From the NCBI GenBank assembly GCA_965649765.1, contig OZ287758.1, positions 53,630,001-53,694,000 of the forward strand: a DNA stretch of 64,000 nucleotides, given 5' to 3'. The notes beneath the pieces are model-generated. The model searched no databases and was not told the origin of the DNA. It worked only from the letters and a program-made list of their open reading frames with translations. Below, one piece after another: positions 1 to 64,000 of this stretch. How positions within the stretch are numbered: position 1 is the stretch's first letter; every line of letters starts with the position of its first letter. The translations under genes and the position numbers were made by a program. The stretch is from Bispira polyomma. Lineage: Eukaryota.

Positions 1-66
1 ACGTTTCCTAAATTTACACAACGTGACACAACGTAGCTCTAGAACGTGTAGGTGTGACCAGGACTT
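1..66. mobile_element. Right terminus of a MITE (same family as 18878-20015), truncated by the window edge
   Basis: acgtagctctagaacgtgtaggtgtgaccagg matches the TIR region at 19413-19448 and is the reverse complement of ggcctggtcacacctacacgtgct at 19453; it is followed by ttaa. Confidence 0.7.
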
Positions 67-3000
67 AAAGACACTCAATATTCTGAAAAAATATCTTGAC
101 ATAAGGCTACAAAATTTACTTAAAATTGTTTTTATCCCCAGAGCATCTTTACACACTGGCGCACACTAAACACATTGCAATAATTATATATGGTTGATTC
201 CAATACCAGAAATTAAATGTATTTCTTCCTATATTTCGTCATATATAGTGTATAAGTATATATAGACATAATTAACACTATTATTATTAGCCTATATACT
301 AGCTATATTGTATTTGTCTTTCACAATATCATGTTATATAGAATAGCAGTATATGTGTATAAGCATAACCAGAGTAAATTCAAACGTTGTTTTTTTTCGG
401 GGTTTTTTTTTTAAATTTTAGGTATTGGGTTAGTAGGTAATTATCTCATCAGTTTCTAAATTTGTTATAAAAAAATTATAGAAAATATGTTAAAATTACT
501 TGTTTGAACTGTTTATTTAGGAGGGATACATTTCTCAGGTGAAAGGTCTTTTATTTGTGACCTTGACCTCCACTGGCTATTTCCATTTGACCTCCATTAA
601 CTATTTCCATTCCTCCTAAACCGACATGTCTGAAAACTGTAGTTTGACTTCATTCATTTTCCTATCAAATACTTGGGCTAGGATTGGTTCCCTTGTGCTG
701 GTCAGTTTCCCTGTGGAAACCAGAGAAAGGCCTCCTGTCTGGAGCGCAGATACACAGGGTTGGTATTTAGTTTTTGTTCATTTAAGACAAGCGACTGCAC
801 ACCTGTTAGTTATTAACTAAAGGGGGATAGGGGCATTAGATGTTGGCTGGGAATGATACCTGGACAGTCACAGTGCTAGGGTAGTTCACGCTGGTGGTGG
901 GTACTCCTGAGTTAGGACAGTCTTGTAGATTTTGAACAGATGCATCTCGGTTTTGCCCATCATTCAGCTTCCTCTAATCTCATCACTGTTACCACTCAGA
1001 GTGAAATTGATTACCACTAGTACTCTTAGCGGTTATGGTGGGTTGGGGTATGGTAAAGGTAGGATTGCGAACCCATACGATATATTGTCAGAAATTAATT
1101 CACATATTGTAGATATGTATATTGTAAGATGTAATTCATGCACATATTTAAATGTTCAGTTCTGTTTAATGTTAGTTCATCCTGGTGTAAATGATTAGTT
1201 TAATCGCATTTGCATTTTAATTGATAAATACTCAATAGTAATTAAGCATTGGAAATTATTTGTTATGGAAATTTAAAGTATCATGTGTTATGGCCTTTAT
1301 ATGATTTTCTTTATTTAAATGATATTTATTAGGTATTGACATTTACAATTATTTGTTGCTGCCTTCATAAATTTATATAATTTTCCGTTGTACAATTCAT
1401 TACTTTATTCTGTTTGATTTATTTAATTAAATTCTGGCACTAAAACTGATTTCTATAGGTTAAATGTGGTTTTGGTAAATCTCCTGTTTTCCTAATAGAT
1501 TATATAATTTTCTTATAATTATTTATATATAAACTTCTTCTCCTGTTGTCAACGGATATATTATGATTTTACCTCTTTCACCAAGTAATAAATTAATGTA
1601 AATATCAAATTGTCTTATTTTCTCTTTAAAGTATATTGTTTTCTGCATACAACATTGTGTATAAACAATTTAATTCCTTTTTATTAATTTTGTTCTATGT
1701 TATGTTTTTGGCCAGTGTTTATTTGTATGTCGGTCAGGGCCACCAGTAGTCATTCAAATTAAACTTAAGATGTCATGATACCTCTTTTAGCAACTTATAT
1801 TTCACCCACACTTAATTGCCTGTACATTTTACACACATTATACAATTTTACACCCAATTGGGTATTTCTTTTTTAATAAAAAGTGAATTGTTATCATTAT
1901 TACCTGCTGTGTTTCATTAGACATGTGTTTTAGTATTATTCATTCGAAACAGTTATTTAGGGTGACCTTGATTGACCTTTACTTTAGTTTAAGTTTCACT
2001 TTAAGTTAAAATCCTTATTTGATAGCTGTCCTTTTGTGCTGCAACATACCTAAGATCTCAGTGCGAAGCTGCTGAAGTCTTATCTTGCACCAGTTTTCCT
2101 ACTCCACAGTTGATTTTGGCAAGTGTAAAGAACAGGGGATGTTCAGGTGTCACGCTACCACATTTACTTAAACATCCAAACTAGTATACTGATTTAGTAT
2201 AATATAGGCAGTGCCTACATTTGGGGAATCTTAGCTAGTATAACTAAGGATTGGACTTGGTTGATGGGATTCCCAGGTGTTTGGGTAGAGTTTGTTAGTC
2301 TGGAACCAAAGAGGGAATAGCCAACAAAAAAGTTGCAATAAGTTTGTCGAGTTCCCGGTGTTAAATAATACGTAAATCAGGTAATCAGATGATAATATGT
2401 TTCTAATGGTTGGTTAAGCCAAAATCTATACTTTATTGTTTGGCCTAAGTGAATAAGCAGTGACAAGAGCCTGGATCGTCAGGTTGTAGAGTACCAACCG
2501 ACACGTTTTCACAACATGGTCACAATTCTGTGGATACATAGGTGATGCAGGTTGGGGTAATCACCACAATACACATACACTGAACTGAAGGCTACTTGGT
2601 ATTAGAGAATCCTAAAAGACTGCCAATCTCTATAGATAGTTATCTTTAAAAAGACAGTAACTACCTGTAAATACCTTACATCACTTAGCGCACTATAGTC
2701 TAATAAAATATTGTCGGACAGTACAATGCTTTCCGGAAATCGATTTATATACATGCCTAGATAAAGGTTGCCAATATATGCCACAGTAAATGGACTTGTT
2801 ATGGTGAATATTTTGTGCTATTGTCTGAGTGAAAATGGTGTCGTTACACCGCATCTTGGTATTATGTATATTTTGTGTGTATTTATTGTAATAGTAGACA
2901 ATACATTGGCCAAAAATAAGTGATATACCGGTTACAAATGGCTCAAAACTTTGAGTGAAGCTGGCGTCATGACAGGAATGTGGGAAACCTTTTTACAGCT

Positions 3001-3899
3001 ATATTGTCCAATTTGAGGCTGGAATGGTCTCCCACATAATCAGTATTGACAAATATAAACCAAGTTTTAGGTGTATATATCAGGAAAGGTATCTTGCTTA
3101 AATTGGTATATACCATATAAGTGAAAAGAGTTACATGTTACTGGAGCTTGTTATTTGCAAGTGAATATGCAGGTGTTAAGATACTAGTTAAAATACCACA
3201 AATAGCTCTAATATTTGGTATTATTTCTTGCAGTATAGCTAAATCATTGTAACCAAAAGCTTCTGGGAGATATCTGGTTTATAAAAAACTGATATTGTAG
3301 TGATGTATATTGTATTCATTGTGCTATTGTAATGATGCTCAATAAGCTATCTTGGTAATTTATATACTATTACTGCCAAAACATTGTAACTGTATGCTTT
3401 AGACTGATATCTACCTTTTCTATAAGTTGGTGTTATTGCTATGGTACATACAGTGAAACCTTTTGCAGCTAGGATTGTCCAATCTGCGGCTGGGAAATTC
3501 CCGACATAATTAGTAGTGAATGTATGTTAACATGCTGTGGTAACGTGATGGTTAAAAGTAAAAAGCATTATTTTAGTAGTAAAGTGGGATTTTACTAGAA
3601 TTGCCCTTTAAATTGTACTATGTAGGTTAACAAATATGTTTGAACATGCTGGTAAAAATTGGTTTAAAGCTTAGAATGATACACATATACTATATAATAT
3701 AATATGCAGATGTTAACATATAAATTGAAGAGTAAACCTGAAAAACAAAGTCTTGTCGGGAAATATTTGAAATTGATATAATGTAAATTTTAAGTATATA
3801 ATTTCAAGCATATATTTTCAATATATTATTGTTTCATATTATGCCGTAAAAATGTGAACAAAATTACGTCAAATGTTCTGTCTTTTCTTATTCACAAAA

Positions 3900-5452
3900 A
3901 CTTTTTACCTCAATAACTATCTTTGGTTGTTTGTGAGGATCTTCTGTTCTAAAGTGTAATATTATACTATGGTTGACTTGATGTATTAAACTATATGGAA
4001 AATTTAAATCCACACAGATTATGATTATTCACTATGACAACTGTGCCCGTTGTACTGGTTGTTGAAAGTCAAAGGTAGTTTCCTAGTACTTTGTTAAAGA
4101 AATATATAGTTAATAACAGCTATGATATGATATCACTATAAAAACCGAACATATTCCAGGCAAGAAAATATTAGAGCTGATGCACTTTCCAGAATTTACT
4201 GTGAAACACCACTTAACAGGGATTTATTACATCAAGTATACAATAATTATGACAGGAATATAGTTCCTATACAACATTTTGACCTCAACTTATCAATATA
4301 AGTTCAGGTTCTACCAACATCATGCAGTATGCAGTCAGATGCATTAGGATTAATAAAGCTTTGATACCAAACACTACTGCTACTTACAAAAATCAGTTCA
4401 AAACTTTTCTTGCTTTCTATCAATTTGTAGGAATTTCAACCATTTCAGTACATTCTGTGCTGGCTTTCATGGAATATTTGATTCAGAAGAAGACTTCCCC
4501 TGCTGTGGTGGCAAATTACATTTATTCTCTGAAATTTATGCAAATAACCTGAATTAGGACTTAGCTCTATTCAACCTTAATTTTGTTGCAATTTTCATCA
4601 GAAGTATTACAATAAACTCAAAATTTCGCCGAAAACCTAAAGGATTATTCAAAATTTCACAGTTAACTTAAATTTCAATAGCATGTGATATCTTACATCA
4701 CCTCATACTATACAGATCTTTAATTCTATTTGCCTACTTTGCTTTCCTCAGGCTGTCCAAAATTGCTCCACATTCAAGGGCTTCTTTTGACAGCACTAGG
4801 CATTTACTTGGACAAGACTTAGTTTTTGGACACCCTTGGGCATATATTATTATAAAGTGGGCTATATATATAATATAACCTATAAAACATGACGGATACT
4901 CACATAATACCCATAGCTTCAAAATGAAGTTATTTGCCCTGTTCTGACACTAGAAAGATTGTCAGTTTATAGACACCGACCTCCTACTTCACCACTTCTT
5001 GTTGCAATTGCTGGTACCCCACATCACACGGTAGTATAAACATGTCAGAATTGTATTAAAGAAAGTTCTAACTCACATTGGTATCCAATATTCATCCCAT
5101 TGTTTCCATACCTTCAGAAGATCTGGAGCCACATTTGCATTCAACCATAATGTTTCTTTTCAGAACATAATGGCCCACGGCCAATGGAGATTATCTTTAG
5201 TTTGGGCCTATTTACAAAAAATATCTCAGACTGCATCAGTGATGCCTAATGCGTTTGCCTCAGCCATTCCCTCATCTTTCAAGTAGAACTTGGAGCTAAA
5301 AATTGACTTAATAAAAATTTAACCATTATTTTACAAATTGTTCATTTGTACATAATACTAACATGTATAAACTAAAAGCTCAAACTGAATCTTTTTAATG
5401 ACTTTTATAAATATCTCTTGGACTGACCTTTAAACCGTACATCTTAAGTGGA
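3900..5452 (+). mobile_element. Degraded Ngaro-lineage YR retroelement (element 0): RNase H C-terminus, YR pseudogene and 3' region
   Basis: RNase H remnants (IIH.DN.AVV near 4025; HIPGK..ADALSR at 4150-4193; ...DLNLSI* ending 4301). YR remnants: FAFLRLSKI (4738-4764) and HTFRRSGATFAF...HGQW (5107-5187). Many stops and frameshifts. The left boundary is approximate. Confidence 0.85.
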
Positions 5453-6739
5453 CTGTGCACAGCAGGCCCCTTTAGAAGACTGCAAGTTCAGTCTACACAT
5501 AACCCCTTTTAATATATTTCACAACCTTAAATTTATTTATCCTACAGCTACATGTACCTAAAAATTGTGTATCAACCTACCTTCCAATCACAGCCCACAC
5601 ACCTGTTGTTTAGGCTTCCCTTTTTCAAACTCTGTATTAAATTTTCATTCAAGCTATAGTTTTCAAAGAGCAAACAAGTGGAACAATATTTACAAGCCAC
5701 CACCTTCCCTTAACGACAGCCATATTGCTAGACTTGTATTCAGCAATTTGAGCTTTAAGGTTACATGTAAGATATATTTTACTTATAATATTGATTAAAC
5801 TGTAGTAGAAGCGATAATGCTCAACAGCTCTAATGAATTATATGTCTATTTGTTTCCAAAGGAAGCTCGGTGACAAAGCAGACGGCGGATTCGAACCTAG
5901 GGCCATGTAGAGGTGCAATCCTGTCACTAATGCCACCCCTGGATTATACAATGCATCTCCAGGGTGGAGGTATGACCGACAGGATCGCACCTCTGCTAAG
6001 TGGCTGGTGCCACAGACCACAGGGTTCCTAATTTTAGCCCGACACTCATGCATAGAATGGTGTCATACAAAGTTAAGATGTAGTCACTTAAAGAGAACTG
6101 TCTTAAGTTACTAAATTTTAAAAAAAAATGAACTCATCCAGATGGGTGAAGTAATAATGTTCGAAATGCTGACACATATTCAGGAAACTATTTACAGATG
6201 TTAATAGAAAATGTACTGGAAAAAGTGGATATTGTGCTTCAATAATGCAAGCGTAGAAAAGAAAAAACAGCATCTATGGGTGGTTTATGGTCAGATTATA
6301 TGTACTTTGTGTGGAAACTATGAATCATTTATGATGGGATTTATACAACCTAAGTATTTTACATGTTACCTCTAGTTCTTGTATAGCTTATAAAGCTCAC
6401 TTAGTATGGCTTAAAGATGAATAAGGGTAAAACGTACCATTGTATTTGCCAGAAAGAAACTAGTACTTGTTAGTTATTGTTGTATGGTAATTTATTTGGG
6501 TAGTCCTTACATTGTGTTATAAATACTATTATATGATCATGGCTAGTCCTATGGTCTCGTTGGTCATTTAGTTCCCTTGGGGGGCTTAAAATTTACTCAA
6601 TAAAATTGTAACCATTATTTTACATTGTTCATCTGAACATGATTTTAATATGTAAAAAATAAAAGCTCAAACTGATTTTTTTTATTGACTTTTATAAATA
6701 TATCTTGGACTGATCTTTAAACCTTACATCTTAAGTGGA
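5289..6739 (+). repeat. Diverged ~165 bp direct repeat (5289-5452 and 6576-6739) of the element-0 3' region
   Basis: Both copies read cttgg..gct(t)aaaa...aaaagctcaaactga...gacttttataaata..tcttggactga..tttaaacc.tacatcttaagtgga. Confidence 0.85.
5865..6030 (-). other. tRNA-like/SINE-like Pol III cassette interrupted by a ~90 bp hairpin
   Basis: On the - strand: A-box-like TGGTCTGTGG and B-box GGTTCGAATCC (5887-5897), with an inverted repeat agaggtgc.atcctgtc...gacaggatcgcacctct (5907-5996) between them. T and acceptor stems do not pair, so this is not a functional tRNA. Confidence 0.5.
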
Positions 6740-6914
6740 TTCTAGATTAAATAATTATATATTATCACAAACTATTGAAGTATCATACAATCAACAAAGA
6801 TCATGTAAACATACTAACATGCTTATTTTAGAAAAGTAGTGACGTCAGTAGTGACTTTCATGTTTAGCCTATTTTAATTTGTACCTGTCTCTCTTGTAAA
6901 TATCTATAATTAAT

Positions 6915-7490
6915 TTAAGGTTGTTCGCTACCATTTTTTTTTATCCTACAGATTTTCAAAAAAAAAAATTTTATGAAAAGCTTTATTAATATATTGAACA
7001 AAAATATCAAAAAAACTATGTCACACCAGGCTCTTTCAAAACCTACAGAGCTTTGAATATGGTATGTATTTTCATTTATTTGCCTATTGTTCTCAATGGA
7101 AAAGCCTGTTTTAGGAAGAAAAAATTCCATAAAAAGGTACTATAAACATTTCACCCCACAGAATTTTATTTTTTTCTCCCCAGTTGTGGTAAATTATGAA
7201 CTCTAACTAAATATGAGAAAAAAACAGGGGGTCACCGCGCTAAATTTTTTAAAATCTCAGTTTGTTTGGAATTTTTAGGGCCCAAAACCTTATGTTTCTA
7301 TTGTAATAATAGGAAACATCTCAATTATTTCTGGAGATAAACATTATATTTATAGCACAGTGGCTCATAAAAAGGCAAAATGACACATCATTCCCAATAG
7401 ACAATTTAACAAAGCACATTTTCTGCAATTTTCATGAAAAAATATTAAAATATATTTTTTTGGGAAAAAAATGGTAGCGAACAACCTTAA
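6915..7490. mobile_element. Non-autonomous Kolobok-type DNA transposon (MITE)
   Basis: TIR ggttgttcgctaccattttttt / aaaaaaatggtagcgaacaacc flanked by TTAA on both sides. GG...CC ends with a TTAA TSD are the Kolobok signature (piggyBac would be CC...GG). Confidence 0.85.
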
Positions 7491-8431
7491 TTCGTTTTGT
7501 ATTTATCTGTTATTAATTTAATTATTTAATTTGTTTGTCAATAGTGGTTTTTAAAACCTTGTAAAAGCTATAGCTACTGTTTATAACCTTTCATTGCAAT
7601 ACAACCCTATTTTTATGTTTATATGAGTTTTGGTACTAAATGTATGTTATGGCACTCAATGAATGATTATTTTTATTTAAACATTGAATTAGTATGTACG
7701 CATATGTGGCAATGTTTTATAGCTAATATATGGATTTCCCAAAGTAAATTGCTTTGGTTAAAATAGTCAATGCTTGACTTTTTCTAGTAATAAAATATAA
7801 TAAATATATGATTTGCAATTTCTAAATGTGTATTTATTGATGTTGCATATAACAATACTAGATTTGGCTAAATAAGTGAATTGTGGTAGTTTGTATGGTG
7901 AGGCCGGGGACTCAGCAGGGTCAGTGCTGCCAAAATATTGCTAAAACTATTCTTGTTCAGTCTCTAATTGGCTACACTGGGGTCATGACCCCAGCTATGG
8001 GGTCATAACCCCAGCTATTCCCGCTCTTTTCACATAATCCTCATTAAGACGCCATTTTTAAATATAAAAGTTATGCATTAGGAATTTACAGTCAGTTACA
8101 TTTACTGGATATTTTAGTGTAAACGTGGATCATCTTGAGGTGACTGGTGTGCTGGTTCCTGTACTTAAGGAGACTTAAAAAATACTCAATGTTTTGAGTC
8201 ATGCTCGTACTGCTCATAGAGCTTTGTTAGAGGAAAGTGCTTTTATCTTCTTATTTTTGGGTTTTATGATTTTACATATATCTAATTTATACACCTATAC
8301 CTTTATACATCAAATTTTACAACCAGTCAAAATAATATATAGAAAACCTCTAGCGTGCGTGCATGTATCAAGACCGGGTTATTCTATTTTCAGTATAAAC
8401 TATATAAACAATACAGAAGTAATAAATCACT

Positions 8432-9428
8432 ATGCCTAAAACATATAAATGTTCTAAGTGTGCTGGAAACCACAAGAGACCAGTGGGGAAAAAACTGTCA
8501 ATTTGTAGACAATGTTTTAGACAATTCCGGGGATGAAATGAATAATTCTTATAGTGAAAGTGAACACTCGTCAGTGAAATCAGTGAATATGAAAATCTTA
8601 GAAGAATTGAAGGAATTGGGAGGACGTATGTCAAAAATAGAGCAAAAAGTGAACTATGGTGACACATTAGGGGCTTCGGCCTCTCAGTATGATACTACTA
8701 AACCCGCTTCCACATCAAAGTCGACTGCGGAGGACGACCTGGTGAACCCTTCCCTGACAGTATTGAGACGCTCACAAACAGTCCAGTACCAGGTAGATGA
8801 CAGACTAAAGGAGCTGGCCCTGCTAAATAAGTCGGCTAGGTTCAAATCCCAAAGAGGGGGGTCAGAAACTGTTTATGTTAAGAGGCAGGTTCCATGGCCT
8901 CAAAGTTATGTGTTAGGGGGAAGCAACAAAGGTAGGGTCAGTTATGATCAGCTTTCAATGGTACAGTGGATAGCTGGATTTAGCGCTATAATACGCAAAG
9001 AATCTGATGTGGCTATCAAAAATCACATGTTAGATTACCTGAATGATATAATGGAGGACGTCCATGACTTCTCTTGGTCTGCCGCCAAGGGAGCTCATGC
9101 TGTCCTCTTGTGTAGAATGGAAGATGGCAAAGTAACATGGGGCGACACAAACCAAATTGAAAGAATAAGAAGGGCACATGCCCAAAAGGTATCTTATCAA
9201 AATGTGGGGGGTAGTTCAATTAAAAAAATTGGCAGAGACAAAACTACGGCAATCCTGTGTAGATTTTATCAAAAAGGTTCATGCTCTCACAAGTCAGACC
9301 ATGAATCAGGGGGTCAATTGTATTCTCATGTGTGTGTGACATGTGCTGGTTATGGCAAACAGCACACACATCCGGGAAAAGACTGTAAGAAAACTTCAAA
9401 CCAAAACTCAAACTCAAAAAACGATTAG
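8432..9428 (+). pseudogene. Gag-like ORF1 of element 1 (N-terminal CxxCxxxHxxPxGxxC finger, coiled coil, C-terminal Cys/His fingers); +1 frameshift in the A-run at 8489-8494
   Basis: ATG at 8432 gives MPKTYKCSKCAGNHKRPVGK. Removing one A joins it to the 8355-9428 frame (NCQ...), matching element-2 MPVYECSRCLTKHERPVGRNC. Shared motifs WPQ.YVL, DFSW..AK..HAV.L and CRFYQ.G.C...H...H.C..C...H....C. Confidence 0.88.
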
Positions 9429-9449
9429 GGCACTGCCAAGGGGCAGTGC
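9416..9449 (+). promoter_or_regulatory. -1 programmed ribosomal frameshift signal (gag to pol), element 1
   Basis: In-phase A_AAA_AAC (9416-9422), 7-nt spacer, then stem gcactgcc-aagg-ggcagtgc. The -1 frame reads into the 9446 ORF (KRLGHCQGAVHKR). Confidence 0.8.
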
Positions 9450-12314
9450 ACAAAAGATCAGAAAAAATCAAATATAATGAAGTGTTGGAGGTAAAGAAAT
9501 TTAATACTAGAATATGTGTAAATAGTGAAATGTGTGAAAGGGCGAGCATGAATTGGAGACACGACTGGAAGAAAGTAAATCAAATGTCTTATGCACAAGT
9601 GGTACAGGAAGGGAATAAAAAGGAAATCAGTAACAAAAACGAAAAAGTGGAAACAGTCCCCAAAATCAGCTCGTGCTTTCACAAAATGTCAAATAATGTT
9701 CATGTAAAAAGCAAATGGTCCGAAAACACTAACAAATGCATGTTTACAGGAAATGTAAAACAGAAATTGTATAAAAACACTAACCAATGTATGTTTACAG
9801 GGAATGTCAGGAAATGTCACCCACCAACAAGGGTGAATGCTGGCCCAATTGTTCCCAAATGGGTAAAAGGCAACAATAAGGTGGTTATTTCTCCCCCCCC
9901 CCCCCCGTCCCCAGGAAGGTGGTGTCAAAAAACACTCAGTGAACAAATTAATAATGACACTTTAAATGGCACACACAACAGGTTTTCCCCCCTAGAACAA
10001 TTTCAGTGTGAAGAAACCATAGTGATGGGTAACCAAGGGGAAATAGTAAATGATCCCACTGTGGAACCCCATAAAGGTCACAACATGACTAATCCAAAAC
10101 GAACAGATAACTCTAAGAACCAACATAACAGGTTTGTGCCCCAAGAACAATTTCAGTGTAAAGAAACCATAGTGACGGGTAACCAAGGGGAAACATTAGA
10201 TGATCCCACTGCGGAACCCCATAAGGGTCACAACATGACTAATACAAAACAAACGGGTAACTCAAAGAACCAACACAACAGGTTTCCCCCACTAGAACAA
10301 TTTCAATGTGAAGAAACCATAATGATAAGTAACCAAGGGGAAATAGTAAATGATCTCACTGCGGAACCCCATAGGGGTCATAACATGACTAATACAAAAC
10401 AAATGGGTGACTCAAAAAATCAGGTTATTTACACTGCTAAAACCAAAGCTAACCTCATGGGACGAGGTGAACTTAACTTAAAAGGGGATAGCAACAGTAA
10501 TATAAACACTGAGGATAAATATGAGTTTCAATTACAGGTGAAGCCAAAGCACAAGGATCTTATGCGTACAGCAGTAGATAATGCCACCTTCAGGGAATGG
10601 TATGACCAAAGCACTGACAAATTTGGGTTTGTTCCCCTAGGGGATTTAAAAATACCAACACGAGACAGGAAAAATAAAAGTAGTGCATCTATGTGCAAAC
10701 TACATGAGATCATAACAGGTGATAAACAGCATAACTTATTGTGGCTCTCAGATACAAATAGAATCTGAATTAAAACCAGACAAATGGGCAGAATTGCTAG
10801 GTGACTATTGGGATAAACAACTCTCCTTCCTAATACGCTATGGCTTTCCAGTTGACTTTGATAGATCAAATATGCTATCTCATAAAGATACAAATCACAA
10901 TTCTGCAAAATTTTACACTAAAGATGTTGAAGCATATTTAGAAGAAGAAAAGCAGTTCAAAGCTATACTAGGTCCGTTTAAGAAACCTCCAATAAAAAAC
11001 TTACATATATCACCCTTCATGACCAGGGAGAAGCCTGGGGGTGCACATAGAAGAGTCATAATTGATCTCAGCTTTCCTTTAGGTGAATCTGTCAATGCAG
11101 AGGTTCTAAGAAATAGCTACCTAGGCATGCATACCTTACCTACTATAGATGATGTCACAAATAAAGTTAGATGCTTAGGCAAAGGCTCCCTTTTGTACAA
11201 AACTTATGTCAGCCGGGTATTCCGGCACGTCAAAATGGACCCTAAAGACTATGACCTTTTAGCTTTAAAACTCGACGACTATTATGTGGACACGTGCCTG
11301 CCCTTTGGGTTCAGGCACGGAAGTGCAATATTCCAACACCTAAGTGACGCTATCCGCTTCATTATGTCTAAAAAGGGCTTTAAAGTCACAAATTACATTG
11401 ATGATGTCATAGGGTACGGTATGCCCAGTACGGCAGAAAAGTCTTTTAAAATGCTCCATAAACTTTTAGTAGATTTGGGTTTTGCAATTAGCCAGAAAAA
11501 ACTTATTAGCCCAGCTACTAGTGTTACATGTCTGGGTGTACTAATAAACACAGAAAATTTCACTGTCTCAATTCCACCGGAAAAACTCAATGATGTCAAG
11601 AATGTATGCCTAAAGTGGCATAAAAAAACACACTGTTCAAAACGAGATCTCCAATCATTACTAGGCAGCCTATTATATGTATCCAAGTGTGTTAAAGTTT
11701 CACGCTTTTTTCTAAACAGAATGCTTGATGTACTTCGCTCGGCACATGATGACAGGTCCATACAATTAACAACTGAATTCAAACAAGACCTTGCATGGTT
11801 CAGTAAATTCATTTCACAATTCAATGGTGTTGCTTTCTTCGACCATAGAATCCCCAAAATGGGTATAGAGCTAGATGCATGCTTGCAAGGTCTGGGTGGG
11901 CGATGGGGTAATCAGGTGTACACACTTCAACTTCCTCTACGCTTTCAAAATTACTCTATTGTTCACTTGGAGATGATCAATATTGTCGTGGCTATCCGGT
12001 TATGGGGTTGCCATTGGGCAGGAAATAAAATTGTGGTATTGTGCGACAATCAGGCGGTAGTCTCGGTACTTACCAATGGCAAAACTAGGGATCTTACTCT
12101 GGCAGCCATGGCTCGAAACATCCAGATGGAAGCTGCCAGGGCAGATATTGACCTACGAGTAGTACATGTCTTAGGTAAAAATAATGACGTAGCAGACTTG
12201 CTATCTAGATGGGCAATAACCAGCGAACCTTCAAACAGATTAAGGAAATTTATAGTAGAACCAATATGGTTACCTGTAGGGGTGGAAGCCACCCATCTTG
12301 ACTGGAATATTTGA
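9446..12314 (+). pseudogene. Pol of element 1: disordered N-terminus, reverse transcriptase and RNase H; frameshift near 10736 and motif-A Asp lost
   Basis: RVIIDLSFPLGESVN, LPFGFRHGS, YIDD, ELDACLQG, CDNQAVV, ADLLSR. ORFs 9446-10768 and 10719-12314 join at HN/YCGSQI. KTYVSRVFR replaces KVDISRAFR of element 2. Confidence 0.9.
9974..10423 (+). repeat. Three in-frame 150-bp (50 aa) tandem repeats in the pol N-terminal region
   Basis: HNRF.P.EQFQC.ETI...NQGE...D.T.EPH.GHNMTN units start at 9974, 10124 and 10274. Confidence 0.95.
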
Positions 12315-12327
12315 TTGTATTCTTTAG

Positions 12328-13324
12328 GTACAAATTCCTGGTTGGCAAAGGCAGCTGGCAGAGCAGCTGGAAGGGCTCATACAGCCTTCAGACCCTCCAC
12401 TCAAAAATCTTATAACTTTATGTTCAGAAACTTCCTAGCTTACTGTGTGTTTGCAAATATTGCAATACAACCAATCACGGCTACTATTCTCTTAGCTTTC
12501 CTCGCGGTTTTGGCTGAAAACAACACCTCTCACTCTGGTATAGCAAATTACTTGACTGTAATCAAGGCAAAGTTGGCCCTATATGGCCTTGACACCTCAG
12601 CCTTCATGGATCCTAGAATAAAGTATTTCCAAAAGGCAATTGCATTGCATAAACCCTTTAAAGTACAACTTAAATCCATCATTGACATTCCTCTGCTGAT
12701 CCAAATCATCAAAAAATGTGACTTTATGTACATGGGTCAGGTCTACAAGGCCATCTACCTCTTTGCATTTTTCTCATTCTTGAGAATATCAAATTTGGTT
12801 CCCCACTCTAACTCTACTTACTCACCCCTACAACACCTAGCCAGAGGTGACATCATATTTGCACCTCCTGGTCTTCAAGTACTGATTAAATGGAGTAAGA
12901 CATTACAGAGCAGGGATACAGTTAGACTTTTAAAAATACCCTCACTTGGGGGTTCCCCAATGTGTCCAGTGGCTGTCATTTCCAATATGCTTGCCATCAC
13001 TCCTGGTAAAAAAACTCGCCTCTGTTTCAATGTAAAAGCTTGGCCACGTGGCTCCCTATGACTGACACTAAAGTCAGGCGTAACTTCGCTATCATTCTTA
13101 AAGATCTTGGTTTGCAAAATTCTAACATCACTTTTCATTCTTTTAGACGTTCTGGAGCCACGTCGGCCTTTAACAAGAATGTTTCCATTCAAAATATTCA
13201 AAGTCATGGCACTTGGACCTCAGAATGCATCTGGCGCTACATTACACAAGACCATGACTCCTCTGACCAGGTGGCGTTGGCCTTTCAAAATTCAGTACAT
13301 CAACCTTCCTCTTCTACCTACTGG
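12328..13324 (+). pseudogene. Tyrosine recombinase of element 1; 1-nt deletion in the A-run near 13010; ancestral stop probably at 13322-13324
   Basis: FFSFLRISNL, HSFRRSGAT and HGTWTSECIWRY give the R-H-R-W-Y set. One extra A restores KKNSPLFQCKSLATWLP, homologous to GKDLPLFQFKQNAIWLP. ACC TAC TGG aligns with ACC TAC TAA of element 2. Confidence 0.9.
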
Positions 13325-13395
13325 TTGGGGTTTGGTGTTTTTAGTTCAGACAATAAACTTAAATGGCATTTATTACACTATATATTAGTCAATAC

Positions 13396-13658
13396 TTAAG
13401 GCCACCTTAACTTTACGTAACTTAAACTGTAATGTAATCTTAAATGAAGTAGTAAGATTCTTAACTATACTAACTTAAAGGATAATGTAATCTTAAATGA
13501 AGTTACTGTAATGTAATCTTAAATGAAGTAATAAGATTAGTAACTATACGTAACTTAAATTTAATGTAATCTTTAATGAAGTTAAGTCAACATCTTAAAC
13601 TCAGGCATGGACTTAAACTCATGCTCTTAACTTCAACATTAATTTAAGGTGGTCTTAA
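13396..13658 (+). other. Stem-enclosed CTTAA-rich repeat/hairpin domain in the element-1 3' UTR
   Basis: Arms ttaaggccaccttaa (13396-13410) and ttaaggtggtcttaa (13644-13658). The interior has ~4 copies of taatgtaatcttaaatgaagt. Confidence 0.8.
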
Positions 13659-15844
13659 TCTTTTAGTTAATGATATTACAATTTGTACATAATCTGTAGA
13701 TCTAACGTTAGTGAATTAAACTAATATGCCCAAAGAATGGTGTTTTATTTATATATTAATTCATAAATCCACACTTTGGGGAGGCACTGATAGTGGCTAT
13801 ATAAGATATAAGCAAAATATTCCATTTTCATGACCTATATTTTAGTAAACTTTGTTTTCTATTATTTTTAATATCATTCTGAAGCTGATGCCATGGGAAT
13901 CATTTATGTTGCATTTTGTTCTTTACCCGTCACCAAAAAAAATGGCTTACCAACAATGACAACAGTAAACTAAACAATAAAACCAGAATAAAAATAGTTG
14001 CCTTGCTGTATTTTGATTGAGAAACCTTTTTTTAGGTGTAATGAAGTTTGGGTTTAATGTTGCTGTCTTTTTTTATAGCACAATGGGTCGTTTTTGGTGG
14101 AAAATCCGAGCAGGGTTGTTGGTTAAGGGTTTTTGAAGCATTTGCTTTTCATTACCTTAGCTGTAATATATTTCCCTTAGTTTCATGTCCAAAACAGAAA
14201 ATAGATGTATGCCCTGATCTATATGTTGTAAGTTTGCTGAATAGATAAGGCTATGTGCTGCTTTTAGAGTCATTGGAGGAAGACTCCAGGGATGTGTTTG
14301 GCCTGGTTCTTAGACATAAACACCCCTGGGAAGATGTGATCAGTCACATTATACCAGTAAGTAATAAGGTCAATTCAGGAGTCTGTTTCACAGAAATAAA
14401 ATATGACATATAAAAAGTTTATGCATTTTAATTCTTCTTCTGGAAATAAACTTTTAGCATGATTTTAAACAGTTTTATTTCTCATTAATGCATACAGTTA
14501 CAAACATCACAATAAACAATACACACCACACTAATAATACAATTATAATTTATAGAAGAATAATTTGATTAGTTGTAACTTTTTATTCCATTTCTATATC
14601 ATCAGTCACTATATGCAACAAAATAGCAATAAAAGTAATGTGACGTCAGGCAAAATTACACATTACAATATACACTAAAAATACTATAATCTGTACTATT
14701 ACTGTTACAGGAATGCCAACTACACTTGAATGAATAAATTTGGCATATTTAAAAAAAAATAAATTTTGTCTTACACTTGAAAACGGTTTCCCAGTTGATC
14801 CAAGTTTTAAACATATTTTTTTCCAAACTGTTCATTTTGTTAGAAGTAACTAATCTCTATAGACCTGATTTAACCTAACTTTTAGAGCAATGTAATTCAA
14901 TATCCCACAAGACAAATCAAATCTATATACTTTTTGGTGACAATAATAAGAGTATTATTGGGGATCCTGTGGATATATGCTAAATGATGTATACCCTCAT
15001 GATGTATGCTATTTAAATCAATTGCTAAACGACTATTATTTAAGTTACAAATGTGGATACACATTCCTTAAATTTTTAGATTGTGATAGACTGGGTGCAA
15101 CAAACCAATTATAATGCCATCTAATCATGTAATTACATTACTATGTGCTAAGTGTGAGCACACACTTTCATTTTTAAAGTGTGATTAACTGCTTGCAATA
15201 AAACAAATAAGCATTCCATTTGTTATGTTATAACATGATTGAGTGAGACATGTGAGCAGGTACCCTCCCCCAGTATTTCAACTTGATTGTATTGAACTTG
15301 TTGCAATAAAACAAATCAGCATGCCATTTATCATTTATTCACATTAACATCACTGAGTACTGGGAATCATACATATTCAATACATATTCAAGAATATTCT
15401 CATTTGCTACCACATTCTTCAAAAGCTGCACACAAAATCAAAAGATACTATTTATGATTTAAGCAAAAAATACAGTTATTCAATGCAACTGCGTAGGGAT
15501 TAAATGTTGAAAAACAATTAATATTTATGACAAGTCAAATCAGTTAAGGTTTGCAAAGCTGAATCCAAATATGGATTTAGTTTTTCTGTCCACTTTTCAA
15601 TCGATACAAGGAGACCACAGATTTAAGCTTGGTATTAGTTTGAGCGAAGGTATACTTTACGAATATGGTAAACAAACATGTTTTTACCAGTAGTGTGTTC
15701 AGAATTGTGTATATTTTTGGCAATTTGCTATATTTAGCAGCTGAAGACCTATCGGAAAGTTTTGACACCACACGTTAGCAACAGCAACAGTACACATCTG
15801 ATAGAATTACAAGTCAAATGCACATAACCATTTTTAAAGCTGTT

Positions 15845-16225
15845 GTCTTTTAACAGCCTCACTACCTCGCTACTAAGCTCTCCTTCAGCAGCCTTAAAAG
15901 GGGAAAAATACTCTCTGTTTCCTCTAAAAACCCAACAAGTTGGATTTAGAGCTTTATCCGTTGCCGCCCCTATGTTATGAAACAGTCTTCCAGTTGAACT
16001 CAGACCACTCGATTCACTTTCTGGTTTTAGGAAAAGGCTTAAGACCTATCTCTTCAGGCTCGCCTATCCGCCGTAGTCCTTCTCCTGGGCGCTGACGCAT
16101 CCATCCTTACAGCCTGGCTATGTTTTTGATTTTTTGGAGGGGCTTATTGATTCTGATGTTGCGCCTCAGAAGAAGCCTAGCATCAATAAGGCGCGTTAAA
16201 AATGTACAGTACAATACAATTCAAT
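15845..16225 (+). mobile_element. L2-clade LINE 3' fragment
   Basis: Translates as ...SVAAPML*NSLPVELR...FRKRLKTYLFRLAYPP*, followed by a gcgcct...aggcgc 3' stem-loop and a short tacaa-type tail. Confidence 0.8.
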
Positions 16226-16669
16226 GTGCAGTTGTATATCTAGTTTTTTATTGTTTTTATGATTTTGTATCTTTGTTAACTACATGTCAGAGGCAATTTC
16301 ATAGTTGATTAGAATTACAACAGCATTAGACTATACAAAATATACCAATATACTAGTAAAACTACATAGTTTTACACTTATGCTGTGTACAAGGTAATCG
16401 AACAAAAAGACCTTATAGTGTTGGAGAAAAACAACTGTTACTGACACACTTTTTGCAAGACGAAACCATTTGTTTGTCCTTCCTATTGGAAACATGAAAA
16501 CAAAAACAACGCAGTCACCTATCACTTCATTTCTGCCACACATAAAAATGTAATAGTAGCAAGCAATGCAATATTAGTTATCACACAAAATAATAAATAA
16601 AACATAATACAGTATACATATTACTACACTTAACTTGTCCACAAAGTTATCTTTTGAAATACCTTACTT

Positions 16670-17782
16670 CTAACAGCAACCATCACTGGCAACCCTCGGT
16701 ATATACTTCTTAAATTGCAAGACATAAATGAATGGATTGATGATGCAATTGAGGTAGGCCATTATTATTGAAAACACATAAAATGGTGACCTGATCAATG
16801 CCTTGAACTGGATGATGCCAACATTTGCCAGAAAGAAGGCCACCTGGTTCCACACCCAGCAAACAAAGAATGCCACACATACCAAAATTAATGTCTTGAT
16901 CAGCTTGGTCTGCAGCTTCCCTTTCTTCTGCACCACCTCTGGTTTCTGCTTCTTCATTTTGATGGACACAGGTTCTTTATTATCTGAACCAAGAGAGTTG
17001 GCAATTGTAGAGTGCTTTTGTGACAAGGTACTGCTCTGTTCTCCTTGAGCATCAATAACAAAAGCTTCATTGATCACTCCATTATTAGCATCTGCTCCCA
17101 TGTTTTCTTTCTTGTTGGAGTCATCCACTTTAGATGAATTTCCATATTTCCGCAGCATTTTCTGCCCTTTCCTTATAGCCATCAATATTCGGATATAGCA
17201 AAACACCATGATCACAATAGGTGTGAAAAACTGCAGCATAAAAGTGGCAATTCCAGCACTTTTTGACATGGCTTTGGAGGCCAGAGTTCCAGCATGACAC
17301 AGGCTGTCCTTTACGTCAGATGCTGTGTAATAAAAGGCAATCTGATAAGCAAAGCCAAGGATCCAAGGCAACACCAAAGCTACAGCCATCTTCCATTTGC
17401 GATAAAAGGTGGAATATGTAAATGGGTGTACAATTTTGAAGTAGCGTTCCGCAGTTAAAATTACCATATTGAAGGTTGAAGATGTGATCAGAGCCCACAT
17501 AAACATATCTGTGTCCCAGAATTTGCAAAAAAATCTATCAGTAATGCTATCATCTTGGTAGGTGTGTGGCGTATACCCAAAGCCAACCACAATGTTACGG
17601 TAGCTAATACCCAAAAAGATAGAAGTCAGGGCATCAATGACACTCTGGTTCAGAATGAAATAACTTGATTTAGATTTCTTCAGATTCGGATGTCCAATCC
17701 AGGTCACAATCACCATAATGTTTAACAGTGCACCTAACACGGCTACTGAAGTGTGCAAAGTGGCTTGCCATATAACAACCAT
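16670..17782 (-). CDS. Class A (rhodopsin-like) orphan GPCR, galanin/allatostatin-receptor-like invertebrate expansion
   Basis: Uninterrupted 370 aa ORF with seven hydrophobic segments, NQSVID (TM2), Cys at the top of TM3, ERY, CW (TM6) and NCIINPFIY (TM7). Confidence 0.93.
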   Translation of the reverse strand: MVVIWQATLHTSVAVLGALLNIMVIVTWIGHPNLKKSKSSYFILNQSVIDALTSIFLGISYRNIVVGFGYTPHTYQDDSITDRFFCKFWDTDMFMWALITSSTFNMVILTAERYFKIVHPFTYSTFYRKWKMAVALVLPWILGFAYQIAFYYTASDVKDSLCHAGTLASKAMSKSAGIATFMLQFFTPIVIMVFCYIRILMAIRKGQKMLRKYGNSSKVDDSNKKENMGADANNGVINEAFVIDAQGEQSSTLSQKHSTIANSLGSDNKEPVSIKMKKQKPEVVQKKGKLQTKLIKTLILVCVAFFVCWVWNQVAFFLANVGIIQFKALIRSPFYVFSIIMAYLNCIINPFIYVLQFKKYIPRVASDGCC

Positions 17783-18877
17783 GGTGGTTTACTAAGATTG
17801 CCAAAAAATAGAAATATGCTGGTGAAAAGACAGTTACCAGCACTTAACTATTCCCAAACATAAAACACATCCAAAAACTGTAAACTACTGAGTTTGCTAT
17901 AGAGTAATGTTCTATCTATATAGTTCTACAGCTGGTTGATACGTGGGTGTCCAAGTTTCTGCTAAAGTCAGAAATGGGGAATAGCCAATTGCAGGAGCCC
18001 TTTTATTGGTTACACCCTGGACACAAATTGCAAGTCCTGGTCAGATCACTACTAATCTACCATTTCTTTGATGGTTAATGGACTGTGTTATTATTTAATG
18101 AAGATGAAACAACATCAACCATTAAATGAGTATACTTTGATCTTAAAAGGGAATTGTGTCAACTCCTAGTACTTTCACTATTTCACTATAGTATTTTGGA
18201 CTTGTTTTTTACATATTTTTGTGGGTAAAATGCAACTGCTACTCAAAAAATACATATGTCCATAATTTTACATTCTTTGGTAGCAGCATCTGCAAGAAAA
18301 AGAAACAGTCAGTGACCGCTGAAAAGGTCACATAGAAAGCATGGCCTCAAACTGGGTCACGCATCTCAGATGCTAGAAACCAACAGACACAAATAAAAAT
18401 AACCTTTCAGGTACTGGTATCCCAAAAACAAAGTAAATGACTACAACATTTGATCAGAGTTTATCTAAAAAAATATTCCACCACCTACAGTGGGTGTAAC
18501 TGTATTGTTATACCTTATATTATCACTTACAAAAATGTGAATACTTCATAAAATATTGATTAGTTTTAATCTTTCTTATTTTGACATTTTTATTAGGATC
18601 CATTTGTAATTGTTTACCTTCTGGCATCTGATTTTCTAGCTTCTGTAGTGTGCCAATCTTTAGTCAGTAATTCGAAAACTAAAGACCTCATCTGTAACGA
18701 GGCTGTCTATATGAAGTTTCAAAGCATCTCAGCTACAACTATTTTCATGAGCAAAAAACATAAAATACTAAAATACAATAATTTAAAAGCAAATAATTGA
18801 ATTGATATCAATGGCCAAGTGTTAGATTGTCATTAGGAAACCAAATTAAAAAGCAAGATGGATTGAAAGACCCTTTA

Positions 18878-19448
18878 TAGCCCAATCACACCTACACATG
18901 CTATCGTCCCACAACGTAGCAAAGCAATATATCTAAAAACGGGGTAGTTTTGTGTCATTTTGACAAAGGTGCAGTCAATTGTGACGTTTTGTGATGTCTT
19001 TGTGATGATGTTAGTACTCATACACATGGAGCGGGAGAAAAAATGAAGACTTTACTGGTAGGATATCACTACCTACTACTACGTAGATGTACTATACTGC
19101 TACCTACTGGTGCTTTCTGTTGGCTTCTGCTTCATAGTGAAATGTTTTTAACTAATGGAGATGAGTGGAGACAATGTCACCACTTACTGGGACTTCCTCG
19201 CTACCTGCTACTATATAGAGCTACTTACTGATACGTCTGTGCTCCTTTCTGGGACAAAAAGAGAAACTTGGATAAATGGGAGCTGTGCCACGATTGTGAC
19301 AAGATTGTTACAGTTTAAAACAATCGTCAGAACAATATCATCCGTTAACCAATGTCACGAAACGAACGCACCTTCTACTAAGTACTTTTTAAATAATTGA
19401 AAACGTCACACACACGTAGCTCCAGCACGTGTAGATGTGACTGGGCTA
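18878..19448. mobile_element. MITE, probably PIF/Harbinger-like (copy 1)
   Basis: TIR tagcccaatcacacctacacatgct / agcacgtgtagatgtgactgggcta. Confidence 0.75.
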
Positions 19449-19451
19449 TAA

Positions 19452-20015
19452 TGGCCTGGTCACACCTACACGTGCTAACGTCCTTTAACGTACCTAAGCA
19501 ATATACACTGAAAACGTGGCAGTTTTGTATCAAAGTGACGTCATTTCCATAAAGGTGCAGTCGATTGTGACGTTTTATGATGTTACGTGACGATGTTGGT
19601 ACTTGTACACAAGGAGTGGGGTCAAAAATTGAACACTTTACTGGTAGGATACCATTACCTACAACCATGTAGAGCTACTGTACTGCTACTTACTGGTGTG
19701 TTATGTTGCCTTTTGCTACTTAGTGAAACGTTTTTAACTGACAGAGACGATTAGAGACGATCTCACCACTTACTGGGACTTCCTCGCTACCTGCTACTAT
19801 GTAAAGCTACTCACTGATACGTCTATGCTATGTTCAGGAATGAACAGTGAAACATGAAGAAATGGGAGCTGTGAGACGATTGTTTCAAACAGTTTGAAAC
19901 AATCGTTGCAGCAGACAAAACGGAGACGTTTCCGGAACAATATCATCCGTTAACCAACGTCACAGAACGAACACACCAGGGATCTTTACTTTTGCATCAC
20001 ATTCTACTACGTTTG
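19452..20015. mobile_element. MITE, same family (tandem copy 2, right end missing)
   Basis: Starts ggcctggtcacacctacacgtgct. Internal blocks (accacttactgggacttcctcgctacctgctactat; aacaatatcatccgttaaccaa) match copy 1. Confidence 0.75.
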
Positions 20016-22529
20016 TACTAGGTTTCAGAACTTATCAAAATGGGACACAAACATAGCCCTAGAACGGAAAAGTGTGACCACGACATAAACGACGGAATAT
20101 ATTGTTTTAATTTGTGGGAAAATAGAATATTATTATCCACTGGGACGTTTTCGTAGCCGACACGGGACGGGTGATACAATGAATCGTATACCCAGGCGCC
20201 CGTGAATGTGTTTATGAAAACTGTCATAGTTACCGAAATTTGCAATGTTTTAGTGTCAATTTTGCCTAATACTTCAGACAGAAAACTGTTCAAAAGTGTA
20301 GTTAACATAAAATATAAACCTTAAACTACATAATAGTATATTAAACTCGATTTTTAGTGCTTTTGTAATACGAGTTTGAAGTTAATGATTTATGTTACCA
20401 ACTCTGTACTTCTTGGCTTTCAGATTTGCATTGTGACGTCATAATAAAAGGGTTTTCAAACGTAAACAAAGTCTAGGTTGTTCTTATATTGTCATAGTAA
20501 ACTAAGTTATTGCTGAACTGTTTAAAACTTTCGATATAAACATTATGGAATGTCATTGCATACAAATCCTGATTTTTAGAGTGGTAGAAGTTTGAACTTA
20601 AAGCTAATTCTTTAAGGTCACAAGTCAGTACTTTTTGGGGATTTTTTGCGGTGAATTTTCAATATTTTAGACCCTTTTCGAACTGTTTTTATTATATATT
20701 GTTTTTGTTATATTATATAAATAAATGTTATGATATTTTATGTGTGGATAATAAAAGAAAAACTTTCCTTTGTGGTGTATATTCAAAAATTATAGGACTT
20801 ATATTTCCCAATTTTTTTTAATATACACCACTCGGGTAGTTTTCCTATTTTATCGCTGATGAAAATGTATTTTGCTTTGACAGAACAAACAGCTGATATT
20901 ATGAGCATGTGCATTGCAATTCTAGCTGAGAGGTCTCACCTTTCAACCCAAAGTAACACAAAAACTGCAGTGACCTGTATATATACATATATTATATATC
21001 TCCCCAAACCCACTGTTTAACATATATATATCTCCCTGATCCCGCATGCACACCACGTAAGAAGAACATCTGAAAAAATGCATTAATTAACAGGTGAAAG
21101 GGTAAATCTTACAGTACAAATAAAATAAGAAATCAAAATATAAAACTGGGGACACATCCTGACTTGAACTGCTGAAATCTATGGTGACAGCAACAAATTG
21201 TATTTTAAGAATTGCTGAAAGTACTTACGAATTTCCAAATACACTTACACCTTTTAGAAATATGAATAAAGGTTAGTCGATAAAATTATATGTTAAAATA
21301 TTGTTGTTCAATGATTTTGATGAATAAGTGAAATATAAATTTCCAAGATTCTAAAAATGATGTACCAATGTAAACTTAATCATGGTAATTTTGTGGACAA
21401 GGTCATTTATTAATTTAATTAAAGCACTAATTTGAAAGCAAATAAATGGAACACTAGAAATGGTTTTAGAAGACCTTCAAAACCTATAAAAGTGTTCAAT
21501 ATTAAAGTATTACAGTTTTGGAAACATGTCAGGGAGAAGTAATTATCCATTAGATTTAAGCTACAATGAAGTTTTTATAACCCAAAATGCATTAGTAATA
21601 ATTTAGAGAGTGACAGTAATAGGGCAAAATGTGTTACTTACATTTGTTACTTAATGCTGGAGACGAAATATTGACTAGTGATTTCTAAATAAAGCAGGTC
21701 CGAACCCTCAATATTTGAATTTGTGGGGTAATATAAGATCATGATTTAGTTGATAGCTTTGTAAGTCGCAGTCACCGTAATAATCACAAATTTTGCAAAT
21801 CAGTTTATTATGATATATTGGGAATCATTTGGTGGATTAATGCACTCATTTACCTTTGACACAATAATTAGCAAACAGTACATTCTTTAAAAAAAATTTA
21901 CGCTTCACAGAAAAGCAGGAGTTTTTTTTTTTAAACAAAGATCTGTTTCAAACAAAAGGTTTCACCCAAACTGCAATTTAATAGCAAAGACCCCACACAG
22001 GCAAAATAAACGGGTGAGATAAAGCAAAATACCCTGAAATTTTAGCATCTTACGTAAAATGAACAGTTTAAAGTTTTAATCCAGAACTTAGTGCTTACTC
22101 AACTTCATCAGAATTTGCACCAATAATCAAATGAAACAGTTTTTGCATAATCCTGGTGACAAACAGACCAACAGCCAGGTGTGTTTTTAGTAGTATCAAG
22201 CTTTGATTCCAAATTGCCTATATCTTCATTTGATGTTGCTGCAAACACATCGATAATATACTTGCATGCAATTTTCTTATTTTGAAGGATTATCTTCAAA
22301 GAAACCTGTATACTTTCTACTTAATTAAACAGCTTCCAGACATATCTATATGAGCTGTTATTATTGTAAATGCACAGTAATAATAGTGATACTAAGCACC
22401 TTTTAGTATGTAATTAGGCATAATAATTTTATGAGGAGTAGTTTTGCAATAAAGAGTTTCATGGGGATTATGGAGTTTATCAAATTCCAATTAGATCACA
22501 GGCTACCACAAAATTGGCTGCAATTACAG

Positions 22530-22930
22530 CAGGCATCATTTACTCTTCGTGAGAACTGGCAAGGAATATTAGAAGTTTAATAATTTGAGTATTCTTACAA
22601 TAGGGGGGAGTCTTTGGTACACTGATACAACAGGGGTCATTTTAAACACTAGAAATGGGACAGGGTCATTTACAAAAGCATCAGATATAAGAATACATCA
22701 TATTCTGTGTGAGAACTGCCCAGGAATATTGGAACTCTAATTATTGGAGTTTTAGTACAATAAGACAGAAACTGTGAGGTCTGATACTTTTGGACACTGA
22801 CAGGTGGAGGCATTAAAATAGCATACATAATTTACTCTGGTTGAGAAATGGCATGGAGTACTGGAGCTTTATTAATTAGTTTAGTATTACAATAAGGTGC
22901 ACTGATAGACAAGGGCCATTTTAAGAACTA
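22530..22930. repeat. Diverged ~130-160 bp tandem repeats within the GPCR duplication unit (paralogs at ~32900-33100 and ~50745-50960)
   Basis: Recurring catNatttactct..gtgagaactg.c.aggaatatt.gaa...taat....ttacaataag at ~22535, ~22697 and ~22825. Confidence 0.7.
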
Positions 22931-25359
22931 GCACTGCTGCTTATTGATATACAGGGGCCATTTTGAATACCTCCTTATTGGGGGCACCGTTATACAATGC
23001 AGACAACAAGCAAATTGAAGATTATCATGTGTCCCTGCCATGAATATGTGAAATAATTAAGATGGCCACCAACTTTGTGGGCATGTTGGATTGTTTTTAA
23101 TCAAATTTTCAAAAATTTAAGCCAATTTTTTTCTACTGTGACAGAAATAGTGTTCAATGTTGAAATTTTCAAAAATATTGGCGGCTGCAAGTTGTCAGTG
23201 TGATTCCCGTGCTAACCTTTGTAGAATGAATTGTGATATATTGTACACATTTTAACATTGAATTAATTAGTGCGCATATGTGTCAATGTTTTGATATACT
23301 ATATGGATTTTGCCAATTCTATTATTTTTGTTAAAGCCATTAGTGCTGAAATTACCAGAGTCCTGTTTTTATAGACTACATAACAAGTAATTCAAAGGAT
23401 CATATTATAAATGAAATCATACAATAAAATCTAGCATAATATTGCCTAAGTGATAACACAGCACATTTTATTTAGTTTGAAAATGTATGACTTTGGTTCA
23501 AATATTCATTGCTTGACTATTGTTAGTTACCAAAATATAATAAATATACAATTTCGAAATTTGTCGAAGTATTGTATTTAAAAATGTTTCATATGTTTCA
23601 ACAGATAAAATTGTTAGATCCGTTTGAATCATGGTAGTTATAGTGGCCATATTAGATTTAATCCAATCATTCCATATTTCACTAGGTATATTTTGGTAAA
23701 CTTTCTTTTCTGTTATTCTAGATGTAATTCTGAAGCCAATACCAATTGGAATCATTTCTGTTGCAATCTGTGGAAACATTAAAACGTTTTTCACCCATCA
23801 ACAAGAAAAACTGTACCAGAACATAAAATTTCAATTGTGGGACATTTGTCTCTGGTGGAAAACAAGTAGTAAGCAGCAAACATCACTGACAAAAATAATA
23901 ATTACATTGCCAACTTTACCAACCATGAAAACTGTAAGTTAATGTAGTATAATTTAAATAATAAGTTGCTTAGCTGTATTATCTATTTTTGTGAATTTAC
24001 AAACCTTTTGGTTGGTTTCATTTAGTTTGGATTAAACATTGCTTTGAGCCTGTTTTGTGTCATATCACGATGGACAGTTATGTCGTGGAAGAAAATCCGA
24101 ACTGGTAGTTCATAAGCTCTACAAATCCACGGCATTCTGCAAGTGTACTGCCAAATTTCCAACATCTCTGTGTGTATGTGTGTGTATGAAATTGTGTGTA
24201 TGTGTTTCCTCTCAAACACTCCATCCTTTGTACGAGTGACAAATTCATTTTACAGAACAGTACTAGTTTTGCACACAACACCTCCAAATTGTGGCATGAC
24301 CTACCTCAGAATATACAAAGGGTTTCCTTACTGTATTCATTCAGAGAGAAACTCGAACACTATTTGATTTAGAGGGCTCTTGTTTTGACAGGTATATATT
24401 GGTTGATATTGGTATATATTAGGCTACAACCGTAGGACCAGATATTATGCCTTTACTTAGCTTGGATTGATGTGATGAATATGTTCTTAGTTACATGTCT
24501 ACAAAAGAAGCATAGAATAGATAGGTATTGCCAATATTTCATATTATGAAGTTGTTATCATCACACCCATCAGAGTCTTCAGAGTGAAAGGCTGTGGATG
24601 TGATCTATATATATACGCAACCAGTAAAATTAAAGCGGCTAAATTCTACCAGCAACTAAAAAATCAATTTTAGAGAATATTTGACAGAATTAGTTTTAAC
24701 ATAAATGAAACATAAAAAAAGTATATGATGCATCTTGTTTCAATGTTGTTTTCGTCACCCTTCCTTGGTGGATGTTTTTTGTGACAACCCATTGCTTGCC
24801 TCTGGACCTTCTTTTTTTTTGAATATCATGACATTCTCACCAATTTGGCTCTCTATATTTGTACAAATATGTAGATTGAAGTAGAAGTAGAAGCAAAATA
24901 ATTTTTTCTTCTCATATCTTTGAAATTTTACAGGAGAAGATCAAATGGATACTTTAATGTGTTAATATCATTAGAATACAATGATAATATAGACTAGCTG
25001 GATATTTTTGTGATCACTTTTGAGGGCTATATGTGTGTGCCCATTTATAGTTTTATATTTCTACCTGGGTGATATTAGCAGAACTTTGTGGTGTATATGT
25101 TTCTCTTACATGTTTTCTGTATGTGTTTGGACAAGACTTAAGCCATGTATGTGCTAAAGGTTAATAATTAAAGGTAATAAGGAGGAACTGATAAATATGC
25201 CAGCCTGTTATGTCAGTTGGGATTTTGTGATTTTCTGTGACAGCTGCATGGTAGCACAGAAGGAATTTTGTTTACAAGAACCAGACTCAAGTGACTAGAT
25301 AAGTCAGTGACAAAAGGTTCAGCTACCTGTAAATGATGCTTTAAACATCACTAGCAATT

Positions 25360-28150
25360 ATCAAAATAAATTTCCAGGGGTAATCACAAGTAGTGTGAAG
25401 GCTGAATATGTGTTGATTGACCCTATTCTAGCCCATGTTGTGTTTGCTCTGCAAAATGGCCCTGTGTAAAGTGTGAAAAATGCAGCATTGGTATATTTTT
25501 CAAATGAGGACATTAGGCTTGCCAAGGATACTCTTTGGATGCACTCTGGAATTGAAGTTATTGGAGATAAACCCCCAAAAAAGATTCTGCTACTAGGAGT
25601 GTTGCTGAGGCAAATATATTGGATATTTTGTCTGCAAGGATAAAATTGGACAAGGTAGATAAAGTACCAGTGGTTGCTATCAGTGCTTTGTGCCTGCAGA
25701 TCCCCAAGTCCCATCCGGAAGAGTTGATTTTAATAACACTATTTGATCATTTTTACAAACTGGAGCAACGAATGAACAATATGAAAACAAACATGGTCAG
25801 TGTGATGGCACAAGCGATCTATTTGGGTGAACAAGTGAAAGACTTATCTAGCTATATCGCTAACCGTTAAATATAAAAGTTGCACACAGAACATTACCCC
25901 ACAGAACATTACCCCAGAGACAAGAGAGATGACATCACATCAGCAAATATCATCAAGGACATAGGAAGAAGCTAGCAAGCTACTTCATACCCACATATCA
26001 AAAGCATCAGAGGATGAGTCTGATGATAGGTTTGAATTGCCACCCCAGGTTAAATGTCGTCAAAGGAAGGAGGAGGTTTGCAGACGAAAGATAGTTTCAG
26101 TATTTACAGAAACTATGTAGAGTGAATGACATCTTTTTGGTACAGGGACATTGGTTGGGTCCATCTGAAACTTCCTGATTTAATAACAATATACCAAGCA
26201 TAAACTAGCCAGCAACAGATAATGCTGCTATGACATTAGGGAGACCATTTGGTGGAACTGCCGTTTTTTGGCAAGAAAATCTTGTGATGACTATTAAAAT
26301 GTTGATGCTAACAGTAAACGTCTCTGTGCAGTAAGTCTAAACAAAGATGACTGGTCCATTTTTCTATGCAATGTATACATGCCTAATGATACAAACAATT
26401 GTACAGATTTATAGAGTGATGTGTTGGATGAAATATCAGCATTGTGTAACTTTGAAAATGATGGTTACATAATTATTGCAGGAGACTTCAATGTCGACTT
26501 TAAAAGGACTCTAGAAATTTAAATCAACTAATATCATTTATCAGAACGAATGACTTAGTTGTTGTTGGTGTCATAGACGATAATTATAAAGATCATATTT
26601 TGAAAGAAAAATCATCTGATCATTGTCCTGTAAAGTTGTGCGTGAATATTAATTCTACACAAATGTATCTCACAAAGGCACCAGAGAATGACCATCATAA
26701 TAGATTAAACTGGAACATAGCATCTAAAGATGATATTATACTGAACAAAGAAACTAAAGATAATAAGCTTAATAGTCTTATTATTCTTTGGTGTGAGGTA
26801 CAGTGTAGAAACCACAAATGCTGTACCTGTAAGGTTACATTACTTGATTTTTTATAATGGTATAACAAATGTGTTGTTACAATAGGGTTTAGAATGTATT
26901 GCACATGTAAAACGCCATGTAATAATGTTGGTAAAACAAATAAAAGAAAGTCTATACCTGGTTGGTCTGAATATGTAGGACCTGTGAGACAACAAGCCCT
27001 TTTTTGGCATAATTTATGGATAGAAAATAATCGGCCCAGGAGTGGAATACTTGCTTAAATACGTAACAGCACCGGTTGTAAGTATCTTTAGCTGCCAAGT
27101 GGGTTAAAAATAATAAAGATAAAATATGTAATTTAAGATTTGTAGAATTTCTAAAGAATTAATGGTCAGATATCTAATAAATATGTGGACTCATTCATTA
27201 ATCATTAAGGATATAATGGGCTTCAAGGGGGAGTTTTATCTCCAATTTTATTTTGTGTATATATGGATCAGATTATAATAAAGCTGAGATAGGCTGGAAT
27301 AGGCAATACATTCAGGGGGTCATTTTTCTATGCCGATGATTGTTCAATTTTGGCTCCTACTGATAGTAGCCTGAAAAGAATGTTGAATGTTGTAGCTGAA
27401 TTTGGTATTAATTATAAAGTCATATCCTTCAAAGAGTGAATTAATAGTATTCAATTAGTCTGTGAACATATAGAAGTACCTTTCAACAATGTTAAAATAC
27501 AGTATGGACAGCAACTCACGTAGGCCACTCCATTGGTACCGTGAGTAGCCAATCTCATGTCACCTATTGTAGACAGGATTTCATAAACAAAGTAAATTTT
27601 GTAATTTCTAATTTCAGTAAATGTTCAGTAAATGTACAGTATTGTCTTTTTAAAAGTTTATGTATGGTGCTGTATGGCTGCCCCTAGTGGGAGTACTCAA
27701 CCACAATAGTTGATAGTTTTTACAGATCGTGGAGAGTTGCTCTGAGAAAATTATTAAATGTAAATAAAAGGGCACATGGGGCATATTTACCCATGTTAGT
27801 GGATGACATTCCAGTTGAAGCTCTGCTTCATAAGAAGTTTCTAAAATTTACTAGTTCATTGTTACAACCAGATAATCATGTTACAAAGTTATGTATGAAG
27901 TTAGCACTTTCAGAAGTAGGCCTGATGTATGTAAGAGTATAAACTATATATGGAGTAAATATAAATCATTTGTAGATAAAACAAACCTGTATCATTGCAT
28001 GAATTTCTGAAAAAAGTAAATCGTAACATATTGAAGTATAGTAATGAAGATGTCTTTATATTGAGAATTGTAAAATTGTATAATGAGAATGACCACAACT
28101 TCATTTTAGATTATTTTTCTGTAAAGTTAAAGTCATAGTTGTAACATAAG
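25360..28150 (+). mobile_element. Degraded non-LTR retrotransposon (RTEX/CR1-group-like): ORF1 and APE-RT remnants
   Basis: APE motifs GRPFGG (~26240), NVYMP.D, IIAGDFNVD (~26472) and SDH.P. PGWSEYV...FWH.LW (~26957). RT motifs QGGVLSP (~27224) and YADD (~27329). The clade call is tentative. Confidence 0.78.
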
Positions 28151-28559
28151 CACATATGTGTGCACATTGTATATATCTATATACTACATTATCTCTCTTT
28201 CTTTTTTTTTCCTTTTTTCCCCATGCATTTATGTTAGTTGTACTAATGGTACAAAATATATACATATATATAAATGATTCAATTATTATTATAATGAATT
28301 GATATTCTAAATTCCCATATAGCCCTGGTTTGTCGTTGGTTATTCCTTAAACAGTCGATGGTTGGTGTAACCCATATGAGTACACATCCGTTGTAAATTT
28401 GCATGCTATTTATTATGCAATTATATAATTAAGTGATACTTGTGAGCACATACCTTCAGTTTTCAGACTGTGTTGAACTTGTTGCAATAACTTAAACATG
28501 TTCATGGGAAGTGGGATGACTTGAACTTGTTGTGGGGGAGTAGGGGAGCGGCATTTTTT

Positions 28560-30185
28560 ATAAGACTAGATTTTAACTACAAAACATCCATCTCCGGAAC
28601 TTTCAACCCTTTGGAAAACACAGATCTGTGAAAATTTCCATTCAAAATTGTCAAGACCTAAGTTTCCATGTTTTCTACAGACATTCTGCCCCCATTGCTT
28701 CAAAAAAGCCAGTTTATAGAGGAGTTCACTGTCTGCATGGAGACTGCTGCTTTATTTAGTCATAAAGATATAATTTGCGGCGATATAAATTTCGATTCTT
28801 TGGTTTACAATTTCTACCGATATCTTATCTCAGTTTGATTACACACAGCTCATCGATGAGCTGACCTACATACATGGCCATACCCTAGATGTCCTGTGTG
28901 TCAGTAAGTTTTTCTTATCCGCCATCAGTCCCAATGTCATGAGCGGCCTATCATATCACCTCACAATAGTTCTAACTGTAGATTTTCCTGTCAGAGTTGC
29001 ATGTAACTACAGTAAACTAAACTGTAACTAATCTGTAAACTAAACAAAATAAAGAGATAAAAGGATTTCAAGGCTTACATGAACTCTGACCTCTCCGAAC
29101 TTAACCATTACACTAAGCTTGTTAAACAAACCCACGACAACCCAAAGGCCTTGTGGAATTCAATAAAACAAAAATACTCCACAAATCCTCTACGGTAATA
29201 TTACCTGACTGCAAATCAATCGCAAATTTGTAAATTTTTCTCAGACGAAAATCACCAAACTCTGGTCCAGCTTGTCATCATCCTCAGAGACCTCAGCAGA
29301 CCCTCCAACTATATGCAACACTTTTATCTCCTTCCGTACTATGTCTGAGGTAGAAGTCCTTAAAGCTTTTTCAATCCTCCCCAAATAAGTCCTGTGATCT
29401 GGATCTAATCCCAACATCTTTGGTAAAGGAATGTATCATAAATGTATATTTTTCGCTCCAGGAAAGCATTTTTTCATCTTGTTTTGAAACCGTTTATGTT
29501 TCTCCACTTCCCCAAACCTAGCCTCGACAGAAACATCCTGCTAAATTTCAGACCTGTATCCAATTTGACCCTATTGAGAAAGCAGTGGCAAAACAATTAA
29601 ATTATTTCATGGCCCATGAATGCACCACAAATACACATCAGTCAGCATAGAGGCTATCATTCAAACAAAACCGCCCTGTTGAAATTCAAAATGATATGTC
29701 TGCTTCTGTTGACAATGACAGAGCAGTAGCACTCAGACTGTTGGACCTGTCTGCTGCCTTTGATACCATCGCCCATACTATCCTCTTTAATTGTGTGACT
29801 GATTGGTGTGACATTGATGGCACCGTCCTTAGATGGATTTGGTCCTATTTACATCGTAGAAAGCAAAACAAAACTAAATTGGTGATAAATTCTCAGCAAC
29901 TACCACATGGTGTCCCTTCTAGTTTAACGTCAATCACCACCTGTATGCTGATGACAGACAAATATACTTAAACTTTGACTCAAACATATCAGAGTTGACA
30001 AAATGCCTCGAGGCAGTGCAAACAAGCTTAAACTTAACCCAGACAAAACCAAATTTATTAATATAGGTGACAATACTCCTCGAGACAGTTTCAAACAACT
30101 CTTCCCGATCAGTCTTCTAAACAACAATATGTCACCATAAAGTAAAGTTAAAAACCTAGGTGTTATATTTGACCAGGACAACTCA
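28560..30185 (+). mobile_element. Degraded L2/CR1-group LINE ORF2
   Basis: HGHTLD, KSCDLD.IPT, NFRPVSNL, LLDLSAAFDTI.H, HHLYADD, KLKLNPDKT and VKNLGVIFD in colinear order, with frameshifts and deletions. Confidence 0.85.
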
Positions 30186-31260
30186 CACACTAGTGCCCCT
30201 TTTATCAATGCTATCTCAAAATAGAAACAATAATGTCAGATTTTTCTATTACAAAAAGACATACAAAAAAATACAATCAATCAGGGTAAGAATTTTTAAT
30301 ACTTAAAACAGCTGAAAGTGAAAGTGGTTTCCTTTTCCATATACGGTTGTCTATGTTGTAGTTTACTAGTAGTGACAATGGTAACTCATCAGAAAATAAT
30401 AATATAACATAATACAGTAAAATTTAAAGGGTTTTTTGATCATCGGTTTATTAATATTTTCAAACACTCTATGGGGAAGTCGAAAAATAAAATGCTATGT
30501 ATCTAGTTGGGCAAATATGGATTCACATGTATAGATATGTCGACTTTTTAACTAATACAAGGACATAACAGATTTAAGCTGGGTGTGTGTTTGAGCTTAG
30601 GGATTACCTTATGAACAGGGTAAAATGTTTTTACCAGTGGTTTGTTCATTTATTGTAAGAAACTTTCATTATACTCGGCAATATTAGGATTATTGTTCCT
30701 CTATTGACAATTTTCACAACGGCAAACAAATCAGGCCTACAATACAATATATTGCTGTCTTTGATTATAATCATTTTAGAAACTAGTTTTAATTTCCAAT
30801 TATAACAGCAGTACACATCCAATAGAATAACGATTATAAGCATTTTACAATGAGCATATAATAAATAAGTGGAATGCAAAAGTCATAATTGTCAGTGTTG
30901 ACAATATTAACTCAATATACTATTGTAACTGCATCTCACAGGTAATGTTGTACCTGTTTAGAATTTAGACTTAGACCAACAACTTAGACCAAAAACAGCT
31001 TTAATGCAACATATGCACATAATAACATTACAAACATTTAAGACTAAAAATAACACAAAGATAATAAGTAAGATTAAAAAGTTATATTGTTTGGTGTTTA
31101 CAATATTACCTTAATATACTATTATATAAAATTGCATTGTTATAATTACCTAAACTAAAGACCATACATCTTTAATGCAACATACCAAGACACAAGTCAA
31201 ACTACACAATATTACTACACTTAACCTGTGCATAAGGCCATCCTTTGAAAAAACTTACTT

Positions 31261-32370
31261 CTAATGGCACCCACTACAGGCGAGCCTTGGAATGTACTTC
31301 TTAAATTGCAAAACATAAATGAATGGATTGATGATGCAATTTACGTAAGCCATGATTACAGAGAACACATAAAATGGTGACCTGATCAAAGCCTTGAACT
31401 CGATGATGCCAACATTTGCCAGAAAGAAAGCCACCTGGTTCCACACCCAGCAAACAAAGAATGCCACACATATAAAAATTAATGTCTTTATCAGCTTGGT
31501 CTGCAAATTCCATTTCTTCCGCAACAACTCTGGTTTCTGCTTCTTCATCTGGATGGACACAGCTTTAGTATCTAAACTGAAAGAGACGGCCACTTTGGAG
31601 GATCCTTGTGAAAAGGTACTGCTCTGTTCCCCTTGAGCATCCCCAACATAAGCTTCATTTGCCACTCCATCGCTAGCCTCTGCTCCCATGTTTTCTTTCT
31701 TGTTTGAGTCATCCATTTCAGATGATTTGCCATAATTCTTCAGCATTTGCTGGCCTTTCCGTATGGCCATCAGTATTCGGACATAGCAAAACACCATGAT
31801 GACAATGGGTATGAAAAACTGCAGCATAAAGGTGGCGATTCCAGCACTTTTTCTCATGGCTTTGGAAGCTAGAGTTCCAGTTTGACACTGGTTATCCTTC
31901 ACATCAGAAGCTGTGTAATAAAAGGCAATCTGATACACAAATCCAAGGATCCAGGGCAGTGCCAAAGCTACAACCATCTTCCACTTGCGATAAAAGGTGG
32001 AATATGTAAATGGATGTACAATTTTGAAGTAGCGTTCGGCAGTTAAAATCACCAGATTGAAGGTTGAAGATGCGATTAGAGCCCACAAAAACTTATCAGT
32101 GTCCCAAAATTTGCATAGAAATCTATCAGTAATGCTATCATCTTGATAAGTGTGTGGTGTATACCCAAAGCCAACCACAATGTTACGGTAGCTAATACCC
32201 AAAAAAATAGAAGTCAGGGCATCAATTACACTCTGGTTCAGAATGAAATAACTTGATTTGGATTTCCTCAGATCCGGATTTCCTATCCAGATCACAATCA
32301 CCATACTGTTTGAGAGTGCACCCAACACAGCTGCTGCAGTGTACAAAGTGGCTTGCAATATAACAACCAT
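31261..32370 (-). CDS. Class A orphan GPCR, tandem paralog of 16670-17782
   Basis: Intact 369 aa ORF, colinear and highly similar to the first copy, with the same motifs (NQSVID, ERY, CW, NPFIY). Confidence 0.93.
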   Translation of the reverse strand: MVVILQATLYTAAAVLGALSNSMVIVIWIGNPDLRKSKSSYFILNQSVIDALTSIFLGISYRNIVVGFGYTPHTYQDDSITDRFLCKFWDTDKFLWALIASSTFNLVILTAERYFKIVHPFTYSTFYRKWKMVVALALPWILGFVYQIAFYYTASDVKDNQCQTGTLASKAMRKSAGIATFMLQFFIPIVIMVFCYVRILMAIRKGQQMLKNYGKSSEMDDSNKKENMGAEASDGVANEAYVGDAQGEQSSTFSQGSSKVAVSFSLDTKAVSIQMKKQKPELLRKKWNLQTKLIKTLIFICVAFFVCWVWNQVAFFLANVGIIEFKALIRSPFYVFSVIMAYVNCIINPFIYVLQFKKYIPRLACSGCH

Positions 32371-33265
32371 GATGTTTTACCAAGATAGACACTTGGTGTT
32401 TCAAGAGAGCAAAATAAAAAAATATAGATTTTTCACTCTAGTTAACTATTCCTGATGATGAAGCACATCCAAAAACTATAAACTACTGACAAATGTATCT
32501 ATATAATTCTACACCTATAAGAGAAGTGAACGTTCCTGCCAAGTTAGAAATGTAGAATAACTCTGGGAGAACTCTTTATATCTCTTACTTGCATCCTGGT
32601 CTAAAATTGCATGCATAAGTTACATTGTTAATAATAAGCCAATTGTACACATAATTATGAACAATTTATGGGCTGGAAAATGGAGTTGGTGAGTGTCTCA
32701 TTAATTATTGCAGAGTAAAAGGAACCTCTTTCACAATCTTCTTCACACCGTGGCCGCAAAATTTCCTTTTCTCTTTTCATTTTGTAATTTTCCAAGTTCT
32801 ACCAAGATCACAGGATACAACATAATAGGCTGAGATTAGAGCAGACACAAATTATTTAATAATTAGAGCATTAGGACTTATACTTTTGGACAGCAGGCAT
32901 CAGAATACATAATTTACTCTGTGTGAGAACTGCCCAGGATTAACTATAGTAATTAGATTATTTTTACAATAAGAGAGGGACTGTTGGGGACTGATACTTT
33001 TGGAGACTATGGGGCCATTCAAAACAGATAGCAGACCTCATTTACTCTGTGTTAGAAGTAGCAAGAATATTATTACAGTGAAGGTGGAGTCAACAGGTCC
33101 ATTTTAAAAATAAGTGCTCAGTTCCTCGGAGTAGTGCCTGAGGAAACTCAGTTAACCGAACAAGTCATAGAAAGACAATACTGCGATTAAATATATTTAT
33201 TTCATATTTACAGCTACTATTACTAAGATATTTATGTACAGTTCTTTGACATGATATGCACTTTG

Positions 33266-33499
33266 TGTGAGCATAAGGTCCCCTTAAGTCAACTGAGTTT
33301 AGGACTTTAGGTTAAACCAGAATGAGTTTAAGTCACCCTAACTAAGAAAGAAGTTGACTTTAGAAATTTAGATTTAAGTTGAAACTTAGATATGACTTTG
33401 AAGATTAACAAATTAAAGTTTGACTTAGGTTTTAAGTGGAACTTTAATTACATGAGTACAATATGTACTTTAATAATACAGGGGGACCTTATGCCCACA
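33266..33499 (-). other. Stem-enclosed multi-hairpin domain in the element-2 3' UTR
   Basis: 18-bp arms (sense tgtgggcataaggtcccc / ggggaccttatgctcaca, one G-U pair). Interior hairpins such as aattaaagtt..actta-aaacc-taagt..aactttaatt. Confidence 0.82.
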
Positions 33500-33588
33500 G
33501 TTAATTCATTTAGTTTACAGGTAATTAATATGCTACTTGCACTGTTAAACTGACTAGATCTTACAGTGATGCCACCAAACCCCAAAAT

Positions 33589-34574
33589 TTAGTAGGTATT
33601 TTGTAGAATAGTTTTAAAGGAATCGGCAACTTGAGTACCAGCATTGGCAGAATCCGAAATGTAACGCCAGACGCAATCGGACGTCCAGGTGCCGTGCCTT
33701 TGGATGTCCTGAATGGTGACATTATTGTTAAAGGCAAAGGTGGCACCTGAACGCCTGAAAGCGTGAAAGGTCAAGCCAGAGTACTGCGGGCCCAGCATTA
33801 GTAAGACATTCTTAAGATGCCTCCGAACCCTAGTATCAGTAAGGGGCAACCAAATGGCATTCTGCTTAAATTGAAACAAGGGCAGATCTTTCCCTTTAGG
33901 GGAAATAGCCAAACAGTTTTTTAAAGCTTGAACCGGACATAAGATGGAATTGGTTAAAGCTGGTATGGTGAGCAAGCGAACGGCATTATTGTTTTGAAGG
34001 GTTTTAGACCATTTAATAATGAGGACAGCGTACCCTGGCTTGAAAAGAACATCAGCCCTTGCAAGCTGCTTAAGAGGAGAGTAAGCAGCAACCGAATGAG
34101 CACAGAGGTTAGACAGCCTCAGAAAGGAAAAGAAACTGGTAAGATAGACTGCTTTAAAAATTCGACCCATGTAAGTACTGTCGCACTTTATAATAAGAGA
34201 CCTCAACAACTGGACGTCGAAAATTGACTTAAGTTTTACTTGCAATGGTCTATGCATCGCCAAAGCTTTATTATAATAGGTAATTCTTTTATCAGAAAAA
34301 ACATCTACGGATATATGGAAGAGGACACACTTAGCCTTAATGGCAGAAAGATGATTAAGAACTTGACTAGCCGACACACCATTAAACGTTAAAAACTCTA
34401 AATAAGCTAAGAGATATAACACAGTCACCTTTTGAGGAGGCCATGACATAAAGGCTCCAAACGCCACGAACAGCCTGAACATTCTGTTGTAGGCTCTGTT
34501 AGTGGCAGGGGTGAAGGCAAGTACAAGTCTGTCAGAAGCTTTCTGCATCAAGGAGATGGCCACAGGTTGTATAT
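33589..34574 (-). CDS. Tyrosine recombinase (lambda-integrase family) of element 2; probable second exon starting at 34574
   Basis: 324 aa open frame with FFSFLRLSNL, HAFRRSGAT and HGTWTSDCVWRY. It is preceded by a tgttttctag splice-acceptor-like site. Confidence 0.92.
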
Positions 34575-34597
34575 CTAGAAAACATGACTAACACGTG

Positions 34598-36997
34598 CTA
34601 TATAAGTGAGTTAACTTTTAATAAACTGCGGCAAGCAGGCAGCCACTGGACAGGCCCAGCTAACCTAAATAACGACAAATGGTCGGCTTCAGTTTCCGTC
34701 CATCTTGACAGCAAATCTGCAATTTTATTTTCTTTACCCAAAATATGTATGACAACAATATCAATATTAAACTTGCTAGCTAACATGTATATGTTCCTAG
34801 AATACGTGGCTAATTCGGGATCTCTGGTGCGCCCTGTCCGTAAGACACTTACAACTGCCTGATTATCACATCTGACCAATATTCTACGACCTTTCCATTT
34901 ATGAACCCACAATTTTAGAGCTACCAAGATGTTAAGCATCTCCAAAGAAGCAATATTGACCTCAGTCATTTCTGGAGGAATGTTAATTTGGTACACTTGT
35001 TTCTCAAAAATACCCCCCATTCCAGTAAGGCAGGCATCTAATTCAATCTCACCAGTTATGGGCTTAGGCATGAAAAAAGAGACTCCATTGAACTGTTCTG
35101 CAAAAGTAGTAAACCAATTTAAGTCACGCCTGAATTCAGGGGTGATGGCGATATACTTTCTGGTGTAATTATCTCGTAACAGCTCCAGCATCCTATTCAA
35201 AAAGACCCGAGCATACTTTACACATTTAGAGATATATAATAACAAGCCAAGTAAAGACTGGAGCTCTCTCTTAGTGTAGAATTTTTTGGATTTCCATTCG
35301 AGACACTTATCTTTAATTTGACTTAATTTCTCACCCGGGATGGAAGTAGTACCTCGAATGGTATCCACTACTATGCCCAGGCAGACGACCTGCGTGCTGG
35401 GAGGAACCAATTTTTTCTGACTTACTGTCAACCCCAACTCTTGTAGCAGTTCTTGCAATCTCAGGAAAGTTTTTTGAATTTTGCTGGGAACAGAAATAGC
35501 CAAGAAATCGTCGATGTAGTTGTGGACATTATGATTTTCAGAGTGCATTATGAATCGCACGGCATCCGAAATTCTCTGAAAAATCGTGCTACCATTACGA
35601 TATCCGAACAGCAGAGATCTGTCCACATAATAGGACTTCCACTTTAGACCTAGGAGGTCAACGTCGCCAGGGTCAATGGGTACGTGGCGGAACGCCCTAC
35701 TTATATCGACCTTGAATATCTCACATCCTCTCCCCAATTTTACCACCTCACTAGTGAGATTATCAATGGACGGATAAGACAGTAGAAATTCAACGCCCAA
35801 GTAAGAGGAAGGAGAAGCTCCCGCATTAACCGACCCCCCTTGAGGCCAACTCAAGTCTACAATTACTCTCCGGTTAATTGAGTTCGGTTTGTGTCTCGTC
35901 ATAAGGGGAGAACAGTGCAGGCCCGGAAGAGGAGGTTTGTCAAATGGCCCTAACATGGCGCCTAACTCACATTCTTCTTTCATATAAGCCTCTACATGCT
36001 GTGGATATTCCTCAGCCGACTTATGGTTACTCTCACTGGATTCCAATTTTACTGAATGATCGACGTCCAGGGGAAATCCATATTTTATGAGGAGAGGCAA
36101 TTGCCAATCCCAGTAATTTTTGAGGTATTTTTTCCAACTCTCGGGTCTTAATTGAGAGGGAACGGGGATTTGCAACCCTTCATAATTATGCCTGCCGTCA
36201 GCCCGAATTAAGTCATGCATTTGCAAAATGGAAAGTTCGGGCCCTCCCTCACCCTGATCTGCCATCTCACAGCCCAGAGCAGAGAGAGGAGTGAATCCAT
36301 ATGCATGTTGGGTTTGAGCTTGCCATTTTCTGTAAGTAGGATTTGAGGCAGCCTTAGCTAACATGCCTTTCTTATTTACTTTCTGTTTCAAGGCACAAGA
36401 GTACTTATCGGGACATTCGAGACTTTCCGGGCTATCTTCGGAAGCAGTTTTACTCCTGCCCTCGCCTCGGTCAACGGGCTTGTCACTAGGGCCAGAAAGG
36501 AATCGAACGGGCTCGTCCACATTTTCACCGTCATCGACCGGCAGCGACACTAAAGCTGTATACCTGTTAGCAAGAGGGAGGACAGCCACACCCCCATTGA
36601 CCCGCCTCTCTTCGCCCCCATTCAACCTCGAGCACTTGACCTCCTTTGTTATCACCTTGCCCTGTTTCGCACCCCGGCCTGGCTTCACAATGGAAGTCCA
36701 TTGGCCCACAGAGGTACCAAGGGGCCTCAACAATATGTCACTTTTGCCACGTAATATCTCTACCTTACTCTTGTCAACCCTAGCCTGTTTTACGGGCACA
36801 TCATTAACACTTCTATTTACACACCCATACTTTTGAACTGGGCCATTCTTTTGCAACGCCTGGCTATAACTCAAGCCTGGCCTGGTGCCCTTCACATATT
36901 TACACGTTTTTCGCCACACAGACCTCTCAAATAATTGTACACTCTTAAATTCAGTATTATAAACAAACCTACATTTGTGCTTTGCACTTTTAGCCAC
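34598..36997 (-). CDS. Pol (reverse transcriptase plus RNase H) of element 2, reached by -1 frameshift from gag
   Basis: 799 aa open frame: RVIVDLSWPQGGSVN, KVDISRAFRHV, LLFG (usually LPFG), YIDD, ELDACLTG, CDNQAVV, ADLLSR. No ATG near the start of the frame. Confidence 0.93.
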   Translation of the reverse strand: MAKSAKHKCRFVYNTEFKSVQLFERSVWRKTCKYVKGTRPGLSYSQALQKNGPVQKYGCVNRSVNDVPVKQARVDKSKVEILRGKSDILLRPLGTSVGQWTSIVKPGRGAKQGKVITKEVKCSRLNGGEERRVNGGVAVLPLANRYTALVSLPVDDGENVDEPVRFLSGPSDKPVDRGEGRSKTASEDSPESLECPDKYSCALKQKVNKKGMLAKAASNPTYRKWQAQTQHAYGFTPLSALGCEMADQGEGGPELSILQMHDLIRADGRHNYEGLQIPVPSQLRPESWKKYLKNYWDWQLPLLIKYGFPLDVDHSVKLESSESNHKSAEEYPQHVEAYMKEECELGAMLGPFDKPPLPGLHCSPLMTRHKPNSINRRVIVDLSWPQGGSVNAGASPSSYLGVEFLLSYPSIDNLTSEVVKLGRGCEIFKVDISRAFRHVPIDPGDVDLLGLKWKSYYVDRSLLFGYRNGSTIFQRISDAVRFIMHSENHNVHNYIDDFLAISVPSKIQKTFLRLQELLQELGLTVSQKKLVPPSTQVVCLGIVVDTIRGTTSIPGEKLSQIKDKCLEWKSKKFYTKRELQSLLGLLLYISKCVKYARVFLNRMLELLRDNYTRKYIAITPEFRRDLNWFTTFAEQFNGVSFFMPKPITGEIELDACLTGMGGIFEKQVYQINIPPEMTEVNIASLEMLNILVALKLWVHKWKGRRILVRCDNQAVVSVLRTGRTRDPELATYSRNIYMLASKFNIDIVVIHILGKENKIADLLSRWTETEADHLSLFRLAGPVQWLPACRSLLKVNSLI

Positions 36998-37027
36998 TGC
37001 ATTAACGCAGTGGCCCCTCAGTTTTTT
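36993..37027 (-). promoter_or_regulatory. -1 programmed ribosomal frameshift signal, element 2
   Basis: GCA_AAA_AAC_TGA with a 6-nt spacer, then stem gccactgc-gttaat-gcagtggc. The -1 frame reads KLRGHCVNAVAKS into pol. Confidence 0.82.
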
Positions 37028-38085
37028 GCCCCTTTCTTATGACATTCACTAGTCTGGTGGCTACCCTCACATGTCTCGCAATGATGTTTATATAACTGAC
37101 CTCCAGTATTGTGAGAGCTGGGAAATCGACAATTTCCTTCCTGATAAAAGCGACAAGACATTGCACCCTTACGACGTACAGACTTACTGCTACTCGAGTT
37201 ACTTGGCCGTCCATTCGCCCCAGAGGAATTTCTACTGTTCGACACATGGCGCTGAGCATGGGCTCTTCGGATTCGATCCATCTTATCTACCTCTAGCCAC
37301 CCCAACTTATCCATCTCCATACTTGTCAATACGACTGCATGGCAGGCCTTAGCTGACTCCCAAGAAAAATCCTGGGCATCCTCCATAAGACCCCCCATGT
37401 AATCCAGCATGGCATTCTTCACTTCGATCGACTTCTCCTCGTGGGCAATCCGAGCGAAACCACACACCCATTGCAACACGGTTAACTCATCGTAGCTAGG
37501 CCGAGACTTAGAACTACCCGTGAGCACATAGTTTTGAGGCCAAGCGGTGACCTTTTTTACCAACACCTCATTCGCCCCACTACGCTGGGACTTCAGTTTA
37601 CCTTGCGAGGTGGTCTCATTCAACGTCTTGAGATCTTTCAATCTCTGCTCCACTTGGAGCTGTATTAGGGCATTCTGGTTTAAAAAATCTATGCCAGGAA
37701 TTATACTGTCGGACGTAGCGATAGATGGGCTCTTACCTACGCCAGCAGAGCAACTAGCAGGCCTGTCAACACTAGAACTAATCAAACTACTACTTGCCTG
37801 AACGGGGACCTGATGACTGGGCTGACTACTGGTGAGGTTCGTCGCCAATGCTGCCTCATTCCTCTGAACCCGCTGGTCCATTTTTACCATTAACTCGTTC
37901 ATCGAGTGCAGTTGGAGTAGTATCGCGTTCGTAACTGCATCGCCAGACTCACCGTTTGCGGGTTCAGTGTCAGAGGCAGCATCGATCTCCTCCCCAGAGG
38001 CAGAGTCAACGGTTGCAATAACGCAATTTCGCCCTACAGGACGCTCATGTTTGGTTAAACATCGACTACACTCATAGACAGGCAT
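37018..38085 (-). CDS. Gag-like ORF1 of element 2
   Basis: 355 aa with an N-terminal CSRCLTKHERPVGRNC finger, coiled coils and a C-terminal CRFYQEGNC...H...HHCETC...H....C cluster; homologous to the element-1 ORF1. Confidence 0.9.
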   Translation of the reverse strand: MPVYECSRCLTKHERPVGRNCVIATVDSASGEEIDAASDTEPANGESGDAVTNAILLQLHSMNELMVKMDQRVQRNEAALATNLTSSQPSHQVPVQASSSLISSSVDRPASCSAGVGKSPSIATSDSIIPGIDFLNQNALIQLQVEQRLKDLKTLNETTSQGKLKSQRSGANEVLVKKVTAWPQNYVLTGSSKSRPSYDELTVLQWVCGFARIAHEEKSIEVKNAMLDYMGGLMEDAQDFSWESAKACHAVVLTSMEMDKLGWLEVDKMDRIRRAHAQRHVSNSRNSSGANGRPSNSSSSKSVRRKGAMSCRFYQEGNCRFPSSHNTGGQLYKHHCETCEGSHQTSECHKKGAKN

Positions 38086-38143
38086 AACTAAAAGGTGTTT
38101 CCACTAAAATACTGTAAAATATAAAAACATATACACCACCAAC

Positions 38144-38231
38144 AAAATGGCACCCAAACAATTTTAAACTAGTTGTTGCTCTGCTGACGAACGATAAAGG
38201 CGGGAGATTTTGAAAAGGAGAGCCTTATATA
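38144..38231 (-). promoter_or_regulatory. Putative internal Pol II promoter of element 2 (TATATAA; GCCATTTT YY1-like motif)
   Basis: TATATAA at 38231-38225 and GCCATTTT at 38151-38144. Element 1 has CGCCATTTT (8050) and TATAAAA (8063). Both share a tattttagtg.aaac block upstream of gag. Confidence 0.5.
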
Positions 38232-38879
38232 GTCGTACACCATCCCATAATAGTAGACCAGGCTGGTACCCCAGAACTGAGGCCACGAACGCTGAGGGCA
38301 TTCGCTTACACATCTCTATTAGGGGTACTGGTGTTACATTCAGACAAAAAGGATGGTAATAATCCCTGCCTTCGATATGTGTTTAAACACTTTACCTGTA
38401 GAATGTTGAGAAAGTGGACAGACTGTACTACATCTGTTATACCAAAGCAGTAATTGACTCTATCGCTTACCATTTCAGAGATATTCGCCATTTGATGAAA
38501 ATTGAGGAGGGCTGCTAGAAAATCTCTCTCCCATTCGCCACTGTGGTGAAACAGCTAATTTTGGTAAATATTCAAGAAATATTATTATGCTGTATAAACC
38601 ATACATTTATCCATTTAATTTATATATACGCATATGTGGCTGTGTTTTACACCTAAGATATCGATTTGTGTTATTATTATTACAGTCATTAGTGCTGAAA
38701 TTACTGCCAAATTAATTTAAATGATCATATTATAGAAATGAAATCGGATAATGAAATTTGGCAAAATAATGCTGAAGTGTTATGTCAATGATAAAACAAA
38801 ACAATCAAGTATGTTTGAAAATGCACGGCTTTGGTTAAAATATTCAATTCTAGAGTTTTTGAGGCAAGAGATATAGAAT

Positions 38880-39030
38880 TGCATCCCCCAGTTAACAAAA
38901 TATAACAGATATATATTAATGAAAATAGAAGTCAGTGCATCAATTCCACTCCGGGTCAGAATGAAATCAATTGATTTGGATTTATATAAGGCTAAGAGCA
39001 TTATAATTGGTCAGTACATAGCTCAAGCAC
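38880..39030 (-). pseudogene. GPCR 5' fragment (ICL1-TM2)
   Basis: KSKSIDFILTRSGIDALTSIF versus KSKSSYFILNQSVIDALTSIF in the intact GPCRs. Confidence 0.8.
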
Positions 39031-40161
39031 CAACATAGCTGATGCAACAATAGGTATAAGACAAAATTTCACATCACAATATACATTTTCAAAAACTAAA
39101 CATTTTTTATGTTTTTTAAAATTTATCTTTTAAGCTGTCCATTTTGTAAAAAGTAATTCATCTGTGTAAAACTGATTTAACCTTAACTGTTAGAACAAAT
39201 TACAACCATTGTCCCATTCCATTATGACAAAAAAATATAAACATCTGGTAAATGATACCCTGATTATGTATGTTGTTCTAATAAATTGTTGATATACAAG
39301 GATATGAGAACAACAGTGAGTGCACATCCCTTCAACTTTTAGATTATGATAAACTGGTTTTCAATCAAATAAATTAGAATGTCATATGTTATTTAACCAC
39401 ATATTTGTTCAGCACATATCTTTAGTTTTACAGTGTGATTAACTAGTTCTAAGAAAAGAAACATGCATGTCACTTGTAATATGTTTACATCACTGAGTAA
39501 TGGGAGTAATCCATATTCCAGGATATGCTGTGTTTGCTAGCACATTTTTCAAACGTTCCACACAAATGCATTGCACATTGTTCATGGTATGATTCAAGTA
39601 GCAAAACAACAGTAGTTTTCACATTCATAATTTGATGTTGATTACATCTTTACCATGTCCCATTATTCAATTTTTAATACTATCACAAAATAAAAACAAT
39701 AATGCCAGCTTTCTCTTTTGCGATATTTATTTGCTTATTTATTTCAATACTTTAAACAGCACAAAATAAATTGGTTTCCTTTTCTATGTAGTCAGTTATT
39801 TTGTAATTGACTCATTGTAACAATGCTAACTCTTGAACAACTAGAAACATGGCAATCAGAGGATAGAAAGTTTTCCTTTTCATTGTGTTGCCAGACCTCT
39901 AAATGACATTTATTCAATGTTACTTTGAACTAAAGCAGTGTTGAGAGATCAAACATGCACTAAATTCTTCTTAACAAAATTAAGCTTCATTCACATTTGT
40001 TTGCATCGCAGACTACAAAATTTGGCCAGTATGTAAGTCCACTGAATATGATCTGTAACATTCAATTAGGTGTACAAAAGAAACCGTTTGTTACAATAAA
40101 TACTTTGAACTATCTGACAGCAACAAAAACTTCAGCAAATGAATATACCACCACATCACTT

Positions 40162-41029
40162 CGCAACGGGAAAAATTGTCCAGCTGTTTTCCACTTGACA
40201 TTCTTGGCAGCAGGTTTTTTCCAGCTGACAAAGTACGAAACCTGGGTGTGGTGTTCGACTCTGAATTTTCCTTCTCGAACCATGTCGCATCGGTGTGTAG
40301 ATCATGTTTTGTTGGCCTCCGTGATTTCAGGCGGATTCGACGCTATCTTTTAAAATCCACTGCAATCACTGTTGCCAATGCTTTGGTCAGCAGCAGGCTT
40401 GATTACTGCAACTCTCTGTTCCGTTCCTTATCTCGTAGTGATCTCAGACGCCTTCAGAATATCCAACACTCCTTGGCACGTATTGTGACCAAAACATCTA
40501 AATTTTCCCATATTACTCCTGTACTGAAGTCACTGCACTGGCTCCCAATAAAATATTGTGTTGCTTTCAAAACAGCAACAATAATATATAAATTTCTAAA
40601 TTCTGGATTACCCACTTATTTTAGCCCCCATCTATCCAAATATACATGCTCAGTCAGGACTAGGCGCAGTTACCCTGATAAATTATACCTTAACATTCCC
40701 ACTTTCGACCCTCGCATCCACAAATCCAAAGTTCAGTTCAATCACTGCCTAGCTCATGATGGCCCCCTCATTTGGAACAGCCTACCTGATCATGTTCGCC
40801 TGGCTCAAACCTTCTCCTCTTTCCGGAGTAAGCTGAAGGCCTACCTTTTTGAACAGGCTTTTCCACCTTAGCCGTCGCAACCACCTATGGTAGCCTCCCT
40901 GGTTACGACTTCCATCCGCCCACTATTTTTGATTTGCGATTAACGTTTTGGGTTTGTTGCGCCTTAGAATTTGTTGTACAAAGATTAAGCGCTATAAAAG
41001 TACGACTAGATTAGATTAGATTAGATTAG
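40162..41029 (+). mobile_element. 5'-truncated L2-clade LINE with TSD
   Basis: Open C-terminal ORF2 part (VRNLGVVFD, SRLDYCNSL, LHWLPI, WNSLP...LF.QAFPP), (tagat)n tail and 7-bp TSD atcactt (40155-40161 / 41030-41036). Confidence 0.92.
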
Positions 41030-41989
41030 ATCACTTGGACAATTTTAAACGATTATCTGTGTGTTTTGAAGTAAAATATATCATAAACTGTGAATTGTGA
41101 GAAGAAGAGCCAATCAGTACTTGTGACTATAAACTGCCCAAAAGCTATTGTTTGTTTTGGGTTATTGTTTTGGGATATTGTTTTGGGACATGAAGTGGAC
41201 AGTCATGACCTTCACTGATTTAAAACATTAAAAAAATTGCAAGCAGAAGTAATTATATTACCAGTGAATTGTAAACAAATATATATTTGTAAATATTTGA
41301 CAAAAGAATAAAAAACACATTTTGATGATATTGAATGTCATGCAAACAAAACTAGTTAAATCTTTAGGCACACCCTTGGAAAAATACTAATGAAACTAAT
41401 GTGCTGTAAATTGTTTAATCATGGTATCGTATATATCATGTATAAACCAAATCTAAAACATCACTTGATTTTTGCCACACCTAAAAATTAATTAATAGCA
41501 TGCAATGCATATCAGCTATCACACAAAATAATAAATTTAAAAACATAATACAGGAAATATAATCATAAAATGAAAACTGATAAAACCTAATATTCATATT
41601 AATCACATGGGTTTAGTAAAAACACCCTCTTTAAAGTAAAACAACTGTGTAAATAAATTGTCTTTGGAGTAGTCCTTATGAGTGTAAAATACAGCCTCTA
41701 TTTGTGACCAATCACTTTCAAATGAGCTTTCAAGTTGTTTTTATATGTCAAGAAAACTACAGAATTATGCTGGGTATGAAGTGGAGCTTAGGTATTTTAG
41801 TGGTTTTATCAGTAACGACAAGAGAGTTTCTGTATACTCCCCAAGATTTAGATTAGTGTAAAATAATTTCCTCTATTAAAACAAGTTCCTCTATTGACAG
41901 TTCTCACAATACCTACGGAATCAGACCTACAATTAGTTTTCACAATGCTACAACTAAAGGATACATGGAAGTCAGAAATGGTGAATAAC

Positions 41990-43440
41990 CGGTTGCATAA
42001 TGCATAATGCATAATTTTGAATACCTTGTAGGCTGGCAAATGTACTTTGGCATTAACTAGTGCAGATTTTAAAAAAGATCAATAAATGATTATACTTCGA
42101 TGTTGAAAGGGAGTTGTTTGAATTCCTAGTACTGATCAATTTCACCGTAGTATTTTGGATTAGTGTTGTATATATTTTGACAATTTGTTTAAACAACTTC
42201 ACTGTGTGGCTTAACTTACTTGGGCAACTTACTAGTAAGTGTGAAGTTTCTTTCTCCCCCTTACAAAGGCCACATGTTGAATCAATTCTTATTCTCATGT
42301 TGTTTAAAAGAAATTTTGTGGCAATATATGGTTTAAGATACGATATTAACAAACAATATTATAACCACCAGTACACTTGAAATATACATTCCATGCCCTT
42401 TAAATGTGGGCTGGACCCCCTCAATGTTTTGGTCAATGTTTTGTCCTAAGTTCAGTATAATTGTTATCACTGTGCTGTTTCAGTATTATGATTTTGTAAA
42501 AATGTCGACTACCTCTATATCATCTGCATACTAATTGCATTTGAATAGGTCTATAAAGCCTATTTCTTTTAAATGCTTCTCTTAGCCTGCGCTTCCTTTC
42601 AGCATGTTTTTATCGCCCGATGTCGGCCGACGTCAGCCGATTTTTTTCCCTCATTATACAATACTTTCAGCAGACTTGCATCAGATCCGATCAGACATCA
42701 GCCGACGTCTGTTTGGCCAACATATTTTATCTCTCAGGGAGGGAAAAAATCGGGAGGACTGTCTGATTTTGAAACAAAAATGTCTGCAAAACTGCTATCA
42801 TATGTATAGTTTTCATCCTATATATACTCAATATTCGTCAGATATTGACGTTGAAAATTGAAAAGCCAACATCCGACGAATATTGGGTATATATAAGATG
42901 AAAGGAAGCGCTACATTGGCCGACGTCGTACACACACAAATCGGCCGAGGTCGGAATATGCTGAAAGGAAGCGTAGGCTTAGACTTGTTTTTTCCGGTGG
43001 AAGTCAATAAATTTAACTGATATATGAAATATTTCTTGTACATGTGAAATATGTGGGTTATACCATAGAGGAGGGAACTTTAGATCATTAATATCCCACT
43101 CCATGCTTTCAAAATCATATGGCAGAAAAGGTCTGTTACTTTTTTCATTACTACTTTTGACCACAGACCCCAAAACCAAAAGTTTTCCTTGTGAATTTAA
43201 CATTGCAATTTACCAACTTGGTGCAATGCGCATCATCGTCTTTAATTAGCCTTCTTACCATAGTCTTTTGCTATCAGTTTTCTATTTACTTTGCGGATTT
43301 TTGCGTCCCATTAAAAGTTGTACAAGTCATTGTTTATTTATTTAGTCTTTTGGTCTTGGTATTGAAATAAGCAGGTTGTTGAATTTTGGCTTTTATTACA
43401 GTGATTTTTTTCAAGAGGTGTGGGATACCGCTTTCTCCAA
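41990..43440 (-). mobile_element. L1/Tx1-type ORF2 3' fragment, interrupted by a MITE
   Basis: LYNF*WDAKIRKVNRKLIAKDYG (~43250-43330; post-RT FxW..K motif) and a zf-RVT-like CGLCKGEKETSHLL.SCP (~42220-42275). Confidence 0.65.
42585..42978. mobile_element. PIF/Harbinger-type MITE
   Basis: TIR gcctgcgcttcctttcagcat / atgctgaaaggaagcgtaggc flanked by a TTA duplication. Confidence 0.85.
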
Positions 43441-44099
43441 GGACTTATTTGGTTACTTAGACATTTAACGATAGGGCTATAATTAAAATCAATGATCAAT
43501 TAGTAATTTGAATTCAGCTGTCCCCCACCCTAATGGTTTTGCTGAAACTTGTCAGTGTTTACCTGCAAACCAGACATAGTACAATAAATCCCTACAAGTC
43601 TCTACTTCAATCTTATATTAATGTAGTGCCGTCAACGGACTATGTTAGTTTTATTGCCATCTAAATGATATTACTCTCTTTAAGGGTTTAGTGACGTAAA
43701 CACAAAAAACGATTGCCGCTAAACCATGTTATGTGTGCTCGTGGTTCTCAGAAACTGCACAACTTTTTCTTTGTGGCCTTAAACTCAATTTATGGATAAC
43801 ATATTTACATTTTCATGAGTAGAAATAATAAAGAATAACCTATATATTAATTACATACCAATTTATATATTTTACGTATCATTTTAATAGGTATCTTGAC
43901 ACATACAATACATATAGCAGTGTGTCAAATTGTAACTAAAATGGGTAATATTTTCAAAGTACATGACTGATTGTGGGCAATTATCAGATACAATATATGT
44001 GCCCATTTATATTTACATATTTTTGGGTAAGTAAATGTATACATAAGTGGTGTTCATTACCTTGATATTATGATAGTTATCAAGGGAATCATACTGTGT

Positions 44100-46270
44100 A
44101 CCCAACATGGGACCCAAACAACACAGTGCCAGGAGCAACAACCGATAGTTTTGTACTAAATGTAAATTAATCAAAGAATACCTATAGGTGACCGACCACA
44201 CATTGTCTTCATCAGAATAGGACACCCCGGATCAGTCCAGTGCTCTCGGGACGACTTCTCAGCAATTGGCAGTGTGACAGCAGTAGCCAGAAGGCACCCT
44301 TAGTACAACCACTAAGGGCTTAGGTGAAGAATCTCAAGTGGAAAAAACAACAAAGAAACACGTGGGCAATGCTGATGTAATGGCAAAGCTGGACACGTTC
44401 ATGGATAAACACAGTCAACTAGAACAACGGATGAGCAGACAAGAAGGAAGGTGGGAAAGTGATTATCTCGACAAGACCCTCCACTCATAGCTCACCCAAG
44501 CAATGCAAAATCATGTGCGAACATTCGGAGTGATATCACCCGTCAGCGAGAATGACTAAACTACCAACCATGGATTTTCTGCAGGCTGACACAACGATTC
44601 AGGACCAATTGGACAGAAGATTGAGACAGTACCAGGATGTATCCAGAGACAATATTACAAACAATATTACAAGTATATTTGTAATTAAGAAATTGCTTAA
44701 ATCGGGTAGACTTTGTGTATGTGACCAGAAAGTTGAACGAACAAATGAAGATGCCAACCTATGAGAATTAGATCCTCAGTGGATGCAAGGTTATGTATGT
44801 ACCAATACCTCTTAATGTAGGTTGTGTTATATAAAATAGAGAGGGCTAACGTAACCTTGGAAGACATAGAGGAAATTGACCGATTCAGTAAGGTAACTGT
44901 TTGTCCAAAATTAGCCAAAGGCTTTTGCAAGTTTGAGGGAGATCATTTTGAATGGAAGAAATGCTAAAACATTCTTGTGGATATTGTTACAGAACTGTCT
45001 ACAAGAATAACGATCACCCTGAGAATAAATGTAACAGAAAGGTGAAGGCCCCTCATAGAGCCTTGACATTTTCAGTATATGGGAAAAGCAGGTAACCCTT
45101 TACAATGGAGTATAATTTTGCAAAGTAAACACCTGGGCTACTGAGTTGCTATTAGAAGCCCTAACATTAAAACAAATTGGGTACAAAAGGAAGTAAATAC
45201 TGGGAGACGGGTCAAGGCAGCATCCATTCTCACAGCAGTATGAAGGGAGTGTGGGAAAAGGGACACTTTAGCAAAAACAGTAGTATCCATGGTTATAGCC
45301 AATGTTTGGGATAAATGTTTCAATATTTTTAACAGTAATATTTATCCAGTATTGTGGATCATTGTATTCATAAAAACATGCATAATAGCACGAACGGGTT
45401 TTGTTTATATAGGTATTGTTCAGTAAATAAGGACAGTAGCAGCGAGGTTAGTAATTTTAGTAGGGCGTCAATAGGTGAGTATAGCAGAGGTCAAGGTCAA
45501 CCTAACTTTGGGGAAAAGTGGTAGTTTTGTTCATAATATGGGACATATGGAGGGTCTCATGAATATCACAGACTCTGACATTTTAGATCTATACAGTGAA
45601 ACGGATCAGGCCCAAAAATATTTCAGTCACAATGAAACTTGTGACCAGTCTTTTAATGTTAAAAAGGTTAATTTGGGATTGGCATAAAAGCTCCTAGTAC
45701 AAACACCCCACTTAGAACAATACAGACCAGCTATTGTGACAAGGTGGAATGGAATTTGCCTCAGAACTAAAGGGGGCAATATACGAAAATTGCTAAGGGA
45801 GTTCATACTAATTCACCTGGGTCAAGAATTACAAGTGGTCAATAATGCTAAGGGTCTTGAAATACAAGACAATGATATGGTGAAGTAGGTTACAAAGGCT
45901 CACACACAAGAAACAGGTCGGCCTAAATACAAAGCTTGACTATCTTATTTAGAAGACTTTGACCTCCCCATTTTCTGGAAATATCTCAAGTTTGGGTTTC
46001 CCTTACCACTAGATTATAGCACTTATCCATACAACTCTCACATCAGCACATCCACAATCACAACCACACATCAGCAGTTAGATACCCCCATGATGTAGAT
46101 TTAAAACAGAAATTAGTTACGAAGCCACTGTAGGGCCTTCAGCAACTAGTCCGTTTGAACAATTACATGTTTCACCTTAAATGTCTAGGCCTAAGCCAAA
46201 TGGCAGTAGACTCATCATTGTGAACTTGTAATGGCAACGAGGTAACAGTGTTGATTCTTGTATTCCACAG
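44100..46270 (+). mobile_element. Highly degraded Ngaro-lineage YR retroelement (element 3): gag and RT N-terminal remnants
   Basis: FCTKCK..PIG finger remnant (~44150). LPTMDFLQADTTIQDQLDRRL..KSGR resembles element-2 IPGIDFLNQNALIQLQVEQRL..KSQR. RT remnants: KFGFPL, NHTSAVRYPHDV, LHVSP*MSRPKP...IIVNL*WQRGNSV. Confidence 0.8.
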
Positions 46271-46599
46271 AATGACCCAGAATGACCCAGAATACTAATT
46301 ATTAATTTACAGGAGCTTACATAAACAAAAACATATTGAGTATGTTTGTATTAAGATGATTGTATCAGGATTACGCCTTTTGGAAAGCTAGTCTTGCTTT
46401 TACCACACCATGCAATTTAAGTATGACTCCCAATTAATGACGGCAAAGTAGATACTCCCACAAAGGAACTTATATGCTTATAAGTATATATCAACGCCCA
46501 TATGGGTTGTTTAATCATTCTGTTGAATAAAGTAAAGGAAGTCAAACAATTATGTTGACAATGGAAAACCAATTTAAGGGGGACTATTACGAAAGCTCT

Positions 46600-48720
46600 T
46601 ATATAATTATTGATGCATGAAGCCTGCAATCATATTGTTCAGATTCAGAATCTACAGGTTGGAAACACTTATTTCAACCACAGCGGCTCTATTTCAGCCA
46701 TCTAGGTTCCCTACTGAGAATGACGTCAGCTGGGGTTTCCCAGGGTCTCACCAAAAATATGTGAACGTCTGGCCACCTACAATTTGTACAAGTACCTGCC
46801 CTTCCTAGTTCGCACATTGGCCCAATTAGGGCTTTACAGTGTATTGTTCCCAAAGGGCCAACTGGTAGTCACAAGATCGACGGAGGAGGAGAGGAGTGAC
46901 TAGTCGTCAGTGGTGGTGGTTAATGATGTTGAAGCAGTGGTGGTTGTGGTGGTGTCGTCTGTTGGTAGTATGTCAGCAGTATCCCCCAAGCCTGCAGGAG
47001 CCCTAATGTTCTGGTAGCTGGTGTGTTTAAATCAAATCCTCCGGGGAATAAGAAAGCTCCCGAGGTATTCAGTATGTCACTGTTGTCCACTGACAGTTAT
47101 GGTAGTACGCTCCACTAGTCACACTAGTCGCCCTGCCTCCAGATATCACTTGATGGCTCTGCAGAATACCAATGGTGCTGGGCATGGATGGTAGTGCTTG
47201 TGTTGTTTTGGTTGTAATCACATGTGGTCCTGGCTGTGGTTGTTGCTGTTGCTGTGGAAGAGGCTGTGGTCTTGGTTGTTGCTGTTGTAGCGGTGGATGT
47301 TGATAGATGTAGAGTCCCTACTGTGGTGGTTGCAGAATGTAAGCTGGAGGTCGCATCTGGTAGTGGGGGAAAGCCTGAAGTGTTGTTTTTAGGGTGAAGG
47401 ACTACTCTTGAACTGCAGGAGGGAATGTTCTGGCAGTTTCTATGTCTCCTTGCTCAGCCAGTTCATATAGGCTCATCGTGTTCCCTCATCTTTAAGTTTC
47501 TTTGCCTCTGTCAGGATCCCTATAATAGTCTGTTCCATCCTGGAATCTGCTATCTCAATCCCGATCTGCCTCTCCTATCTCTCCAGGATAGGGGTAGAGG
47601 ATCAAAAGGCTATGGATGAATTTGGTGAGGCTAAGCTGGAAGACTAAATCTCGCCCCAGTCTGTATCTGCTTGGCACAACGCAGCAGGAGAATCACAAGG
47701 GGCAACCCCCTGAGAGGCTTACGCAATAAGCTTGAATTCAACAAACTTGTTGAGCTGGCATCTGATATGTGGCTTGAGGAACGAGAAGTTGGTCTTCACC
47801 CACTGCTGTCGCTCGGTCAACTCTGGGTCAGCTTGCCCGGACTTGGGCATACACAGCTTGCCAAGGATAGTCCTCTGGAATGTGAACCACTTTATCACTT
47901 CAATGTAATCCAATCCTTGGTTGAGCAGTACTACACTTATTGTAGAGCCACTAATGTTCCTTCAGGAAGTCCACCACAGCCTCCTCGTGCTCATCAGTTA
48001 ACAACACAGTTTTCATCTTTCCCTTCTTCTGTTTTCGACTCAAGGCCCCCACCTCACTGTCCAGAGTATCCTGCTGGGTATCTTGAGTTTCCTAGGTGTC
48101 CTGCATTTCTGGTATATCCAAAGTAGGCCAATTCTGCTGTTTAAAAAAATCTGGGACCTCCACTGACCCCTGTGTTTTTGGTATAGTCTCCTCATTATCT
48201 GTATCCCTCCCTTCAAACTCCCTCTCCTTCTCCTGTCTTGGCTGTATCCCCCTTTTCTTTGTAACTCTCCCCTTTCCTGGCATATTTGCAATATTTATTT
48301 ATCTAATATCACTTATTCTTTATAAGAAAAAAAGAGCTTGTTATATTTCTCCATAAAAAAATTGCAAGTAGATGTTGACTCTCTAAAAGCTGGGTTTAAT
48401 CTGATGAAAAACGAATATGCCATCTTCTTTGATACAGTCCGCTCGCACCCCTTAATTGTCCCACAAGTGATTGCTTTAAATCCCGATTTATCTTTTGTTC
48501 TGCCCGACCTATCGTTAATCTTCCCGAGTTATTTTTCCAGTCGGGGCTTTTTTGTGATTTATCGGCCGCTTCTCCCAAGTTATCTTTGCAGTTGAGGCTT
48601 CTTCGTGATTTATCGGCCACGTCTCCTAAGTTATCTTAATGACATTCCTGAGTTATCTTTATCATCGGGGCATTTCTAAAGACCTATTCTTAACATTTAA
48701 GAGGATAATTTGGGAGAAGC
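46600..48720 (-). mobile_element. Probable Harbinger transposon relic with a Myb/SANT(MADF)-like ORF remnant
   Basis: WFTFQRTILGKL...KSGQA...LTERQQWVKTNFSFLKPHI (47719-47913, -) resembles Harbinger-associated Myb/MADF proteins. It has a Gln/Pro-rich tail (~46880-47350) and subterminal repeats at 48520-48680. Boundaries are uncertain. Confidence 0.55.
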
Positions 48721-51058
48721 TATATATATATATATATGTACATGTGTGTCTATAATAAATAGCCCAATGATGTTACAAACTCATTATCACTTCCGTCTTC
48801 CATACCTACCTTACTTTCATCGGGGATCATCTTGATCAATATCTGACAGCCTTGGGAAACTCTAATAGTTATAATACGTGTTTAGGTTACACCTCTCCAT
48901 TGTTGACAATTTTTAATCACATTTATCACTAAACACAATAAATTTAATGGTTTAAATCTAATTTAACGAAACAATAGATTCGAGGAAATTCTCTGACTTA
49001 AAGCATTGTTCAAAGTCCTCCCGAATTTCCAATACACATACATGCATTTTAGATATAAATAAAGATAAGGCGATAGAATTCTATGTTAATGTATTTTTTT
49101 AATGATTTTGATGAATAAGTGTAATATAAATTTACCATTTACTGAATAAGATGTACGTATGTGAACTGAAGCGCCAAATTTATTTCAAAAGATCATTTAT
49201 TAATTTAATTAATCGAAATGTACTGATTTGACAGCACACAAATATAACACAAAGTGGTTTAGTGTAGCCTCTGTAGCCATACAAGTGTTCAATAATAAAG
49301 TATTACAATTTTGGAAACATGTCAGGGAAAAGTAATTATCTATTACATTTAAGCCTAAGTTCTTTAGTAAGAACTAATAGACTGACAGTGCCAAATGTAG
49401 CAAATTTTGTTATTTAATATTGAGATTAGTGCTTTGAAAATCAAGCCGGCCATAACCCTTAATATTTAGATATATTAAATGTTGAATTAGTTGATAGCTT
49501 TATAGCAATTGAATCACAGTAATATATTAAAAATCCTAATTTTTTGGTAAAATTAAGAACCAAGAAATATGTCATAGCTATAAAGCAATCAGTTTGTCAT
49601 CATATATCTAAATTTGGTAGAGTAATGCACTTATTAACCTTTGACACATGGTTCAAAAACAATACATCCGTTAAAAAAATTAAACTTCCGCTTCACAGAA
49701 AAACATTTCTTTTCTTTAAAAACAAACACCTGTTTCAACCAATAGATTTTAAATAAAGAGCAGTTTAATTGAAGAGAGTTCACATAGGAGGAGAATACAA
49801 CTTTTTCATGTATGAATCGCTTGTCAATCAATCAATTATCACCCAAATAATCTCACAATTTGCTGATGTCTACAATGCGTATTTGCAATGACCTGGTCAT
49901 ATGGGTAAAATAAAGCACTTAGAAACCAAGTTTAAGAATTTCGAAATTTTCACATGTTACATGAAAAGTAGATGAATACCTTATACCAACAAGAAGCCTT
50001 AAACCCCAATAGTTCTGGGATAGCAAAAAAGTACCAAATTTTTACATATCAATCAAAAATCAATCACCTGGCATCCGGTATTTGCCCCAGTCATGTTCAT
50101 GCCAAATTTCATTGATACTTTAAGCCTCCTTTAAGCCTCCTTTAAGCCTCTGTACTTATTTAATTTTATCAGAATCTGCACCAATAATGTAATGAAATAG
50201 TTTTGCATAATCGCGATGACAAACACACCAGCAGACTGTCAGAAAATATAACATCTCGGTTGAGTTAAATGTACATGCAGTTAATATCTTTTCCTCAAAA
50301 AATATCAAAGAAACATCAGTATGTAGAACTAAAAGTTACATGATTACCCATTAGACTTGTCTGATGAGACAAAATGTGGTTTAACTGTGTTACTTAATTT
50401 GTGCAGCACTTTAATCTTATTAATACAGGTGTGTTTTTATTAGCATCAAGCTTTAATTCCAAATTGCCTATACATTCGTTTGAAGTTGCTGCAAACACAC
50501 AAAGAACATAATTTTGTGCAAATTTTTTTTAGGGATAGTCTTCCAAGAAACAACTTCCAGACATTTCTATATTTGAGCTTTTATTGATGTAATTGCATTG
50601 TAATTTTTGCACTATGACCCTGTAATTAGGCCTAATAATTTTGGATGGAGTATTTTTGCAATAAAGAGCTTCATAGGGATTATAGAGTTTACCAAATTCC
50701 AATTAGATCACACGATACCACATAATTCGCTGCAATTACAGCAGGCATTATTCCTCTTTGTGAGAAATGGCCAGGAATATTGGAACTTTAATAATTTGAG
50801 TATTGTTACAATAGGAGAGAGTCTTTGGTACGCTGATACAACAAGGGCCAAGAATATGGGAACTCTAATAACTTAATAACTGTAGTTTTATTACAATAAG
50901 ACAAGAACTGTAGGGTCTGATTGTTTTGGACAATAGGGGGTGGGGGGCATTAAATATAGCATACATAACATGCCAGGTATATGATTGATTGATCACTGGG
51001 GTTACACAGTGAATTAGTTTGAGGGGAGGAATCGCTGATGTCAGCACTGGCCACAGCT

Positions 51059-51329
51059 GTAGTTGGATTTGAATTTGAATTGGGATATTTAATGTCCACT
51101 CAAGTACCTGTTTAGGCTATATTGGGACGGGTAGTTGGAAACGCTGGAGGAAACACTCCATACAGTTGATCAAGGCTCTGCACTGAAACCAGCGGCCTAC
51201 AGTAAGGAACTACCACCTTTCACACATAGGCATCAAAAGGAGTCGAACCCACACCAGCCTATCCCAGAGGTGAGAGACCAGTGATTGTGAAACGCAATGC
51301 TTGTTAAGCACTAGGCCGCCGCGGCCCCC
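51059..51329 (-). mobile_element. tRNA-derived SINE with 10-bp TSD
   Basis: The - strand begins ggggccgcggcggcctagtgc (A box), has B box ggttcgactcc and a (ttcaaa)n tail. TSD ggccacagct at 51049-51058 and 51330-51339. Confidence 0.9.
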
Positions 51330-52892
51330 GGCCACAGCTTTAATTATTAATGGCATATAACAGAAAATGGTTTGTTGAAGTTATCTATCGGATACTTCTA
51401 TTGCTTCTTCAATATTCACAAAGATATCACTTAGGTATAAGTCACAGAGACTTAATTTGGATAAAACAACTTGTGAAACAATCTCTGATAAAACATAATA
51501 AACATTGGATAGTAATTGTTCAGAGAATCGTGTAAGAACACTTGTGTCAATTAACAAAGCTGTCATAAAGACAATTTTAGTAAAAAGAAGGAATGGCAAT
51601 GTTGGCCAAAAGAGGAATAACTGAAAGGGTAAAAGAAGCAGTAATTTTGTACTTAATACCACACATTTCAACATTGAATTTATTTGTGCACATATTAAAA
51701 ACGGTTTATGAGCTTGGTGATCTACACTGAGAGATAAATAGAGTGAGGATTCCTGTACACCCATATTGTATTTTACAAACTTAAATGTGCTGTACTTTAT
51801 AATAATCTGCTGATTGATAACTAAAAACAATATTTAAAAAATGCAATTGTAATAGATTTGCACAACAACAAAACACTCAACATCATTCATCTGGCTTTCC
51901 CGATAATAATTATTTTATCCACATTTTTTTTTTGCATATCCTTGTAAATAATGTATGTACAAATACATGTATTTCTCCAACTTTCTGTTAAAGTGTACCG
52001 AGCTATGACAAATTACAATGCCAGGCACTGCAGTGTCTTTTCAGAATGGCACTTTTTCTCAAAATGTATTTTTGTAAATTGTCAGCATATTTCGCATTCC
52101 TAATATTCCATAATATATATATATGGAATGTCCACCAAACTTCATACATTACCCATAATAAGTGTGTTTTATGCCTGTTACAAATGGCTGTCTGCTATTC
52201 TACGTATCTTAATAATAAAATAATAAGTGTATTATATCATGCTTTTTGTTGCAGAATGGGCATATATTACAGTTTAAAATTTTCCATTTTACTAGGTTAT
52301 TAAGGCAGGGTAAAATGCGGTGTAGTACTTTGTAATAAAATTCAAAGTCTTTTTCCTCTTTTATTTTTACTGTGTATTGAAATTTATTTCTTAATTTATA
52401 AAAAGATTTTTTCCATTTTATTTTTTTATGTATGTGTAAATTTTTTTAGATTTTTTGTCGTATTTTTGTACCATTTCATTATCATGCTTATAAAAAGAGA
52501 CTTTGCAGGATGGACAATTGGCGCATTTTGTTAAAATTAAACCTTAGAATATTGAAGTTGTCTAGAAAGTTAAGTGTATTTTCCACACGAAGCTCCATGC
52601 TTCATTTGATTCAGTAACTTTTGTAGCCCAAGACGCTTTCAAGACTTGGAATTGAGATTAAACATACATCATTTTTAGTCGGCCTTCTTTGTAATCTGCA
52701 ATAAAAGTATTTCTTTTTTTTTGATATTTTATTTATTTTTGCACATTCAGTATATAAATACAAGCTTTAAGAGAACTAATAATTGTCTACTCCCAAGGTC
52801 ACATAAATATATATCATTAAACATTTCTGACTAAGACCTCTTAACAGTATGCATTTAAGACTTTGTAATTTGGTGGGTTTTCTTCACATTTT

Positions 52893-55800
52893 TCACATTA
52901 GCAAAAGTAATTCTCCAAACTTTTCTTCAAAATTATAAATTTTGTTCTTTTTCATTGCTATTTGCTTGTCAATGTCTAAACGATCTCTTAAAATAAACAA
53001 AAAATCAAGGAGACCTGGCTGTCTGTTTTCCTTTCTACATTTACTGACATAATATATACCTGTTAACAATACATAATTCAGGACATAATACAGCCTTTGG
53101 TCCACATTTATAATTCCCAGTAATATATCAAGCACAGAAAAATCTATTGATACAGCCAATATTGTGAACAGCCATCTTTTAACTTGAGACCAAAAAGCTT
53201 TAATTCTACTGCAATAAAAACAAACAATGTTCTAAGTTATCAACCTGGTTACAGTCATTGCAAAGAGATTCTTTTATGTTCCATAGGAAAAGTTTATAAT
53301 TGCAATTATAAATTCTGTGTAATATTTTGAATTGTAATCTGATGACATAAGTATCTTTCAAAACTTTACAGGGTAGTAGGTACACCGTGTGCCACTCGAC
53401 TAGGGAGTCAAGAAAGGGATAATATTCCATCTATTTATTTTGGCTAGTGGGAATAATATGGGACCTACCAACAAATTCATTATGCACTTGCGAATTTTGG
53501 ACTTTGCTGATGTTGTTTAAACAGTTTGTTACTACATTGTCAGAAACTGATAGTGGTACTTGTTTGGGTAGTATCCTTAACTTTGTTGATAAGACACTGA
53601 CAAGTTCATTATATTTCATTTCAGGTATATTTAGTCCATATTCAATTTCTATCTCCTTTCTGCTAACAAAAGTGCTATCAGCTCTTACAATATTATTGAC
53701 AAAGGCTAGCCCCTTAGCTTCCCAGTCTAAGTATTTTTTTTTAAATAGCTTTTTTGTCTATTTGAAACAAGTCATTTTTGAACAATTTTTCTTTTAGAAG
53801 TTCCTTTATACTTTGCAGCTCTACAGTTCTAAAATCAAACCACACCGCTAGCACATCAGCATAAAATTTGGTCCGAGGTCTTTCTTGTATGCCAAGAAAT
53901 TTATATTCTCTAAAGAGCTCATTTTTTTCCATTTCCAATAATTTTTCAGCAATAATTTTCCATTTGGCATCAATGTTATTTGCAAATCTTTTACCCACAT
54001 TACTTTTGTGCTAGCTGTGACATGCCTGACTGAAACCATCTTTAAACCCCCTTCGTGCAAAGACTGTATCAAAGTATTTTTCACAACTAACGGTTTCTTG
54101 TCATTCCAGATAAAATTGTAAAACAGCTGATCCAAGTCTTTCATTAAACTATTTGGCATAGGCAAAACAGAGGCTAATTGCAGAATGTGAGGTATTACTT
54201 GAGGATTTCAGTACAGTGTTTTTCCTTTTATCATCAGACATCTGGTCTTCCAGATATTTAAAATTTATTTTATTTTGTACACTTTATCATCAATATTTAA
54301 TGTTTTCATCTCATTTTCATTTAAAGAAAACCATGTACCCAATGTTTTGAAACTGGTGTTGATCCATTTAATTCCTATAGTGTGATCCTCACTTAGGGTT
54401 CCATTTTTCTATATAATTATTGCCTCCATTTTGCAATCATTCAGCTTTAATCCAGCATAACGATAGAATTCTTCTAACAGACTAATAGAGTTTCTCAAAG
54501 AATTTATGTTGGTTAAAAAAAAAAGAGTCCTATCGTCAGCTAGCTGACATGGTTTAACAGAAACATTATCTTTAACTAAACCATCTACTACTTTTGATTC
54601 ACGTAGAATAAAATCTATGACTTCCACGATAAGAAGCAAAACAAGCATTTGTGTTGAAATTCCCAATTGACACTGTCAAACGCCTTTTCAAAATCAACTA
54701 TAAGGGTAATACAGGGATATTTAAAAATTTTGCAGTATTCAATTACAGCAGCTATTAATCTTGTATTTTCACTATAGAACCTTCCCGCCACATATCCAAT
54801 TTGATCAGGATTTATAACTTCCTTTAATGCAACCTTTAGCCTATTGGATAAAACTTTTGCTAGTATCTTATAATCTACATTCAAAATTGATAGCGGTCGC
54901 CAAGACTTTAAATCAGTCAAATCTTTATCTTTCTTAGGTATTAAGTGAATGACCCCCTGTTTTTAACTTTGAGTAAGGTTACCTTTATCGAATGCTAAAG
55001 TAAAACTGTTAAACATTTCCTCTCCTATATCAGCCCAAAATACTTTATAAAATTCTATGGGAATTCCATCAGGGCCAGGTATTTTATTATTTGAGTCTTT
55101 CACTACTTTGCTTATTTCCTCATTGGTGATGGCATTTTCACAAATTGATTTTGTTTTATTAGTAATAGAGGGAATATTGGCCTTTGTAAATACTTTTCAA
55201 CATCCTGCGTGAAGTTCTCTGAAATTGGACCGGCAGAATAAAGTCTTTGACAGAAGTTTTTTGCACTTTCAAGATAGCATCAGGTTGATTGATAATGTTA
55301 CTACCAATTTTCAGAGAGCGTATGTGACTGGCCTTGTGATTTGTTTTTTCTAGGTTTAAAAAATATTTTGTAGGTTTTTCGTATTCATCTAGCATTTGAC
55401 AGCGAGACCTGACAATGCATCCTCGAGCTTTAGCATGGTATATTTGATCAATTTCTTGTTTAATCAAGTTGCTTTCTTCAATTAGTTCAAAGAACGGATT
55501 GAAACTTATTTCCTTTTCAAGAAATGATAGTCTTTCGGTGAAGGAATTAAGAGTGGCATTTTTTTTTCTTTTTCTTAATCAAGAAAGATACAGACTGAGT
55601 TCGAATGCAACATTTCATATAATCCCACGATAAGTGTTTGTTTTTCAAATTTGATTGGTCTATTTTGGCATTCGCTATTGTTTCTTTTATACAATCTACA
55701 TATTCTTTGTCTTGCACCAAGCCAACATTCATTTTCCAAATACCTTTACCTCTACAATAATCACCAGTGATCTCTAAAGATGTAAGCAAAATTCTATGAT

Positions 55801-56492
55801 CAGACTTAATACTAGGCAATATTTTGACAGTTTTTACATAGAATTCTAAATGACGAGAAATTAAAAATAAGTCTATTCTACTCTGCACAAAGCTAAATCT
55901 GGTTTTTTTACGCCTAGTATACCTTACAGTGTTGGGGTGGCGCATTCTCCAAATATACACTAAGTTTAACATCTGCATTATTTCTAATGGATAGTCCTTT
56001 TAACTGCACGGTTTATTTTGTCAAAATTTTAATCTATAATTTTTCAATGCAAAACTTAAGATCCTCTCCTAATATCATCGCCTGCATGATCTTTTAATTG
56101 TGAAAGTAGATATAGACCAAAATTATTTTGTTCTTGCCTTTTATCTGAAAGAGGAGCATATATATTAGCTACAATAAATTTATATCTCCACTCTTACATT
56201 CTAGCAGCAACAATCGATCGAAGTCGTCCTGTATAGTATATGTTATATCTAGATTGATACTGTTTGATATCAGAATAGTCACCCCTTGACTGTTTAATTC
56301 TCCATGAGAAAATTCAATTCGTCCGTTCCATTGATCTCTTCATTCATTTTCAGAAACCGGAGTTGAATGACATTCTTGTAGCAAGAATATACCTGGCGGT
56401 TTGGCCTTCAGCTATAGAAAGACAACTTTTCTTTTAAACCTGTTACCCAACCCTCTAGTGTTAAAACTATAGATGGTCATGATATTAGCCAT
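52893..56492 (-). pseudogene. ORF2 (APE endonuclease, RT, zf-RVT) of the L1/Tx1 element
   Basis: MANIMTIYSFNTRGL, LLQECHS, SRIDLFL..SDH, WRPLSILNVDYKILAK, DFEKAFDSV, QLADD, FIWNDK, GGL, CNDC...DNLEH; many frameshifts. Confidence 0.9.
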
Positions 56493-57224
56493 TAGTTAAG
56501 CATAAAATATAAGCTGTTGGGAGAGATATATACCCTTGTGACCTTTATATATCTACGTTTATAACTAACTGTGCGCAAAATACTAACATGTTCTTCAAAA
56601 TAAGACTTAAACAAGAAAGAAACATATAAACTACACAAACAATATGTAACATATATATATATAGTCCACCTTTTGGTGGCAAGTTTCATATTCATATTGT
56701 AAATATGTACAAAAATATGAGCGTTTCAAGGCATATTAAATCAATGGATCAATTTTAATAATGTCTTACTTTTTAGGAAGATATATATATATATACTTTT
56801 TTCTATCTGTGTGAATATCTATTGTGGAGTAAATTACAGAAGAAACATTTAAATCCAGAAGTATATCAGAAGTACTCGCTTTCACTTTGCCTATAAGCAA
56901 TCCTTAAAGTTACAGACAAATTACCTATTTTAAATTTGGGACTAGTGGTCAATCATAGAAGTAGTATTGCTCAATAATGTAGAAATTTACACTTTATAAT
57001 GACTACATATATATGATAGTAGACCAGTGATAATTTATTGTATGTAATTAGCCATGAACTTAATAAACAAAATAAATAGTGTCATTTAGCCTGTCTAGAT
57101 TGGCTTGACAACAAGTGTTGGACATTAAATAGACTTTTAACGCTTGCTCAATTTGCATGATATTTTAATTATTGGTTTCTTTTTCAACCTCAAATGTCAG
57201 TTATTCCTCTCTAAATTGGCTCAG

Positions 57225-57660
57225 TAACAAGACCACATTTTAAGTAACAAGACCACATTTAAAGTAACAAGACCATATTTTTATAAACAAGACCATATTT
57301 TTATAAACAAGACCACATTTTTACTGACAATTAATACTACATTTTAAGTAAACAAGATCACATTTAAGTTATAAAATCTAAGTAATAAGACCACATTCAT
57401 TTTAAGTAACAAGACCACATTTAAAGTAAACAAGATCACATTTAAATTACAAAACCACATTTTAAGTAACAACACTACCTTTAAATTATAAGACCACATC
57501 TTAAGTAACAAGACCTCATTTTTGGTAACAAGAATACATTAAAGTAATAAGACCACCTTTTAAGTAACAAGACCACATTTAAGTAACAAGACTACGGTTG
57601 AGTACGAAGACTACTTTGAGTAACAAGATCCTATTTTTAATAACAAGATCACATTTTGTG
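57225..57660. repeat. Minisatellite (~20-23 bp, aagtaacaagaccacatttt) in the inter-ORF spacer of the L1/Tx1 element
   Basis: About 19 degenerate tandem copies, further copies near 58245 and 58390, and ~130-200 bp higher-order repeats at 57670-58350. Confidence 0.9.
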
Positions 57661-58450
57661 TCATAAAAAATGTTACTGAGTTTAAAAGTTCCCAGTGTTA
57701 AATTAATGTTTTTAAATTATTAGATTCTTTTTTCAATCTCATGACATGAGCATTAATATAATTTATAGACTTTCTGGCAATTACATACCTGCCGTTTGTA
57801 TTCTAGCAGACACTTTGTTATTTACAGTGGAATTCACAGAAAAAAATGACAGGGGAATTCACAAAATAAATGACTAAGTTATGACTAATGTCAGTGAGTT
57901 TAAAGTTCTGGGTATCAAAATAATATTTTAAATTATCAATTTCTTTTTTCAACCTCATGTCATGAGCATTTATATAATTTATTGACTTTGTGGTTAACAC
58001 TGACATTAGTTATGACTAATGTGAGTGAGTTTAAAGTTCCCGCTAATAAAATCGTATTTTAAATTATTGATTTCTTTTTTTAACCTCATGTCATGAGCAT
58101 TGATATAATTTATAGACTTTCTGGTAAATACATAACTGCTATTTGGATTCTGGCTGTCACTTCGTTATTTACAATGGAATTCATAGAATGCTGACAGGAA
58201 TTTACAAAAAAAAGTTACTGTTATTCCTCTCTAGATTGGCTTCAAGTAACAAGACCTTATGACAAGGCCACATTTTAAGTTATTAATAATGTCGTTAACT
58301 TTCAAGTTCTCTAATTTTTCAACCTCATGACATGAGCATTAATATTAAATTGACACTGTTATTCTTCTCTAGATTGGCTCAGTAACAAATTAAACAAGAC
58401 CACATTTTTATTCATGAAAATGGTCACTGAATTTGAAATTATTATAGCGA

Positions 58451-59751
58451 TTACCTTACTTAAACTAATAGCTCACTAAGTTTGTTATTCCCATACCAGT
58501 TTTTGGAATCCCAAATGTCTTCATTGTCCATTGACAGACCCACACCCCCAGTACTTGTCCCTTGGGTTTGCTTCCACTAATGTTGCTTTGCCTGTACTTA
58601 TGAGAAATTTCTTCATTTTGGCCAAACTTTGCAATGAGGGCTGATAACATATATTTGTCACATACATTGTTCCATTTCTTTGAGCTGAAGTTATGCATTT
58701 GAATTCCAAGCCTCTTTGCATGAGCTGGGTCATCTGTGTTCATTATTGACTTTGATGTGGTTTCGTCACTGAAGTGTTTTGCCATCCTAAACATGAAGTA
58801 GTGCTGAGAAGTTTCAAATCTTAGTCCATCCTTCACAAACAGAGCAGGGCAGTGGTTTGATAGTTTGGAATGCTTGGTAAAAAAGGCCACCATATTACCT
58901 CTCTTTACTGTTGTCAATGTGCTTGGGTGCAAATCTTTTTGTAGCTTATGAATCTCTTGGGTTGTATTCTGTTTTCTATTGAGGATCAGTTTGTCTACAT
59001 TTAGAGGAGCTTTATACTTTCCATGAGAAGTATACGTTGCCTGCAGGATGGGTGTAAACATTCTTCGACATTGCATAACCTCCGAAGGGAAATCCTTAAC
59101 GACAATAATGCCTTCCTTTTTAAGAATGTCCCTGTTTTGCCATACACGCAGTCTATCTTCATAGTGGTGAAACTTCACAATGATTGGTTTATCCTTTGAG
59201 CCTGAGAATCCTAACCTGTGTGCTCCCTCAATGTCCCTTACTGACAGCTGAGCTCCTTGCCTGCTGCACAATTTGTGTATGACAGATTCACAGTTTTCTG
59301 AAGTTGTTGAATCTTCTGATGGTTTAATATGAAGAAATTTTAAGTTTTGTCTCCTAGATACTCCTTCTAAAGATATCACTTTATCTTCCAGTTCACAAAA
59401 TCTTTCCTCTTGTTTTTCTAACTTGCTAGTTAGCTGCCAATTGGTGGACTCGAATGTATCTATCCTTTCAGTAAGCACTTTTATTTCATCCAATTTGTCT
59501 GAGGTAAATTGTACTGTTTTCTTGACCTCATCTAAATCTTCGGTGATTGGTTCTAACCACTCCTTAAGCAGACTTCGGATAATGGTTAGAGATGGTGGTG
59601 CATCTGGCGATTGTGGGGAGACCAATTCGAATTCCTTTTTCTGTTGTTTAGTACTTCCTACACTAACACTACTTGACTTACTCCCACTGCTGCTGGTTCC
59701 ATTTTTGTGTGGCATTTTGCTTTTATTTCCAATTATTAATGTTTGTTTCAT
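58451..59751 (-). pseudogene. ORF1 of the L1/Tx1 element: coiled coil, RRM-like L1 domain and C-terminal NADAR (YbiA-like) domain, with two frameshifts near the end
   Basis: L1 ORF1 motifs LE..SRRQNL, AHRLG..KPIIVKF and DFP.EV..RR. Then FF....LSN..P..F..DG..F.TSQHYF, AKRLG, W......M......KFGQN, L.STG..TLVEANPRDKYWGCG, WYGNNKLSELL. Confidence 0.85.
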
Positions 59752-59810
59752 TTAACATCAGTAAAACAACTAATATACTCCAAGATAAGATACATAAAAA
59801 GCTAAACACC

Positions 59811-60205
59811 TGTGGCATTTATTCAAGTGAGGGACTGAGGTCAGTAAGTACACCAGCTGATTGTCCCTCAAAACATAAATAGCAGATTGTCCCTGGCCAC
59901 ACACACCACACTGAACTGTGCCCACTTTTGATACAGAAGTTCTGTGTCCTTATATGTAATGTTTGTCCCCAATACTGATTTTTATATGTCTTTGTAAATA
60001 TTTTCTGTGGCAATTATTCAAGTAAGGGACTAAGGCCAGTTAGTACACCAGCTGATTGACTTTTAAAACATAAATAGCAGATTGTCCCTGGCTACACACA
60101 CCACACTAAACTGTGCCCTCTTTTTGACACAAACTTCTCGTGTACTTATATGGAATGTTTCTCCGCAATACTATTTTTTTAATATGTCTCTGTAAATAAT
60201 TTTTA
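59811..60205 (-). repeat. Two tandem ~195 bp monomers in the LINE 5' UTR
   Basis: tgtggca.ttattcaagt.agggact.agg...aaacataaatagcagattgtccctggc occurs at 59811 and 60007. Confidence 0.9.
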
Positions 60206-61164
60206 GTTTTTAAACTTTTCCACCTTATAACACATTCACTGTATATCTAATTTACTTCATTCTTGTGTTGAAGAAGTCTATGTACTATTAAAAAACATAT
60301 AATCCACACAGATCTCCTTTTCTTCCTTTAAAAAATCCTTAAAACTCTCTCATATGTTATTCTCTCACTCTCACTCCCGAAAGTATTTCTTTTAATTCGA
60401 TCATAACTATGCCATAACATATTTCATCAAATTTTGTTCACACTTTTAATAATGTAGATTAGTTTGGTTATGATTAAGGATTTTATAATAGTGATTTTCC
60501 TAAAGAGATTTAGATTTCTGTTTTTCCAAGATGTGTTATTTTCTGTAATTTGTTGTCCCAATTTAGCTTCATGCTTTCATTTTAATCAGTACCAATATAT
60601 ATTCCAAGACATTTGACTGGGGCATTAGGCCAATGGAGTCCAGCTATATAGCAATGTTGTTGCTTGTGTTTATTGATGCCAAGCCAAATACCCTTTACTA
60701 ACTCCAAAATAATATAGTTTTGTTGGTAAATATTCAAGAAATATTATTGATGCTGTTTAACAAATTGGCAATTGGAAATCCATTTCTAAAGCCATGAATG
60801 CAACTTTAAAAATTTAATTTGAGCAGGAATTGTTAGTTTTGAGAATAAAGTCTAATATAATACATACATTTATGCATTGAATCTATATATTTGCATATGT
60901 GGCTATGATTTTCCCAATTTTATTATTATTGTTACAGTCATTAGTACTGAAATTACTGAAATTGTGTAATTTTATGCTGCTTAATTAATTCAAATGATCA
61001 TATTTAATAAATGAAATCACATAATTTAATTTGACAAAATATTGCTGACGTGTTATCTGAATGATAACACAATGCAGTCAATTTAGTTTGAAAATACATG
61101 GCTTTAGTTCAAATATTAAATGATTGACTCTTTCTAGTTAAGAAAATATTATGAATATACAATT

Positions 61165-61290
61165 TTAAAGATAGAAACCAGGGCATCAATTCCACTCGGA
61201 TTCAGAATGAAATCTAATTATTTGGATTTCTATTAGGCTAAGTAGACTAGAATTGCCTAGCACAAACATAAAGCACCATAGAATTTTCTT
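61165..61290 (-). pseudogene. GPCR 5' fragment, paralog of 38880-39030
   Basis: gggcatcaattccactcggattcagaatgaaatc aligns with gggcatcaattacactctggttcagaatgaaata (32217-32250). Confidence 0.7.
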
Positions 61291-62984
61291 TAACTTAGTT
61301 CAAGCTGATGTAATGTATTTATTACCCTTAGTTTGATGTCTAATAGAAAAGAAAAACAATATATGTATTTCTTAGCTGCAACTTTAATTCTCTTTGTATA
61401 TCATAATTCAACAATATGCAACAACAAGCATAAGGCAGAATTATCATCACCATATAGATATTCAAAAACTTAAATGTTTTCCATGTTTTTAAAAATATAT
61501 CTTTGAAACTGTCTATTTTATTACTAGTAATTCATCTGTATAAACCTGATTTAACCTTAACGGTTAGAGCAAAGAAATTCAGTATCCTATTCGCTTTTGA
61601 GAAATCAAATATATACTTCTTGATGACAATACTTAGTGTATTTATGTGGGACCCTGTGACCATCTTTTAAACGATAACACAATGAGGTATGTTGTTTCAA
61701 TGAATTGATAACAATGATTTGAGTAACAAAAGTGGGTAGACATCCCTTAAATCTTTAGATTATGATAAAAAGTTACAATAAAATTTACTAGAAGGCCATC
61801 TGTTAAGTAACAAAATGATTGTGTGCTACTTGTAAACACATACCTTCAGTTGTACAATGTGATCAACCGGATCTAATAAGGCAATACGCATGCCATTTGT
61901 TATATCTTTACATTACTGAGTAATCTATATTCCATGATATGCGGTGTTTCCTAGCACATTCTGTTAAAGCTCCACACAAATTCATGAGACACTGTTCATG
62001 ATCCAGCAAAAAAAGTAGTTTTCACATTCTTAATTTGATGTTGGTGACTTGTTTATCATGCCGCAGTAATTCCTTTTTCCAATGCTATCACAAAATAAAA
62101 ACAATATGGCTAGATTTTTCTTTTACAATATTTATTTGCTACATAAAAAACATACAGAATAAATATAACCAATCAGGGTAATGATTTTAAAACTTGAAAC
62201 AGCACAAAATTAAAGTGGCTTTCATTTCTATGTACAGTCAGTTATGTTGTAATTTACTAATTATAACAATGGTAACTCATTAACACTTAGAAACATGGCA
62301 CTCAAAAGATTCTCCCACATCATATTTCCCATTCGCTGTGTTACCATACCTCTATATGACCTTTAATCTATGTTTTTCAGGAGTAAACAGTGGTTAGATG
62401 TCAAACACTGAACAAATACTTTTAACAAAATTAAGCTTTATTGATATTTGTCTGCATCACAGATTACAACATTTGGCCAATATGTAAGTTCACTGAACAT
62501 TTTCTGTAACATCCAATTAGATGTACATAAGAAACAGTACATTACAATAAATACTTCGAATTATCTGATAGCAACAAAACCTTCAGCAAATAAATACCAC
62601 CACATCAATGTTTAATCACACTATAGTGAGTTTACAAAATAGGAAACAACTTTTTGTAAAATAATTACTTAATGACTGTCAGGGTTTTCAACAAATATTT
62701 GTGTGATATAAAGGAAATATGGGAATATATTGATAGTAATTATTCAAATTACAGGTGAGGTTTAATACGAGGCAATAATTACTTGTGACTAACTGACCAC
62801 AAATCTATTATATGTATGATAATATTTTCTATATATAGTGTGGACAGTCAGTGCGGATGTATTTCAAAAATTACTCAAATTGAACTCTTGAACAGAATTG
62901 ACTTAGCCACTGTGTGTGGGACCTTGTTATATGACCCTTATATTTATTTGTAAATATCTGACAAAGGAATAAAAAACGTCTTTT

Positions 62985-63510
62985 AATAATAATATAATAT
63001 ATCAGACTTGTTAGCGCTTATTTTCGTTGTAACGTATTCTAAGGCGCAAAAAAACCACAGCCAGAGTAAAAAAACATAGGTGATAGATAGAAGGAAGTCG
63101 TCATCAATGCGTCCACCGAGAATGGGAAAGAGACTATGGAGGGAATGCATCATTGAACAGATAGGTCTTTAAACTGCGCCGAAAGGAATACAGGGACGGA
63201 GCTGTCCTAATGTGTTGAGGCAAACTATTCCATAGGGTAGGGGCATCATTTGCAAAACTTTTATCAAAGTGAACCTTTGACCTGTGTACTTTGGACTTTT
63301 ATTTTGGAACAAGAAGGAATCTATTTTTGGGAGCGGCTCTCCTGGTGTTAACATTGCACTTGTAGTAACTCAAGTGTGGTTCAAAGTATTTAGGCAAACC
63401 TGAATCGAGAAACTTATATACTATTGTAGCAGTTTTAAAAACATACCGATACCTGTGGAGTGACTTCAGAATCGGTAAAGCATTTGAAAACTGAGCAGAA
63501 CAACTGACCA
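62985..63510 (-). mobile_element. L2-clade LINE 3' fragment (same family as 40162-41029)
   Basis: The - strand reads FKTATIVYKFLDSGLPKYFEPHL...FANDAPTLWNSLP...SFRRSLKTYLF, then the gcgccttaga..taagcgct 3' motif and a (tat)n tail. Confidence 0.85.
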
Positions 63511-64000
63511 GATGTGTGAAATATCATGTAAACAAAATTAGGTAAATCTCGGGGCATGCCCTTGGATAAATACTAAAGTAAATAATGTATTGCAAATATT
63601 TGAATAATTTTATCGTATATAGGAAGTATATCATATCCCTATTTTTTTAATTTAGGCTTACAGCTAATCACACTGCCCACTTGTTATTGGTAAACATCAG
63701 AAAAACACGAACAATGAATTTAGTGTACATTCAATAAATGAATTTGCAACTCAATTAAGACTTTTCTTGGTTTGCATACAATGTAGAATACGCACAAACC
63801 ATTCTCAAATTTATTAAACCCTACCATGCAAACTACATTACTGTTTGGACATAATATGCGCAGTAAAAGGTTGGTACGGTCGGCAAAATAGGCTTGTATA
63901 ATAACATGCAATGCAATATCAGTTAACACTCAAAATAATATATTAAAAAATAATACACTAAACATGGTCATGAAATGAAAACTAATCAGGTCTAATAATT

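What the first reader, a model, noticed from the sequence alone, without database searches (positions are those of the whole stretch)
33111..38308. Intact RT + tyrosine-recombinase element with no long terminal repeats, whose mRNA would lack both ends
Seen: the paralogous empty site (~22900-23040) bounds the element. The ~220 bp 5' and ~480 bp 3' non-coding parts share no long direct or inverted repeat, only short motifs (TAAGYG ends, CTCAGTT). A TATA box lies ~80 bp inside the 5' end, and AATAAA (33201-33196) with a GU-rich tract lies ~85 bp inside the 3' end. Element 1 shows the same layout (TATAAAA 8063, ATTAAA 13715). Known: DIRS1 needs ITRs plus an ICR, and PAT/Ngaro need split direct repeats, to rebuild their termini during reverse transcription. 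The RT and YR motifs here are Ngaro-like, with no methyltransferase or hydrolase ORF. Inference: this could be a distinct class that is first excised by its YR into a circle (predicted junction ...gagcacTTAAgcgaatg..., with a CTTAAG core). The circle could then be transcribed across the junction into a terminally redundant RNA, as in pararetroviruses, or the RT could copy only a structured sub-region, as in retrons.
Basis: partly seen in the sequence, partly recalled or inferred. Interest (0 to 1): 0.88.

Follow-up and report, generated by a model that had tools for sequence, protein, structure and literature searches.

The report
Repeat-less Ngaro retrotransposon with RNA cage
This is an intact jumping gene of the Ngaro type that lacks the end repeats its relatives use to copy themselves, most likely because it is a shortened daughter copy, but it carries a conserved folded-RNA domain that could point to a different way of copying.

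Summary
The element is real: 5.2 kb, minus strand, with three unbroken ORFs (Gag, RT/RNase H, tyrosine recombinase), bounded by a paralogous empty site, with no long terminal repeats. A second element (7892-13789, about 50% identical in protein) has the same layout. A third relative in the window (4140-6739, sister subfamily) and a more distant locus (L001) do carry Ngaro-type split repeats. Best reading (0.5): an A-ORFs-B monomer of a canonical Ngaro family, probably unable to retrotranspose alone. A truly repeat-less lineage is not excluded (about 0.3). Other copies from the host genome, which I could not search, would decide it.

The parts
33111..38310 (-). Element 2 (the finding): intact Gag / RT-RNase H / YR retroelement, about 5200 bp, ends uncertain by about 4 bp (3' end possibly 33119)
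38086..38310 (-). 5' non-coding part (A-equivalent) with TATA motif at 38231-38225; two small hairpins upstream of it, not more stable than shuffles (z -0.9)
37018..38085 (-). ORF1, Gag-like, 355 aa, Cys/His motifs at both ends; alignable to the Gag of the hydrolase-bearing loci L002/L003
37596..37601 (-). Candidate phase-1 splice donor in gag, at the position homologous to the donor used in L001
36992..37027 (-). Predicted -1 ribosomal frameshift signal: A AAA AAC heptamer in the right phase plus an 8-9 bp hairpin; same arrangement in element 1
34598..37036 (-). ORF2, RT/RNase H, ends 34 aa after the last RNase H motif (no methyltransferase)
34574..34586 (-). Phase-1 splice acceptor 23 nt after the RT stop, opening into the YR frame
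33589..34587 (-). ORF3, tyrosine recombinase with full catalytic set
33573..33585 (-). G-rich 13-mer just after the YR stop, identical in element 1
33266..33499 (-). Structured 3' domain ('cage'): 18-bp closing stem around about 198 nt of hairpins; holds a 13-mer (33334-33322) identical in element 1 and two ATTAAA hexamers
33196..33201 (-). AATAAA, predicted poly(A) signal
7892..13789 (+). Element 1: diverged relative with frameshifted ORFs, same layout, no long terminal repeats, cage at 13396-13658
4140..6739 (+). Element 3: old, 5'-truncated relative (RNase H tail, broken YR to 5286) followed by direct repeats 5292-5452 and 6581-6739 (161 bp, 86%), read as B1 and B2 of a Ngaro B1-A2-B2 end
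22940..23060 (+). Paralogous empty site for element 2
23551..23700 (+). Paralogous empty site for element 1

Best explanation
Element 2 is an A-ORFs-B monomer of a Ngaro-type retrotransposon family whose master copies are A1-ORFs-B1-A2-B2. It arose either when a template jump during reverse transcription made a monomer circle with one B|A junction that the YR then integrated, or when B1 and B2 (or the two B|A junctions) recombined and removed A2-B2 (both steps inferred). Its proteins can still be made: Gag from ORF1, Gag-Pol by a -1 frameshift, and a Gag-YR fusion by splicing (signals shown in sequence; splicing shown physically only in the relative L001). Its RNA cannot template the promoter and the junction, so it is a probable dead end for retrotransposition, though it may supply proteins in trans or be excised by YR. 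The 3' cage is a conserved cis-acting RNA structure of this subfamily; my preferred guess is that it hides poly(A) signals at B1 so that masters read on into A2-B2, as a 15-bp stem does on paper in L001, or that it binds RT/Gag (inferred).
For: Element 3 in the same window has 161-bp direct repeats starting 5 nt after the YR stop, and its YR falls in a sister subfamily inside one well-supported clade with elements 1 and 2 (SH-aLRT 99). The outgroup locus L001 has YR-repeat-spacer-repeat-gag order, and a stretch 3' of L002's ORFs recurs 5' of L003's gag (78% over 82 nt), so split repeats are present on both sides of the lineage. Published precedent: Xenopus Ngaro copies often lose all or part of the repeats, and the DIRS-54_XT consensus lacks them while 2 of the copies examined have them (PMC9210276); 7 of 15 T. 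cruzi VIPER copies have them while 12 of 15 have three ORFs (PMC6681497); solo AB repeats, the reciprocal product, occur in Cafeteria (PMC8547959). TATA and poly(A) positions leave about 110 + 64 nt untemplated, the stretch that A2/B1 supply in Ngaro. In L001 the AATAAA sits in a 15-bp stem whose 5' arm lies outside the repeat, so only the YR-proximal copy folds (-27.8 against -10.0 kcal/mol).
Against: 2 of 2 full-length elements in the window, only about 50% identical in protein, lack the repeats and both have clean ends. Both have the cage, while the repeat-bearing element 3 and L001-L003 give no match to a cage model, which would fit a lineage that replaced the repeats. The elements 1+2 group is neither shown nor rejected as a clade apart from element 3's subfamily (support 20). 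Element 3 is old, lacks A1, and its repeats could be a local duplication. L001-L003 are short contigs in bacterial MAG records and may be misassembled. No solo AB remnant of elements 1 or 2 lies in the window. The precedent copies may be truncations rather than clean monomers. Poly(A) and TGTA motifs in the cage are only modestly above expectation.
Confidence: 0.5

Rival explanations
1. A truly repeat-less Ngaro lineage that retrotransposes from longer RNAs: head-to-tail dimers or read-in/read-through transcripts carry both ends, RT copies them, and YR cuts out the monomer circle between the two ends and integrates it. The cage suppresses termination or recruits RT.
For: 2 of 2 elements lack repeats; cage and two 13-mers are conserved; L001 shows that relatives form tandem arrangements; the family is large, with many multi-member RT clusters (835 proteins at E<=1e-20 among 8000 scored).
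Against: No dimer in the window; relatives on both sides have split repeats; needs leaky termination and a lucky upstream promoter.
Confidence: 0.15
2. One reading: YR excises the monomer as a circle, which is transcribed across the junction into a terminally redundant RNA and reverse transcribed, as in pararetroviruses.
For: Intact YR; CTCAG motifs cluster at both ends of element 2 (5 of the window's 76 sites lie within about 45 nt of its ends); small sense-strand hairpins upstream of the TATA motif.
Against: The only 3' AATAAA lies upstream of the predicted start on the circle and element 2 has no AATAAA/ATTAAA in its 5' part, nor a TATAWAW in its 3' part; the hairpins are not significant (z -0.9); the CTCAG clustering is not repeated at element 1's 3' end.
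Confidence: 0.1
3. The element moves as DNA (Crypton-like excision and integration by YR), and RT copies only the cage into a short retron-like DNA used for priming, regulation or defence.
For: Cage architecture, an inverted-repeat stem enclosing hairpins, resembles a retron ncRNA in outline (recalled); stem significant and covarying; animal Cryptons move without terminal repeats (PMC3212892).
Against: Gag, frameshift and RNase H are all retained as in replicating retrotransposons; no Rfam match; the cage interior alone is only mildly structured (z -2.2 and -2.05); cut-and-paste alone does not explain the many multi-member families.
Confidence: 0.07
4. The cage is a miniature internal complementary region that templates the ends as in DIRS1.
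For: A 10-nt cage motif (33300-33291) is complementary to 33155-33146 near the 3' end.
Against: Too short against the 88-bp ICR of DIRS-1 (PMC7192593); not conserved in element 1; no cage-to-end pair was flagged in 110 pairwise tests with 200 shuffles each.
Confidence: 0.04
5. Only about the cage: it is a miniature inverted-repeat transposon inserted in the 3' UTR, not a part of the retroelement's function.
For: Size and terminal inverted repeat fit a MITE; element 1's stem begins and ends with TTAA.
Against: Same position in two diverged elements, homologous and covarying stems, shared internal 13-mer; no third copy in the window; no target duplication at element 2's cage.
Confidence: 0.05

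Closest known systems
Ngaro retrotransposons (order DIRS)
   Same: gag, RT/RNase H, YR in that order; no methyltransferase; Gag, RT and YR align with the GDSL-hydrolase-bearing locus L002 (RT 35%); no obvious target duplication.
   Different: No A1..B1-A2-B2 repeats in elements 1 and 2; no hydrolase ORF; conserved 3' cage and -1 frameshift (L001-L003 have an in-frame stop between gag and RT).
DIRS1-like elements
   Same: RT/RNase H plus YR; mRNA thought to lack both ends (shown for DIRS-1, PMC7192593 passages).
   Different: No long inverted repeats, no ICR, no methyltransferase, YR not overlapping most of RT.
PAT-like and VIPER/TATE elements
   Same: YR retroelements; VIPER copies with three ORFs but no detected repeats are reported.
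   Different: PAT elements belong to the methyltransferase-bearing DIRS group; both normally have split direct repeats.
Cryptons
   Same: YR mobility without long terminal repeats.
   Different: Cryptons lack Gag and RT.
Retrons and pararetroviruses (analogies only)
   Same: A stem-closed structured RNA next to an RT gene; possible circular DNA form.
   Different: RT is Ngaro-type with RNase H; no Rfam match; the poly(A) site is not downstream of the start site as terminal redundancy needs (recalled property of pararetroviruses).

Membership tests
Ngaro | gag, RT/RNase H and YR ORFs | tested here: met
Ngaro | No methyltransferase after RNase H | tested here: met
   ORF2 ends 34 aa after the AD.LSR motif, as in 111 of the 115 homologues (of 120 examined) that have the motif; Pfam finds none
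Ngaro | Split direct repeats A1..B1-A2-B2 | tested here: not met
   Absent in elements 1 and 2; B1/B2 present in element 3
Ngaro | RT/YR group with named Ngaro references in a tree | not testable with these tools
   All listed hits were unnamed; nearest structurally typed relatives are L001-L003. Motif resemblance to Ngaro RT is recalled
Ngaro | Hydrolase ORF after YR (some lineages only) | tested here: not met
   No ORF of 100 aa or more after the YR; present in L002
DIRS1-like | Inverted terminal repeats plus ICR | tested here: not met
DIRS1-like / PAT | Methyltransferase domain | tested here: not met
Retron | msr-msd RNA of a known family | tested here: not met
   0 Rfam matches at gathering threshold in 64 kb
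Retron | RT makes a short branched RNA-DNA from the structured RNA | not testable with these tools
   needs biochemistry
Pararetrovirus-like replication | Poly(A) signal downstream of the start site on the circle, giving terminal redundancy | tested here: not met
   By motif positions only; real RNA ends unknown
Crypton | YR only, no RT | tested here: not met

The most novel reading that the evidence does not exclude
Elements 1 and 2 belong to a large invertebrate lineage of YR retrotransposons that has dropped split direct repeats altogether and uses a conserved 230-260 nt structured RNA domain instead, to prime reverse transcription or to let the RNA run across the ends, with YR excising and re-integrating a monomer circle. 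This would be a third replication strategy among YR retroelements and would supply a concrete candidate for the still unknown primer or RT-binding signal.
Probability: 0.3. Interest if true: 0.85.

Novelty: new variant of a known kind. Interest (0 to 1): 0.5.

Why it matters
How YR retrotransposons start reverse transcription is unknown even for DIRS-1 (PMC7192593 passages), and the Ngaro cycle is a model, not an experiment. If the monomer reading is right, the missing repeats are ordinary, but the element still offers three testable cis signals that my searches did not find described for Ngaro: a conserved -1 frameshift, a splice that fuses Gag to the recombinase, and a covarying 3' RNA domain. 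If the family is truly repeat-less, it would break the rule that YR retroelements need ITR/ICR or split repeats and would need a new mechanism.

Tried and rejected
Hidden or degenerate split repeats between 5', pre-cage, cage and post-cage segments: none flagged within either element among 110 pairwise tests. Shared termini between elements: a TGTA-start alignment of elements 1 and 2 scored 21 (47 and 78 of 5000 random window positions as good; 212 and 154 of 5000 shuffles), and the TAAG-start alignment scored up to 24, so end similarity does not choose between junctions; similarity of element 3's junction to element 2's 5' end was not significant (681 of 5000). A sliding 240-nt folding scan did not rank the cages at the top of the window (element 2's cage 23rd of 1594 windows, element 1's not in the top 30); their significance rests on the closing stem. 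RNAalifold on a MAFFT alignment of the two cages misregistered the closing stem and gave only an inner stem. tblastn of the RT against plasmids and phages: no match. The single genome-contig scan gave 6 loci of 35 pattern matches; 3 (L004-L006) are unrelated LTR-type elements and were dropped. The first YR tree left element 3 on a very long branch; it was rebuilt with 18 of the 111 element-3 hits and 15 of the 120 element-2 hits. Atlas look-ups gave only loose taxa (Mollusca, Cnidaria). The profile search gave family size only (802 representatives at E<=1e-30). Accessions of the homologues could not be obtained, so host range and flanking DNA of close relatives stayed unchecked, as did viral and metagenome collections. 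The amphioxus file on an unusual Ngaro repeat layout was not seen (one search returned another file) and the Xenopus copy tables were not available; both may bear on how common clean monomers are. A script value for the L001 donor phase used a wrong coordinate and was corrected.
Full report
What is there. The window is AT-rich animal-type DNA with tandem rhodopsin-family GPCR genes. On the minus strand at about 33111-38310 lies an element with three unbroken ORFs: a 355-aa Gag-like protein with Cys/His motifs, an 812-aa RT/RNase H, and a 332-aa tyrosine recombinase. Catalytic residues of RT, RNase H and YR are intact. ORF2 stops 34 aa after its last RNase H motif, as in 111 of 115 scorable homologues, so there is no methyltransferase, and no hydrolase ORF follows. 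The family is large: 415 YR relatives among 2061 candidates and 835 RT relatives at E<=1e-20 among 8000 scored, many as clusters of tens of members, all listed ones unnamed.

Ends. Element 1 has one best breakpoint, 7891|13790, in 5 of 5 schemes; the alternative that would give it TAAGYG ends is far worse. With those ends both elements can start with TGTA, but this similarity is weak and the TAAG-based alignment scores as well. The circle junction is therefore not known to the base. No long repeat links the two non-coding ends of either element.

Gene expression signals. At the gag/RT overlap both elements have an A AAA AAC heptamer in the correct phase followed by an 8-9 bp hairpin with different sequences; a -1 slip gives an open 1162-aa Gag-Pol in element 2. 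In 5 of 5 elements examined (1, 2, 3, L001, L002) a phase-1 YAG acceptor lies 7-23 nt after the RT stop. L001 contains a DNA copy in which a phase-1 gag donor (3240) is joined exactly to that acceptor, which is what a reverse-transcribed spliced RNA leaves. Element 2 has a phase-1 donor at the homologous gag position (37601), giving an open 489-aa Gag-YR fusion; three other phase-1 donors exist among the six tested, and element 1's donor is not recognisable there. Frameshifting and splicing in element 2 itself are inferred.

The 3' cage. Only four loci in 64 kb have a stem of 14 bp or more with a 120-320 nt loop; six shuffled single strands gave 0-1 at 14 bp and 0 at 15 bp. Registered on a shared TAAGG, the 11 pairs formed in both include three changed on both sides and one on one side (two sequences only, registered by hand). 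The whole domains fold at z -7.0 and -4.8, but the interiors alone only at z -2.2 and -2.05, and a sliding scan does not rank them highest. The two 3' regions share two exact 13-mers, which 10 of 5000 random pairs of window segments do. A sequence model of the cage finds no convincing match in element 3 or L001-L003; its only other hit is a weak 71-nt one at 1946-2016. Rfam has no match.

Relatives with repeats. A third, old element at about 4140-6739 has an RNase H tail, a broken YR and then 161-bp direct repeats (86%) that start 5 nt after the YR stop and both end in a CTTAAG-containing stretch: the B1..B2 end of a Ngaro element whose 5' part is lost. Its YR belongs to a distinct subfamily (SH-aLRT 99) that groups with elements 1 and 2 against L001/L002 (99); whether it is sister to or nested among them is unresolved (support 20). 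L001, a eukaryote-type contig in a MAG record with RT 36% identical, shows YR, a 460-bp repeat, a 127-bp spacer, the repeat again and then gag, which I read as B1-A2-spacer-B2 followed by a tandem copy. There the AATAAA is enclosed by a 15-bp stem whose 5' arm lies outside the repeat, so only the YR-proximal copy can hide it. L002 carries the GDSL hydrolase typical of some Ngaro lineages.

Mechanism. With a start near 38200 and cleavage near 33175, about 110 nt and 64 nt stay untemplated. On a monomer circle the poly(A) signal would precede the promoter, the opposite of what terminal redundancy needs, and element 2 has no poly(A) hexamer in its 5' part or TATA motif in its 3' part. In Ngaro that gap is covered by the internal B1-A2 junction (recalled from Goodwin and Poulter's model, not read; structure confirmed). 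The simplest account is that elements 1 and 2 are A-ORFs-B monomers of such families (0.5). Published families do contain repeat-less copies and solo AB units. Against this, 2 of 2 diverged elements are monomers with clean ends, and the cage occurs only in them, so a lineage that replaced the repeats stays open (about 0.3 over three variants: read-through or dimer masters 0.15, circle transcription 0.1, DNA mobility with a retron-like product 0.07).

Literature. Seven searches listed no paper describing a repeat-less class of YR retrotransposon, nor the cage, frameshift or Gag-YR splice; most subscription papers, including the original Ngaro papers and Repbase reports, are outside the library. 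Seen: PMC9210276 passages and Discussion (supplements unavailable); PMC8547959 passages and one section; passages only of PMC2632668, PMC4157794, PMC3783388, PMC6681497, PMC7192593, 10.64898/2026.02.25.703748 (69), PMC13465315, PMC3212892.

Verdict. The observation largely stands, the new-class claim is unproven, and the specific junction and circle-transcription model are weakly supported. Filed as a Ngaro-clade variant that fails the split-repeat test, with new cis features worth testing. Interest 0.5; 0.85 if a genome-wide copy census shows no masters.

Noticed in passing
window 4140-6739 (+): Third, degraded YR retroelement with B1/B2 repeats; its spacer holds an 11-nt stretch (6073-6083) complementary to the end of the B repeat.
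   Followed up: partly
window about 5850-6060: GC-richer, strongly folding insert (z about -6.7) inside element 3's spacer with a reversed tRNA B-box-like motif (motif recalled); probably a SINE.
   Followed up: no
window 45940-46273 (+): Short broken fragment of a fourth RT of this family.
   Followed up: no
window 16670-17788 and 31261-32376 (-): Two intronless rhodopsin-family GPCR genes, 85% identical, in a tandemly repeated block that supplies the empty sites.
   Followed up: no
window 9973-10422: Three 150-bp tandem repeats inside the variable N-terminal part of element 1's RT ORF.
   Followed up: no
window 8063-8095: Element 1's TATA motif is followed about 30 nt later by TCAGTT, an initiator-like motif (consensus recalled); both elements also have a pyrimidine-rich acceptor shortly before the gag ATG (about 8392 and 38114).
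   Followed up: no
window 42580-42983: MITE-like element with 29-bp terminal inverted repeats and an inner 42-bp hairpin.
   Followed up: no
window 6915-7490: 26-bp perfect inverted repeats 524 nt apart, probably a MITE.
   Followed up: no
window 18886-19977: Tandem duplication of about 500 bp (77%) with a palindrome at 19424-19476.
   Followed up: no
window 48568-48720: A 17-bp stem with 119-nt loop, the only comparable non-coding long stem outside the two cages.
   Followed up: no
window 57200-58420, 58465-59751, 40143-40871: 20-bp minisatellite array next to an ORF resembling a LINE ORF1, and a LINE RT-tail-like ORF (resemblances recalled).
   Followed up: no
L001 1-1509, 1036-1106: Spliced gag-YR DNA copy and a poly(A)-enclosing hairpin that can form only at the YR-proximal repeat; gag ends in TGA CTA G in frame with RT, a read-through context (recalled).
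   Followed up: partly
L001-L006: Eukaryotic retrotransposon contigs inside bacterial MAG records, probably host contamination.
   Followed up: no

What the first reader, a model, noticed from the sequence alone, without database searches (positions are those of the whole stretch)
33266..33499. 3' structured domain conserved in architecture, not sequence, between two divergent elements
Seen: 70-90 nt after the YR stop, both elements have a long closing stem (18 bp in element 2; 15 bp in element 1 at 13396-13410/13644-13658). The arm sequences are unrelated, yet each single mismatch is a G-U pair only on the sense strand. Each stem encloses ~200-235 nt rich in CTTAA/TAAGTC hairpins, with shared words (gacttaaa[a]ctcat, taaactcag, taagtcaa, aacttaaat). 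Both are preceded by TACCTACT..TTGGGGTTTGGTG and followed by TGTACATAA. Inference: a selected RNA or ssDNA structure, such as an RT priming/packaging signal (no tRNA primer-binding site is evident), a retron-like template, or an array of recombinase-binding half-sites.
Basis: partly seen in the sequence, partly recalled or inferred. Interest (0 to 1): 0.8.

Follow-up and report, generated by a model that had tools for sequence, protein, structure and literature searches.

The report
Inverted-repeat module in Ngaro repeat B
The hairpin-like region after the recombinase gene is real, but it is a lineage-specific block of one repeated palindromic word inside the known terminal repeat "B" of Ngaro-type retrotransposons, and whether it works as folded RNA/cDNA or as a protein-binding platform is still open.

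Summary
Both stems exist as described: element 2 at 33266-33283/33482-33499 and element 1 at 13396-13410/13644-13658.

- **The arms are related.** All nine families examined share a palindromic word, about TAAGGTCACCTTA. It recurs in the interior and is about 10 times denser in this region than elsewhere in the element.
- **The G-U bias is not general.** "G-U only on the sense strand" holds for the two window copies only. Relatives mostly show A·C on the sense strand.

Complete relatives show what the region is. It is the 5' part of repeat B of Ngaro-type tyrosine-recombinase retrotransposons (A1-ORFs-B1-A2-X-B2). It sits between a deeply conserved G-rich motif at B's 5' edge and a UGUA/AAUAAA poly(A) signal, 130-180 nt upstream of the B|A crossover. 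Distant Ngaro relatives have a B of only about 95 nt without it, so it is a clade-specific addition.

The long inverted repeat is significant in 5 of 9 families and conserved between close relatives. Clean compensatory changes are few, and both strands fold equally well.

I favour a sequence-specific protein-binding platform (about 0.45) over a folded RNA/cDNA element (about 0.35). Retron-like and MITE readings are rejected.

The parts
33119..38312 (-). Element 2: intact Ngaro-type YR retrotransposon in the monomer form A-I-B. Gag is 38085-37018, RT/RNase H is 36997-34598 and YR is 34563-33589. There is no A2/X/B2.
   Evidence: Pfam RVT_1/RVT_3. 381 YR homologues, with catalytic R, K, H, R, H and Y among the invariant or nearly invariant columns. 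The ends were set by homology to the B|A junctions of complete relatives and agree with an insertion of about 5.15 kb relative to paralogous host units.
33119..33576 (-). Element 2 repeat B, as a single copy. It runs from the second G-run of the G-motif to ...GAGGAACTG.
   Evidence: Homology to B1/B2 of L002, L004, L024 and L025. The end motif GGAACTG is at 33125-33119.
33573..33585 (-). G-rich motif TTGGGGTTTGGTG at the YR stop / 5' edge of B.
   Evidence: Present in 9 of 9 families and, as TTTGGGTTTGGGG, in relatives with 27-34% YR identity. The B1/B2 identity starts inside it.
33482..33499 (-). Element 2 5' arm in the sense orientation: TGTGGGCATAAGGTCCCC.
33284..33481 (-). Element 2 interior: 198 nt, G-poor on the sense strand, with copies of the variant word (T/A)AAGTCA(A/C)C in both orientations.
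   Evidence: Interior MFE z = -2.9 sense and -3.5 antisense.
33266..33283 (-). Element 2 3' arm in the sense orientation: GGGGACCTTATGCTCACA.
   Evidence: Best inverted-repeat score 34 against 19.6 +/- 2.1 in shuffles.
33196..33240 (-). Element 2 poly(A) signal block: TGTACATA 33240-33233, TGTAAATA 33212-33205, AATAAA 33201-33196.
   Evidence: TGTA(A/C)ATA is present in 8 of 9 families in a fixed orientation. Reading it as a UGUA upstream element plus AAUAAA rests on general knowledge, not on a test here.
38140..38312 (-). Element 2 repeat A (promoter part): start TGTGTAAGCG at 38312, CAGTTCTGGGGTACCAG, TATATAAGG at 38231-38223. The 3' limit is approximate.
   Evidence: Homology to A1/A2 of L002, L004, L033 and L025.
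7892..13789 (+). Element 1: older, degenerate Ngaro-type element in the form A-I-B, with a frameshifted YR (12315-13061 and 13040-13399). The 5' limit is tentative.
   Evidence: Pfam. Host-paralogue bracketing 7850-14805. B end GGCACTG at 13783-13789.
13325..13337 (+). Element 1 G-rich motif.
13396..13410 (+). Element 1 5' arm TTAAGGCCACCTTAA, itself a near-palindromic copy of the word.
13411..13643 (+). Element 1 interior, 233 nt. It includes a 79-nt x2 tandem repeat (13426-13584) carrying degenerate words, followed by GTTAAGTCAAC, CTTAAACTCAG and GACTTAAACTCAT.
13644..13658 (+). Element 1 3' arm TTAAGGTGGTCTTAA.
13684..13720 (+). Element 1 TGTACATA (13684-13691) and ATTAAA (13715-13720).

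Best explanation
**What it is (shown).** The domain is a clade-specific expansion of the 5' part of repeat B of an Ngaro-type tyrosine-recombinase retrotransposon. Complete relatives have the layout A1-gag-RT/RH-YR-B1-A2-X-B2, and the two window copies are A-I-B monomers. B starts inside a conserved G-rich motif. It then carries this module, then UGUA...AAUAAA, and it ends at ...GAACTG|TG(T)GGGG, which is the B|A junction and the element's insertion boundary. The module is built from 2-5 copies of one palindromic word, about (C)ATAAGGTCACCTTA(CCAT), with the variant TTAAGTCAAC in the window elements. The "closing stem" is the outermost pair of oppositely oriented, extended copies of that word.

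**How it most likely works (inferred, about 0.45).** It is a platform of binding sites for a sequence-specific, probably dimeric, protein acting on the double-stranded DNA form. B lies directly upstream of promoter A and of the crossover in every B-A junction and in the circular intermediate. The platform would therefore act in one of two ways:
- as accessory sites that assemble the recombinase complex on the element's own site, like the arm-type sites of attP;
- as a U3-like enhancer for promoter A.

A folded single-strand role is the close second (about 0.35).
For: - **Split direct repeats in relatives.** L002, L004, L024 and the L025-31 family have them. B1 and B2 are 99.7-100% identical, and the domain lies inside B.
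- **Regeneration of B.** B1 and B2 of one copy share copy-specific variants.
- **Junction and insertion boundaries.** These are defined.
- **Word conservation.** The word is conserved in 7-9 of 9 families and occurs equally in both orientations. RGGTCA occurs 27 times against 3.2 expected.
- **Word density.** The word is about 10 times denser in B than in the rest of the element.
- **Palindromy.** It runs right to the centre: 75% Watson-Crick at +/-2 to 6, and 20 of 28 at +/-1.
- **Variable layout.** Copy number, spacing and orientation vary, and sub-blocks are tandemly duplicated in element 1 and L023.
- **Centre-base flip.** An interior word flips its centre base (TCA to TGA) between close relatives without being lost.
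- **Other arrangements of the same half-site.** It also occurs as DR1 (GGGTCAAAGGTCA, L002 B end), as an everted repeat (TGACCCCTTGGGGTCA, L003 B end), as IR0 x2 in element 1's A region (7978-8017), and in X.
- **No strand bias.** There is none in wobble pairs, and L024, L035 and L036 share a conserved A·C mismatch.
- **Cross-family pairing.** Arms from different families pair nearly as well as arms from the same family.
- **Not core machinery.** Distant Ngaro relatives lack the module, so it is not part of the basic replication machinery.
Against: - In 5 of 9 families the inverted repeat is longer than any cross-family pairing and extends beyond the word with family-specific sequence (el2 34 vs 24, L002 38 vs 31). 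A pure site array does not require this.
- Closing arms can differ from the interior words of the same element (C-type arms and T-type interior words in L024; CCC-type arms in element 2). That looks like selection for pairing.
- The intact element 2 has no exact RGGTCA in B, which argues against a fixed host factor.
- No binding protein is identified.
- In the integrated form, promoter A1 has no B upstream of it.
- The word's half-sites (5 bp plus a 1-3 nt centre) are too short for a classical tyrosine-recombinase core site.
Confidence: 0.45

Rival explanations
1. The module is a folded single-stranded cis element on genomic RNA and/or minus-strand cDNA. A long closing helix with local hairpins sits in the transcribed, R-like part of B. 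It could serve reverse transcription (RT recognition or self-priming, or strand transfer between B2 and B1 in the manner of TAR/R hairpins). It could instead serve an RNA-level step: dimerisation through the palindromes, packaging, export, or control of the adjacent poly(A) site.
For: - MFE z-scores run from -2.4 to -8.4 for the whole domain in all nine families.
- The inverted repeat is significant against shuffles in el2, L002, L024, L003 and L004, and in those families it exceeds all cross-family pairings.
- Within-family arms are more complementary than permuted arms: 156 against 125.8 +/- 5.7, 0 of 20000 permutations (the arms were chosen as the best pairs, so this is biased upward).
- Arms are about 100% conserved between L002 and L032 while about 60 nt of the interior is scrambled.
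- The position is fixed: 72-130 nt after the G-motif and 22-55 nt before UGUA.
- Two pairs changed on both sides in local hairpins of the L024 family.
- The primer of YR retroelements is unknown, and a 3' hairpin has been proposed as the primer for DIRS-1 (PMC7192593).
Against: - There is no preference for G-U over A-C on the sense strand.
- The antisense strand is equally or more stable.
- Almost all stem pairs are invariant rather than covarying, and the A·C mismatch is kept in three relatives.
- Interiors alone are weakly structured.
- Different word pairs form the "closing" stem in different families, and the block GACTT(A/G)AACT lies inside the stem in el1/el2 but outside it in L002/L032.
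- L001, L023 and L025 have several short stems rather than one closing helix.
- Distant Ngaro elements replicate without the module.
- The stem is not at the RNA 3' end, so self-priming would need a cleavage step.
Confidence: 0.35
2. The module is a neutral by-product: slippage and inverted duplications of an AT-rich 3' UTR segment with no function of their own.
For: - Tandem duplications occur inside the domain (79 nt x2 in element 1, about 130 nt x2 in L023).
- Length varies from 47 to more than 400 nt.
- Distant relatives lack the module.
Against: - The word and both arms persist across families with 45-60% YR identity and in at least three different assemblies, while the surrounding non-coding sequence cannot be aligned.
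- The arms are the most conserved non-coding segments between close relatives.
Confidence: 0.1
3. The module is a MITE or foldback DNA transposon that inserted into the 3' UTR of an ancestral element.
For: It has 15-30 bp terminal inverted repeats bounding an AT-rich interior of 50-235 bp.
Against: - No consistent target-site duplication flanks the arms.
- The word also occurs inside the domain and outside it.
- The module is present at the same place in every family of the clade and in both B1 and B2.
- No free-standing copies were seen in the window or in the loci fetched (one search scanned for the neighbouring G-motif only, so this was not searched exhaustively).
Confidence: 0.03
4. The module is a retron-like msr/msd template copied into multicopy single-stranded DNA.
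For: The only support is an inverted repeat lying near an RT gene.
Against: - The RT is a retrotransposon RT with RNase H, in a eukaryotic Gag-RT/RH-YR element.
- The repeat lies 3' of the YR gene inside a terminal direct repeat.
- Rfam gives no match.
Confidence: 0.01

Closest known systems
Ngaro retrotransposons (DIRS order) with split direct repeats A1-[ORFs]-B1A2B2, as described in PMC8547959 and PMC4157794 (after Goodwin & Poulter / Poulter & Goodwin)
   Same: - Gene order Gag-RT/RH-YR with no methyltransferase.
- Complete relatives have A1...B1A2...B2 with B1 abutting A2.
- Insertions have no target-site duplication.
- Repeat-less or solo derivatives exist.
   Different: - In this clade B is 370-670 nt rather than about 95 nt, because of the word/inverted-repeat module.
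- A non-coding X segment of 0.65-2 kb separates A2 from B2.
- Both window copies are A-I-B monomers lacking A2/X/B2.
- I found no description of a module inside B in the searchable literature.
DIRS-1 internal complementary region and the 3' hairpin noted by Poulter & Goodwin as a possible primer (PMC7192593)
   Same: - A cis element 3' of the coding region in a YR retroelement whose primer is unknown.
- The B1-A2 junction plays the ICR-like role of carrying the circle junction.
   Different: - DIRS-1 has inverted terminal repeats plus an ICR, and its hairpin is short and lies at the RNA 3' end.
- Here the repeats are direct, and the inverted repeat encloses 47-235 nt.
- Here it lies upstream of the poly(A) signal.
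U3 enhancer repeats of LTR retroelements
   Same: - Positional analogy: the region follows a G-rich PPT-like motif, lies at the 3' end of the RNA, and ends up directly upstream of the promoter in the DNA junction.
- It holds repeated short motifs with variable copy number and tandem duplications.
   Different: - In the integrated element, promoter A1 has no B upstream of it.
- No transcription factor is identified.
- The resemblance of the half-site to RGGTCA nuclear-receptor half-sites comes from memory and was not tested.
Arm-type and accessory sites of tyrosine-recombinase attachment sites (lambda attP; cer/psi accessory sequences)
   Same: An array of protein-binding repeats lies within a few hundred bp of the crossover, on the mobile partner, which recombines with poorly conserved targets.
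   Different: - Binding of the Ngaro YR to these words is untested.
- The words are palindromic.
- The array lies 130-400 bp from the crossover, mostly on one side.

Membership tests
Ngaro (YR retrotransposon, DIRS order) | Encodes RT/RNase H and a tyrosine recombinase, with Gag upstream. | tested here: met
   Pfam RVT_1, RVT_3/RT_RNaseH, Phage_integrase and SAM-like hits. 381 YR homologues, with R149, K187, H267, R270, H290 and Y301 invariant or nearly invariant.
Ngaro (YR retrotransposon, DIRS order) | No methyltransferase domain (this separates Ngaro from DIRS1/PAT). | tested here: met
   No methyltransferase family among the Pfam hits for any ORF of either element. The N-terminal 270-400 aa of the RT ORF are unassigned.
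Ngaro (YR retrotransposon, DIRS order) | Split direct repeats A1-[ORFs]-B1A2B2. | tested here: inconclusive
   Met in relatives L002, L004, L024 and L025-31, with an extra X between A2 and B2. Also met in canonical form in distant relatives L008 and L020. Not met in the two window copies, which carry one A and one B only and are read here as monomer or deletion derivatives.
Ngaro (YR retrotransposon, DIRS order) | Insertion without target-site duplication, at a defined circle junction. | tested here: met
   Six independent insertions of one family among the seven loci fetched (L030 and L031 have identical flanks) share the ends TGTGGGG... and ...ACACTG, with variable flanks and no duplication. 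Overlaps of 2-6 nt occur in L002 and L004.
DIRS1-like | Inverted terminal repeats plus an internal complementary region. | tested here: not met
   No inverted terminal repeats in either element or in the relatives.
Structured RNA element (covariation-supported) | Base pairs maintained by compensatory changes, with G-U favoured on the functional strand. | tested here: inconclusive
   Within-family arms are more complementary than permuted or cross-family arms. Against that, only 2 of 38 pairs changed on both sides in the one three-member alignment, and there is no sense G-U bias.
Retron | Bacterial RT with adjacent msr/msd inverted repeats producing msDNA. | tested here: not met
   Eukaryotic retrotransposon context. 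No Rfam match.
MITE | Terminal inverted repeats with flanking target-site duplication and dispersed free copies. | tested here: not met
   No consistent duplication flanks the arms. The module is fixed at one position in B in all families. Dispersed copies were not searched genome-wide.
LTR-retroelement-type priming (tRNA PBS / PPT) | An 11-18 nt match to a tRNA 3' end next to a repeat, and a purine tract at the 5' edge of the 3' repeat. | not tested
   No tRNA complementarity search was run. The G-rich motif sits exactly at B's 5' edge, which is PPT-like in position only.

The most novel reading that the evidence does not exclude
The closing helix is the long-sought initiation site for minus-strand cDNA synthesis in this clade of YR retrotransposons. 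RT would recognise the word hairpins in the B2 copy at the RNA 3' end, or, after a cut, the 3' arm would prime on the 5' arm. The intact internal B1 copy would then restore the sequence lost from B2, which would explain why B has to be duplicated.
Probability: 0.1. Interest if true: 0.8.

Novelty: new variant of a known kind. Interest (0 to 1): 0.45.

Why it matters
How tyrosine-recombinase retrotransposons prime reverse transcription, close their circular intermediate and choose their recombination site is largely unknown. PMC7192593 states that the primer is not known.

This work places a conserved, clade-specific cis module precisely on the Ngaro map:
- it lies inside repeat B;
- it lies between a deeply conserved G-rich boundary motif and the poly(A) signal;
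- it lies 130-180 nt from the B|A crossover.

It also reduces the module to one palindromic word. That gives short, concrete probes for binding and structure experiments. It also gives a diagnostic signature for annotating this Ngaro lineage, including monomer copies that lack the textbook split repeats.

If the module proves to be only an enhancer-like motif array, it is an ordinary feature of a known element type.

Tried and rejected
- **Rfam.** A scan of both regions gave only chance hits (E 0.5-0.8).
- **IMG/VR.** A scan for YR relatives found none.
- **JGI metagenomes.** The scan found only distant relatives (27-34% identity). They lack the module, which was informative, but they could not be used for covariation.
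- **Terminal repeats in the window copies.** None were found.
- **Long-range complementarity.** None links B to the 5' UTR of element 2.
- **Close-relative alignments.** L032/L002, L033/L003, L034/L004 and L035/L036/L024 gave conserved arms but almost no compensatory double changes.
- **Wobble strand bias.** The test did not favour the sense strand.
- **Interior folding.** The signal is weak on its own.
- **Helical phasing of word spacings.** I looked at this by hand from the positions. The suggestion was weak and rested on a spacing of about 26-27 bp seen in three families, so I do not rely on it.
- **Failed look-ups.** Two contig look-ups failed for lack of a slot. One was repeated successfully.
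- **Searches not run.** The large protein search and structure prediction were not used, because protein identity was not in doubt.
- **Literature.** No paper in the library describes a hairpin or palindromic module in Ngaro repeats.

Full report
**Context**

The window is AT-rich eukaryotic DNA with no N. It contains diverged tandem host units that include two intronless rhodopsin-type GPCR genes. Two retroelements lie in it, both with the gene order Gag, RT/RNase H, tyrosine recombinase (YR).
- Element 2 is on the minus strand and all its ORFs are intact.
- Element 1 is on the plus strand and is older; its YR is split by a frameshift.
- The two are 51% (RT/RH) and 48% (YR) identical at the amino-acid level.

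**Checking the observation**

- Element 2: 33266-33283 pairs with 33482-33499, 18 bp with one mismatch, which is G-U on the sense strand.
- Element 1: 13396-13410 pairs with 13644-13658, 15 bp with one sense G-U.

Both regions fold far better than dinucleotide shuffles, z = -7.2 and -5.2. The flanking motifs TTGGGGTTTGGTG and TGTACATA and the shared interior words are confirmed. Taken alone, element 1's stem is only marginally better than the best inverted repeat in shuffles.

**What the region is**

A word search with the YR of element 2 gave 381 homologues at 45-60% identity, on large ENA contigs. I fetched loci for 12 of them.

Complete relatives show split direct repeats.
- In L004, A1 is 3101-3267, B1 is 8000-8373, A2 is 8372-8538, a unique non-coding X is 8539-9694, and B2 is 9695-10068.
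- L002, L024 and the seven-locus family L025-31 (six independent insertions; L030/L031 are duplicates) have the same layout.
- This is the Ngaro architecture A1-[ORFs]-B1A2B2 described in PMC8547959 and PMC4157794, with an added X.

B has a fixed layout:
- B starts inside the G-rich motif. Only the second G-run belongs to the repeat.
- The first arm follows 72-130 nt later.
- After the second arm come TGTA(A/C)ATA, A(A/T)TAAA and a GU-rich stretch. From general knowledge this reads as a UGUA/AAUAAA/downstream-element poly(A) signal.
- B ends at ...GAACTG.

The B|A junction ...ACTG|TG(T)GGGG coincides with the element's insertion boundaries. Six independent insertions of one family have variable flanks and no target-site duplication. 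B1 and B2 of one copy share copy-specific variants, so B is regenerated at each transposition, as LTRs are.

By homology, element 2 spans 38312-33119. It is an A-I-B monomer without A2/X/B2, and its size agrees with the insertion size inferred from paralogous host units. Element 1, L001, L003 and L034 are monomers too.

**The module is clade-specific**

More distant YR relatives (27-34% identity, from JGI metagenomes) are canonical Ngaro elements. Their B is only about 95 nt.
- They keep the G-rich motif (TTTGGGTTTGGGG) and AATAAA but have no inverted-repeat module.
- The module is therefore an insertion into B in one lineage, not part of the core Ngaro machinery.

**Anatomy of the module**

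The arms are not unrelated. Every family carries a palindromic word, about (C)ATAAGGTCACCTTA, in its arms, and further copies lie in the interior in both orientations.
- Element 1 has TTAAGGCCACCTTAA.
- Element 2 has CATAAGGTCCCC.
- Both window elements use the variant TTAAGTCAAC in the interior.
- The half-site RGGTCA occurs 27 times in nine B repeats, against 3.2 expected.
- The word is about 10 times denser in B than in the rest of the element.
- The palindromy runs to the centre of the word.
- The same half-site also appears as a DR1, as an everted repeat and as two IR0 copies, at B ends, in A and in X.

**Is it a fold?**

Evidence for a fold:
- Whole-domain MFE z-scores run from -2.4 to -8.4 in all nine families.
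- The best inverted repeat is significant against shuffles in el2, L002, L024, L003 and L004. In those five families it also beats every cross-family arm pairing.
- Arms are about 100% conserved between close relatives, and about 60 nt of the L002/L032 interior is scrambled.
- Closing arms can differ from the interior words of the same element.

Evidence against a fold:
- Cross-family pairings already score a mean of 20 and up to 31, because the shared word pairs with itself.
- The antisense strand folds as well or better in 7 of 9 families, and the interiors alone are weakly structured.
- Transition mismatches favour A·C rather than G·U on the sense strand: 5-6 against 3 in closing stems, and 16 against 6 in words.
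- L024, L035 and L036 keep the same A·C mismatch, and only 2 of 38 consensus pairs changed on both sides.
- An interior word flips its centre base between relatives.
- L001, L023 and L025 have several short stems rather than one closing helix.

**Mechanism**

Shown:
- the module's position in B;
- its conservation;
- its word composition.

Inferred: its function. The data fit a sequence-specific recognition platform slightly better than a covarying fold. The word is conserved in sequence, is palindromic, varies in number and orientation, and also occurs in other half-site arrangements near the promoter and the junction.

B lies directly upstream of promoter A and of the crossover in every B-A junction. 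The platform could therefore nucleate the recombinase complex on the element's own site, or act as a U3-like enhancer. I give this about 0.45.

A folded RNA or minus-strand cDNA element is the close rival, at about 0.35. It could serve RT recognition or priming, B2-to-B1 strand transfer, dimerisation, or control of the poly(A) site. It would be the more interesting outcome, because the primer of YR retroelements is unknown (PMC7192593).

The remaining readings score as follows:
- neutral by-product: 0.1;
- MITE insertion: 0.03;
- retron-like template: 0.01.

**Known families**

The elements are Ngaro-type by gene content, by the absence of a methyltransferase, by the split repeats in relatives and by insertion without target-site duplication. 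DIRS1-like membership fails, because there are no inverted terminal repeats. Rfam has no matching family. I found no description of such a module in the searchable literature. I therefore rate it a new variant of a known kind.

**Limits**

- Only 16 elements of the clade could be fetched. Most come from one assembly (ERZ22147071), one comes from ERZ25073805, and two come from the window.
- Covariation statistics are therefore weak.
- The resemblances to nuclear-receptor half-sites and to UGUA/PUF motifs come from memory and were not tested.

Noticed in passing
window 13325-13337 and 33573-33585; L008:4046, L009:4751, L013:588, L021:2041 and others: The G-rich motif TTGGGGTTTGG (TTTGGGTTTGGGG in distant relatives) follows the YR stop in every Ngaro-type element seen, down to 27% YR identity. 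The 5' boundary of repeat B falls inside it. Its position is PPT-like. In distant relatives its GTTTGGGG can pair with CCCCAAAC just after AATAAA, enclosing the poly(A) signal.
   Followed up: partly
L002:8594-9714, L004:8539-9694, L024:8645-10623, L025:8783-9429: Complete elements of this clade carry a non-coding X segment (0.65-2 kb) between A2 and B2, which the textbook Ngaro layout lacks. X starts with a C-rich motif (CCCTCCCT...) followed by a splice-acceptor-like tttcag|G. Its first ~300 nt are 76% identical between L002 and L004, and it has no ORF of 80 aa or more.
   Followed up: partly
L026:7906-11622: The unit B-A-X is tandemly repeated (B1-A2-X-B2-A3-X-B3, all 100% identical). A-X-B therefore behaves as an amplifiable, possibly non-autonomous unit.
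   Followed up: no
window 7978-8017: A 20-nt unit is repeated twice (TGGGGTCATGACCCCAGCTA). Each unit contains a perfect palindrome of the GGGTCA half-site. It lies in the presumed promoter repeat A of element 1, just upstream of the TTCCCGC block.
   Followed up: partly
window 9973-10422: A 150-nt x3 tandem repeat (87-89% identity) lies inside the ORF between gag and RT of element 1 (9446-10768). It encodes three 50-aa repeats that element 2's continuous 799-aa ORF lacks.
   Followed up: no
window 16670-17782 (-) and 31261-32370 (-); repeat units near 7675, 23249, 38605, 60868: Two intronless 7tm_1 GPCR paralogues sit in diverged tandem host units of about 15-22 kb. Both retroelements inserted into copies of this unit, which gave approximate empty-site comparisons.
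   Followed up: partly
window 58465-59751 (-): A 428-aa ORF with a NADAR domain (Pfam E = 2.5e-17).
   Followed up: no
window 57220-57617: An array of a satellite-like unit of about 20 nt (TTAAGTAACAAGACCACATT and variants).
   Followed up: no
L002:2360-3052 (-): A second, fragmentary YR gene with its G-motif lies on the opposite strand next to the complete element. No long closing stem was detected downstream of it.
   Followed up: no

Follow-up and report, generated by a model that had tools for sequence, protein, structure and literature searches.

The window, i.e., the whole 64,000-nucleotide stretch of Bispira polyomma DNA that we analyzed, carries a 7.7-kb L1/Tx1 element flanked by target site duplications (TSD) on the minus strand, between positions 52704 and 60393. 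From its 5' to its 3' end, the element comprises the following features:

60380..60393, TSD on the 5' side, 14 bp
59716..60379, minus strand, 5' UTR containing a ~195-bp tandem duplication
58901..59715, minus strand, ORF1 N-terminal tail, coiled coil, RRM and CTD (L1-type, type II), whose relatives match human ORF1p
58445..58900, minus strand, NADAR domain (YbiA-type) at the C-terminus of ORF1, with a Pfam match, disrupted in the window copy
56481..58444, minus strand, inter-ORF spacer, ~2 kb long, containing a 20-bp minisatellite at 57223-57657 and repeats of 131 bp at 57877-58125
52893..56480, minus strand, ORF2 of L1/Tx1 type (APE endonuclease, reverse transcriptase, C-terminal zinc-binding region), with many frameshifts and stops
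52718..52892, minus strand, 3' UTR with an A-rich tail at its end
52704..52717, TSD on the 3' side, 14 bp

Homology with relatives of the same family ends at 52716 and 60351, in agreement with the positions of the TSD, and an equally long TSD match was found in only 2 of 5000 random 100-bp draws. The type II ORF1, the L1-related ORF2 with its APE, RT and zinc-binding regions, the TSD and the A-rich tail place the element in the L1/Tx1 group. The two repeats of the 5' UTR (59810-60004 and 60005-60202) are 86% identical, and the duplication is also present in a relative, L084. ORF1 likely starts at the ATG at 59715, a second in-frame ATG being found at 59751. The spacer is common to the relatives of the family and is hence no private insertion of this copy.

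A first-pass annotation of this DNA, made from the sequence alone, had described a LINE ORF1 running in frame into a NADAR domain within a TSD-bounded element, and our analysis bears this out. The minus-strand frame 58465-59751 encodes 428 aa, in which Pfam NADAR matches aa 293-384 (E 2.5e-17, 64.1 bits for a cut-off of 35.1), in frame with the L1-type part of ORF1. The annotation had proposed a search with Pfam models of both domains; the L1-type part of the window copy had no Pfam match. All the NADAR motifs that it listed are present in the three-frame translation: a second frame (58524-58739) covers NADAR positions 102-132 (E 5.8e-8, slightly below the cut-off), and the last helix lies in the third frame. 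The two late frameshifts it had reported correspond to an 8-bp deletion near 58610, evident in all five alignments with relatives, and to a 1-bp insertion near 58549, evident in four of them, as the fifth alignment stopped short of the site. It was also right about a Gln at the usual Glu: the codon of the first catalytic Glu is CAG in the window copy, which departs here from its group (position E43), GAG in L084, and AAG in L082. In the NADAR of E. coli C7, a change from Glu to Gln at this residue abolished activity (PMC11543638, in the parts consulted). The last helix of the window NADAR has two more nonsense codons. The three nearest relatives compared are 86-88% identical overall to the window copy, hence its family is older and decayed. 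The frameshifts and the Glu-to-Gln change make the window copy a dead fossil.

The host genome (1.035 Gb) contains many other copies. A search with the PF08719 profile returned 2147 candidates, which should not be read as copy numbers, and all 150 that were scored exceeded the cut-off. A search with the ORF1 protein gave 100 matches, many in open frames of ~440 codons. From 120 loci we obtained 68 open ORF1s (57 distinct), which group into 22 families at 85% identity. Pfam NADAR was found in all 12 intact ORF1s, with 135-149 bits. In an intact ORF1, aa 92-244 match the human LINE-1 ORF1p 2ykp by sequence (E 8.5e-6) and aa 297-416 match the ADP-ribose-bound NADAR 8BAU (E 7e-19). The AlphaFold model of the ORF1 of L062 (pLDDT 87.9) has fold matches to 8bau (1e-11), YbiA 2b3w and the ORF1p trimer 2ykp (3e-6). 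The first-pass annotation had considered that the domain might lack an HMM or structural match, or be absent from other copies; both HMM and fold match, and NADAR is found in other copies of the group.

To avoid choosing loci by the domain under study, we took 40 loci, not previously fetched, from the 150 matches of a search with the RRM-CTD alone. NADAR directly follows the CTD in 38 of them (partially in four), and was lost by single-copy deletion in the other two. Outside the host genome, we found 24 full-length homologous proteins, and Atlas clusters with annelid members. For one host gene, most members of the nearest Atlas cluster are molluscan, which taken alone would point to a mollusc as host. 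The best named matches of the element NADAR are bacterial, at ~45% identity. In a quick tree, the element NADARs and the bacterial stand-alone NADARs form separate clusters with weak support (SH-aLRT 80-88), and for this reason we leave the donor of the domain unnamed. A viral origin of ORF1 was rejected, as relatives were found in none of 25 candidate viral-contig stretches; the BFVD fold matches of ORF1-NADAR covered the NADAR part only. At one locus (L120), two identical ORF1-NADAR copies lie inverted ~6 kb apart (902-2135, plus strand, and 7951-9184, minus strand), with a common frameshift and no ORF2 detected.

Catalytic and binding residues were numbered after PDB 8BAU (from the parts of PMC11543638 consulted) and mapped by sequence and structure comparison. 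Residues E43, K50, E125 and D130 are kept in all 22 families, the count for E125 being biased by an ORF filter that demanded its motif. Because of this bias, we repeated the count on the RRM-CTD-chosen loci, where E43 is kept in 34 of the 36 loci covering it, K50 in 33/34, E125 in 33/35, and D130 in 31/35. W89 is found in 21 of the 22 families, and a Lys or Arg at the position of R79 in 18. The position of R93, which binds pyrophosphate, is basic in 2/22 families versus 91 of 104 other homologues, a set that includes a few likely element fragments. As this basic residue is mostly gone, the substrate may differ. The residue of the last strand is Glu, as in the YbiA family. Together with PF08719 scores above the cut-off, the YbiA fold, and the E43 and K50 positions, this places the group in that family.

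Comparisons between families show saturation at synonymous sites (mean pS 0.81, pN 0.38); the median dN/dS over the 34 of 231 family pairs that are unsaturated is 0.215. Within families, the common changes in NADAR are 7 synonymous versus 3 non-synonymous. An apparent lead of NADAR in conservation (0.46 versus 0.38) vanished when families chosen by the NADAR profile were left out, and we dropped the claim that it is the best-conserved domain. Among the 14 families found without this profile, conservation is 0.50 for NADAR and 0.49 for the RRM-CTD, and it is safe to state that NADAR is as constrained as the RNA-binding core. The first-pass annotation had asked for catalytic residues and dN/dS to be examined. 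Judging from both, NADAR is under purifying selection, with its catalytic residues retained over the 22 families.

The elements that carry this ORF1 are of two classes. Among 60 long loci, the downstream ORF2 is of L1/Tx1 type in 44, very different in 10, and missing or an unrelated fragment in 6. The two ORF2 classes separate with full support in the RT tree. The ORF2 of L064, an intact relative, matches human ORF2p over aa 5-1200 (E 8e-89); that of L068 matches it in the RT only (E 1e-18). Nine of the ten loci of the second class (L065, L068, L073, L079, L102, L103, L106, L107 and L109) have a 2A-like ribosome-skipping motif, GD(V/I)ExNPGP, at the N-terminus of ORF2, near its start. According to the parts of PMC3708506 that we consulted, this motif characterizes the clades Rex1, Crack, L2, CR1 and Ingi. 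By its sequence, the second carrier class is of CR1/L2 type, at the level of a group (CR1, L2, Crack or Rex1). These elements are ~6.4 kb long and A-tailed, show 95-98% identity within families, and have TSDs in the three cases checked. They are real and young elements.

In the tree, the ORF1s of the CR1/L2-type carriers nest within those of Tx1 type. They are 56-57% identical to the nearest Tx1-type ORF1, for a median of 39% among Tx1-type families, and the RTs of the two classes share only 22-26% identity. Because of this disparity between ORF1 and RT, we infer that the whole ORF1 was swapped between the L1/Tx1 and CR1/L2 classes, probably from the Tx1 type. ORF1 shuffling between LINE clades, with one ORF1 type likewise found on unrelated ORF2s, is described in PMC4120745 (consulted in part), with nested insertion of a 5'-truncated element as the proposed route. 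Its main text has no occurrence of NADAR, YbiA or DUF1768.

In the next family of CR1/L2 type, whose RT is 49% identical, the L1-type ORF1 carries a UPF0029 (IMPACT/YigZ) tail and no NADAR. A genome search for IMPACT-tailed ORF1s gave 1251 candidates, of which 97 were scored. Such ORF1s are found at loci L175, L176, L180 and L193-L210 (e.g., L176:1649-2950, plus strand), with ORF2s of both Tx1 and CR1/L2 types, and are followed by a Tx1-type RT in 15 of 18 fetched loci. When the RTs of 21 NADAR and 9 IMPACT elements were placed in one tree, the tail label changed four times along it. A single IMPACT clade was rejected (p-AU 7e-52, with a long-branch warning for the deep split), and RTs that are 70-71% identical have different ORF1 tails. 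Since sister RT lineages carry the IMPACT/YigZ tail instead, NADAR is accessory: on this phylogenetic evidence, it is maintained where present and dispensable for LINEs as such. At locus L196 (the same as L187; G000:C5:43308500-43318499), a 5'-truncated CR1/L2-type copy sits between the two ORFs of an IMPACT-Tx1 element, within the spacer; the ORF1 of this element also has a 300-bp high-copy insertion. This nesting is a snapshot of the shuffling route proposed in the consulted parts of PMC4120745. We had considered L187 as a recent recombinant family, with an IMPACT ORF1 and a NADAR-family ORF2, and rejected it because it is a single nested 5'-truncated insertion. One ORF1 cassette on two LINE classes, alternating with IMPACT/YigZ, offers a natural comparison for the study of accessory ORF1 domains.

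The fusion itself, which the first-pass annotation implied to be novel, had already been reported. A YbiA-family NADAR in the ORF1 of several Crassostrea gigas Tx1 families from Repbase is described in PMC12477816 (Genome Biol 2025), and also in the Pol of an Ectocarpus Gypsy; the function of the LINE NADAR was untested there. The oyster elements, which we compared by description only, are thus similar to ours in having this domain in an ORF1 of the L1/Tx1 group. Our analysis adds catalytic-site conservation, selection, CR1/L2-type carriers and the IMPACT alternative, which are absent from the passages of PMC12477816 that we consulted. Our literature search found no other paper linking YbiA and Tx1, and none on CR1/L2-type carriers or IMPACT-tailed ORF1s, which Repbase entries may describe. 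What is new here is that NADAR ORF1s are also found on elements classed as CR1/L2-type, and that they alternate with the IMPACT/YigZ tail. Human LINE-1 ORF1p (2YKO/2YKP/2YKQ) has the same order of coiled coil, RRM and CTD, but lacks the C-terminal enzyme domain. The NADARs of Phytophthora nicotianae (8BAU) and E. coli (YbiA, 2B3W) have in common with the element NADARs the fold and the positions of the catalytic Glu/Lys/Glu/Asp/Trp; they are stand-alone proteins, whereas those of the elements form part of ORF1p and in most cases have no basic residue at R93. The antitoxins linked to DarT1 (BC4488 family, DarG1) have a catalytic Asp and an adjoining DarT1 gene. Phage NADARs have a His at the last catalytic position (PMC11125620, in part), and their cognate writer is known. 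The element NADARs have Glu at this position and fall outside the DarT1-linked family.

What may the domain do? The reading we tentatively prefer, and would put a little short of probable, is by analogy with characterised NADARs: the tail would be an eraser, tethered to the RNP, of ADP-ribose on guanine (perhaps cytosine) bases of the element RNA or cDNA. Known ORF1p biology predicts trimers held together by the coiled coil, with the RRM-CTD covering the RNA of the element, which would thereby be lined with many NADAR domains. Hydrolysis of the N-glycosidic bond between base and ADP-ribose would fall to the two glutamates, and an RNA template and single-stranded cDNA free of adducts would leave translation and reverse transcription unblocked. 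The tested NADAR subtypes, including YbiA, remove N2-guanine ADP-ribose from DNA and RNA (PMC11125620, PMC11833690), and YbiA/NADAR types also act on cytidine ADP-ribose (PMC12945103); NADARs with equal activity in vitro differ in cellular rescue (PMC11125620; all three consulted in part). Human PARP15 modifies guanine N1, and this mark is not reversed by NADAR according to the parts consulted of bioRxiv 10.64898/2026.03.31.715305; the tested NADARs are also inactive on phosphate-end ADP-ribose (PMC11833690, in part). These two resistant marks are the known PARP marks on RNA and count against the proposed erasure, as do the mostly lost basic residue at R93, the differences in cellular rescue, and the equal conservation of NADAR and the RRM-CTD.

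Since NADAR is accessory and exchangeable, we suggest a role in counter-defence, as the first-pass annotation had speculated. There are precedents of genetic parasites with a NADAR: the phage orphan NADAR AdfN, shown to act in counter-defence, and gp30.3, both anti-DarTG1 (PMC11825919), and the invertebrate RNA viruses in which NADAR largely replaces Macro domains (PMC9503650; both sources consulted in part). The support is indirect and the role unproven, as our searches for guanine-type writers in the host found none and the tested NADARs spare PARP15-type and phosphate-end marks. The analogy with viral macrodomains, also drawn in the annotation, holds at the level of function only, because tested NADARs act on nucleic-acid bases.

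If NADAR erases base ADP-ribosylation, animals must write this mark on transposon nucleic acids. We found no demonstration of such marking in the literature examined, and the parts consulted of PMC12945103 leave open whether guanine and cytosine are ADP-ribosylated endogenously in eukaryotes. Enzymes able to modify guanine N2 include the shellfish CARP-1 (as cited in PMC11543638) and the ARTD enzyme DarT1 (PMC11543638, in part). Searches of the host genome for Scabin/pierisin-like (PF22596), pertussis-S1-like (PF02917) and DarT (PF14487) domains each gave no match, a weak result because the controls were silent and introns were not handled. The genome has 44 PARP-domain matches. Three tandem single-frame genes of 1640-2326 aa (G000:C1:70.79-70.86 Mb) have two PARP matches each; in the one of the three that was scanned for domains (L214:1027-8007, plus strand), cold-shock, ZNFX1 and SF1 helicase domains are joined to two PARP domains bearing H-Y-E triads. 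This ZNFX1-like helicase-PARP is a candidate RNA-directed ADP-ribosyltransferase, to be taken as a lead only. Three genes of ARTC type (R-S-E), each in a single frame, also cluster at L211-L213 (G000:C14:20.79-20.92 Mb), L211 having ankyrin-like repeats at its N-terminus. The one of the three that we examined has an ExE motif, which we take to be of the arginine type rather than the guanine type. A broader and quite doubtful scenario would combine these elements: in lophotrochozoans, an accessory slot of ORF1 would be traded between L1/Tx1 and CR1/L2 elements, with NADAR erasing the marks of an undescribed guanine-ADP-ribosylating defence and ZNFX1-like helicase-PARPs as candidate writers.

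Other explanations must be weighed against erasure on the RNP. NADAR might serve the processing or handling of the element RNA, through clean-up of its ends or maturation of the RNP, and might bind instead of cutting; we regard this as unlikely, if worth serious attention. An RNA-processing role was suggested in PMC12477816, NADARs associate with RNA-repair systems (PMC9503650), and the NADAR protein SNA-3 is associated with trans-splicing (PMC11125620; all consulted in part). The near-universal presence of the domain within these lineages (38/40 loci) also fits. However, LINEs with a closely related RT and young copies have an IMPACT-tailed ORF1 with no NADAR, and the human L1 ORF1p is tail-less, hence no core step needs the domain. 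The inactivity of tested NADARs on phosphate-end adducts (PMC11833690, in part) speaks against end clean-up, and the invariance of both catalytic glutamates across families favors catalysis over mere binding. The latter, with the open frames and the saturation of synonymous sites between families that are 30-60% identical, largely refutes the idea of a neutral passenger captured once, even if two of the 40 loci have deleted NADAR and the window copy has decayed; we hold this idea highly improbable.

It is also rather unlikely, in our judgment, that NADAR is an active N-glycosidase with a target other than a host defence mark, such as soluble ADP-ribose signals, riboflavin-like intermediates, or guanine ADP-ribosylated by bacterial toxins. 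The loss of the basic residue at R93 would fit a small-molecule or environmental target, as would, weakly, the null searches for guanine-N2 writers. The YbiA family acts on riboflavin intermediates and roles on low-mass ADP-ribose have been proposed (PMC11125620, PMC11543638, PMC9503650), and animal NADARs have been suggested as a defence against bacterial genotoxins (PMC12945103), all from sources consulted in part. Yet, fusion to an RNA-coating protein would suggest that the substrate is a nucleic acid on the RNP, and a diffusible substrate would need no tethering. A riboflavin-like target is further at odds with animals, which are not known to synthesize riboflavin. The preferred reading, an eraser of base ADP-ribosylation on the RNP, can be tested with existing oligonucleotide assays, as L064 and L068 are young intact copies, one from each carrier class, with ORF1 at 641-1978 and 7565-8890, respectively.

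Elsewhere in the window, there are two retroelement-like blocks (8343-13061, plus strand, and 33589-38103, minus strand) with overlapping long frames and RT and RNase H matches, the first frame being 361 aa long in both. The window also carries two single-frame genes of the rhodopsin family of GPCRs, of 371-372 aa, both on the minus strand (16670-17788 and 31261-32376).
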